Shown: positions 1-64,000 of the stretch, one piece after another | Position numbering within the stretch: the stretch's first letter is position 1 | Layout: the number at the start of each line of letters is the position of its first letter | Source: Lingula anatina | Lineage: Eukaryota > Animalia > Brachiopoda | Length of the DNA: 64,000 nucleotides | Reading direction: 5' to 3' | NCBI GenBank assembly: GCA_051362555.1 | Contig: CM120641.1 | Coordinates: 22,568,001-22,632,000 of the forward strand | Made by a program: the position numbers and the translations under genes | Notes under the pieces: generated by a model | What the model saw: the letters and a program-made list of their open reading frames with translations, nothing else | Database searches by the model: none | Told to the model about the DNA's origin: nothing

Positions 1-13546
<13,546 letters not shown>

Positions 13547-13599
13547 CTTCTATTTGTAAAATTCCGTTTAGGTGTGCAGCGTGTCGTCACTTTCCATTT

Positions 13600-13660
13600 T
13601 TGTATTATTGCTCACATGACCAAAACAAGCGACTGGCTAGCGGCCGCCATATTTACGCCC
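13600..13660 (-). promoter_or_regulatory. Myosin V proximal promoter / 5' UTR motifs
   Basis: CpG-richer patch 60-110 bp upstream of the ATG, with a YY1-like GCCGCCATATT (~13643-13653) and a TCACATGA E-box (~13612-13619). Motif match only. Confidence 0.45.
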
Positions 13661-13745
13661 CCGATGACAGGCGTGAAAGTCCGAGATCCCGCTAGGAGGC
13701 TTTTTCGTGGCACAAGACAAGACTAGTCGATACTAATCAAACGAT

Positions 13746-13746
<1 letters not shown>

Positions 13747-13793
<47 letters not shown>

Positions 13794-13803
13794 TGTGTAT
13801 CAA

Positions 13804-13870
<67 letters not shown>
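13747..13870. repeat. Facing (AAT)n and (ATT)n microsatellites
   Basis: (TAA)n at 13747-13793 and (ATT)n at 13804-13870, separated by ~10 bp; the two tracts are mutually complementary. Confidence 0.95.
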
Positions 13871-13871
<1 letters not shown>

Positions 13872-15987
13872 CTCGACGTTTTATGTGCACTTTGTGTATC
13901 AAATATATGTAACACCAATGATAGTTCAAATAGTTCAAACTACATGCATTTCTAAAAAAATCTCAACAGTTTCTCAAAGTGCTGTTATCTGAAAGGCAAT
14001 GGCTTGTAAATGAAAAATTAAATAGCTTGGAAAAAATGTTTGAATCTGTTTTGATTAATTTAAAAGTAATAATTAATGAACAAGCTGAACTAGTACTCAA
14101 ACATGCAAAAAGGATACCTTTCATAATCATTAAATTTTTTTAAAGCAATTTCATTAAAAAAGAATCAGAAAAAATAATTCCCTATGAAAATATACCATAT
14201 TTCTTTTTATTTCATTTCACATATTTCCTTTCTGAAAAAGTGACATTTTTTTAAATCTGTACACCACCTCTCAATGAAAATGACTGCAGTTCACTGTACT
14301 TTAAACCTTCATCATTTTTTCAAAGTTTTTACAGCCATGCTAACATTTCAATATGCAATATGAAGTTTAAAGGGGTATACTTAATTTTCTTCTAAATATA
14401 AATGGTGTAGTAATTATGAATCCTATAACTATGGGAAATTAATTGCACTATCAAATTTTTTATGCCTTTTGGCACAGTATTGCATCTTCTGTCAGAACCA
14501 AATGGCTGAAAGATGGTTGCCAAATTATCATGAGATACTTGCAAATGTCTGCGGAAGAACTATTCTGTGACCTCACACAAACTTAAAATGAGGCCTTTAA
14601 TTGATAATTCAAACATGTAGATACTTAAAAAACATTTTAGCTTAGATACAAACATGTTCTTAATAATATTTCTATAAGGGCAGATTACATTTGTTCTAAA
14701 AAATGGATTCTGTTAATTGTAACAATTATTAAAATAATCAATTACTTAAGTAGTTCACAAAAATTAATTAGTATATTCCCTTGCTTCTTTTAATTTTTTG
14801 CAAAAACAAAATACTTGTTCAGTAAGGAAAGTTATCTAACACATGTACATGGCAAGCCTCACTTTTTCTAATTAAAAGTTAACACTAAAAAAAGATACAC
14901 AAAATCATTCTATAAATTTACAAATCTATTTAAATCACAACAAATTATAACTTTATAAAACAGTATTTTTACAGGACATTTATCCAAATTCAACTGCTGT
15001 GGTGAAAAATATACTGAATGCAGCTATCACAAGCAGCACATACGACACATGTACCACACTTCTCCTACTGAGAGTACAGTAAACTGCTTCAGGCAGTGTA
15101 CGTGTTTCATATCTATCATTTTGATAAATATTATGACTTAAAGAGTATACACCCTTCTTTCAAACATCTACCTAATGAACTCTTTTTATCAAAACCACAA
15201 AAGCCACAAATCACTATATCCACCGCGCTGAAAACAGACATGGTCACTTTCACTTTTGCTTTCAGCATTAATGATTTTATCCTATAGATGGCGAAAAAGT
15301 GCATGCATATGTTTCCGAAAAAGTGTTCATAATATTTGTGTCATATGCAATACAAAGAGCTCAAGAAGAGACCAAGAAATTTATAAAGAATAAGAATATG
15401 TGAAACTTTTCAGTGTTCATGTCCTCTTCTATTGCTCATATTCATAGAGACCGGGTACTGGAGTAGCTTTTCTTGAAGTATGTTAAATGCCGCTTCCTTC
15501 TTCCTTTTCCCGTCTCTACGTAAACAGGTACATCAAGACTTCTAAATTATTTTATTGGGTTTGTGTAAATGTATACTGTCTCCACTGGTTACTTAGAATG
15601 CAAACAATATAGTGACGCCATACGTAAACAATTTACTGGTATAAAAGCGTAGACACATTATACTTAACTAAGTACATTACTGTAACCGGTAGTGCTTAAA
15701 AAGTTTTTTTATCTGTACTACATGGCACACGTAGAAATTATTGTACATGTAATACATGTAACATCGTACAGCATTGCCTTAATTTTGCATTCTTCTGCAA
15801 TCTAAATTGCCTGATGTGGTAAATTACAGACTAAGGGATTCGTATTTTAATATGGACATTCGGACCTGGCTTTAATTGTTAACTTTAACTGACTGTAAGT
15901 ACATGTACATGTAATATGATTAAATCAAGCAATATTGGCTCTGCTTATATATATTTATAGGGTTGATATTCAGTGTTTAAGTTGAAG

Positions 15988-18900
15988 ATGGATGACACAG
16001 AAACTGACACTCCTCCCAGCAGAGGAGGATTCGTAGATTTAGGGAAAGATAAAAGGTAATTGATCGAAATTATTTGTGCTGTAATAAAAATTAATGTATA
16101 TACTCAGTACTATATAAGTACTAGTACTAGTAGCACAAACTATCATGTCCTGGATCTATGAGGCCTCATGCACTGATTTAATGTTATGGATGACATCCTG
16201 TTGAGAACCAAAAACTAACACTAGAGGACCAAAAAAAATCCTGTTAAATTGAAGGAGAACACAGCTGGAACCACGTGCCAGACACAGTGTATCAAACAAG
16301 CAACACATCTCTTAACACAAACATCTTCACATGTTAATTATTCTAGATGATTTTTAAAAGGATAAAATTACTGGTCCGAGAACCAAGGGGGTCATCTGGT
16401 CCTCTGCTACCGAGTCTAGCCAATTTAATCGAAGTGACACATGCACACAACCTGTAGGTGTAATTTATTATTTGATTACAAGCCAAGAGAGAATACACAT
16501 TAATGATAGTATACTCCTTTAGTTCCAATTGAATCAGATTTGATATTTAGTTCTTGTATGATATTTTTGCTACTTTAGTGATAATATTAGATTATTTGTT
16601 TTTATCTTAGGCCAGACAAACAGGTGGCTCATGTAAGAGCAGGTCCAGAGAATGAATATCCAATGGACTATAGATACATGGGAAAAGCAATCATATTCAA
16701 CATCATGGAGTTTAAAGGCAGTGACATTAAAAGGTACAATGAGACAAAATTAGTCTAAGTTTAGATTTCATTTGGTTGCCATTAGTCCTTTTTTTTTTTG
16801 CTTCATTTTAATTGTTTATTTTTTGAATATTAATACCCAAAGATGAGAGCGCATATCATTTTCAGCTCTTAAAGAAATTCAGAGTAAGATTAACAGGAGC
16901 AGATCCAGAAATATTGTCTGACAGTCTTCCAAATAATCTTCCTTGATCCATCCATTTTTGACTGTCCTCTGACAAAAAAAAATTAGATACCTGTCAATGT
17001 AATCTTGAAAATCTGACCCGTCTTCCTTAGGATATCTGTAGGATAAAGTGGTTGAGTTTTCATGGATTCAAACTTTTTGTTATTATAAGATGAAAAACAA
17101 ACATTCAATTCTTATGAATCTGCCATTGATGTAAATAACCTTCTCCTATTGGTAAACTTTGTCATAGACCACTTAATAATTGATTTAAATCTCTTAATAA
17201 TTGTCAGTTTGAAAGGGGTTTTTTTTATAGATACTGGTACATTTTTTAATTGAAGACAATATTTTGTAGCATGTTCATGAATAGGACTTTTTTAAGTTAA
17301 AGTAGCCTTCCTACTTATACCAGTAGAATTTTCAAGTAGGTGTGGACATTTATCATTTACATACCCTAACGAAAAAGTCCTGTAGAACCCTATAAGATCC
17401 TATAGGAAATTGGGCCAATTTCCTATAGAATCCTATAGGATCTTATAGGATCCTATAAGACTTAATATATGTTTAATTTCAGGAAAGATGTGGATGCTGC
17501 AAAATTATATGGAAAATTGGAAGATCTAAAGTTTCAGGTGTCGCTAAAAAACAATTTTTCAGCTGAGGAGATAAAAGATTGTCTTGCAAGAGGTACATGT
17601 ATGACAGGTTTAATGATAAATGCTAAAATAAAAATCATTATAATGATTTATATTTAAGATTGCAATCCAGAGGGTTGAGGTTGTATATGAAATTTAAAGA
17701 GCATTGCAATCATAATGAAATGCTTCATGTTTGAATGAAACTACCCATTAGTTAAAAGACTGCTTCTGGAGCTTCATAACTACTGACCATGAAATACAAT
17801 AATGCATTTTACTATGTGAAATTTAAAAAAAACATATGGAATAATGGAGGAATGAAATCTTTATGTATTGGAATTTGGCACATAATATCTCATTTTCTGT
17901 TGTTTGGTCTTAAAAATGATTGGATTGCTAAAAAAATTGATTTAAGTTCAGTTTGTCTGAGGGTTCATTTATTTTGTAAAAGAAAGTTTTGCACAGATCT
18001 TCTCTTATTTTATCTAAAGTTCTTATAAGCATATTTGACTGGGTCAGAGCTAAACCATAATGTAAATTGGGGAAGTTATCCTCAGTGCACAACTTTGGAC
18101 ACAATTGAAGAGTATACGTTGCTCTACGCAATAGTCCGTGTACCACACTTGGCAGGCATATTCTAGAATTGAGTGCACAGTTCTTTGGTAAATTCGGAGT
18201 TCTGAGCTTGTCTCATTTCAGTTGATGGAAAAAAGTCTTGCAAATGCTTTTTTTATACATGTATGATCCGCATGAGTACCACATTTCAGATCATTGCTTA
18301 TATAGGTGCCAAGAAGCTTGAGTTCAGATTGGGATATTATGTGTTACTATTGGTGGGAGGTCTGGCATAGAGTGTGTAAAATTTTGAGTCAAGCTTTTTG
18401 ATTTTTGTGGCATTAAACTTGATGTCATTGTTCTCTGTCCTCTGCATGATTTTGTTAGATGCACTCTGCAGTTAATCTGCATGGACCCTTGATGTTTCAT
18501 AAGAAATATATGTCTTGTTATGTTAAATCACTGCCAAAATATTTTTGTAAATAATGTAAAAAACATTGTTTAATTTTAGTTGCTAAGGAAAATCACCAAG
18601 ATATGGCATGTTTTATGTGTATCATATTGACCCGTGGGAGGGAAGGTCTCATCCTTGGTAAAGATCGGTCTATCCCAGTGGAAGAGTTGCTTCAACCTTT
18701 CAAAGGAAACAAATGTCCCTCCTTGGCTGGAAAACCCAAGATTTTCCTCATTCAGGTATGTACATTACAGATTGATGATCATCTGTTTTATTCAAGTTAA
18801 AGATCCATTTAAAGTCGAATTTCTGCCACAAATCCCAAACTTCAAAGGAAATCAATGTCCATATTTAGTTGGAATTTTTTCTCTAATCAGGTAATGTGCA

Positions 18901-20807
18901 ATATGTTACAGATTGGTGGGCAACTGTTTTATTCAAATTCAAGATGCATTTTAAGTCAAATTTCTGCTGCAAAACAGGACCAAAAACCACTAATACCAAT
19001 GGACATTGTTTTATATTTCCAGAAAAATTATATTTGAACGTACATTTTCTATTTTTTTCTATGCTATAAATATCCCACAGCAGTTTCATTTGAATAAGTA
19101 TACAGTCCCATGCGCAACTATATGTCAATACATGGGAGTGAGAGTGATGAATATGAAATGTGCTCGCTGTAGTACATAATTAAGCAGATAATGAACTGGA
19201 GGGACAGATAAATAGGTCAATTTACAACCAAAAATTTGAAGAAATTTCAGTTTTCAATTTTTTAGCTAAATGAGAGCTTAATTTGGTTTATGACTTGGCA
19301 TGTCAACTTTATTTTAGTCTAAATAAGAAACTTGCAAGTATGGTTTTTATACCTTATTGGGAGTCCACGCTTGCTTAATATTTATCTTTAAGTGCTTCCT
19401 ACTCATTTTGATACAATATTATGTTATTTAGACCGCATTCTCAACGAATTGAGCCAGGCTTTACAAATCCTGAGAACAAAAAATGGCGGACGTACATGAA
19501 AGAAAAACCGCCTAATCTTTTAATAGTCTCTCCGCCTCTCACACGCCTCCCCACATGTCGTCCCTGCGGGGTACAGTAATTAAATCTCGGCTCCGAACAT
19601 GAATATCTCCGTGAATATCTCTGGTGATATTATCTCCGTAGATAGTCGATTCATTGCTGCTCTACGGGCCAATTCATTCCTTTTTCATCTCTGTTTTGAA
19701 AGATAATAGAACAGAAGAGCTTTTTTCCTTCGCTCGCCTTTAGCCGCCATGCTTTCTTCACCACGAGTTTAACTGATGAGCATGCGCAGTTAATATTTCT
19801 CAGGTAGCTTCCGCATGGCGAACGGAGCCGAGATTTAATTACTGTACCCCGCAGGGACGACGTGTGGGGAGGCGTGTGAGAGGCGGAGAGACTATAAAAA
19901 GATTAGGCGGTTTTTCTTTCATGTACGTCTGCCATTTTTAGTTCTCAGGATTTGTAAAGCCTGGCTCAATTCGTTGAGAATGCGGCCTTAGAGACTTACA
20001 ATAGGCATTTGAAAATGTTCTTAGGTATTCATGTATTACATAACACTGAGTCTTGAAGAGTTAAATTTCCATTTAAATTATTTTGACATAAATAATATCA
20101 ACACTGAAATGTAATTTTTTTTTTTCATTTTCCCAGGCAGATCAGGATATTACATTTGAAAAAGAAAGTGCAGATTTTTTTCCACTAGGAACAAAATATA
20201 AACCTGAAGAGACAAAGAAATACCGTATTCCAGCAGAGGCCGATTTTTTGGTAGCCACCTCTGTGATTCCAGGTACACTTATAAGTTCTTCCAGCTTAAT
20301 GTTTTGTAAATATCAAAATTATATGTAATATTTATAGTATAAATGTTGTTCCTTCAAAACAAATAGACATTTTGCAGGGGAAATAATCATTCTTTATCCC
20401 CAGTAGAAAATTTCATTTATTTCATAAAAATGAAGTTATCATCATAATACAAGTTTTTTCTCTTGTCTAACAAGATATTTTATCATTAGATCATTATTTC
20501 TGTCAATTTATTAGGAAAATGGTCATGGGACATAACTATGCCTACAGCAAGTCATTTCAAAAAATACAAAAATGCCTCTTGTTTCATACATCATCTTTGT
20601 GAGATGCTTGAAAAGGAAAGCGAGCAGGAGGAGGAGAGTGAGAGGTTGGACCTTTTAACCCTGTTAATGCGTGTATCCCAACTGGCGACTTGTGATGTCC
20701 AGCAGGCTCTTGGGGACACCCATAAAGCTCTCTTTGAGGAATATGATTTAATACCATGTGTCACTTCAACACTGACCAAGGACATTATATTTCCTATCAG
20801 TGATTAG
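15988..20807 (+). CDS. Caspase-3/7-like pseudo-caspase, ~301 aa, catalytic His and Cys both replaced
   Basis: Exons 15988-16055, 16611-16733, 17483-17592, 18580-18755, 20137-20272 and 20515-20807 join in one frame (906 nt). Caspase motifs: YPMDYRYMGKAIIFN, CFMCIILTRG (normally SHG), FKGNKCPSLAGKPKIFLIQ|ADQD (normally QACRG), RIPAEADFLVA, IPCVTSTLTKDIIF. Confidence 0.85.
18030..18470 (-). mobile_element. Decayed CR1/L2-group LINE fragment (RT C-terminal region)
   Basis: Minus strand reads, with frameshifts and stops, KLLGTYISNDLK..H, TVHSILEYACQVW, VQSCALR..PNLHYGLAL, resembling the CR1/L2 consensus RSVLEYACPVW..QKRALRII. Confidence 0.7.
19431..19987. mobile_element. PIF/Harbinger-type MITE with 165-bp TIRs, in pseudo-caspase intron 4
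   Basis: Arms 19431-19595 and 19823-19987 are near-perfect reverse complements; TTA direct repeat at 19428-19430 and 19988-19990; termini G(A/G)CCGC. Confidence 0.85.
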
Positions 20808-21949
20808 ATCACTTATTGACAATTAAGACATCAGAACACAAAGAATATGTTTTCTCAAAATAAAATCAATATTGACTTATAATAAAAAATGACAGACAAA
20901 ACTCATTATGATTTTTCTATGGAGGCAAACTGATTTTATTTTCTCTTAAAGCATCTGTCCCATACATATATAACTGGCATCATACTTTTAAAATCATGAA
21001 AATATATCATTACATTTCTTAGCATCCATCTCTGCTTTGTCTATAGTATCCCTTCACAAACAGGAATTGCACATTACAGTCGAAACTCCTCCTCTGCAAC
21101 TCCACATGCCTTGAATTCTTTGAATTTTGATAATATTGTTATTATGCAGTGGGCTAGTTTACTTAAGCATTAATTACCAAATACTTTAATTAAATTAAAA
21201 AAAACTATAATTATACAGCTGTTATATATAATAATTCAGATAACAATACCCACATTTCCTAGAAAAAAATGGTTCTGTAAGTGTTTTTCCATACAAACCC
21301 TGTTCTCTTTTAAACAGTTAATTATTCTCTTCTGGAAGTTGTGGAAAACTAGAAATGGGATGCCACAAAATACATGCCTATTTTTTTCTACCATGAAAAT
21401 CATATATTTTGTATAAAAAATAATTGCTAATTGCAATGTACAGTCTAGCAATTATAAGGAGTTACAGTGATATGATGTTGAAATTATTATTTTTAGTATT
21501 TTTTTTTGTCTAGTTGTACATTTACAAGGACATTAAGTGTTTTCTGTGCAAAATATAGTACATTAATAAAAGCTACTAAATTTATGCCTTTTGCATAATA
21601 CATAAAAAAGCTTCAATCAAATATTTTAACCAGTGAGACAAAAAATTTAATGTCTCCTATATTAATTTTAGACCCTGTCAAAACAGCCTTACGTGAATTT
21701 TAGAACTGGTGAAGAATCTTGCAAGCATATCAGTTGACAAATATATTTTGTATTCCGCTTTATGCAATAAATTTGTACAAAACCCTATAGTGTGTGTTGT
21801 GGTCTTCCTACTGATCTTATACACATTGTATGCCATGGTATGCTCTAATTTTTTTTTTTTTTTTTTGGTATATAAATGATAACCACCAAATCCAAGAGAG
21901 GGTCAAGTGGTACATTTACCACTATTTTGTCCTGCTGCAAACTGTTAAA

Positions 21950-24879
21950 TTAATGCCAAATTGTCTTTGGTCGAAAGTATACTTCTTTATGTAATTTTGA
22001 GACAACACTGCACACTGACTTCTTTCCACTCAAATGTTCTTTATTTGGATTGTAAGATTCATATTCTGTAGCCATGACGTGGGCAGTACGTGTAAGCATG
22101 TGCTGGAATCCCATTGTGGTGCCATACTTCTCTATCACGCTGCATAAACTTTGAATAAACCAAGAGCCTTTCTTCTTTCTAAAAGCAAAAAAGCCTGAAA
22201 TTTAAATATACAGTACACGTGTTAATGGTACATATACAAAGCAAGATACATTGTATGTTAAAATAATTCAAACTGTAAGTTGGTTGCTGGAAAACAGCTC
22301 CATGTTTAAAAGAAAAAAGACAAAAGCAATTTATTATGCTGTGCTGCCTTTCAGAGCAAACATTTCAATTTTTAGACAGGCTGGTACATTAAGACCTGTA
22401 CAGAGTGTACTAGTATGCAGGCACTTGCATATTGAATAAATGTTCTAGGAGTACTTATCACATAGGGGGCATTCCCATAGATTTTAGATCTATCTATCCC
22501 AGTGGGGAGTCTCACTAGATTACTGTCCGATAATCAGGCTTTAATGTCTGTCCCGCCTACTACAAGCTGTTGGGGGGTAATTAACTGTCGTGCACGATCG
22601 GCTGACAGCTATTTAGCGTTAACCCCCAAGGAGTTAGGTCTATCTAGTTGGATCGATCTAATCTCTGGGAATGGGGTCATAGATCAAAATTTGCAGTTAG
22701 GACAGGCTCGGGTAATAACCACATCAAAGACATTACCTGGAGGAGTTCCATATACAGTTATGAAATTATTAAAGATAGGTATGTCTCTCTGTATTGCAGG
22801 ATTGCTCATGTCAGCATCATCAGGAACATCAATGGTACCAGCTGGTGCATCACACACATCATAATCCTGGTCACAAATCTCTTCAATCTCAACTCCATCA
22901 TCTAGTTTATAACCACGGCAAGCCTGCAGGACAAAACAGTATGGGTCATTTTTTTTTAAACCAAATCACTACTGTTACAAACCCATATTTACATGCTTTT
23001 GAGATAATTAAGGGCTCACTCCCAATGACACTATCATTCTACATAGTTCAATCCAACTCTGCGGGAACTATAGCTGAATTAAATCAGTTTAAAGCAATAA
23101 TAACTCTTTGTTTTGGCCAAAAAATGAATTTTCCTGGAGTAAACATCAATTTTCCCATACTTACCAATGGTTAATGAATCCATTTTTACATTCAAAGATA
23201 GTCCCTGTTTTTTTTCTAAAAAGTTTGGTTTTTTGTTAAAATCTCTTAAGAGATTTTAACAGAGTATAGACATCAATGGAGGTCACGTGGTCTAAAGACA
23301 AGTTCAGATATCAGAATAATAGTTATAACTGCTGTTTTTGTGGTAAAACAGAATATATTATATTTCTATGAGTTATTCACAAGGTTTTTATTGTGAAATA
23401 TAGATCTCATACGAAGAGTTATTATCCCTTTAACTGATTAACACGCCTCCTTTTATTTCCAACATACTCGTACAATCACCAGCTTTACTGTATTCTACTC
23501 GACACCAGAAAGAAGAGTGTTAATCTCTTCATCTAATTGCTGTTCACCAACAAGAGTCCCCGTAGAGTATATATATACATCTATGTAAAATGGGAATGAG
23601 CCTTTAGACTCTTCGACGCAGTTAAGTATGCTTAACTATAGAGGTGCACTGTGAGAGATAGATAACTGAATGCTCTCTAAGTGTACTATTCAATGTAAAA
23701 GGGCGCCTTAAGCAGAGAGAATGGAATTGCAGTCTTTTTAAAAATTGGACTATGTATTTTTATAATTCATTCATTTTTTTTGTCACTGTTTTGTGGGAAG
23801 GGGGGGTTGTTTGGTATGCCTAACAAATGAAGGTTTCAGCTATTACATGCTAACATTGAGCTTTGAATAGGGAAAATGAGCATTGACAATGGTATAATTT
23901 ACCTGCAAGAGAAATATTTTTGGTTTTCCCCTCAAGGTGGGGCACTTGTTGTCTCTAAAAAGTTCCAAAAGCAGCTTGATATGGATGGGCCTATTGTCTG
24001 TTCCATACACCATTCCATGCATTGAAACAATGCTATCACCACTGGCATCCGCAATAGGGGGACCCTGTAGCTCACCCCCATGACTGAATATGGCACAAGC
24101 AAAGCAATCTGAGTCTAAGTGATTCTCCCTGGATGCTAAATAAATAAATTCTTGATGAAAATTAGTCTGCACTTTTATAGAAATGGTTATGATTCTCTTT
24201 CAGTTTTCAAACAACAATACTAAATATCCCACCACAACAAAAAAAAAAGCAATTCTTTGTAGGTAAATTAAGTTAAGTTAAGGCTGAAGTTAAATTAAAG
24301 ATATGATAAAGTATTATTACTCTTACCACTTTTCTACCCCTGCACCAAAGAGCAAAAACAAAAAGTTCCAGAATTATTTCCATTTTTAAAAGCATTAATT
24401 GCTTACCTTTGAACAAAGTGTGATACATAGCAGATGCAGTCAAATTTCGAAGGACTCTAATGTCTTTGAAGCCCAATGTTTTAAATGCCTGGTATAGCGA
24501 CTTTTCATCTCTTCTGGATCCTACAATTGAAAATAACAATATATAATTATATATTATATTCTCTCAGTGAAACACAATAAAATGATATAACTTACTACAT
24601 AATAAACTTTCCATATAATAACTTTATAATAAACAACAATATCCAAGATTTTGCATTTGAAATCAAATTTTTGCTACAAAACCAACAATTAAGTGCCACT
24701 TTAAAGTTTAAAATTATATAACTTAGAGAAATGACATCATTTCATATTTTCCCAGAAATGATCCCTTGTTTACCATCTCTATTTTTTTCTGCATCATTTT
24801 CAAAAGTCTCATTATTGATGATAATTGCTACACCACGTGATTTGTTGCTGAAGTCATATTCCCAGTTTGTTTGGTCCAT
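21950..24879 (-). CDS. Caspase-3/7-like cysteine protease, ~294 aa, predicted active, essentially no prodomain
   Basis: Exons 24774-24879, 24407-24520, 23903-24135, 22737-22923 and 21950-22194 join in frame (885 nt). Motifs YDFSNKSRGVAIIINN, RDGS, CFACAIFSHG, KCPTLRGKPKIFLLQ|ACRG, GFFAFRKKKGSWFIQSLC. In-frame TGA upstream of ATG 24879; probable non-coding exon with donor at ~24974. Confidence 0.88.
22470..22673. mobile_element. Small MITE-like insertion in a caspase intron
   Basis: Imperfect TIRs CATTCCCATAGATTTTAGATC / GATCTAATCTCTGGGAATG; GGG on both flanks may be a TSD. Confidence 0.5.
23012..23603. mobile_element. Non-autonomous Kolobok-like element (592 bp)
   Basis: TTAA+GGGCTCACTCCCA at left; TGGGAATGAGCCT+TTAG at right (11/13 TIR match). 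Shares a ~50-bp subterminal block (23121-23170) with the element at 48845. Confidence 0.6.
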
Positions 24880-25192
24880 GTTTACTGATCAACGCGGGCA
24901 ACCACTGAAAAATTAAAAAATATACATTTTAAAATCATTATGCACGGGTGTGTGTGAGGCCTTTGGGCCCTTACCTGTCGTGAGCACAATGCACCTAGCA
25001 TGTAAGGCCTGACAAAAGTGTGAGAGCTGAGAAAGAGAGAAAGGGGGCGACAAAAAAAGAAAAAGACGTATAGAGTTTAAATTGTCAGTTCTAGACACAA
25101 ACGGAATCACACGAAACAGTGTGCCAACAAACCCACTGAATTAAAAAAATCAGTGCTGGTGTATTAGATTCTTCTTAACTTGGCATGTATAT

Positions 25193-25841
25193 TGTAAAGG
25201 TCTTCGTTTTTCTGCCACCAGTGTACGGTTCTCTTACTTCGCTGCCACCAACAAAACAAGGTCGCTGTTTTGTAAACTTTATTTCTACGAATAACTCTCA
25301 ACACAAATGTACATGTTTCTGTATCTTTTACTAAACACTGTCTCTATTCTTGCTGTACTGCTGTACTTCTAATTTAAACAACTGCAACTCAGCTACAATA
25401 AACTAACTGGAACTATATTGTGAAACTGACTCAAACTAAGTTGTGAAACTAAGTCTGACACTATACTCTCACTGAGTACTGCCACTATACTCTACAGTAA
25501 CTCTAACTGAGTACCGCCACTATACTCTACAGTAACTCTAACTGAACTCTAACTGGCCAACACTGCGTAGAGCAGCTGTATTTATAGGTTTCAAAAGTGG
25601 ACGACCTTGAATGGTTCACTGCTACTCTGACTGGCAGCCAGAGGAAAAGTGGACGGCCTTGAATGGTTGACCGCCAACCCCTCTACTGGACACCACAATC
25701 CCCTCTTTAGTAAACTGATACCACTTACAAGCCATTCCAACTTAAGGTTCAAAGTTCAACACACACAAGAATGTAAACAAAAGGCTAAAGCTTACTGCGG
25801 CAATTTTACCATGAATTTTAAGGCTATGTAAAATCGTTACA
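25193..25841 (-). repeat. 3' LTR of the Gypsy element
   Basis: By eye identical to 31641-32289 except at three sites (25197, 25204, 25207). Minus-strand TATAAATA (~25579-25586), AATAAA (~25278-25283) and an internal 35-bp tandem duplication. Confidence 0.97.
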
Positions 25842-25853
25842 CTCTCCCCCCCT
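25842..25853 (-). other. Polypurine tract
   Basis: AGGGGGGGAGAG on the minus strand, directly before the 3' LTR. Confidence 0.9.
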
Positions 25854-26123
25854 AGGTCTGATCCCACCGGGGATCTGCCCAACTACTAAATCAGTTAAAA
25901 CTAAAAATATTCTGAAACATTTAAGCAGTTAAAAATTCAGTCAGTTCATAAAGTTCATTCAATAGTTCAGTGTCACTTTGATTAAATAAAATTACTCTTA
26001 AGTTCAACATTGGGTTAATAATGATAATCATTTAAAGTTCATAGTCTGATTCATAATAATGTTCACTTTAAAGTTCAAAGTCTGATTAATAATAATGTTC
26101 ATTTTAAAAGTTCATTGTCACAG

Positions 26124-29100
26124 TCAATCAGCAAATCTCTTGGGAGGTCTTCTTTTCCTTTGTGGTCTTCCCTCATTTCTCAAATCACTGTCGGGTTGGT
26201 TCTTGGGTACTTGCACTTGTTTAGATTGACCACTCTGCTTCATCCTGTGTTTGATGGCACTTCCCTCATGTTTCAGTGGACTGCCTTCTACATAATTACC
26301 TTTATGTACACATTTCTGCAAACTTGACACCCAATCTGGAACTTGGTCACTTAAAAATGGCTTAGGACGGTCATGGTGCACGATCTTCATTTTACACTTA
26401 GGCTTGCCTTTCACTGCAAACAACAAATCACTGTGCTTTTTGACAACAACAAAAGGTCCTTGCCATTTATCACGTTTCAGCTTTGGGCTCAGTCCCACTG
26501 TTCTAGTGCTATCTAGTAAGAACACCAAGTCACCAACTTTATAGTTATTTTGCGAAATACGGGTGTCATGGTCTCTTTTCTGCCTTTGATAGTCCTTTTT
26601 CAAATGCAATCTCACTATTTCATGAATTCTAGTCATTTTCTCTTGCAACAATTTGACATACTCTGAAGGAGACGTCACAGATCGGTCTTCTGGTGGTTTT
26701 CCAAAGATCAGTTCTGTAGCTGTGTGAACTTCTCTGCCTAACATAAGCAAATTAGGGGAATAACCAGTGCTTTCATGTTTACAGCACCTGTATGCTGCAG
26801 TCAATAAAGGCAAATGAATGTCCCAATCCCGTTGGTCTTCTGACACGTAAGCTGATATCATGTCACATAACACAATATTGAATCTCTCCACCATTCCATT
26901 TCCTGAGGGATGATAGCTGGATGTTCGGGTTTTATTTATTTCTAATACTTGACATACTTGTTTGAATAACTGTGACTCATAGTTGCTACCTTGGTCTGAA
27001 TGGAGATCAAGGGGTAGGCCAAATCTAGAGAAAAACTCTGTCACTAGCTTGTGTGCTACAGTTTTAGCTGATATGTCAGGGATGGCATAGCACTCCACCC
27101 ATTTGGAAAACTGGTCCATTGCTAATAGAATATATTTATTGCCTCTTTCACTGACTGGAAAAGGTCCTAAGATGTCTGTTGCCACTCTGTCCATGGGAGC
27201 GCCTACAGCATATCTTAGCAAAGGAGCCTTGGGTCTTGACCGTGGTCTTTTTCTCCCACCACAAATAGCACATCTTCTTATGTAATCTCTCACACTTTCT
27301 TTCATCTTGTACCAGTAGAAGTGTCTTTTCAACTTGCTCACTGTTTTCTTGACACCGAGGTGACCCGACGTGACTTTGTCATGTACGCCCTTCATCACCT
27401 CATTCCTCATCTCTTTCGGAACCAATATCTGTAAAAAGGAACCTGTCTTATCTAACGTTTCCCATCTCTTATATAAAATGCCCTCCTGCAGCACAAGTTG
27501 GTCCCAAAGCAACCATAACTGTCGTACTGCAGGACTTTCTGCGGCCACTTTATCTCTCTCTGGTCTCTGTGATGACTGTTCCTTCCAGTCCAGCACAGTC
27601 TTCAACTCAGGGTCTTTACACTGCAAATTAAACAATTCATTCACAGTGTAACTGCCCAGCCACTCGGCTGGAAGTCTATCTCTGTCACTCTCAGATTCAC
27701 TGAGATCTGTATCTTCATCACCATGAGAAAAATCTTGATCCTTGAATGTCAAGTTTTCTCTAGGCAGCACTTCCCTTTTCTTGGAAACTCTCATCCTTCG
27801 AAGAGAAAGTGCTCTAACTTCCTTAAAGATACACTTGAATTTCATGGTCACCCAGCTCAGGATTACAAAGAACAATGTCAGTAGGGTGTAAAGGCCTGTC
27901 AATAAAACTGAACAAGCTGCTGTATACACACATTTTACTGGACATTTTCCTTGGTTTCCCGATACTTGACCACTGCCACAGACTCCATTGTCTGATTTTG
28001 GTTCTTTCTTTCGGTTTTCTGTCATTCTTCTGGTTACTAAAGGGACAACGTCTTCTTCCAGATATCTGGACCATTGTTCATGTTTCTTTTTACACTGTAC
28101 GCAACCCTCGCATGGCAAATTGCTTAAAATGGACTCTCCATCATAGCATGGACACTCATCTGGGTCGCATGGAAATCTCGATATTGCATCTGCGTTACCG
28201 TGTCTAGCCCCTGCTCGGTGTTCTATTTTAAAATCATACTGTGATAACACTTCCAGCCATCTGGCCATCTGATCATTGGGCTCCTTAAAGGACATAACCC
28301 ATCGGAGGGCACTGTGATCGCTTCGTACCAAAAACTGTCTACCCAATAAATGGTGTCTAAATTGTTGAACAAAGGTAACAACGGCAAGCAGTTCTTTTCT
28401 AGTCACGCAGTAACGGCGTTGAGTTTTCGTCAATGACTTACTTGCATACGCGACTGGTTTCTCTATTTCTTTCTGGGTCTTCTCACACCACTGTAACTGA
28501 GATAAAACGGCACCAATGCCCGTGGCTGAAGCATCAGTGTCGAGAATATACAATCCTTCGTCTCTCGGATACGCCATTACCTCATTACCTGTAAGGGCAC
28601 TTTTGAGGTCCTCAAATGCTGTCTGACAAGAGTCCGTCCAAGTAAACGCCTGGCCGGCCTGGAGCAGGTAATTAATTGGAGCAGCTCTTGTTGAAAATCC
28701 TCTAATAAATCTACGATAATATGAGCACAGTCCTAGAAAACTACGTACATCAGTCAGATTCCTGGGAACTGGCCATTTCTTTATACACTCTACCTTCTCA
28801 GGATCTGGTTTAACGCCATCTTGTGTCACTACATGTCCCAAAAACTGAACTTCAGTCTGGAACAACCTGCATTTGCTTGGCTTCAGTTTTAGCCCTGCTT
28901 TTCCAAGACGATTAAAAACCTCGTCAAGTCTCTTATAGTGTTCTTCAAACGATTTACCAAACACAATAATGTCATCAAGGTAAATCAACACTGTCTGCCA
29001 CTGCAAACCACGTAAAATCAGTTCCATACACCGTTCGAAGGTTGAAGGAGAATTAGAAAGACCAAAAGGCATAACATTATATTCGTATAACCCATTTCTG

Positions 29101-30452
29101 GTCACAAATGCAGTCTTTGGCTTATCTTCTTCTGCTACCTCGATTTGATAATACCCGCTCTGGCAATCAGCTATTGAAAAGAAAATTGAGCCACCAAGAG
29201 AGTCTAAACAGTCATTTATTCGAGGAAGAGGGTAAGCATCTTTAACTGTTACATCATTTAAGCGTCTATAGTCAACACAGGGTCTTGTTGTTCCATCCTT
29301 TTTCTTGACATAAACTAGTGGAGATGACCAAGGTGAGGTGGACTCTCTAATAACACCATTTTGGAGCTGTTCCTGAATTATTTTCTCTTCTTCTCCAGCA
29401 AACGCTCTAGGGGGTCTTCTGGGCTGCTGTTTTATGGGTCTTGCATCACCAGTGACGATCTTATGCTTCACGACAGATGTGTGACCCATGTCACTGGAAG
29501 ACTTGGCAAAAACATCACTGTGCTTCTGCAGGAGTTTCTTTAATTCACATCTTTCAAAGTCAGTCAAATTCTCACCTGACTGTTTATAGAGGTCAGCCAG
29601 GTACTCAGGCAATTCTGGGCTATGAAGGGTTAAGTCTGACTTTTGTTTACCAGGGGTTAAGTCTGCTCGTAAGATGGGCACAGAAAGGCTATCTTCAAGT
29701 TTATCACCAATCACATGGTCTACTTCATGTAAATGAGCAGCGCAGGTGTCTTTCAAAAGTGAAATGTCTTCATTAGAGGGGTTAAGGAGTCTCAAAGGTA
29801 TTTTATTGTCTCTTCTGAAAGGATCAACTAGCACATGTCCGATCAGAAAATCACTTGACTTCTCTGGAATTGCCTCTACCAGTCCGAATCCTGATTTTAT
29901 TTTGCTAGAATTGACTGTCCCTTCTATGATCAACTCACTGTTTGCAGGAATAATAACGTCATTAGTCACTGTCACTCTTAAGGCATGCTTTGGTTCCCTC
30001 TCAACCAAACAGGGCACTCTCTTCCCATTAAGTTTCAGTCCGTTCACACCCAGTGAAAAATCATGATGGCACAGGAAGTCCATTCCTAACAAACCATCGT
30101 CCTTTATTTTTGCTACAAGCATGTCCCATACAAACATTTCTTCACCAGACTGAAATCTTATTTCTACATGGCCTTCAATTTCAATGTTTCTACTGTCTGC
30201 AACCTGCAACTGCAATTTTCTATGAGTCTTTTTCAGTTCAGGTCTAAAATCATGGGGAATTCGTTCATAAATGTGGGTAGATATAATTGTTTTTGACGCA
30301 CCAGTGTCTACAATAAAGTTCACTTCTTGGCCCTGAATCTTCACTGGCCAAGAAACACTAGCATTTCTACAACTAACGGTTTCAATGTCACTGTCAACAG
30401 GTGTTTTTAGGGGTTCATTCTGGCCGGCTGGAATGCCCCTTCTCAGTTTCCC
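26124..30452 (-). CDS. pol: Gypsy Pol (protease, RT, RNase H, integrase), reached by -1 frameshift from gag
   Basis: Supplied 1456-aa ORF: protease FIVDTGAS, RT MPFGL..YLDD, RNase H DTDAS, integrase zinc finger HDKVTSGHLG..CAIC, catalytic DILGP / HSDQG / GMVERFN. Confidence 0.97.
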   Translation of the reverse strand, partial: GKLRRGIPAGQNEPLKTPVDSDIETVSCRNASVSWPVKIQGQEVNFIVDTGASKTIISTHIYERIPHDFRPELKKTHRKLQLQVADSRNIEIEGHVEIRFQSGEEMFVWDMLVAKIKDDGLLGMDFLCHHDFSLGVNGLKLNGKRVPCLVEREPKHALRVTVTNDVIIPANSELIIEGTVNSSKIKSGFGLVEAIPEKSSDFLIGHVLVDPFRRDNKIPLRLLNPSNEDISLLKDTCAAHLHEVDHVIGDKLEDSLSVPILRADLTPGKQKSDLTLHSPELPEYLADLYKQSGENLTDFERCELKKLLQKHSDVFAKSSSDMGHTSVVKHKIVTGDARPIKQQPRRPPRAFAGEEEKIIQEQLQNGVIRESTSPWSSPLVYVKKKDGTTRPCVDYRRLNDVTVKDAYPLPRINDCLDSLGGSIFFSIADCQSGYYQIEVAEEDKPKTAFVTRNGLYEYNVMPFGLSNSPSTFERCMELILRGLQWQTVLIYLDDIIVFGKSFEEHYKRLDEVFNRLGKAGLKLKPSKCRLFQTEVQFLGHVVTQDGVKPDPEKVECIKKWPVPRNLTDVRSFLGLCSYYRRFIRGFSTRAAPINYLLQAGQAFTWTDSCQTAFEDLKSALTGNEVMAYPRDEGLYILDTDASATGIGAVLSQLQWCEKTQKEIEKPVAYASKSLTKTQRRYCVTRKELLAVVTFVQQFRHHLLGRQFLVRSDHSALRWVMSFKEPNDQMARWLEVLSQYDFKIEHRAGARHGNADAISRFPCDPDECPCYDGESILSNLPCEGCVQCKKKHEQWSRYLEEDVVPLVTRRMTENRKKEPKSDNGVCGSGQVSGNQGKCPVKCVYTAACSVLLTGLYTLLTLFFVILSWVTMKFKCIFKEVRALSLRRMRVSKKREVLPRENLTFKDQDFSHGDEDTDLSESESDRDRLPAEWLGSYTVNELFNLQCKDPELKTVLDWKEQSSQRPERDKVAAESPAVRQLWLLWDQLVLQEGILYKRWETLDKTGSFLQILVPKEMRNEVMKGVHDKVTSGHLGVKKTVSKLKRHFYWYKMKESVRDYIRRCAICGGRKRPRSRPKAPLLRYAVGAPMDRVATDILGPFPVSERGNKYILLAMDQFSKWVECYAIPDISAKTVAHKLVTEFFSRFGLPLDLHSDQGSNYESQLFKQVCQVLEINKTRTSSYHPSGNGMVERFNIVLCDMISAYVSEDQRDWDIHLPLLTAAYRCCKHESTGYSPNLLMLGREVHTATELIFGKPPEDRSVTSPSEYVKLLQEKMTRIHEIVRLHLKKDYQRQKRDHDTRISQNNYKVGDLVFLLDSTRTVGLSPKLKRDKWQGPFVVVKKHSDLLFAVKGKPKCKMKIVHHDRPKPFLSDQVPDWVSSLQKCVHKGNYVEGSPLKHEGSAIKHRMKQSGQSKQVQVPKNQPDSDLRNEGRPQRKRRPPKRFAD

Positions 30453-31570
30453 TGGTTGTTTACATGCGGAGCCTCTTTCACAGGTGCCTTGCATTCTCTT
30501 GCCAGATGCCCATATCTATGGCACTTGAAACACTCTATGTTGTTTTTCCAATTTTCTGACTTGGGTGGTGGAGGACTTTTCTTGTCTTTTGCTTTCTCTT
30601 TCATTATCAAGTCTTTAATTTCATCTAACTTCTTGTCAAACTTCTTTTCAAGCTGGTGTAGCTGACTTTCTGTTACAACAGCCTCAGGATTTGCTGCCCT
30701 AACACTTGGTCTTTTCACTGCCTCTTCTCTTAGACTGTTATACATTTCAAGGGCCTCCCTTGCTTCGTCTAGATTTTTGGGCGTTTTCATGCCCACTGCC
30801 ACGGCGGCTTGATGGTCTGGCAACCCTTTTATGAAGTGGCGCAATGCAATGGTCTCACGTGTGGTGCAGTCAGCCGTCGGGTAACCTTTTAACACTAACT
30901 TTCTAATATCGGAGATGTACTCTGGCAGTTTCTCTCTTGAACTAAGCTTTCTATTCTCTAGCTCTGATAGATAAGAGCTTGTAGTACGCTTTTCTTGAAA
31001 TCGGTTTTGCAATGCCCTCTGTAGCAGAGGGTAGGAATTTACCACTTCTGCTGACAACTGCACAAAGGCGAAATCAGCAGCCTCACCACGCAGACTGTTA
31101 CATAATCTAAACAGTTTCTCAGACTCACTCCATTCACAAGTCTGGCTTAGTGCTTTGAATGGCTCAATGAAACCCTCCCAGGATTCTTTTCCACTAAAGA
31201 GAGTCTGTCTGGGCAAAGGTATTTCAAAGTTACTACGGCCGTTAATTCTGTGAAATGGGGTAAGTGTAGGGGTTATTGTTTCTGATATGGGTTCATTCTG
31301 GGCTCTGTGTTCTATTTCTGTCTCTTTCTGTCGCTCTAGGGCTCTGACTCTCTGTTCTGCAGCCTCAGCACGTGCCTCTAAGATGTCCGCATTTTCTTTT
31401 GCTTTTCTAATTAATCTTTCTTTCTCTGCCTCTGCTTCTTCTACAGCATTTTGTATTCTGTGAGTAGAATTTTCTTTTTCAGCTTCAAGAGCTCTGCAGG
31501 CTTCTTCTAACTGTTCCTCCAGGTTTCTCACTTCCTCCTGGTCAGATCTGTTGTCCTTTTTAGGAGGCAT
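30443..31570 (-). CDS. gag: Gypsy Gag, 375 aa
   Basis: N-terminal coiled coil, capsid-like FSGKESWEGF..W..LRGEA..F, C-terminal zinc knuckle CFKCHRYGHLAREC. Confidence 0.95.
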   Translation of the reverse strand: MPPKKDNRSDQEEVRNLEEQLEEACRALEAEKENSTHRIQNAVEEAEAEKERLIRKAKENADILEARAEAAEQRVRALERQKETEIEHRAQNEPISETITPTLTPFHRINGRSNFEIPLPRQTLFSGKESWEGFIEPFKALSQTCEWSESEKLFRLCNSLRGEAADFAFVQLSAEVVNSYPLLQRALQNRFQEKRTTSSYLSELENRKLSSREKLPEYISDIRKLVLKGYPTADCTTRETIALRHFIKGLPDHQAAVAVGMKTPKNLDEAREALEMYNSLREEAVKRPSVRAANPEAVVTESQLHQLEKKFDKKLDEIKDLIMKEKAKDKKSPPPPKSENWKNNIECFKCHRYGHLARECKAPVKEAPHVNNQGN

Positions 31571-31620
31571 TTTGAATTTCTTGATTTCTTGAGCTTTTCT
31601 CTTGGCGTGTTAAAGTCTGT

Positions 31621-31639
31621 ATCCCAGCGCTTGCCACCA
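31621..31639 (-). other. Primer binding site, tRNA-Leu-like
   Basis: TGGTGGCAAGCGCTGGGAT, 1 nt after the 5' LTR; close to the complement of the animal tRNA-Leu(AAG/TAG) 3' end TGGTGGCAGCGGTGGGAT as I recall it. Confidence 0.8.
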
Positions 31640-31640
31640 G

Positions 31641-32289
31641 TGTAGAGGTCTCCGCTTTTCTGCCACCAGTGTACGGTTCTCTTACTTCGCTGCCACCAAC
31701 AAAACAAGGTCGCTGTTTTGTAAACTTTATTTCTACGAATAACTCTCAACACAAATGTACATGTTTCTGTATCTTTTACTAAACACTGTCTCTATTCTTG
31801 CTGTACTGCTGTACTTCTAATTTAAACAACTGCAACTCAGCTACAATAAACTAACTGGAACTATATTGTGAAACTGACTCAAACTAAGTTGTGAAACTAA
31901 GTCTGACACTATACTCTCACTGAGTACTGCCACTATACTCTACAGTAACTCTAACTGAGTACCGCCACTATACTCTACAGTAACTCTAACTGAACTCTAA
32001 CTGGCCAACACTGCGTAGAGCAGCTGTATTTATAGGTTTCAAAAGTGGACGACCTTGAATGGTTCACTGCTACTCTGACTGGCAGCCAGAGGAAAAGTGG
32101 ACGGCCTTGAATGGTTGACCGCCAACCCCTCTACTGGACACCACAATCCCCTCTTTAGTAAACTGATACCACTTACAAGCCATTCCAACTTAAGGTTCAA
32201 AGTTCAACACACACAAGAATGTAAACAAAAGGCTAAAGCTTACTGCGGCAATTTTACCATGAATTTTAAGGCTATGTAAAATCGTTACA
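31641..32289 (-). repeat. 5' LTR of the Gypsy element
   Basis: Direct repeat of 25193-25841; adjacent to the PBS and the gag start. Confidence 0.97.
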
Positions 32290-32884
32290 ATATAAAGCAC
32301 CTAATAAAAAAATCGACTTCCGGGGTGGTTATAGTGGGTTAAACTTAAGTGGGTCGGAACCAGGTAACGATTGGGCTTTGTGACATGGAGTGATATCGAA
32401 TATTTACACTTTGGCAAGCACGTACGTCTCACCTCTGTCCTCCGGAGCTTTCAGTCTAGGCCCCTATCATCTAAATACCCTTTAGTAAATACCGGTACAT
32501 GTGTACCCGGCGTATGCATGTACATCTGCATAAATACTAGTAGAACTACATGTACCAGTACAGTAGAATGGCGGAAGTGTGAACACTCTAGATGGCGCGT
32601 ATGAACCATCTGCATTTTACGTTGGCAGTAATATAACCTAGGCCTACGAATGCGTACAGTCCTTACAACGCCTTAGACAATGTGAGAGTAAGTTAGGATT
32701 ACCTGGTGTAGGTAACCAGTTCTTCTCCCAGAACTCCTCTGTTCAGACTGTAACAGACTACCGACTCTGACGTACTAACGATGAATGCAGTGTTCGATTA
32801 ACCCAGTTTCAGTGAAAGTCTAAGTTGGCCTTTATTTAACCGATATAATACCCTGATTTAAACAATTTACGAGTCCTTGCTTCG

Positions 32885-33095
32885 CAGTGGCGGATTAAGG
32901 GGGGTTCAGGGGGGTCCTGACCCCACCCCCCTCCCCCTTCGGTTTTTGAAATTAGAATTTTGACTATTGGAATCATAGTTCTAAACTGTAGGCCTATATG
33001 GTACCGTTCGCCCTCTAAAATGGTTAAATTTTTCGGGCAGAGGCAAATCCAGGATTATTTGAAGGGGGTCCGCGGATGCGAAGCCGACCCTACCT

Positions 33096-33129
<34 letters not shown>

Positions 33130-33160
33130 TTGGCGTGGGGTGCGGGGATGCGGGTGTTTT
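32885..33160. mobile_element. MITE-like terminal fragments with G/C runs
   Basis: CAGTGGCGGATTAAGGGGGG at 32885 and CAGAGGCAAATCCAGGATT at ~33037 resemble common invertebrate non-autonomous element ends; poly-C at ~33097-33129. No partner TIR found. Confidence 0.35.
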
Positions 33161-33848
33161 TACAGTAAATGCCATATTGTTTCAAGAATTGACATTTCGT
33201 TCTTGTATGCATTATAAACTGATAAATGTAAATTAATTGCCTCATTTTTATTTTGCCGTCCATATGTCAGAAAAATAGGCTTCTTGAATTAATTGAGCGA
33301 TTTTTCAACATCTATTTTTCAAAGTCTATAAAGAACACAACCTGAAACTCAAGGTAATAACGAGCAACAAACAAACCAACAAAAATGACCTAATTTTTCT
33401 CAGAGATAAAGCACATCTCAGCATCAAATTATGTTTATTTTTTGTCCGCACCCGTGCAACTTTCGAGATCCTGGATCCTGGTGACAGAAAGCCAAAAGTC
33501 TAGCTTTTTGTATACATGTAAGTTATGCGAACATTTTCTGATTCATGATTCATGACACGCCAGTGGAGAGTTTTCGCTAACGAAGGTTTTAATAACGGAA
33601 ATTTAAAAAAACGTTTTGGATAAAATTTGCACGTTATTGATACTAACAAAAAATTAGACTGTGCAAAAGGGGTGTTACGAGATGCAGACGCATTTTGCCC
33701 TCAACCTGAGGTATAGTTTTCGCAATGCCTGGTTTCGAAGGTTTTGCAAATTAGGCTACTTTTTATGAAAATGCACTTTTGCCGTGTTTCGTGGAAAACA
33801 TTTAACTCTGCCCTGTCACCATATCGTCTTGCTAATCGTGGATGTAAC

Positions 33849-33883
<35 letters not shown>

Positions 33884-36194
33884 GCTAACACACCCTGCGA
33901 TTTTAGTGTAAATCAAGCAGATTTATCTGCGTTTTGACGTATAGTTATTCGGATGTATAGGTATGTGGGCTGATTGGGACATCGTATCTATCGTCTGTTG
34001 GGCGTGGATTTATCGCGGTATTTATTCTCCATCTTTCATCTAGTGGCAGTTGGGCCTTGTCGGATTTATCGATATCGTTATGCATCTACATTGTCGGTAA
34101 ATTGACTTACCGGTAAAAAGAATTATCAACATTCACCTTCTTTCAGTGGTGTTGAGTTTGTGGAAGATGTTGTATCATGGGGATATTATATTTGCATAAC
34201 AAAAAGTTGCTCAGCGCAGATGTTGTATCACGGGGATATTTATAACTGCATGGTGGAAGACGCACGTGTAAATTTTCTAGAATAAAGTAGTTCAATTAAT
34301 TCAACACCATGTGGGCATATCTACATGTATTTTGACCGTGAACAATCATGAACAGTTAGTGACACAACCTCTCACCTAAAATGAACCACACTTGTTGCAT
34401 TTGCATAACAACAAGTTGCTCATCGTAGTGCGAGCTGTCTTCAAGAATACTCACCTGGACACATTTGGGTGAAGACAGAGCAGCATGAGTGGTGCAGTCA
34501 AAGGGTCTAGCTTTTATAAGGCGTAGAAGCAAATACGTTTGGTAAGTATTACTGCTTCTTCAATAGCAAATGAAAGAAAATTTATAACAAATACTGTATA
34601 TACGAATATTTGTAATTGTATGTCCATCGTTACTTGCATGTCACTCAGAATATTATCTAGAATATATTGACGTTCATTGTTATATGTACAGTACAATGGT
34701 TTGGAACTGCAAACGTACAGAAATAACGACCTAGGTTTGCTTTTAATCTTATAACTCTGCACTTTCTCTGTATAAACTTTTCGTAAGATTCTGGACAAAT
34801 ACAGCACCTTTGATTTAATCTAAAATGTTTTATGAAAATGTAATACACAAAGAACACTGACTAATTTAGCTTGTAATGCATGTCAAAGCTTTTGATCCAG
34901 GATAAGCATGCCCCATCAAGGTGTACATCAATTTTATGGTCAAATTTCTAAACAATTCAAACGTCTATCTTTACAGTTACGATTGTTATTATTATTATTG
35001 TTGTAATTATTATTTTATTATTGTTGCTGTTGTGTATATGATAAGAAAAGAGCTATTATAGTTCCCATTACTGTTTCAGATTAGACTTGTGCAGTTCGTT
35101 TTTTGATTGAGGTTGACAAGCTGTTCAACATCTTTTTTTCTGGGTAAATATGCCTATATATAAATTCAACGCACACACACACTCTCACAGTGGCATTCCA
35201 GTTGCTCAATACACAAATAGTCTTTTGTCTGCCGTATCCATTGCGCCCAACCGTATTAAAATTCAAGTGCCCTTGCATCCAAGTAATGTGCAATCAAACT
35301 CCCGTTGAGGAGATAGTTTACAATTCTACGAAATACGTGAAAAATTATTTACAATAGAGAGCCCCAAACACGTCATGCATAACGGTTATAGGTGTAATAA
35401 TATTAAGTAGTGAGTACAATATATTAACGACTGTACTTCAGATAAACCAATAAACGCGCCCATTGCTTCAAAAACAATTAAAAGTAAACAATATTTTCTC
35501 ATTTCAGAAGCCCACCGATGTGCCACAACAAGCAGCCTAGCATTTGAGTCGGATCCATGAACCCAACGCTCAGTCTTGCATCTATTAAGTTACAACTTAA
35601 TAAATACATTTGTAATTCTGTGTTCTTTTATTTTTATATGAAACAATGTTGATAAGGAAAGTAGATTTAATAATCGGGGAAAGATTGAGATAAACTGTTT
35701 GACGCCTTTCAAATTCAATTGGTTAAATCCGATCTGTAAATCTCGTCTTATTGGCTTTCATACTGACGATTTTTTATAGTAAAATATCTAAAATTGAAAT
35801 GGTTTGAAAACTTACTTTTGAAAATATGCTTTTGTAAATAATTGGTTATAAGCGTTAAAATATCTTACCTGCTGAAAGAATATATCTTAGACTTAAAAAA
35901 AAAACCATTTATAAATTCAATTTGAATTTACTCAGAATCTTGTGTTTGGAAAAGTGTTTAATGTACATTGGGACAAACTGATACATCAGCCAGATAACAT
36001 TTTCCTAAATTTTCTTAGTATAATTGGCTTTATGACAAGTACTGATTTAAGCTACCACAAACTGATTCATTTTAACTTTATCTTCATATGGATGCTTCAA
36101 TTAATTTTTTTGAACAGAAAAATTAGTGAAAAAACCTTGAATCAATTTTGAATGGTTTTCTGAACCATGAACCATAAAATGGAATAGCCTTGCT

Positions 36195-36995
36195 CAACCT
36201 GCCACCCCTCAAGTGGAATGGAATCTCCCAACCTGCCACCCCTCAAATGGAATGGACTCTCCCCCCACCTGTCACCCCTCAAATGGAATGAACTCTCCCC
36301 ACCTGCCACCCCTCAAATGGAATGGACTCTCAGCACCTGTCACCCCTTCAAAAAGAATGAACTCTCCCCACCTGCCACCCCTCAAATGGAATGGACTCTC
36401 CCCACCTGTCACCCCTTCAAAAAGAATGGACTCTCCCCACCTGTCACCCCTCAAATGGAATGAACTCTCCCCACCTGCCACCCCTCAAATGGAATGGACT
36501 CTCCCCACCTGTCACCCCTTCAAAAAGAATGGACTCTCCCCACCTGTCACCCCTCAAATGGAATGAACTCTCCCCACCTGCCACCCCTCAAATGGAATGG
36601 ACTCTCCCCACCTGTCACCCCTTCAAAAAGAATAGACTCTCCCCACCTGTCACCCCTCAAATGGAATGGACTCTCCCCACCTGTCACCCCTTCAAATAGA
36701 ATGAACTCTCCCCACCTGCCACCCCTCAAATGGAATGGACTCTCCCCACCTGTCACCCCTTCAAAAAGAATGGACTCTCCCCACCTGTCACCCCTCAAAT
36801 GGAATGGACTCTCCCCACCTGTCACCCCTCAAATGGTATGGACTCGACCCACCTGTCACCCCTCAAATGGAATGGATTTGTCCCACCTACCATCCCTCTG
36901 CTGGAATGATCTGGTCCAACCTGTCACCCCTCAATTGGAATGGACTCGACACACTATACAACACTTACGTGGAATTGCCCCACTTGTCACCCCTT
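36195..36995. repeat. Minisatellite, 33/34-bp unit, ~24 copies
   Basis: Unit CTCTCCCCACCTG(C/T)CACCCC(TCAAATG or TTCAAAAA)GAATG(G/A)A; homogeneous centre, degenerate edges. Confidence 0.95.
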
Positions 36996-38680
36996 AAATC
37001 AAAATTGATTGGTATCCCCGAACTCCCATAATATGCATGGTTCGTCAAGTTAAAACTGTTACCATTCACACTAAACTCAATCTATAAGACATGTTTTTGA
37101 ATATCTTATTTATTATATGATATGAACATTTTAAATTTGAACGGAATTTATCAGAAAATTGACAGATCCACAACTTACACGTTTTTCAAATAGTACATTG
37201 TGTCGATTTTAACTTTTACAAATCTTGAAAGTTAATTTTAGTTTTAATTTGAGAAAGCAAAATATACAATATTTAAAGTCGACTAAAATTCAGTATGTAT
37301 AAATATAATTTTTACTCCTTTGTCTTTTAGATCAAATTGAAAACAGCGAAAATAAAGGTACATTTATTTTTTACTTGCTCATCAATCACAAGTGTCAGAT
37401 TATAACATAAATTAATGATGAAAACAATATTGACTACAAAGTATATTATAAAAGCAAGTATGAGCGAATCAATAAACAATCTTACTCGAGTTTCAACTCG
37501 CAATATTGTCATGGCATTTTAAAATTCTTAATTACACTCTGTTATAATTTTTATTAAAAATAATATTGGATAAAATAATTATTGCATGTGTTGTGCGTGT
37601 AAGAATGTGAGTGTGTGTAAGAGTACGCGTTTGCACGCGTGTCTGTGTCCCGTTCCAAATTGCGACTAGAAGACTAGGGGGCTTCTATCCCACGCACAAA
37701 CATTTTGCAGAATCTTGCCAAAGGATCTGGCTATTCTGAAATAAATAAAAAACGTTTTGATAATGATATTAAAATATATTTCATCGCAATGAAAACTTGA
37801 GATTAGATCAACTGAAAATGGAAAGAGAAAAGCTGGCTAAACACCAGATTAAAAAAGTCGACTGAAAGAAGGTATGTAGCTTAAAATTTTAAATACTTCG
37901 ATATTTCGCAATAAATTTCAATGACAAGAAATAATACGCCCAAACTAAGGAAGGCTGTTTCAAAGTAAAGGCAAAAACGAATGTAGTGGGTGCTACTGAC
38001 GTAGACCTACAGCTTTTCTTAATACAGTGAACTACACAAACAAAATAAAAGTTTACGCGATATAGCATATTATAATTTGTAAATCTGCATGAATTCGTAA
38101 AAACGCGAAAAAGGATGAAACATTCTTGGTGCTAAGAACATCTTAATCATAAATGACATAGATCTAGAGACTATTCAACCCATTTCAAAAACTTTCAAAT
38201 TGAAACAAGCTTTTGACAAACACACACACATAACAGGCTGGGAGAAGTATACTGACGATAGTCATTCACACCGCTTTATCGAATTATGCACATGGGACGT
38301 AACTTACTTCCACTTTCATAGGCTAACAGGAAAAATTTTACTCACCAAACATATTTGCCTAAACCATAGATCCCTAACGCTGATGACATGTTCGGTCCTG
38401 CGACTTCACCACACCTATACCGTGTCCTTACTTGGTCAAGCTGTCAAATGACCAGTCGAGAAAACAGTTCGCACTACGCTGAGCGACTTATTGTAATGCA
38501 AATTACAACAGGTATGGAGCGTTCTGATTGGGGAATTACTGTTGTAATCATTCTCAAGGAACAATGATTTCAATGGACTTACAGACTTTTTGGACAAGCA
38601 TATAAAATCCCTGCTGTAGAGAGCCTAAGCTATGTCTGTCCATTCGGCAGTTTCTTTTCCATGCAAATGAGTTCAATACA

Positions 38681-39649
38681 CAGGCCTTCCCAACTACCAG
38701 ACTCGGCACCTACGGGTCCAGAATAAACCGGTATATCTGACCACACTACCCGTTTTCAAGGTGTGTGTCAGATCGCATAAAAGAGTATCATACCCTATCA
38801 CAAATTCTGTAAGCCTACCTGTCATCCGGGTATCGCGCCTCGTTTTCGTCAAGTAGGAGTCGTATGAATACAACAGACGACTCCCTCAATCAGGGGGTGG
38901 AAACGCGCTACTTATATGATTAAGACGAGCCTAGCCGTCAGTACCGGTTATTGTTATGTGACCTTGAGGAGCAATTAGGTTTGGTCGTTGCGGCACGCAT
39001 CAACAGTAGTTGAACTACCACACCTGGGTCTTTTGTTTTTGACAACTGTTCACTCGTCATCGAGGCGCTTGTTCAAGACTACAGGCTGATATCTACTAGT
39101 AATACCAGTGGCTTCATTAGTAACGTTCCCACAATACTTAAGTTTTCTGTCCGTGCGTACAAACCCTGAAAAAGGACAGCCTCGCTGACGAGAACAATGG
39201 ACGTTTCTCGCCCCTCTCTAGGATTACCCCTGCCCTCAATCTCGTCCATCCCGGTAGTCACGAAAATATTAAACCCCCGACAGAATATGCTTCTGCTATC
39301 AAAATTAGGTCTACTTTTCTAAATTAATATATAAGTTTGCAAGTTCTTATTTACAAAACATCATTGGCTATGTCCGAACCTAAATTTTATGTTAAAAATT
39401 GCGGTACTATCAGATTTTAGCATAAACAGAGAAAATTGCAGCAGCGCATGAATCTAGATGAGATGCACTACTTTCCAACCCCGCTTAGGATCATTGCTAT
39501 CACATCGCGCACCAGGCAAAATCGGTGTGGTGGCTGATACTCTGTAATGCGATCTGACACACACCTTGAAAACGGGTAGTGTGGTCTGATAAATTAAACC
39601 GGTTTATACTGGACCCGTAGGTGCCGAGTCTGGTAGTTGGGAAGGCCTG
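38681..39649. mobile_element. Unclassified non-autonomous DNA transposon, ~110-bp TIRs, 5-bp TSD
   Basis: Arms 38681-38790 and 39535-39649 (CAGGCCTTCCCAACTACCAGACTCGGCACC...) are reverse complements; ATACA at 38676-38680 and 39650-39654. Confidence 0.85.
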
Positions 39650-39944
39650 ATACAAGTTACACTCAGAATCCGGTGTAACGTGACAGAGAGTCCCTCACGA
39701 TAGAGGTCCGCTTCCCATTCATTTGTACAAGAAAGACACGCCCTAGATTTTGGACCACTTAGGTCAGGCTAACCATTATAACTATATGGAGAGCGAACTT
39801 TCTGTTTAACTGACCGTCAGTTTCGTTACACCGGCATGCTTCACTGAAAAATGACCACAAACATGTACTTTACAGGATTTATCCAGTGACTTTGAGAGAG
39901 TAACAACCTCATAACGTTTGTTACATCTAGGTTTTTCATCGTTT

Positions 39945-39977
<33 letters not shown>

Positions 39978-40864
39978 TATAGATCTTACGCTTATTTATT
40001 TTTTTCACAAATAAACATCTTTTCAGATATATTGCTCTATTAAAACTGCTAACAAGATAGTTGTTTATCTAGATAGCTAAAGGGAGAGAAAACATCAGTA
40101 GATCACTGAGAGAAGACATCAGTTGATCAACAGTGGATCACAACAGACAAACAACAAACACCTTTTTTTGCAAACTTTTACCACCCTTAATTAGAAATGC
40201 ACAAACGATCTTGCTCATTAGGTTCACTACCTTCAACTTTCTTCAAGGTTTTGTACTCGACCTTTTCGACTGATCTTGTGGCGATTCCCGCAGCTGACAT
40301 TCAGTCAGCTCGGCAGAATCAACTTCATCACAAAAAAATGGATAAACGAGAACGAGACAGTTAAAACGACGAAGTCGACTTGAGTCTGTTGCATAAGGGG
40401 GTACATGTACATGTAGCACATCTACAAGTAAGTTGTAATGTCAATATTGCCAGTGTCTCTCAGCCAAACTTAGGTTGGGGGAGGGGAGGGGGGTAAACAC
40501 ACACAGAATCACAAGAAACAATGTACCAACAAACCCGGCGAAACAAAAATCAAGCAGGTGTATTAGTTTTTCCGTAACTCGGCATGCACCAACGTAAAAA
40601 TTTCCGACTTCCGGGGAAGGTTAATTTAAGTGGGTCAAGTTCAGGCGACAAGTGGGCTTAGTGACATTCATGGAGTGATATTGAATATTTACACTTTGAC
40701 AAGCACGTCTCACCCATGTCCTTTCCCAAAGTCAAAGTCTATGGTGCATCAAGGTATGCGGTGCTGCTCAGGCTACTGTCAAACTTTTGATTAATCAAGG
40801 TATCAGTCCAGGCCCCTGTCATAAAGTACTCTCAGTATATACATCTTAAGAAGGAGTGAAGAAA

Positions 40865-43854
40865 ATGGACGTAAATTGGAAAACGACGGAAACAGCAGGT
40901 GAATGGTTTGCGAAACAAGATAAGGACGATTTAAGGAAACAATTTTCGGATAACGGGTATGTGGTAAGTTTGACTTATATGAAGTACATTCACAGATTGA
41001 GCGGGCGAACAAATTGTATTGGACGCTGTTTGAAAAGAAAAAGAATAACATTTAAGCAAAAGACTACATTCGTCTTCCACACTCTAAACCTCAACACATT
41101 TTAATTTTGTACTTTTCCACATATACATGCATTTTCAACTTTATATTGTGAGCTTCATCTGTCACTGAATGTTTGTTTATATCTTATTTATTTATTCATT
41201 TATTATATCTTGTACAATCAGGTAGTACACAACCTGTTGGACAACGATTCTCTAGAAATCTACCAAGAGATATACGATAAGCTTCTTAGTGGAGAGATAG
41301 ATGCCAGTAAACATAGACACGACTTGGGATCTCACGGTAAAGCTGTATATGACCTCATTTCGTTTGCGGCAATGATATGTCCTTGTCGCCTTCGGCGCAT
41401 TTCTTATATTAGATGAATTACTCGTTGGTTACGAATACAAAAGAATGTTTAATAACAGGGAAAAGTAGATTAATAACAAGCCGAATCATAATTGCACGCC
41501 TTATATCACAGTCGATTGTCGATTATTCATTTATTTATTATTATTATTTCTTTGTAAAACAGTTGACTCCACGTAACTTGACACCTTATTACTCGAATTG
41601 ATTATTTTTTTTTTGGATTTTTTTCACCTTCAGATGAAGTTGAAAATAATGCAAGCATCGCCCAACTGGTCTTTTACGTTTACATTGTTTTTCCTGTGCC
41701 TTGTGTTTGTAGTGAAAAAAAATTATGATGATAAAAACATCGCTTTTAAGGTTAAACATTAACTAGAATCTTTGCGTAACTCTTGGACATAATAACGTAA
41801 TTTTGTCCATGCGTAACTCAAACAAACTCTCTGGCGTTCAAGTTTCTTACGCGGACTCTACTTCATAATTTTCCAGTCAAAAGGAGTCACTAGCTCCAAA
41901 TAGATAAATACATAAATAAATAGTAATAATAATAATAATAATAATAAATATTATTATACATACATTTTCAGAAAAGCGGAAGGTGATTGACCAGGAGAAC
42001 GTGTGCCAGATCATGTGGCCGAGTGTGTATTTGCCAGGGTTGGCGCAGGGCCCGCTGCACCAGAGAACCAAGGCCATAGCTAACGTGATCATTGGGGAGG
42101 ACGCCGAGTTCGACTTCGATATGTTGATTGCAAAGGTGGACTTGACTTTTTTGGAAATTTTTTCTAAGTTTCATTACTTACTTACAGTGGCTGTCAATTT
42201 TGGTCATTTTGTTGGACTGATGTGTTTCAAACTAACAAACTAAAATGATAATATTAATTTATGCCAAATGAATTATAAAAGGTATACAATGCGCATTAGA
42301 ACTAAATAAATTTCTTAAATTGATTTTTTGAGAAATTGCAACAGTTTTTTCCTTTATAACCAAGTATAGTCACCCTGAGCTTCAGAGCTAACTTGACACT
42401 AACCTATTCACTGTAGCCTATCTTCATCGTGTCAAGTAACTTGACACGATGAAGATAGGCTACAGTGAAGAGGTTAGTGTCAAGTTAGCTCTGAAGCTCA
42501 GGGTGAGTATAGTTTACCCTATTCAAAACTGTTGAAAAAGATTAAGATTTGTAAACCTGCTTCTAAGTTTTAAGTTTGTAATTTTTTGGTCACCCACCAG
42601 ATGAAAACTGGTAAAATTCACTGGTGATTTTAAAATTTTTAAAACTTGGTATTTAGAAATGGGTATTTCTTTGAAAGGTTTAACTTCGTGATTAAAAGAA
42701 ATACGTTGAAATTGCCAGGGAAATTGAAAAAAAATTTGCTCTAAAAGTCTTACACAAATCATTTTGCGCAATCAATAAGACCATGCATACATTTCAGTTG
42801 TTCGTCCTAGAATACTTTGACAGTGCACTGGATGAATAAGTTTGGCATATTTCATAATTTCTGTATGTTTATATCCATTTAGTCTGTTTTCCGTATAGAG
42901 CCCGCACACAGAGACGGGAACCCCGTGGCACCAGGACGAGTCCTACTGGCCCGACATGCCGGACAAAAGGGCCGTGTCCTTCTGGTGTGCCATGGACGAC
43001 GCCACGGTGGAAAACGGCTGCATGTGGTTCGTGTCGGGATCCCACAAGAGGCCACTGAGAACACACCGCCCGGTTAAAGTGGGACACCATATAAGGATGA
43101 CCGACGACTGCAGCGAGGTAGGCGTGCACCATGAATATCGGAATGAAGCCCATGCAGGCTATTGGCCGACACCGTTTTCAGCATGTCTTGCAATTATAAT
43201 TTCAAAGCATGCAATGCTCTTTACACCTTTATAGATCAAAATGTAAAAAACATCCTGGAAAGTTTTGAATTTCTTTTTATCACCAAGGTGCACCTTATCC
43301 AAAAACTGATTTGAAAGTAGCAACCCGTAAAACCATTTTCGTGCTCTTAATACTTTCGGGTCTCCATAACTGCTGCGAGAAACGTGATCTATAAACTCGT
43401 TTTCGAGCTAAAAAAATCTTATTTTAAATGTCACCGGTAAATTTTACAAAGAATAAAAAAATCAAAGAGCTCTTACAGATTGTAATTTTGATTTTTTTTT
43501 TCTTTTTGCGTTAAGGTCTAGCGTTCATTGCGCGACTTTTATCACCTATAACTGAAAACTCAAAATGGTAAACCTGATATACCATTTCTACCCTGTGAAT
43601 TTCTTCGACTCAAAAGCGTATTCCACATTATTAATCACATCTTTCAGGCAGAGGGCCAACCGCAGCCCATCCCTGCCGGATCTTGTACAGGGCATCACGG
43701 GAGGACGCTTCACTACACCCGTGGGAACTCCACCGACAGGTGGCGCAGGGCGTTCATCGTCAACTACAGGCCGAAAGACATGGTAGCGTGGGAGAGAGAA
43801 CATAATTTTGACCACGGCAAAGAGGTGGGTTCAGCGGTGCTTGCAACAACTTAA
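40865..43854 (+). CDS. PhyH-family 2-oxoglutarate/Fe(II) dioxygenase (phytanoyl-CoA dioxygenase domain), ~267 aa
   Basis: Exons 40865-40963, 41222-41336, 41972-42135, 42899-43117 and 43648-43854 join in frame (804 nt). QFSDNGYVVV, TPWHQDESYW (HxD), WCAMDDATVENGCMWFVSGSH, TLHYTRGNSTDRWRRA (distal His and 2OG-binding Arg). Confidence 0.88.
42371..42505. mobile_element. 135-bp foldback MITE with 8-bp TSD (hAT- or P-like)
   Basis: Near-perfect palindrome CACCCTGAGCTTCAGAGC...GCTCTGAAGCTCAGGGTG, flanked by AGTATAGT at 42363-42370 and 42506-42513. Confidence 0.85.
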
Positions 43855-44860
43855 CCTAGAATCACTGGGCACTTTTTACTCATGACATTTTGGCCAATCT
43901 ACATGAATTCAATCTGTAAAAGAGTCTTTTGAAATGTAACATATGGTTTAGTTTTAAGAGTCCAAATGCTTGGCTCACTTCACAAACTGAAGCAATGAAT
44001 ATTGAATATTGCAATGTATGAAAATTAAAAATAAATATTTTTCATTAATTTCCAGTCAATGGAAAGTGCAATTGAAGAAGTGCATAAATAATCAGTGGAA
44101 TCATAAGTCTGGGATAATAATGTAAAGAAACATTTTACCAAGGACATTCACATTTTGTCCAGTATGTTACCAGTTACAGGGTTTTTAATACCATAATGGT
44201 TGCCTTGAACTTGATGATTTGCAAAATAACTTCATCCTTGATAATAAAGTGACACACCATTATCAAACTTAATAATCTTTTAATATATTTGCTTATCATG
44301 ACATATGAATATGTAACAATCTTTACTTGTTAAGAATGTGCCCCAGTTATATTCTAAGAGTTGCAATTCTGTGGCGTTACCAGACTAGACCCAGTTTTTT
44401 GTCTAAATACAGGTGTTCAACTATTTCCACACAATCTGTGTTAATCACATTTTCCTTACTAAGGAGGATACTCTATTTCTGTCAAATGAGGTCTTTCATC
44501 TCTCCCCTGAAACAGAATTACTAAAACCCATATAAAAGTGCATTACTCATACCTCATTCCATATTATACCAAACCTTTTATAAAAAGTTATTAAAACGTA
44601 CAACAATTGTGCATTCTTATAATAAATATATCTTTTAAACAGTTTCTTCAAACATTATTTTGAATGTGTACACATGCAGCAAATTTGGTAATACATTTTA
44701 TAATGAAATGTTGTGTTTTTTGTGATTGAACTACATCTAAATTAATTTCATGAATACATGACTAATTTCAAGAGTGTCTGAAAACTGTTCACAAATATCT
44801 AAGTTAAATTGCACATTGTCTTTTCCCCAGTAATGTCCTTTGTTCTCTAATAGGCCTATG

Positions 44861-46898
44861 CTATAACCCGAGAGATTTTCTGACTGTGCGTCGTGCTATT
44901 TCCTCAAACTCAGTTTTGTTTTCCCTCCACGTTTTTGCAGCATCAACATTTGCAGCACTTTCATCATTGGGCTCTGAAACAAATACACCAATTATTTTAT
45001 GTACAAGTCATCTAGATAATTTTACAAAGATGACAAATTTTGATAAAAATCTGACTGCCTTTTGAATTAATGTATGAAGAATAAGCATTGTCATGTGTGC
45101 ACCCCTGCATCTTTATTATATATTTCATTCCTGTGGCCATCCCATCTGGTATTGCGTGTCTAAATCTTATAAACTGTGCCCAGCCATTAACCCCTGTTAC
45201 AGCGTGAACAAATTACAGCACGATCTTCTCACTGACAAGAGGACCTACATACCTGCCAGCATACTGACAACTGACAGCAGTATCTTCTCCACACTCTGCA
45301 CTGGGCTCCACCTCTCAGCACTGGTTTCATAGCCCATGGGATCATCCCCTGGGGCATGTAATATTGATATACACACCCTGCCATCTGGATATACTATACA
45401 GAATGAAACAGCTTGGGATATTATATTAGATATCAACAGGATACATTCTGTGATACAATAGAAATCAATATATAAATCAGATTTTCATTAAAAGTTAAAG
45501 CCTCAATTTAGGATTACATTTCACATGGTTGTAACAATGTGTTTGGGGGAATCTGAAAACAAGTTACTTGTAAAACACCTAAACTTACTATTTGGATGAA
45601 AGAGGTCACAAGTGAACTTCATTTTTGGTGGGCTTAGAGGATAATCTGGTGGAAATATCAATCTTGCTGGAAATATTCCATCTTCAAAACATGTCCCCTC
45701 TGGACCACTGAAAAAAAGTGCTTAGCTCTAAATTTAGATTTGATGTCATTATATTTCTGTAATCGATACTGAATTACTTGGTACAAAAATAATCAAAATG
45801 TTTAAGACAGGAACATTTTTGGTAAGTAAAAGGCATGTCAATAGAACCAACTACAACACAGTTGTTTTAATTGCTTCCAATTCATTAAAATGTTTTGTAG
45901 TGTTCTCAAATTCTACACTAATCTATTTTGATTTCACTGCAATACATATTGACTTTATAGCAAGAAAAAATCATTCACTAGCAGTTATATTAATTATTTT
46001 TAGATAATTTAAATATTTTTCTTAATCTGGGCACGTACAGTATAGTAGATACAAAAAAAAAAAAAAGGAAAAAAAAAAGAGCAACAGTTTGAAATGTACA
46101 CCATAGTGCTAACAAATCCAAGATTTTTTGACTAAATTCCAACTATTGTCTCACGTTATAAGTGCCTCCCACTCAAAGAAATTTTCTTCATTTATTGGGC
46201 CAGCCACAATACCTTCTGGTGGGTTAAGCGTCAACTCTGAATAAAAGTAACATAGAAAAATAACAACATGAGAGAAAATTGATCACTTTTCAAAGTTTTG
46301 ACCAAATCATCATAATTTCCTTAGTGAAGAAAAATTAAGACCTTTTTCAGTTTGAGTGTTAAATCTTAGTGATGCTGGTATGTTTTGAGATGTTCCACCA
46401 CCAAAACTATGCTACAGAGATCTTGCTTAACTAGCTTTCATTAATTCTCCACAAACTTGTTCCCTGCTACTTATAAGTATCTAGCTAAGTTAATTAATTA
46501 ATTCATTGGGCATGTCTTGCATAGAGGTGTCATATGGGTGACTCTAGTCTTGTCAATCTCTCAAAAAATTGGATCTTCTCATTCTGAATGTAACAAACCT
46601 TAAGATAAATGAAAACGTCAATAAAAGGTTGAAATTCAGACTATAAACCCTTCAAACTACTGAAGCTTCACCAATCAAACTAATGGACCTTTGAACAAAT
46701 GAACCTTTGGACCAATCAAGGAAGTCTATCTTTGGAATATCGAGACGCACCCTCTGTCGCAGGATACATGATACGTAACGGTAAAGCAATGAAAAGTGCG
46801 ATCAGGCGAAAAATGAATGTAAATTAACATGCTACTCGAAATTAGTCACTCTCACGTTTATATTCGGCCATCAGCCTTTTCAAAGCTGAGCCTGCCAT
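44861..46898 (-). CDS. UBE2G2: Ubiquitin-conjugating enzyme E2 G2 (Ubc7), 165 aa
   Basis: Exons 46856-46898, 46155-46236, 45589-45707, 45253-45393 and 44861-44973 (498 nt): [90 protein letters not shown]. Confidence 0.96.
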
Positions 46899-47509
46899 GC
46901 CAAACAAACAAACAGGCTGTCAGCTGTCACAGTAATTATTAGCGACAGCTTCCAAATCCTGCTTCGGTGCTTCCAGTGTTTTGGTACGACACACAGACAG
47001 ACTCAACTTCTCTTGTTAGGTCGAAGAAGATTGGTCCATTTTGACGGTACTTACTTTTTCGCCAATCACATCGAGTAAGACAATTTTTTTTCTTGTCGCG
47101 TGCACACCGGCACAAATTCATCTTTGTTCGTGAGATTTTTTGCAAAAATCAGCAATTTGTTAATGGAATTTCTGACTGATGGACATGGATGCTTGGTGTA
47201 TGCCGCGGATTAGCTAAACTGGATTGACGTTTATTGCTTTGTTCATTGCAATCATATACAGATTTGGACTCGGAGAGTATGTGTACAGTATTCAGTTCAC
47301 TTTATCGTCGTTGATATTCGTAAACCCGTCGGAATCACAAAAGGGAATGGGGTCTTCATCATCCTAGGCCAAAGGCAGCTGTTCTTCAGCCCCAGGAAAA
47401 CCATTGTATTTTCTTGACTTGGTCGTGAATCCGTGGGAAACAAATTTTATGATAACAAGGCTGACTATAGACAATTATTGTGTATTAATTGTCCTATTAT
47501 AATAAAACA
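46899..47509. promoter_or_regulatory. Likely bidirectional promoter between UBE2G2 and the upstream TOP2 first exon
   Basis: Start codons only ~610 bp apart, head-to-head; CpG-richer than the flanks; CCAAT at 47062-47066. Confidence 0.6.
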
Positions 47510-50500
47510 ATGGCAGATGGAAGTGGGAAATTGCAATGGGTGGTAAGTGACTTTAATTTATTTATTTCTTTTTGTTTTCAACTTCTCAATTGATCGACCT
47601 TCACCTTTGGATATAGTGCGCCAAACGTCATCACTGAAGTTGTCACGTGGTAGCAATTCTCTGTTTTGATTGGATAGATTGGCAAGGGCGCTGTAAATTG
47701 AAAATTATCAGACACGGTGCTGGCCCTGTCGTTCGATTATTCCCCTTTTCCCAAATAAACAACGACAATGGCGTCTGAAGGCCCATTAAAGGTGAGCATT
47801 AAAACTAAGTTTCAAATGTGTTTGAAGTCAAACTAGTGACTGGTGAAAATTAATTTGATTTTAAACGTTCAACCTGACCCCATCAACATGACATCTAGTG
47901 AGCAACGATTTTTTTGTTTGATCTGTAGGATTCTTGAGTTTGACCGGCAGTTATAACAGAATTATTGAAGATACTATTTAAGTTAATTGTCTTGAGTTTA
48001 GTTTTCACTTTCATGAACCAAATGGTCTTAAATTACTTTTGTGAAAAAAAACTCAAAAATGGATCATACTAGTGGAATATCACAGTTCTTAATATATGAA
48101 ATTCATGCACTAGCACTCCTATTGACAATCTGATATATACTAGCTGTGCTAATATGTTAAAACAGCGTGGATTTGAAAATTGTCAATAGTAGTGTTAATG
48201 CATGAATTTTATGCTATAGTAAGTTCTTCATTGCTTGCATTTTTGCATTATGTTAATCATGATATTAAAAATGATACATGGACGCTTGAACAAGTTGGGT
48301 TAAAAGCCCATTTTAAAACTGTTGACAGGTCTCATTACTGTCTCCTCTAATTTCTTTCCTTCGTTGCCACTGGTCCACTGTCAATCTTTATCTTTTCAGA
48401 CTCTCTTTGATAACATGAATGCCAAATCTGAGGCTAAGGAAGAGAAAAATGAGAAGAAAAAATCCAAGCCCAAACCAAAGGCTGAAGATGCAGCAGATAT
48501 GCCCCACCTGCCTAAAACCCCTCCGAAAGGAGAGGGAAAAGGCAAGAAGCGCATGTCTGTGGAGAGAATCTACCAGAAGAAGTCTCAGCTAGAGCATATC
48601 TTGTTACGTCCTGATACTTATATTGGTTCTGTGGAAAAAGTCACCCAGGTAGGGTTTGTAGGAATAAAAAAACACATAAAAAATAAAAGTTAATGAATGT
48701 AATTTGTAAAAATTGAAAATTGCATGAAAAGTAAATTTTGTCTGTAGCAGAAAATTTATTTTTAAAATTTTCATGGTGACCAGCTTTATTTTTTTTTTAC
48801 TCCAGTCAAATACAGATTAATTGTTTTATGTAGCCTTTCCTTAAAGACAGTCTCAGCGCGTTAAACCCTTAAAATAGCACGAAAATGAATTTTCCTGGAA
48901 AACTCACCAATTTCCCCATAATGACCAAGGTATATCCTATCCAAAACCGTTCAGAAAATGAAGCTACCTAATACCGTTTTTAAGTTCCATTAAATAATAA
49001 AAGACGACTCGTCTTAAATACTCAGCTACCACCTCACAGTACGGCTTCAGAACGCGCAATTTCTCGCTAAGTCTCGCGGTTTACTATGAATGAAGTACTA
49101 CGGCTGAGACCCGGATGTTACTATTTGGCGCCAAAACAGCAAACATGGCTCAGACGCGCGTCAAGTCTGAACAGGAGAGCGACAAAAGGGGGCGAAAGAA
49201 AATAGCCACTCCAGTTCGAAAGATACGAAAGAAAATTAGAGACAGACGAAGAAGCACTCAGACTGTGTATGTTGGGAGGGAGGTGGGGCGTTGGAGGACA
49301 CTTAAAGCTGAGTTAGGACTCACATACGAGGCAATGGCGAAACTACTCCTCGACACGTGAGTATGCGCTTCACAGGTCTCAAGTGTGTCTGATTATCATA
49401 TTATCCTGTTCACAATAAATGAAAATATTTGTGCTCATACAAAGTTGGTTACGTGTATAAGAGCGTTTTGGGCTTTACTTTTTCTGTTTTTGATCGGTAC
49501 ATGTACCGAAAAGATGGACAGGCGGCACTTACATGTCTGACAAGTTTCGCTGTGTAGTCGTGACGTCTATCTCATTCTGACTGAAGCCTGCTGTGATTGG
49601 TCGTAAGCGTGGGAAAATCGAGGTCGTGACCTTGAGCCGGAAGTACTTCTGGCTGTGCTCCGAAATCATGATAAATAGTTTTCGTTTTCTAATTTTTTAT
49701 TCTAGTTGTCTTAACAGGACTTTTGTGACCCAGACTTATTCATATAATAATAAACAATCTCCCAAAACACAAATCTGATCAAAGTTTTACATAGAACCTG
49801 CTTCTATACATTAATCTAACCCACTGAGTTGTCCTTTAACTACTCTGAATTGTCAGTACTATGAATTTTACATGGTTTTATTTTTGCAGCCAATGTGGGT
49901 TATTAACGAGGAGGCGGACAGAATGATTCAGAGAGATCTCACCTTTGTACCCGGGTTGTACAAGATATTTGATGAGATTTTAGGTAAGCAACTGCTGTCA
50001 AGAATTGTAAGGGGTAGTCAATACAAAAGATGTCAAATGTCCCGTAGTATACATAAAGTTACCTATTTTATAAATGTAATAATATGATGTATTTCACACT
50101 TTTTCTTGTAATTATTTTTTAACTTCATTAGTTATTGATGTTAAAGATAACGAGACCCATTAGTTACATTCTTGTCTCTGTTTCTTTAGTGAATGCTGCA
50201 GATAATAAACAGCGAGATCCTAAAATGACAACCATCAAGATCGATATCGATAGGTTAGTATAAGTTCAACAGTTTAAGTTAATCATCACCCTCTGTTACT
50301 TCAATCCCATTTAGAGCCCATATCAGTGACAACAATTGGGCATAACCTTATTTCAGAGGTAGTCTTGCCAGGCTGTGCCTTACACTTCTTCTGATTCTTT
50401 TTCTTTTGTTTTATGCAAAATATGTGCATAGTACAATGACAAGATATGCCTGATAATTATGTATTTGGATTTCTGTTTCATCCACAGATGTATTTGCTGA

Positions 50501-53500
50501 GGGTTTGAGAGATTGAGATTTTTTAACAACCCTAACTTTAGCGCGTCTTATAAAATAACCCAGCAGCTAGAGATTTATGGATGATGGATATTACAATGTG
50601 TCAGGGTTGACTTTCTATCCAACATTTCTCTTCATTTTTTAAGACTTGAAGAAAAATAGAATGAAAGCTTGATTGATTCTATTGCTCAACTGTGTCCAAT
50701 CTCTCATTATATTTAGTGAGAACAACCGTGTCAAGATCTGGAACAATGGTAAGGGGATCCCTGTGATAGAGCACAAGACAGAGAAGGTGATGGTCCCAAC
50801 ACTGATCTTTGGGCACCTGCTTACCTCCAGTAACTACAATGATGAGGAGCAGAAAGTCACAGGTATGCTGGGAATTCTGAATGCAGGGTAACCAGCAAAT
50901 GTATTTACTTTATAGGTTTGTTATCTGTATTTGAACTGGTGTAATGTTTTCTGTTGAAGAAGGTGAATTATTCAAATCTACACCTTCCTACTGCTTTGTT
51001 ATGTATGATTTGCACTTTCTGTTATAATTTTAATAACCTAGCATCCACTTCAAATATATGCACATACTTTTCTATTATTCATTGTTCTTTTTGCCACACA
51101 TCAGAATCAAAGACAATTTTAATTTACTTTCAGGTGGTCGTAATGGATATGGCGCCAAACTTTGCAACATCTTCAGCAACAAGTTTGTTGTAGAAACTTC
51201 CTCCAAAGATGAGGGCCATGCTTTTAAACAGGTGATTTTTTAGCCCATAAATTATTGACGAATAAGTAACCTTAATGGGTGATACTAATCCATCCTTTAT
51301 TCAGTGATTTTACATGATGCGATCCATCTTGTAGCTCTAAGGATGTCTGTAATCCTCTATAAAATTCCTAATTTCTGTTGAAATAGTTTTTCCCCACAAC
51401 AAAATTGTTAATTTCCGCCATAATTGATTTAATGCACATAGCGTACAGTGTGACATCATGATATACCAAAAAAACCTCAACAAAATGATGTAACTGCATA
51501 TTTGCAGACCTGGACCCACAACATGGGAAAAGCTACAGAGGCAAAGATCACCCCGTGTGCGTCTGAGGACTATACCTGCATTACATTCGAGCCAGATCTG
51601 GCCAAGTTCAAGATGGATTCCCTGGACAAGGACATCGTGGACCTGTTCTCTAGGAGAGCCTATGACATAGCTGCCTCCACCAAGGGGGTCAAGGTGTTCC
51701 TCAATGGGAAGAAACTGCCTGTATGTTCATTTCTGAAATCTTTACTTTTTTGACACTTCAGGAACACTTTTCTACCCTAAAGAACCCCTAAGAACCTATT
51801 TTAGTTCTTTTGAATGGTGCAGAACAGAATTGCCTGCTACATGTTGAGGCATAGCCAGATATTTGAATCGCCATCTTTAGATCTATCAGTTACTAAATAA
51901 ATGATTAAGTACAAGTCAATGGAATTTACAGATTATTTTGATCAAAGGTAACTTAGTTTCCCGTTTTTCCAGATTAACAGCTTCCGAAGTTATGTGGACC
52001 TGTTCCTGAAGGACAAGTTTGATGACAATGGGCAGCCACTGAATGTTGTCCATGAGGTCATCAACCCACGCTGGGAGGTGGCCGTCACCCTCAGTGACTC
52101 TGGCTTCAAACAGGCCAGCTTTGTCAACAGTATTGCCACCACCAAGGTAAGGGGGAAGTAATCCACATTCCACATTTAGATCAGATAGGTATATCTTGTT
52201 TGATGGGATTATAAAATATTTTTCCCAGTGCATATGCATGTATTATATTAATACCTGTGAAGCAAATTAATGTTTTTGAGACGTGTCTTGGAAGATAAAT
52301 TAGTTATAATTTATAAATATATATATGATGTGCTAGAAGACAAAGAATACTCAAGTAAAATGCATTCAACCTGACTAGAAAATCTTCTATAATCCCAGGG
52401 AGGGCGGCATATTGACTACTTTGTGGACCAAGTAGTGAACAAACTCGCAGATGTAGTGAAGAAGAAACAAGGGAAAGGGGGGATGGCCGTAAAACCTTTC
52501 CAGGTAGGTTGCCTGTTTTGAAATATTTTTGAGAAATAAAATGTTTTGAAGACCCAAAAATATTTTCTTTTATTACCCAGTGTTATTTCACAAATACAGT
52601 AGTTACAGATACAATAACTGTGAAAAGAAAAAATGGGACAATAAATTGTTTTGTAACTTGATTGTTTATAATTTTTGAGATAATATTAAAATGAAGGCAG
52701 GTTTTTATTTGCTTTAAAATTTAGAAAATGTTTCTGGAAGCTTAATACTAACTAAATACTGTCTTAATATTTCAGATCAAAAACCACATGTGGGTCTTTG
52801 TGAACTGTCTCATCGTAAATCCAACCTTTGACTCTCAAACCAAAGAAAACATGACCCTGCAGGCCAAGAGCTTTGGTTCTAAATGTGAGCTCAATGATAA
52901 ATTCATACAACAGGTAAGACATGTGGAACTCCACCCCTAGGTGCAGGTACACAGATTTACGCTGGTGTAAATTCCTCATATGATCATATTCCAGTCAGTT
53001 TGAAACATAGTAGCAGTAGTGAATAAGACGGCTTTCACATGCAAAATGGTTTCATATTATAATTTAACAATGCCATTTACATCGAAAGCGTTTGAATGAT
53101 TTCTTTTAATAGTTTCGGCAACCACTTTCAGGTGTCCAAATGTGGTATTGTGGAAAGCATCTTGTCCTGGGTGAAGTTCAAGACCCAGACTCAACTGAAC
53201 AAGAAGTGCCATGCCTCTAAGCATTCCAAGCTGAAAGGAATTCCGAAGCTGGATGATGCCAACGATGCAGGTAACATGGAAACTTGTTAGTCTTGCACAA
53301 CTAGAGTTTTTTTTTTTTTTTTTTTTAATATATATATATATAAAAGACTTTGTAGAGATGAAAAGATGAAACATGGTAATAACAGAATTATTTTAAACAT
53401 TTGAAGGACAATATTTAACTTTGTTCACGTTTATCATGATCATGATATGTATCCCAAATAGGAACAAAGAACTCAGCCCATTGTACACTGATCCTGACTG

Positions 53501-56500
53501 AGGGAGACTCTGCCAAGACCCTGGCAGTAGCTGGACTCAGTGTGATCGGTAGAGACCAATATGGCGTCTTCCCACTGCGTGGTAAAGTTCTCAACGTGAG
53601 GGAGGCCACACACAAACAGGTAAGAAGGAAGGACTAACATGCTAGTTTGAGTTCCCATTCCTTGTGATAAATGATTGAGTAAAACCAGTAAAATAGGTCT
53701 ACAGGGAAGAGTAGAAAATAGAGCAGTTGTTTTAGGAAAAAAGACCAAAGGAGAATATTTTTATTGTGCTGTTTTGAGTCTGTCAGTTATTCTTACAATT
53801 ATAGGACTTTTTTGGTAAGAGTTTATAAGTGCATCAAAGTCTAAAGGTAACAGTAAAAGTAGAATCAAAGTGCTTCCTTTCTTTTTTAGATCATGGAAAA
53901 TGCTGAGATCAACAACCTGATCAAGATCGTTGGCCTACAGTACAAGAACAAGTATGACAGCCCAGAGACACTGAAGACCCTGCGTTATGGCAAGATCATG
54001 ATCATGACTGATCAGGATCAGGACGGCTCACACATTAAGGGTCTACTGGTCAACTTTATACACCACAACTGGCCGTCCCTACTCAAACACAACTTTGTTG
54101 AGGAGTTTATAACTCCCATTGTTAAGGTCAGTCTGGGAATTCACTGTAGTGCTCTATACTGATATTTAGTCTTCATGATAAAATCTAATGATACACTCTG
54201 TTGAATGATGCGTGAAAATTTAAAGAAGTCTGCCTTAGTTTTATTTTGGATAGCTTATGTATATGTTCAATAGTATTTTGTAGTCTGATAAGTAATAGTT
54301 AAAATTCAAGAAATACATTTAACCATCATTGTAGGTTTACTCATGGGAAGAAAATTCTCTTTAATATGTATGATTATCAGATATTTTGTTGGTTGGATAC
54401 CAGTAGAAAATTTGTCAGTTTTGTTTTTACATTGAAACCTGTTTACAGTCCCTTTATGACATCCCTTTGTCATTGCCCTATAAAGGACATATTTGCCTCA
54501 ATGTGCATTAAAAACAGCAATAGTTAACACAAATTCTTTAAACTCTTGCAGGTGACCAAAGGAAAGGAGGAGAAGGCTTTCTACAGCTTGCCAGAGTTTG
54601 AGGAGTGGAAAGAAGCAACACCTAACTGGCACACTTATAGATGCAAATACTACAAAGGTTTTAATTTTTTTGTTGACATGTCTTTAACATTTCCCAATTC
54701 AGCCTAGATCCTAGGCTTTTTACTAGATCACATTATTGTGTATCCTTGACTCAAAGTGAATACAGTCAGAATTATAAACATAGAGCATAAACTTCTTAAC
54801 AACTAAGAGGCCAACATATTGTTAAATCTTTGCCCTATTTCACCAGAATGAACATAGAATTTAAACTTTTTTCCTTGATGTTTTTCTGAATTAAGCACCC
54901 TGCAAACCTGGTTGTAAGGTCAACCAGCTATTCTTTCTACCCTTTTTTTTTTTTTTCTTAAAACCAAAAAAATTATATCGGAACCCTGTTATCTATTTTG
55001 ATAAGGTGTTTCTTTATCTATGTCCACCAAGGTTTGGGTACCAGCACCTCCAAAGAGGCAAAGGAGTACTTTTCTGATATGGAAAGGCACAGGATTCCTT
55101 TCAAGTACAGCGGACCTTCTGATGATGCATCTATCACACTGGTTCGTTTCCTCTAAGAATTTCTTCACTTTTAGCTGACCATGTTAGATTAAATGACTAC
55201 AATGCGGGTGGGAGGAGTTTTGTAATAGAATGTTTCACATTTGAATGGGTTTGTTCATGAAAGGTCTGAAAACATGCATCTGTGGAACTAGGGCATATTT
55301 TGACCAAAGTAGTTAATTTTGTATTCAAGGCTTTCTCCAAGAAGAAGATAGAAGAGAGGAAACAGTGGCTATCTAACTTCATGGAAGATCGTAAAAGACG
55401 TGCTGAGTTAGGCCTGCCAGATGTGAGTATGCTAATATACAAAAGCACTAAACGGTTTCATATTTGTTCCCATATATTTTAATAAGTTGCCAGGGAAAAA
55501 CAAAGGTTTTTCTCTTGTGTTTAATAAGAAAAATTTTTCTCATTCCCTCTTCTTTTCTCTAGGTTTACCTGTATGGCAAGGACACCAGACACATAACCTA
55601 CAATGACTTTATCAACAAGGAATTGATCCTGTTCAGTAACATGGACAATGAAAGATCCATCCCAAGTCTTATTGACGGTGAGTAGGGTGATGCGAGATAT
55701 ATTGCCACATGCTAGAGGATTGGAGAAAAAAATGGGTAGCAGTAGTAGCAAATTTGAAAAGGCAGTGGTCTGTGCCCAAAAAATAAGAAAACCTAAATTG
55801 CCAGGATCTCAGAATCTACTGGCCCAAATCAGAAAAAATATCAGAAAAGGAGACCAAAATTACGACATTTTACAGACCAGGCTTCGCTTTTATTGGCATG
55901 GGACCAGTGCTAACTGTGACATAAATGGAAAGGTCATCTCTAAAAGAAATTCCTTCTTTGTATTGGCCAATGCTTCAGAAGAGAGAGAATGGATTTTTAA
56001 AAAATGGAAAAACAAAAAAATATACTGACCTTTATTATTTGTTTGTGTTTTGAACTTGCAGGTTTCAAGCCAGGCCAAAGAAAAGTCATGTTTACCTGCT
56101 TGAAGCGTAACCTGCAGAAGGAAATCAAGGTGGCCCAGCTAGCTGGTTCTGTCTCTGAGATGTCTGCCTATCATCATGGTGAGATGTCTTTGATGGGCAC
56201 CATCATCAACTTGGCCCAGAACTTTGTAGGTAGCAACAATCTCAACCTGCTGCAGCCCATTGGTCAGTTTGGTACTCGTCTCCATGGAGGCAAGGATGCT
56301 GCCAGCCCCCGTTATATTTTCACAGCATTGAGGTTAGTTGAAATGTGGATTAAAATGGTATCCCACTATTATCGTGCTTCATAGTTAAGTAAATTTTTCA
56401 TCCTGAAGCAAACTTAAAAGAGTGTTATCTACTACGACAAATCCTCAACCCAACCTATCCTAACCACCACCTTTGGATATATATGAAATGGCAATTTCTG

Positions 56501-59500
56501 TCCTGAATTCCATTTACATCATGAGCAAAGTTTATTTTCAGATTTGTAAATTTGAAAATCACCCCCCTTCCACTGTACTTTCAGCCCCCTGGCCAGAGCA
56601 GTATTCAATGCACACGATGAACCTCTGTACAAGTATTGTTATGATGACAACCTGAAGGTGGAGCCACAGTTCTATGTCCCCATCCTGCCCATGGTGCTGG
56701 TGAATGGTGCCGAGGGGATAGGTACTGGGTGGAGCACCAAGATCCCCAATTATGATATCCGTGAAATAGTGAGCAACCTGAAGAGGCTGATAGATGGGGA
56801 GGAACCCAGGCCAATGGTATGGTATAAGTCTAGAGTTGAAAGTCTTCCCAATTTATCTGGATATTTGAAATGAAGTAGTCTGGGTCTTTTGTTTTACAAC
56901 ATCTGCTGTGATGTTATGCTGTGATAATATGTAGTAGTTTTCAAACTGTTTTTCAATTCTGTGTTCAGATCCCTGCCTTCAAGAACTTCATAGGAACAAT
57001 AGAGGACCACAGCGGGGAGACCATCTGCCATGGAGAGGTGTCCATCCTGGATGATGAAACCATCGAAATAACCGAGCTGCCCATCCGAGTGTGGACGCAG
57101 AACTACAAGGAGTCTGTCCTGGAGCCCATGCTGCAGGGCACTGACAAAACTCCAGCAGTGATCAGGTATGGTATAAGTCACAAATGTTGTTGCTTAAGTT
57201 GCTCTTTGAAGTAATATATATTTAGAAGTGTTTTTGGAATTCTTTGTTTTGTTTTTTTCCTTACCATCTGCAAATTTTATTCTTTTTAAATTTAGTATTA
57301 CATTTTAATGGAATGATCAAGTCAGATTTAAATAATGCTTTTGTGTATTTTAGTGACTACAAGGAGTACCATACTGATGTGACAGTGAAATTTGTAGTCA
57401 AGATGACTGCTGAAAAACTGGCACAAGCTGAACAAGTAGGACTCCACAAGTTCTTCAAACTCCAGACCTCGATATCTTCTAACATGGTGAGTTTTGGCAT
57501 CTAACTTATAAAAACCTCTATAAATCAAGGAAGGGATCTTTCCTTACAATGTGCATAGGGCGAGGGGGGTGTTTCTTCATCTTTCTGAAATTGTAGTGCA
57601 AGTGTCCTTCATGATGACCTGAAATTTGTCTTAACTGACCAAGTTTTCTGTCTTTGATAGGTTTTGTTTGATAAGAATGGCTGCTTGAAGAAGTATGACC
57701 GTGCAGAAGATGTTCTCAGAGAGTTCTACGATGTCCGTATGGAGTACTACATCAAGAGGAAGGACTATCTGGAGGGCCTGTTGTCTGCAGAAGCCTTGAA
57801 GCTGGAGAACCAGGCACGCTTCATCTGTGAGAAGATTGATGGAGAAATCTCAATCGGTAAGGTTACACTGGTGTGGACATTTCATGTACATCTACTGGCA
57901 ATCAGCTTATTAACTAGATTTTCACATGTACATTTTTTTTTTAGAACAGTATTAATAAGTTTCAGTAATTGAAAGTCTTTGCAAGGTGTTCAGTTTATTC
58001 TAAATGTATGTGAAATAATATATGAAGTATACTGTTCATCTCCACAGAGAACAAACCCAAGAAGGAGTTGATTCAGCTTTTGGTGCGTAGAGGATACGAC
58101 TCTGATCCTCTCAAAGCTTGGCGGGAGGCACAGGACAAACTAGCAGTATGTTATCAGACTTGTCTTTTTGTTAAGCACTTACTTATTCACATGGCTGTGA
58201 CGGCCCATGTGGAATATTATATTGTTTTTCAGCTTTCAGTCTTTGAATATATGGCTGGGAATAGACCAATTTTAAAGTGTAAAGCAATTTCATTATACCA
58301 GTGTAATAGACCAAGAATTTTGATACAGAGGCATCATTAAAGGAGTATATTATTAGAAAACAAATCTGGTGAATAATGCTATTTAGCATGATCTTTTTAT
58401 ACTTGTATAGACTTTTATTCATTGAATATTTATACAAATTTTTACAAAAGACAGATAAAGCAGTTGCTAAAAAAAGATTTTAAAATTGTTACATGTATAT
58501 GCAGATGACTGTTACATTCCAGGAGGCAGACAGAGGGGGTGTTGAGACAGAGAGTGATGATGAGCAGAGCGAGGCCTCCAGCACAGCAGGGGGCCCAGAC
58601 TTCAACTACATCCTCAACCTGCCACTGTGGAGTCTGTCCAAGGAGAAGAAGGAAGAGCTGCTGAAGCAGAGAGACGCCAAGCAGGAGGAACTGCGAGCAC
58701 TCCGCAGAAAAACTCCAAGCTGTCTGTGGAAGGATGATCTGGAGAAGTTTTTGGAGGAGTTGGAAGTATGGATCTCTTTGTCAAGTTAACTTTTTTTCCA
58801 TCATTTAATGAGAAATCTTACATAATTTTTATTAGTACTGAAGGGTTCGTTGTTTTCTGTGTCTTGTCACAATACAGAGTCAAATTCAATGCCTACTTTA
58901 GAATGTACTTTTTTCTTTGATTAGTATTAAAAAACAGAAATTGTTGCAGCAAATTTTGAAATGAATGGCAGATTTGTGCAAGCAAACTCATAATTTGGGG
59001 TGAATCCTCCTTTATGTAGAGTGAAAAACCAGATAGATGCTGGAATCTAACAAATGCATTTTGAGGCCACTCATCAACTGTCATACTGAGTTACAAAGTT
59101 GTTAGTTCTCTACCTTGGTATGCATGTGTTGTATTATTCTTTACTTTTCTCGCCTTGTAGAAAGTTGAGCAGAAGGAAAGAGAGGATGCTGCGGCAGGTG
59201 TCAACCCTGGTGTCGTCAAGACGGCCAAGGGCAGAGCTAAACCAAAGAAGATCCACATCGAAGAGACGAAACCTTCTCCCATGGGACGCAGGGTGGAGCC
59301 CAGGATTGACCAAGCCTTGAGGTCAAAGCTTGAAAGAAAGAAGGGAAAAGGAGGAAAGGTAGTCATGGATCCATTCATTTATGCAGAAAAAAAGATATCC
59401 TAGCTATATTTTCTCCTTTTGTTGGAAATGGGCAAAATGGTCCCTTGAAAGAATTAGAAAAATAATTTTTTGTGCTAGGGTATCTTATTTGAAGTTGACA

Positions 59501-62500
59501 TTCTCAGTTACCAAATTAAAATGTTTGTAAATATGTTTTTTCTATCATTAATAATGCTATGAAAGTGTACTGAAATCTAGCATATGCAGTGGTTCCCATT
59601 TAAAAGATTATGATATGATAATAATTTCCATTTACAGCTAAATAAGGCATGATATTCCCTTATGTCAGTCCACAGCTGATGTAATTATTCGATGATTTAC
59701 TAAATTCAAACCATTTTCTCATTTTTTACAAAAAGGGTGATGACCCAACACAGAAAAGGCTGTTTGACTTCCTGGATGCAGAGGATGGCAATGACATAAA
59801 ATCTGTGGCGGCATCAGAGACAACATCTAAAGCAGATGATGAATTTGATGAACCCAAATCTCTTGCTGACCGCCTGGGAAAGAAGATTGGCAGTTCTCAA
59901 GGTAGCTCTACTGCTGGTAACTTACCTACTTTGATCATTAAACGGGGTTATCACTGTAAAAGTCCAATGCTGTACCATAGTGCTATGCATGGGCTATCTG
60001 GAACTGCTTGTACCCTTCATGGGCTATCTGGAACTGCCTGTATCCCACTGGCCAATGACCACAGGACTGCTGAGAAAAGGGGGGTTTACTGTATAAAAAC
60101 CACGCCATACATTACTAATGACTTACAGTATAAATGTCTCCCAACATTCACTCCACGAGGACTTGGTTTCACTTCTCTAGACTTGAAACATACTAGGCTA
60201 GTGTTGTCAGAACAGTCCAATCAGTTACAAACTGCGAGAGATCTGTCATTCTGTTCAAGTCGTTTTATAGTCCAAGCTGATATTAACATTTCAGCAGTTA
60301 TCAGACAAAGAGAGGTTTACAAATGTCTTCGTGTTGTTATGAAAAGGCTGCTTAAGTGAATGGAAATGTGCCAAATTTGCTATAAACAGTTTTAAAAGAA
60401 CAATATGTAGTCCTGTTGTTCTTTTTCTTGGCAGTTTGTTTCTTGGCTTTCCTCCTCCCCAGAAAAAGAAGCAAATGGTACATTAAAAAAAAATTTATCT
60501 AACAGAAACATTTATTGGTACATAAGATTTATTAAACAATCACAATAATGCCATTGTTCCACAGCTCCCAAAGCCAAGAGACAAGCCAAGCCCAAGAAGT
60601 CTCCTGCCAAAGGGAAGAAGGGGAAGAAGAAGAAGGGGCCCTGGGAGAGCAGTGATGATGAGAGTGATGTCAACATGGAGGAAAGTGATAATGACGATTT
60701 TGATTTTGGACCAAGGGAGAGAGCAGAACCCAGGAGAGCAACAGGTAATGAGTAGCCTTAGTTGGATTGTTGTTATTGCCATCACTGTGCACTTTGTTAA
60801 GATTTTACCTTTTAAACACTGAATGCAAAACTGTGTTACTTTTAATCTCAAACCTGAAAGAATGATTCAGATGCCTTAAATACAGCTTAAACTTTAAAAA
60901 CCAGCCAGATTGGCTTATTTTCTAGCAGTAATAACTTTTTTCCTAAAATTTTCCACTAGCTGCCTTGCTAGCTTATTGAAGATTGCTAAATATTATACTT
61001 CACTACTTCATATTCAACTTGTTTTCATTGTAGCAAAAGCCACTTTCAAATTCAATGATGATTCTGAGGACGAGGTGGCCAAAATTGATGACGACTCTGA
61101 TCAGAGCTTCAAATTTGATGATGAAGAAGATGAACCTAAACCCAAGAAAGTAAAGTAGGTTGAAAACAGTGCTGTGTTCATATTTAATGCTGAAATTAAT
61201 TGACCATCATGTATATCCATCAAGCTGCTGAATGTGATAATGTGGGATTTAGTGTATAAAGGCCATCCCTGTTTTTTCAGACCTCCCAAAAAATCTGTGA
61301 GGATTGCTATGTCTGATGATGAAGATGAAGAATTCAATGATGTTCAGGAATCTCAAGGTAAAGCTATTGTTATAATTACCCCTGCCAAGGAGGATATGTG
61401 TTCACCCCTGTTTGTCTGTCATCAACATAACTCAACAAGTTATGGACCAATTTTGATGAAATTTTCAGGAACTGTCAGAAGTGGGCCAAGGGAGAGATGA
61501 TTAGTTTTTGGTGATAATCCAGATCAATAATCAACCAATTATCAATAATAATAAAAAAAAAATGCTGCCTATGCAAAGGTCTGCGCTCTTGGAGTGCTTT
61601 TCTAGTTAGATCATGCAGTGTATTTAGCACTTGAATTCTGTTTTCTCACGGCATCTTAAAGGCTTTCTTGGGGGATTTGTGGCTTCTTGTCATCTTTGAT
61701 TACATTGCTGTCACTTTTTTTAACAGAGATAAGTTGACAAAAGATAATATTTATAACTCGATAAAAGATCACATTCAATTCATAGTCTGTTGTTGATCCA
61801 AGTTATCTGTATTTTCAGAGGATAAAGTGATGGCCGTAATCAGTGACAGTGAAGATGAGCCCCTTGTAGTGGAGAAGGAACCTCCCAAACCCAAGGAGGC
61901 ACCAAAAAAGAAAACACTTGGGAAAAAGACTGTACCACTGGGAACAAAAGGTAAAGGTTTTAAGTGATTTCCTTTGTGAGTTTCACTAGTGCTTTGCTTT
62001 AACATATCATTTTCTTTGATGTGGTGTTTGAAGTTTGTACAACTTTTTTTTACCTTTTTATTCTCTTATTTTAATCTTAATTGCTATACAATAACAGCAC
62101 TACTAATAGGCATTCCGTGGCTTATGATTGAATGGCATGATTTGTATGTAATTGCAAAGCAAATTTAAAAAATAAGATGAGCTATTTCACAGGGTCTCGT
62201 TCTCCTGCAGATTCCAAGCAGCCCAGTATCTTTGCAAAACTGTCCACTATTCCCAAGTCTTCAGATGTAGATGTAGCCTCTGTCTCTAGTACTGCTAGCT
62301 CTGGGTTGTTTGGGGCCAGGAACTCACAGCTCTCTTCGGCTCCTTCTTCCTCTCAGAACTTGGATGACATCATAGAAATAGAGTCTATTTCTAGTGTGGC
62401 TAGCTCTGCCACTGCTGCCTGTCCTCCAGGAAAGAAAGAAAGTATGCATTTATTACATGATTAGTTATGATTAAAAAGAATTGTATATCTTTAGAAAATC

Positions 62501-63573
62501 TTGTGGTTGCTTGTCTTGATTATTTTTTTTCCTAAAGTATTTAATATGTTGTTTGCTGTGTTCTGTTGTGGTAGTAGAGGAAGATTTTTATGATAATTGC
62601 ACAATTTTGAGGCAAACAGATGGTTTGGTGTTGCTGTAATATTGCATCATTTTGCTAATATTAAAAAAAAAAAGTAGACTCGTGGAGTAAAGCTTGCTAT
62701 TGCTCCTGTTTCTGTGAGCAGCCTATGTGCAGTTCAATTACGCATCATAAGAAAAATATGATATTCTTTTTAGCAACAGAATTTTTGACTTTTAACAGTT
62801 AACTTAAAAAACTTCCATGTTTTTTTTTATTTTATTTTATTTTTTTTCAAATCTATCACTGGATTGACAACATCAGCTGGAATGAATTTTGAATTTGTAA
62901 TAGATTTTGAAAAAAAAGTAAAAAAAGAAACAACTTTTTAAAAGTTCAAGTGAGTTTATATAACTACAAGCAGTTAAGAAAGTTTCTTCTATCCAAAAGG
63001 AATGTTCTTTAGTCAGTAGCTTGAGAAGTAAACCAGCCAATATTCCATCTGCTTACATCATTGAATAGGACTGTAACAGAACTTTATATTCCCTTACTTC
63101 AACACATTTTTGTATTATTTTTTTTACAGAAGCCCCCAAGAAGTCCAAACCCAAGAAAAAGGCCACTTCGGATGGCGACAGTGAAGATGACATGCCAAAG
63201 AAACCCAAGAAGTCTGTAGCGGCCAAGAAGAGGCCCAAAAAGACTGTGAGCTCAGATGATTCTGCTGATGAGTTTTGTCCTAAGAAAAAGAAGTCAACAG
63301 CTGCAAAGGTAAATGAGTTGTTAAGCATTTTTCTCGGTTTCAATTTTCAGTCAGTGATACAAAAAGAACTTGTCATTGTGAATTTGTGACCCTAATTGAA
63401 CACTTTGCTCATAAACATGTCAACACCTTTATTTTTTTCAGAAAAAGAAAGTGGATAATGAAGATATGGAAGGAATGGACTTGAATAACATAATTCCAAA
63501 AGAAAGATCACAGAGAGCAAGGAAGGCTGTCACCTACAACTTTGATGATGACGATGATGATTCGGATTTCTAG
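47510..63573 (+). CDS. TOP2: DNA topoisomerase II, complete gene with two candidate first coding exons (47510-47542 and 47768-47791)
   Basis: Exon 48400-48648 SVERIYQKKSQLEHILLRPDTYIGS; VPGLYKIFDEIL; WNNGKGIP; GGRNGYGAKLCNIFS; TOPRIM LILTEGDSA, PLRGK, MTDQDQDGSHIKGL; catalytic AASPRYIFT (Tyr codon 56313-56315); PMVLVNGAEGIGTGW; charged CTD ending RARKAVTYNFDDDDDDSDF* (TAG 63571-63573). Confidence 0.96.
47618..47682 (+). promoter_or_regulatory. Cell-cycle-type promoter motifs upstream of the second TOP2 first exon
   Basis: E2F-like GCGCCAAA 47618-47625, E-box CACGTG 47644-47649, two inverted CCAAT boxes (GATTGG at ~47668 and ~47677). Confidence 0.55.
48845..49835 (+). mobile_element. Kolobok-like internally deleted element in a TOP2 intron, retaining a first-exon-like ORF
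   Basis: TTAA at 48841-48844 and 49836-49839; imperfect TIRs AGACAGTCTCAG / rc AGGACAACTCAG; basic ORF MAQTRVKS..RWRTLKAELGLTYEAMAKLLLDT followed by a GTGAGT donor at ~49357. Confidence 0.6.
61375..61607 (+). mobile_element. Non-autonomous Helentron/Helitron-associated (HINE-like) element
   Basis: Starts ATTACCCCTGCCAAGGAGGATATGTGTTCACCCCTGTTTGTCTGT and ends AGGTCTGCGCTCTTGGAGTGCTTTTCTAGTT with a short subterminal stem-loop (GCGCTC/GAGTGC), the layout I recall for this widespread family. Confidence 0.6.
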
Positions 63574-64000
63574 ACTGGAAGTTGATCCACAAGTAGTTTT
63601 TTCAGCACGATGCATGGATCTTAAGAGGAAGAGAAAACTGTGTAAAAACAGAGAAAAACGACGCAAAATTTTATTTTTTGTGCCTTTTTTTTTCTTGAAG
63701 GAGGGATGTTCTTTTAGCTAGAATCTGAGTATACTTGAATTGTGAGGAGTTCAGTAGTTTAATAACAGTCAACAGACACTGTATTGCACAAGATTTATTG
63801 ATAATATTTTTATGAATTTAGTATCTGTGGGAACTTTTGTGATTTTAACTTGTCTTAGAATAATAATATCTTATGTATGGTTTTATCATTGCAAGTGTGA
63901 AGTGCATTAGGTGCTCGTCTCATTGTCATTTGTACATATGCCATTCAGAACACATGAGTAATGTATGATTCTGACACTATGTGAAAGTTATTTTATCTTG

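What the first reader, a model, noticed from the sequence alone, without database searches (positions are those of the whole stretch)
15988..24879. Tail-to-tail decoy/active caspase pair: intact effector-type pseudo-caspase facing an active paralog
Seen: the + gene has six clean exons and an unbroken ~301-aa frame, yet catalytic His is Arg (ILTRG), catalytic Cys is Asp (IQADQD), and the small-subunit S1 Arg is gone (SWDI instead of SWRN). The - gene, whose stop is 1.14 kb away, keeps SHG, QACRG and both S1 arginines. The two share three intron positions and phases (before xxENH, at Q|A, at P-G). Established: dead caspase paralogs regulate active ones (cFLIP/caspase-8, which also has His->Arg; C. 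elegans CSP-2/CSP-3; Aedes CASPS18/CASPS19). Inference: a DED-less, effector-type decoy plus partner module. Wholesale loss of the active site with fold and frame preserved suggests selection for a non-catalytic role, and the N-terminal DTETD could be a caspase cleavage site.
Basis: partly seen in the sequence, partly recalled or inferred. Interest (0 to 1): 0.82.

Follow-up and report, generated by a model that had tools for sequence, protein, structure and literature searches.

The report
Expressed dead caspase-3/7 in a brachiopod
A lamp-shell (Lingula) gene makes an intact, expressed copy of a cell-death protease that has lost its cutting residues but kept its predicted fold and pairing surface, so it likely regulates working caspases; whether the neighbouring caspase is its partner is untested.

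Summary
Observation confirmed. The + gene (database match: Lingula anatina XP_013411650) is an intact 301-aa caspase-3/7-type protein with His→Arg119 and Cys→Asp161. RNA reads show the 18755→20137 junction in 8 of 8 runs (148 reads), and no exon restores QACRG. Listed coding variants (13 silent, 12 replacement; pN/pS about 0.24–0.34, P≈0.001) point to purifying selection. Of 64 conserved positions it keeps 44, including the core and the dimer strand; the 20 losses include the dyad and the substrate-binding residues. It keeps two likely caspase sites, TETD7 and linker ESAD172. So 'selected pseudo-caspase' is supported.

The 'decoy plus neighbour module' is not shown. The two proteins are 29% identical, and trees neither support nor reject sisterhood. 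A heterodimer model passes (0.80 vs best control 0.19), but caspase dimers are textbook pairs. Both genes are expressed, and their 3′ UTRs overlap by about 0.9 kb.

Dead executioner caspases recur: 17 of 144 relatives lack His or Cys, and oyster and mosquito cases are published. Verdict: a new, unremarked member of a known kind.

The parts
15500..15527 (+). 3′ end of a non-coding 5′-UTR exon of the pseudo-caspase (true 5′ end not mapped); spliced to an acceptor at 15961
   Evidence: GT..AG joint 15525→15959 (cut +2) in 3 of 4 runs, 26 reads; boundaries read
15961..16055 (+). Pseudo-caspase exon with ATG at 15988; N-peptide with TETD7
16611..16733 (+). Pseudo-caspase coding exon 2 (start of large subunit; ends in the remodelled R-x-G-T region)
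17483..17592 (+). Pseudo-caspase coding exon 3
18580..18755 (+). Pseudo-caspase coding exon 4; catalytic His position is Arg119 (CGT, 18633–18635)
20137..20272 (+). Pseudo-caspase coding exon 5; catalytic Cys position is Asp161 (GAT, 20140–20142); linker ESAD172; L2′ segment YRIPAEADF kept
   Evidence: junction 18755→20137 in 8 of 8 runs
20515..20807 (+). Pseudo-caspase coding exon 6; small subunit without the S1 Arg, with an insertion after SW; canonical dimer strand IPCVTSTLTK; stop TAG
20920..21790 (.). Approximate overlap of the two convergent 3′ UTRs (AATAAA at 21565 and 21766 on +, at 20940 on −)
   Evidence: stranded reads of both orientations over 20796–21788 in X1 and X4, and over both flanks of a deletion in X5; signal scan
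21950..22194 (-). Neighbouring caspase, last exon (S1 Arg219; divergent dimer strand SVCSVVSKLHK; stop TAA)
22737..22923 (-). Neighbouring caspase exon 4 (ACRG; acidic linker with several Asp)
23903..24135 (-). Neighbouring caspase exon 3 (SHG followed by an 18-residue insertion)
24407..24520 (-). Neighbouring caspase exon 2
24774..24879 (-). Neighbouring caspase first coding exon (ATG 24879; almost no pro-peptide; S1 Arg34)

Best explanation
The + gene is an expressed, intact caspase-3/7 duplicate that has lost its catalytic and substrate-binding residues and likely works as a non-catalytic dimer partner that damps or gates active executioner caspases, probably its own caspase-3/7 paralogs elsewhere in the genome more than the neighbour. 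Shown: expression, splicing, residue losses, excess of silent variants. Predicted: caspase fold and a usable dimer strand. Inferred from how caspase-3/7 dimers work (established knowledge): while its linker is uncut it would hold a partner in a zymogen-like, low-activity dimer; once cut at ESAD172 (and TETD7) it would lend its kept L2′ loop to the partner's loop bundle, giving a dimer with one active site, as cFLIP-L does with caspase-8. The net effect would be a raised threshold for executioner activation.
For: Open frame and all junctions in 8 of 8 runs. 13 silent vs 12 replacement variants, 5.8 silent expected under the same mutation spectrum, P=0.0013, pN/pS 0.24–0.34. Frame intact despite an end branch of about 1.55 changes per column. 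Keeps 44 of 64 conserved positions, including A194-D195-F196, P285, S289, L291, T292; the 20 losses include R and G of R-x-G-T, His, Cys, Gly, small-subunit Arg, and G-W of GSW; the median active relative loses 5. AlphaFold2 model: pLDDT 81.3, pTM 0.79, best matches caspase-3/7. Aligns to human caspase-7 from residue 5, with TETD7 and ESAD172 at or next to its two processing Asp (the caspase-7 site assignment is recalled). Best named relatives are active mollusc caspase-3/7, 35–40%. By eye, the active Lingula caspase XP_013408948 shares the N-terminal words MDDTE and EYPM (paper supplement). Its dimer strand matches the canonical IPC(V/I)TS(M)LTK of these relatives. Precedent: FLIP(L), CASPS18.
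Against: No binding or activity data exist. The Lingula caspase-3/7 paralogs could not be put into a tree or a complex model; that comparison is by eye only. Trees do not resolve the protein's position. No orthologue outside Lingula was found, so there is no between-species dN/dS or synteny. The variant lists are truncated (675 and 10 rows hidden) and the runs may mix diverged populations. Phe after ESAD is a poor P1′ residue (recalled), and residues 172–190 are unmodelled (pLDDT under 50). The direction of effect is open: CASPS18 enhances its partner.
Confidence: 0.45

Rival explanations
1. The first reader's module: the pseudo-caspase is the dedicated regulator of the adjacent active caspase, and the two are kept together and co-regulated, perhaps through their overlapping 3′ UTRs.
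For: Adjacent, both expressed in 4 of 4 runs, with UTR overlap on both strands. Heterodimer model 0.80 vs best control 0.19, runs agree in at least 69% of contacts, partner pLDDT at least 77, canonical strand-to-strand interface; the mark was reached by 51 of 78 solved complexes and 2 of 108 mismatches. AU test does not reject sisterhood (p=0.61). No other caspase gene in the 64-kb window.
Against: Caspase dimers are solved many times over, so the pass may be from memory and does not tell which family member binds. Identity is only 29%. The neighbour has replaced ADF with NNF and has a divergent dimer strand. By eye it shares its SHG-loop insertion and linker features with annelid and Aplysia caspases and with another Lingula caspase, which points to an old, separate lineage. 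It groups with P0133 (91/93), and the two window genes as an exclusive pair are not among the ten commonest placements in 1000 bootstraps. No synteny data.
Confidence: 0.22
2. It is kept for binding something other than a caspase: an IAP, a caspase substrate or a scaffold, acting as a sink or a sacrificial substrate.
For: Selection and fold are shown, but the partner is not. It has a private insertion of about 10 residues at the substrate-binding loop and an acidic insertion in the small subunit. Pseudoenzymes can have roles apart from their parent (review passage).
Against: The substrate groove is the most eroded part, against a substrate trap. The N-termini that cleavage would expose (FFPL, TPPS) do not start with the Ala or Ser of IAP-binding motifs (recalled).
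Confidence: 0.18
3. It is a slowly decaying duplicate with little or no function; the constraint is weak and only keeps a still-translated protein from misfolding.
For: 12 of 25 listed coding variants change a residue. Long branch. No orthologue found outside Lingula. Lingula has 24 listed caspases, 3 of them without the catalytic His by eye, so duplicates turn over.
Against: Significant excess of silent variants. No stop or frameshift among the listed variants in 8 runs; the one listed exonic indel is an in-frame 6-nt insertion. Steady spliced expression, as high as or higher than the active neighbour by junction counts. Losses include the active site while the core is kept.
Confidence: 0.13
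4. It still cuts peptides by an unusual chemistry.
For: Fold and Gln159 are kept.
Against: Both dyad residues and the small-subunit S1 arginine are replaced, the large-subunit Arg motif is broken, and no Cys lies at the active-site loop.
Confidence: 0.02

Closest known systems
Dipteran caspase-like decoys, e.g. Aedes aegypti CASPS18 with CASPS19 (Bryant et al. 2010, seen only through passages in PMC4840389 and PMC3141678)
   Same: Enzymatically inactive effector-type caspase that arose by gene duplication, has no DED/CARD, and is co-expressed with an active paralog.
   Different: CASPS18 is reported to enhance its own close paralog. Here the neighbour is a distant paralog (29%) and no effect is shown. 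Both dyad residues and the S1 pocket are gone here.
Vertebrate cFLIP(L) (PMC7586951, passages)
   Same: His→Arg and loss of the catalytic Cys in a whole caspase fold; a cleavable inter-subunit linker; a dimer surface kept.
   Different: cFLIP is a caspase-8/10 paralog recruited through two DEDs, with Cys→Tyr. This protein has no DED, is of caspase-3/7 type and has Cys→Asp. Independent origin.
Degenerate mollusc executioner caspases: oyster Cg3A (His→Tyr) and Cg3B-like (loss of RG) (PMC7836458, passages); database proteins of Haliotis, Bulinus, Tegillarca and Dreissena with His→Tyr
   Same: Caspase-3/7-type duplicates in spiralians with a broken dyad; several also lack the small-subunit Arg.
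   Different: Most keep the Cys and have Tyr for His. No supported clade joins them to the Lingula protein, so these are probably separate losses. The paper leaves their function open.
Active spiralian caspase-3/7 (oyster CgCaspase-1/Cg3B, DEVDase shown in PMC3923871, passages) and human caspase-7
   Same: Closest sequence relatives; N-peptide with SETD/TETD, linker Asp, IPAEADF and dimer strand all alignable.
   Different: These have His, Cys and both S1 arginines.
C. elegans CSP-2 and CSP-3 (PMC3591282, passages)
   Same: Caspase homologues reported to inhibit an active caspase.
   Different: CSP-3 lacks an active site and is a small-subunit-like protein (recalled); its anti-apoptotic role was not replicated in that paper.

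Membership tests
Caspase family (Peptidase C14, executioner type) | Caspase p20/p10 fold over the full length | tested here: met
   Pfam PF00656 E=9.5e-42; model pLDDT 81.3, Foldseek top hits caspase-3/7
Caspase family (Peptidase C14, executioner type) | Short pro-peptide, no CARD or DED | tested here: met
   Only PF00656 is found; about 36 residues precede the domain
Active caspase-3/7 | His–Cys catalytic dyad | tested here: not met
   R119 and D161; no variant listed at these codons (lists truncated)
Active caspase-3/7 | S1 pocket arginines in both subunits | tested here: not met
   Small-subunit Arg absent under either alignment; R-x-G-T motif shortened by 1–3 residues, with K63/R64/K65 nearby
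Pseudo-caspase (pseudoenzyme) | Intact, expressed gene without catalytic residues | tested here: met
Pseudo-caspase (pseudoenzyme) | Kept by purifying selection | tested here: met
   Within-species pN/pS 0.24–0.34, P=0.0013 on 25 listed variants; between-species test not possible
Pseudo-caspase (pseudoenzyme) | No measurable protease activity | not testable with these tools
   Needs an enzyme assay
Caspase-like decoy (CASPS18 / cFLIP-L type) | Binds an active caspase | tested here: inconclusive
   Model with the neighbour 0.80 vs best control 0.19, but a textbook dimer; other Lingula paralogs not modelled
Caspase-like decoy (CASPS18 / cFLIP-L type) | Changes the activity or processing of that caspase | not testable with these tools
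   Needs co-expression assays
Caspase-like decoy (CASPS18 / cFLIP-L type) | Partner is the paralog from which it duplicated, here the neighbour | tested here: inconclusive
   Careful tree does not pair them; AU p=0.61; motifs by eye favour other Lingula caspases as closest kin
cFLIP orthologue | Tandem DEDs and caspase-8/10 ancestry | tested here: not met
   No DED; nearest relatives caspase-3/7

The most novel reading that the evidence does not exclude
[quoted passage not shown] The Lingula gene is the most complete case, with both dyad residues and the S1 pocket lost, and is coupled to a distant active caspase through overlapping antisense 3′ UTRs.
Probability: 0.17. Interest if true: 0.7.

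Novelty: new member of a known kind. Interest (0 to 1): 0.4.

Why it matters
Databases and a 2024 survey list this gene as an ordinary caspase-3, so counts of executioner caspases in spiralians are inflated by dead copies. If it regulates executioners by heterodimerising, it gives a clean, DED-free test of whether a cleavable dead protomer can gate caspase-3/7, in a lineage that lacks APAF-1 and caspase-2. The recurrence of such copies in molluscs suggests a common, unstudied control layer. The concept itself (decoy caspases) is already established.

Tried and rejected
Alternative exon restoring QACRG: no ACR or CRG word in any frame of intron 4; the only acceptor-like AG|GCN TGY lies in a transposon and does not read ACRG; no other joint from donor 18755 in the untruncated joint table. 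Rejected.
Assembly error: an independent database protein differs at only 3 of 301 residues and has the same R119 and D161. Rejected.
Ancient pseudo-caspase orthogroup shared with molluscs: a FastTree clade of five dead proteins (0.97) lay next to the Lingula protein with low support (0.38), and broke up under the mixture model except for one pair. P0065 (unnamed) shares QAD and SCFI with it, but pairs with P0073 (96/92). Not supported.
Orthologue search: exon-6 query, 1 hit among 147 candidates, itself; full protein, 39 hits among 794 candidates; representatives, best 150 of 3739 hits listed, none above 44% identity. These libraries hold few brachiopods, so this is weak.
Sisterhood of the two genes: FastTree separates them; the 42-row quick tree leaves both in one open group of 19; AU p=0.61 with the constrained tree 5.4 log units better than that quick tree; the careful tree does not pair them, with its bootstrap not fully settled. 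Unresolved. The trees used 144, 42 and 26 hand-picked rows out of about 200 stored proteins.
No whole genome was held, so synteny and a genome-wide caspase census could not be run. No indexed RNA holder was listed; the runs came by species label.
Atlas searches returned only generic caspase clusters. Earlier scan notes: none near this place, none on animal pseudo-caspases among the 8 shown.
Literature: searches found no paper describing this Lingula protein as inactive. PMC11463336 lists both genes in its supplement without a note, and its main text has 0 hits for 'inactive', 'pseudo' and 'QACRG'. Bryant et al. 2010 is not held. Figures were not visible, and subscription journals are largely missing.
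Full report
What is there. The + gene has six coding exons with GT–AG ends and an open 301-aa frame. The − gene has five exons and 294 aa, and the stops lie 1142 nt apart. Exon searches returned the same proteins from a named genome, Lingula anatina (brachiopod): XP_013411650 (3 of 301 residues differ) and XP_013411651–654 (2 of 294 differ), both labelled 'caspase-3'. No other caspase gene lies in the window.

Expression. Eight RNA runs were laid on the locus. All five + junctions appear in all eight. The junction that joins Gln to Ala-Asp (18755→20137) has 41, 9, 8, 16, 39, 24, 9 and 2 reads, 148 in all. Intron 4 holds no sequence that could restore ACRG, and no other joint from that donor is listed. 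A non-coding 5′ exon ends at 15527. The − gene is expressed in the four runs that covered it, at somewhat lower junction counts. Stranded reads show both transcripts over about 20.9–21.8 kb, matching poly(A) signals at 21565 and 21766 on + and 20940 on −. The 3′ UTRs therefore overlap. This is common for convergent genes (own knowledge) and is not evidence of regulation.

What is lost and kept. Against 71 active relatives, 64 columns are at least 80% conserved. The + protein keeps 44 and loses 20; the median active relative loses 5. The losses include the R and G of R-x-G-T, His (R119), Cys (D161), the following Gly, the small-subunit Arg, G and W of GSW, and K-Q before the last strand. The core, A-D-F and the dimer strand P-C-V-T-S-T-L-T-K are kept. 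The model has the caspase fold (pLDDT 81.3, pTM 0.79; linker 172–190 unmodelled), and its best solved matches are caspase-3 and -7. It aligns to human caspase-7 from residue 5 (E 2.6e-37). TETD7 sits at the N-peptide site and ESAD172 at the linker site (the caspase-7 processing sites are recalled). SETD or TETD is also in active oyster and abalone relatives, so the site is inherited.

Selection. The two lays list 25 coding substitutions: 13 silent, 12 replacement. With the same mutation spectrum 5.8 silent would be expected (P=0.0013); pN/pS is 0.24–0.34. None is a stop or touches R119 or D161, and the one listed exonic indel is in frame. Limits: the tables hid 675 and 10 rows, there was no DNA run, and two runs from one study look more diverged than the rest. 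The frame has also survived about 1.55 changes per column. A plain pseudogene is unlikely.

Relation to the neighbour. The proteins are 29% identical. The + protein's best named relatives are active mollusc caspase-3/7 at 35–40%. The neighbour has an 18-residue insertion after SHG, NNF for ADF and a divergent dimer strand. By eye these traits recur in annelid and Aplysia caspases and in Lingula XP_013406381, while the + protein shares its N-terminal words with the active Lingula XP_013408948 (supplement of PMC11463336, parts 13–14). That favours an old split between the two window genes and a parent elsewhere, but those sequences could not be put in a tree. The trees are weak. FastTree separates the two. 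The careful 26-row tree pairs the neighbour with an unnamed protein (91/93) and leaves the + protein unplaced. An AU test does not reject sisterhood (p=0.61). The three shared introns are real, and a fourth is offset by one phase, but they are probably ancestral family introns (recalled; no passage found). A heterodimer model with the neighbour passes: 0.80 against a best control of 0.19, at least 69% contact agreement, partner pLDDT at least 77, the usual strand-to-strand interface; the mark was met by 51 of 78 solved complexes and 2 of 108 mismatches. Caspase dimers are solved many times, so this shows compatibility, not partner choice.

How common. Of 206 stored proteins, 144 were kept (230–500 aa, one domain, near-duplicates of the oyster protein dropped). 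Of these, 17 lack His or Cys: 10 have His→Tyr (three pairs are near-identical), 4 His→Arg, 1 His→Thr, and 2 keep His; 3 lack both. Named ones come from Haliotis, Bulinus, Tegillarca, Dreissena and Limulus, plus one pangolin model that may be mispredicted. One abalone dead copy pairs with an active abalone caspase (86/97), so at least some arose separately. Tyr and Arg are each one base from His, so matching cFLIP's Arg is unsurprising. Lingula itself has 3 of 24 listed caspases without the His, by eye.

Mechanism. Best reading (0.45): a non-catalytic dimer partner of executioner caspases, probably its caspase-3/7 kin. In caspase-3/7 each active site needs the partner's L2′ loop, freed by linker cleavage (established knowledge). 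This protein keeps the linker Asp, the L2′ segment and the dimer strand. Uncut, it would damp a partner; cut, it would support one active site. Binding, cleavage and direction are all inferred. Rivals: dedicated partner of the neighbour (0.22), a non-caspase ligand (0.18), slow decay (0.13), residual catalysis (0.02).

Known systems. FLIP(L) has Arg and Tyr at the dyad and both inhibits and promotes caspase-8 (PMC7586951, passages). Inactive duplicates acting as decoys are described in Diptera, with CASPS18 enhancing CASPS19 (passages in PMC4840389 and PMC3141678; primary paper not held). Oyster executioner caspases with His→Tyr or loss of RG are noted, function open (PMC7836458, passages). 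CSP-2 and CSP-3 were reported as inhibitors, and the CSP-3 result was not replicated (PMC3591282, passages). PMC11463336 (passages and supplement) lists both window genes without remark and reports loss of APAF-1 and caspase-2 in Lingula. PMC11543851 and PMC3923871 were seen as passages only. Seven searches found no description of this protein as inactive.

Verdict. A real, expressed, selected pseudo-caspase-3/7 that seems unremarked; a new member of a known kind. The pairing with the neighbour is possible but not shown. Interest 0.4.

Noticed in passing
window 25193–31940 (− strand ORFs 26124–30515 and 30443–31609): An LTR retrotransposon of Gypsy-like domain order (protease, RT, RNase H, integrase) with open gag and pol frames and a 300-nt flanking direct repeat at 99% identity, so a recent insertion. 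It sits about 300 nt upstream of the active caspase's first coding exon and could affect its expression.
   Followed up: partly
window 19430–19988: MITE-like element in intron 4 of the pseudo-caspase, with 166-nt inverted arms at 97%; multi-copy reads pile up on it.
   Followed up: partly
window 18699–18973: Decayed tandem duplication (about 142 nt spacing) of the end of exon 4 and the start of intron 4, with a second donor-like site near 18890 that no listed joint uses.
   Followed up: partly
window 21078–21503: A 424-nt deletion allele in the overlapping 3′ UTRs, seen in reads of both orientations in runs X4 and X5.
   Followed up: no
window 16004: An in-frame 6-nt insertion allele in the N-peptide next to TETD7 in run X7, 19 of 23 reads.
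   Followed up: no
window about 4600–13650 (− strand): A myosin motor gene lies head-to-head with the pseudo-caspase; one exon reads SGESGAGKT. The myosin-V label is by eye.
   Followed up: partly
window 42899–43231 and 48304–56381 (+ strand): Exons of a PhyH-family dioxygenase and of a type II topoisomerase.
   Followed up: partly
Lingula XP_013395658 and XP_013416458 (supplement of PMC11463336): Two Lingula caspase-Y-type proteins have Tyr for the catalytic His and lack QACRG: possible CARD-bearing pseudo-caspases, not remarked in the passages seen.
   Followed up: no
P0065 (unnamed transcript protein, 283 aa): Another dead caspase-3/7 with His→Tyr, Cys→Asp (QAD) and the same W→C change in SCFI as the Lingula protein; probably convergent.
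   Followed up: partly
P0130 and Alitta c70725: Similar caspases that both lack the catalytic His and the RG after QAC; by eye a possible conserved annelid pseudo-caspase family.
   Followed up: no
P0041–P0060 and others: Many top hits hold two or three caspase domains in one chain, often one intact and one degenerate; some may be merged gene models, some natural decoy–enzyme fusions.
   Followed up: no

Follow-up and report, generated by a model that had tools for sequence, protein, structure and literature searches.

Two alternative first exons of TOP2 in the brachiopod Lingula anatina and their counterparts in vertebrate TOP2A and TOP2B

The TOP2 locus and its two starts

The window, the whole stretch of 64,000 nt analysed here, contained the TOP2 gene of Lingula anatina, identified by an exon 2 that was 99% identical to L. 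anatina TOP2; the first-pass annotation, made from the letters alone, had implied a mollusc, whereas the host is a brachiopod. The L. anatina TOP2 protein was aligned exon by exon to nt 48388–63552, with the stop codon at nt 63573, and possessed PF02518, PF00204, PF01751, PF16898, and PF00521 in a single chain. The window gene belongs to the eukaryotic type IIA topoisomerases (GHKL ATPase, transducer, TOPRIM, and breakage-reunion). Head-to-head with TOP2 and on the minus strand, as had been proposed, lay UBE2G2, identified by the best PDB match of an ORF fragment (E 2e-17; another UBE2G2 ORF fragment had no PDB match), with reads terminating at nt 46983–46984 and loose ends at nt 46856. The features at the 5′ end of TOP2 and the body of the gene were as follows.

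46856–46984, minus strand: exon 1 of UBE2G2, head-to-head with TOP2, ATG at 46898–46896, placed by read depth and read ends
46985–47110, no strand assigned: divergent promoter gap between UBE2G2 and TOP2 exon 1a, about 130–150 bp, right edge approximate
47115–47509, plus strand: leader of exon 1a, about 390 nt, start approximate, without in-frame N-terminal extension
47510–47542, plus strand: coding part of exon 1a, 11 codons (MADGSGKLQWV), phase 0, donor GTAAGT, TOP2B-type end
47710–47791, plus strand: exon 1b, start approximate, short leader without upstream ATG, TOP2A-type end
47768–47791, plus strand: coding part of exon 1b, 8 codons (MASEGPLK), phase 0, donor GTGAGC
48400–48648, plus strand: exon 2, common to both forms, TLFDNMNAK onward, up to the start of the ATPase domain
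48649–63573, plus strand: remaining TOP2 gene through the stop codon, from the mapped L. anatina protein

Both first exons and the acceptor at nt 48400 were found exactly as the first-pass annotation had given them, in coordinates, peptides, donors, and phase, and the two junctions, for which it had proposed a check against RNA-seq, were both spliced. Raw RNA reads of 8 of 9 Lingula runs were aligned to the window (6–30% of each run). The joint 47542 to 48400 (1a) was carried by 75 reads from 6 of the 8 runs (X1, 33; X2, 22; X4, 0; X5, 0; X6, 2; X7, 5; X8, 7; X9, 6), and the joint 47791 to 48400 (1b) by 86 reads from 5 of the 8 (X1, 49; X2, 29; X4, 0; X5, 0; X6, 0; X7, 2; X8, 4; X9, 2); X6 and X9 had 4 extra loose reads each, in which nt 47542 continued into exon-2-like letters. 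No joint from 1a to 1b was present among the aligned reads and zero depth separated the two exons; thus, 1a and 1b are alternative starts, and TOP2 in the window is an alternative-first-exon gene, two 5′ exons being joined to one shared exon but not to one another. Read depth in the RNA-seq data set in at about nt 47115–47130 for 1a and about nt 47705–47740 for 1b, with a gap between, and the distance between the two starts was about 600 bp. A chance in-frame cassette of the form ATG..GT[AG]AG was located in the same intron at nt 48198–48218, for which no joint was observed in the reads. Since such a cassette can occur by chance, the letters alone are no proof of a first exon and the reads are the proof, the cassette at nt 48198 acting as a local control.

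The 1a and 1b enzymes differ solely in their N-terminal residues, 11 versus 8. A mitochondrial-targeting role of the two Lingula exons was considered and rejected, as in-frame stops were located 19 codons (1a) and 4 codons (1b) upstream. Long N-terminal extensions were present in several relatives.

The ratio of 1a to 1b joint reads, taken by study and not by tissue, was 55:78 in study P1 and 18:8 in P3 (Fisher p 0.010), two studies that differ in library and population and whose reads are not independent. In study P2, with its three low-TOP2 runs, the ratio was 2:0, based on just 2 junction reads, while 1b depth was zero and 1a depth ranged from 0.4 to 7.5. When runs were compared, 1a also peaked where 1b peaked. 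These read shares fit 1b as a putative switchable start.

Counterparts of the two ends in other animals

The N-termini of the homologs fell into two classes ahead of a common TLFD-like stretch, LxW[VTK] and [GST]PL[KR]. In Haliotis asinina one end, MASEGPLK, equals that of Lingula 1b letter for letter, and Ptychodera has GSGKLTWV, compared with GSGKLQWV in Lingula 1a. Among the matches listed, 60 named invertebrate species sets were distinguished, 20 with both ends, 13 with 1a only, 14 with 1b only, and 13 with neither, the one-class sets having mostly one protein in view and being no demonstration of loss. All 18 same-gene isoform pairs tested, representing 18 of the 20 both-end sets, had 100% identical cores; they came from six molluscs, seven echinoderms, two hemichordates, and three amphioxus assemblies, that is, from four phyla. 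The first-pass annotation had expected both exons to be spliced and their endings to recur in other invertebrates, and so they do, in molluscs, echinoderms, hemichordates, and amphioxus; neither of the two outcomes that it had set as refuting arose. Among the expanded clusters, two oysters and the nemertean Lineus had 1b alone, Holothuria had 1a alone, and Styela and Limulus had neither; the four tunicates and five ecdysozoans seen all had neither end pattern. No cnidarian or sponge sequence was identified among the matches listed, which bounds the age of the arrangement only to the spiralian-deuterostome ancestor, and we infer that the two starts were already present in the last common ancestor that spiralians share with deuterostomes. 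In these outgroups an unduplicated gene yields both forms, as evidenced by the Lingula reads and the 18 same-gene pairs. A homolog first taken for a fish TOP2B was reassigned, since it grouped with annelids in the tree.

In human TOP2B the N-terminus reads GALTWVTLFDQNNAAK (PDB 7yq8), with the junction GALTWV/TLFDQ, and in human TOP2A it reads SPLQPVNENM (PDB 6zy5), with the junction SPLQ/PVNEN; both termini had been given correctly in the first-pass annotation, which had also matched each of them to one Lingula exon. The human TOP2B junction is placed after Val23 in the account given by PMC9592559. The same junction is marked in sturgeon and paddlefish by TOP2B isoforms that omit TLFDK, and in TOP2A by a duck model omitting the ten residues after PLR and by read-through models. 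Vertebrate TOP2B rows among the matches listed carried L[TN]WV in 97 of 106, a proportion biased by the profile that drew them, which contained WVTLFD along with three 1b sequences; the others were five salamander isoforms (MM[SP]P-TLFD) and four truncated or odd models. No vertebrate PL[KR]-TLFD was present in the best 120 of 4555 matches of that profile. For TOP2A, PL[KR] was found in 24 of the 26 sauropsid rows among the matches listed, the other two being partial, with four further partial rows excluded and the sampling being nearly all sauropsid. When profiles were built from invertebrate ends only, TOP2B ends scored +12 to +17 bits for 1a and -15 to -21 for 1b, whereas TOP2A ends scored +2 to +13.5 bits for 1b and -10 to -21 for 1a, so that TOP2B was sorted to 1a and TOP2A to 1b with no overlap. 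At this shared junction, vertebrate TOP2B has one of the two endings and TOP2A the other, and the apparent loss of an exon was read from protein records and not from genomic DNA.

TOP2A and TOP2B formed one clade (100/100), outside which lay the invertebrate genes, Lingula grouping with spiralians. By its tree position, the Lingula gene is a pre-duplication gene, neither TOP2A nor TOP2B despite the ‘alpha-like’ names in databases. An early-branching member of the TOP2A clade (support 0.94) begins MEVEPLR-PLLEN. Salamander TOP2B in three genera has a second short first exon, MM[SP]P/TLFD, and the vertebrate split is therefore not perfectly clean. Neither a cyclostome protein nor a TOP2A named as that of a fish, shark, or amphibian was found in the best 120 of 1643 or the best 120 of 4555 matches; the 50%-cluster matches (150 of 1832 listed) contained one early TOP2A-clade protein and no named cyclostome, fish, shark, or amphibian TOP2A.

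Assembly or annotation might have fused two ancient paralogs, each with its own N-terminus, or 1b might be an annotation artefact, and the database record for L. anatina TOP2, which has the 1a form alone, could be read in that sense. However, both exons lie within 300 bp and are spliced to one exon 2, 18 of 18 pairs have identical cores, and the invertebrate genes fall outside the TOP2A + TOP2B clade; the RNA joints and the identical-core pairs refute this reading, and we give it next to no credence.

A second division of the two ends was observed in sea urchins. One LKWV-only gene and one GPLK gene, on different contigs, are annotated in both Lytechinus variegatus and L. pictus, the cores of the two being 79% identical in L. 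variegatus; the two Lytechinus gene types are represented by XP_041476375 and XP_041462217. In a tree of 24 rows and 1180 columns (LG+G4), the LKWV gene was sister to the GPLK genes of Lytechinus, Strongylocentrotus, and Diadema (99/98), the same grouping being obtained in a 54-row tree, and forcing it together with vertebrate TOP2B was rejected (AU p 1e-52). For Strongylocentrotus and Diadema, the matches listed contained no LKWV gene. By these trees, sea urchins duplicated TOP2 independently, in an echinoid-specific event, and by the protein records they appear to have divided the ends between the copies, a split that is new here.

The likeness of TOP2A exon 1 to 1b could also be due to chance or convergence, TOP2A having gained a new first exon and only 1a having been inherited. 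The match involves four residues, exon 2 of TOP2A no longer reads TLFD (PVNEN, PLDEN, or PLLEN instead), the salamander exon indicates that new starts can arise, and the TOP2A sampling was without named fish or shark. Yet the match falls at the same junction, the fraction of random 5-mers that score as high as the TOP2A ends is 2e-5 to 2e-3, ESPLR of amphioxus compares with SSPLR of emu and VEPLR of the early TOP2A-clade protein, and the split is repeated in sea urchins. Such an origin of the TOP2A exon is, on balance, very improbable.

Promoter regions and C-terminal motifs

The divergent gap between UBE2G2 and exon 1a possessed CCAAT boxes at nt 47030 (minus strand) and 47062 (plus strand) and no E2F match, and its stretch at nt 47035–47101 had zero depth in 3 of 4 runs. 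Upstream of exon 1b, the following elements were located as consensus matches, the E2F site and the CCAAT boxes lying within about 100 bp of the start.

47618–47682, plus strand: candidate promoter of exon 1b
47618–47625, minus strand: E2F-like TTTGGCGC, in the candidate 1b promoter
47626, minus strand: TGACG, in the candidate 1b promoter
47644: E-box CACGTG, in the candidate 1b promoter
47669 and 47678: pair of inverted CCAAT boxes (ATTGG), in the candidate 1b promoter

The first-pass annotation had described the E2F-like site and the twin inverted CCAAT boxes before 1b, both of which are present, and had compared them with the TOP2A promoter. Neither element alone was above chance in the window (E2F-like sites, 4 seen versus 2.05 expected; twin ATTGG, 4 seen versus 7.85 expected), whereas an E2F site with two CCAAT boxes turned up just once in the window and, among 20,000 local shuffles, in a fraction of 0.0008, the motifs having been picked post hoc. 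No CHR element (TT[CT]GAA, TTTAAA, CTTGAA, or TAGGAA) was found within nt 46950–47800. The human TOP2A promoter has four inverted CCAAT boxes, as described in PMC3763449, and human TOP2B is likewise driven by two, as described in PMC13213696. Since CCAAT boxes occur in both human promoters, and two also lie in the 1a gap, the twin boxes are not a hallmark of TOP2A and the E2F site alone discriminates. Exon 1a had further been taken for a housekeeping start on account of the promoter it shares with UBE2G2. The gap is indeed shared, but the ratio of 1a depth to UBE2G2 exon 1 depth varied more than 20-fold between runs, from about 0.07 (X4) to above 1 (X2 and X6), and a common promoter gap therefore does not make 1a a start of constant, fixed housekeeping output.

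Two features of the 3′ part of the gene are of concern here.

59751–59774, plus strand: first PIP-box-like motif, QKRLFDFL, in the position that motif M1 has in the alpha type, a candidate
62211–62441, plus strand: exon of 231 nt, phase 1-1, with the second PIP-box-like motif, QPSIFAKL, in-frame skippable

Mollusc isoform pairs differ by a cassette of 42–47 residues with QPS[IV], the counterpart of the Lingula exon at nt 62211–62441; the other motif type is K[KR]Q[STA]TLxFKP. With rows below 1480 residues excluded and the patterns drawn post hoc, both motifs were carried by every full-length sauropsid TOP2A row (20 of 20) and every urchin GPLK-gene row (8 of 8), and by no vertebrate TOP2B (0 of 92) or urchin LKWV-gene row (0 of 3), counts that amount effectively to two duplication events. 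Both were also found in amphioxus and in the early-branching TOP2A-clade protein, while human TOP2A has the first alone, the second being lost, and human TOP2B has neither. In two transcript contigs, scallop-like and mussel-like, 1a occurred together with the second motif, so that first exon and cassette are not strictly coupled. The motifs are putative PIP boxes by their resemblance to the PCNA-binding consensus Q-x-x-[ILM]-x-x-aromatic; a paper by Niimi from 2001 is said by its title to report that chicken TOP2A, not TOP2B, binds PCNA via its C-terminal region. As judged from these protein rows, the copy that keeps 1b retains the alpha-type C-terminal motifs in both lineages, a correlation new here.

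The proliferative (1b) versus constitutive (1a) distinction predicted by the first-pass annotation is plausible, with indirect support from the lack of 1b in the low-TOP2 runs, the E2F site confined to 1b, and the C-terminal motifs retained by the 1b copy. The first exons could also be ancient and partitioned with an ancestral difference other than cycling versus non-cycling, such as one between soma and germ line or oocyte, or one of translational control via the long 1a leader, the alpha/beta split in expression having followed the duplication. That 1a goes up together with 1b and spans more than a 20-fold range relative to UBE2G2, that CCAAT boxes precede both starts and occur in both human promoters, and that the 390-nt leader of 1a has 8 upstream ATGs and that of 1b none are consistent with such a difference. 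The E2F site, on the other hand, is found at 1b only, 1b is absent in the low-TOP2 runs, in each of two independent duplications the alpha-type motifs stayed with the 1b copy, and the 8 upstream ATGs are at the chance level of 7.9 expected from composition. An ancestral difference of this other kind seems to us unlikely.

Probable division of the two starts after duplication

The probable explanation is that a two-start TOP2, common to molluscs, echinoderms, hemichordates, and amphioxus, had its starts divided by vertebrates and by sea urchins after separate duplications, 1b, predicted to be cell-cycle-driven, going to TOP2A and 1a, predicted to be broad, to TOP2B. In the ancestral gene, a broad promoter would have lain upstream (1a) and a cell-cycle promoter within the first intron (1b), the latter presumably answering to E2F and NF-Y and adding enzyme in cycling cells atop the 1a supply. 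After duplication, each copy would lose one promoter-exon unit by complementary degeneration, and the loss of one unit per copy would make both copies necessary. The 1a-only copy, dispensable in S phase and mitosis, may then have lost the replication-linked C-terminal motifs.

The main functional units are likely the promoters and not the short peptides. In Linka 2007, swaps of the human N-termini had no isoform-specific effect on proliferation and the C-terminal regions were decisive; as N-terminal swaps are neutral and C-terminal swaps are not, the peptides would mark the promoters and not cause the alpha/beta difference. Alternatively, the conserved units may be the peptides themselves, each exon completing a different short linear motif with TLFD and tuning the ATPase strap or partners, a reading compatible with division of the two starts. 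In many species 1b gives [ST]-P-x-[KR], a putative CDK-type site, and 1b also gives [KR]-T-L-F, a cyclin-docking-like string; 1a with exon 2 gives a hydrophobic string, L-x-W-V-T-L-F. The ends are conserved from brachiopod to vertebrates, beyond the need of a neutral start exon, and this conservation suggests a role of their own. The N-terminal strap is described in PMC9592559 as lowering ATP hydrolysis by human TOP2B, and human TOP2A as being phosphorylated at S4, which also favours peptides as units. Apart from the neutral swaps, this reading is opposed by G, and not S/T, before PLK in Lingula and in many molluscs and echinoderms, by the loss of TLF in TOP2A, and by some gastropod 1a ends that also give K-T-L-F. 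That the peptides are the conserved units seems to us unlikely.

The proposed division of the two starts has its nearest relatives in the vertebrate pair and in fungal genes. Vertebrate TOP2A and TOP2B are of the same enzyme family, the TOP2B end corresponding to 1a and the TOP2A end to 1b, and differ in that vertebrates have the starts on two paralogs whereas Lingula has both on one pre-duplication gene. Subfunctionalisation by loss of alternative isoforms is described for fungal SKI7/HBS1 and PTC7 in PMC3597508. SKI7/HBS1 was one ancestral gene with two forms, partitioned twice independently, as TOP2 apparently was in vertebrates and urchins; however, the SKI7/HBS1 forms have been shown to differ in function, whereas the TOP2 forms differ by few residues and were compared by sequence. 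Loss of isoforms was reportedly also described in 2002 by Altschmied, as subfunctionalisation of fish mitf. The two-start TOP2 is probably a new case of a known process, the partition of isoforms after duplication. The human TOP2B splice variant of Davies 1993, as presented in PMC9592559, arises by alternative acceptor choice and is called an insertion of TLFDQ; it marks the same junction after LTWV as the invertebrate exons, but the data here show that exon 2 ancestrally began with TLFD, which both invertebrate isoforms carry. The literature searched, which did not cover Moreira 2022 (TOPIIA evolution in animals), Lang 1998, Sng 1999, Davies 1993, Lok 2002, or Niimi 2001, contained no description of two TOP2 first exons.

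According to the 2018 review (PMC6073266), TOP2A is linked to cell proliferation and TOP2B occurs in the majority of tissues. The keeping of two type IIA topoisomerases by vertebrates was called ‘enigmatic’ in Linka 2007 and remained an open, ‘intriguing’ question in that review, both sources treating other animals as having one undifferentiated enzyme. Tentatively, and with somewhat less than even confidence, the alpha/beta division of labour may already have existed in the single gene of early bilaterians, as a cell-cycle promoter with replication-linked motifs versus a broad promoter, and have been fixed by the two duplications, in which case urchins would hold an unrecognised convergent pair, TOP2A-like and TOP2B-like. 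If the promoters pre-date the duplication, the question of TOP2A and TOP2B would become testable in single-gene animals, and sea urchins, a standard embryo model, would supply with their gene pair a replicate that nature made independently. Cyclostome paralogs, described in PMC10081982 as branching separately, may provide a third replicate. The two C-terminal motifs kept with the 1b start are candidates for the alpha-specific function of the C-terminal region. Widely used cancer drugs are directed at TOP2A, with TOP2B as the target behind side effects, and the basis of the difference between the two therefore has practical interest.

Surroundings of the TOP2 first exons

In the RNA read runs of study P3, many sites in the leader of exon 1a (47120-47509) differed from the window, the reads being mostly 90-99% alike, and the source is therefore a diverged population or a related species; exons 1a and 1b were both spliced in these runs as well. 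A repeat of about 1 kb occupied part of TOP2 intron 2 (48841-49839), with RNA reads on both strands and loose ends at both edges. No Pfam match was found for this repeat, and a search for terminal repeats revealed no clear ones. Features of the repeat and of the neighbouring region were as follows.

42899-43854, + strand: phytanoyl-CoA dioxygenase (PhyH) family gene, tail-to-tail with UBE2G2
49124-49135: TTTGGCGCCAAA palindrome (double E2F-like site), within the intron 2 repeat
From 49146, after the TTTGGCGCCAAA palindrome: short ATG-initiated frame, terminating at a donor-like GT

N-terminal variation in other TOP2 proteins

Many invertebrate TOP2 models (P0003, P0008, P0013, P0031, P0030, P0043, P0120, P0050 and P0111) carried, preceding either first exon, a long N-terminal extension in which R, S, L and F are abundant and which looks like a mitochondrial targeting peptide; no in-frame N-terminal extension was present in Lingula TOP2. 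Among rows P0034, P0038, P0070 and P0014, tryptophan had been lost from the 1a end in some heterodont clams (SMKASTLF and SMKSSALF) and was kept in a relative (SMKWASLF). In salamander TOP2B (P0241, P0269, P0272, P0273 and P0274; genera Ambystoma, Pleurodeles and Lissotriton), a very short second first exon, MM[SP]P, stood ahead of TLFD, representing either a new exon or a decayed 1b.

Sea-urchin duplication and C-terminal motifs

The two sea-urchin TOP2 genes (P0237/P0307 versus P0080/P0035/P0155/P0046), both labelled alpha-like in the databases, were the product of the sea urchins' own duplication. In vertebrates and sea urchins alike, the 1b-type gene was accompanied by two C-terminal motifs resembling the PCNA-binding consensus (PIP-box-like). 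Such sites in Lingula TOP2 were:

59751-59774: first PIP-box-like C-terminal motif
62211-62441: exon carrying the second PIP-box-like C-terminal motif

In scallop, abalone, oysters and mussels a cassette exon encoded the second motif; the Lingula exon that encodes it is one whose skipping is predicted to preserve the frame.
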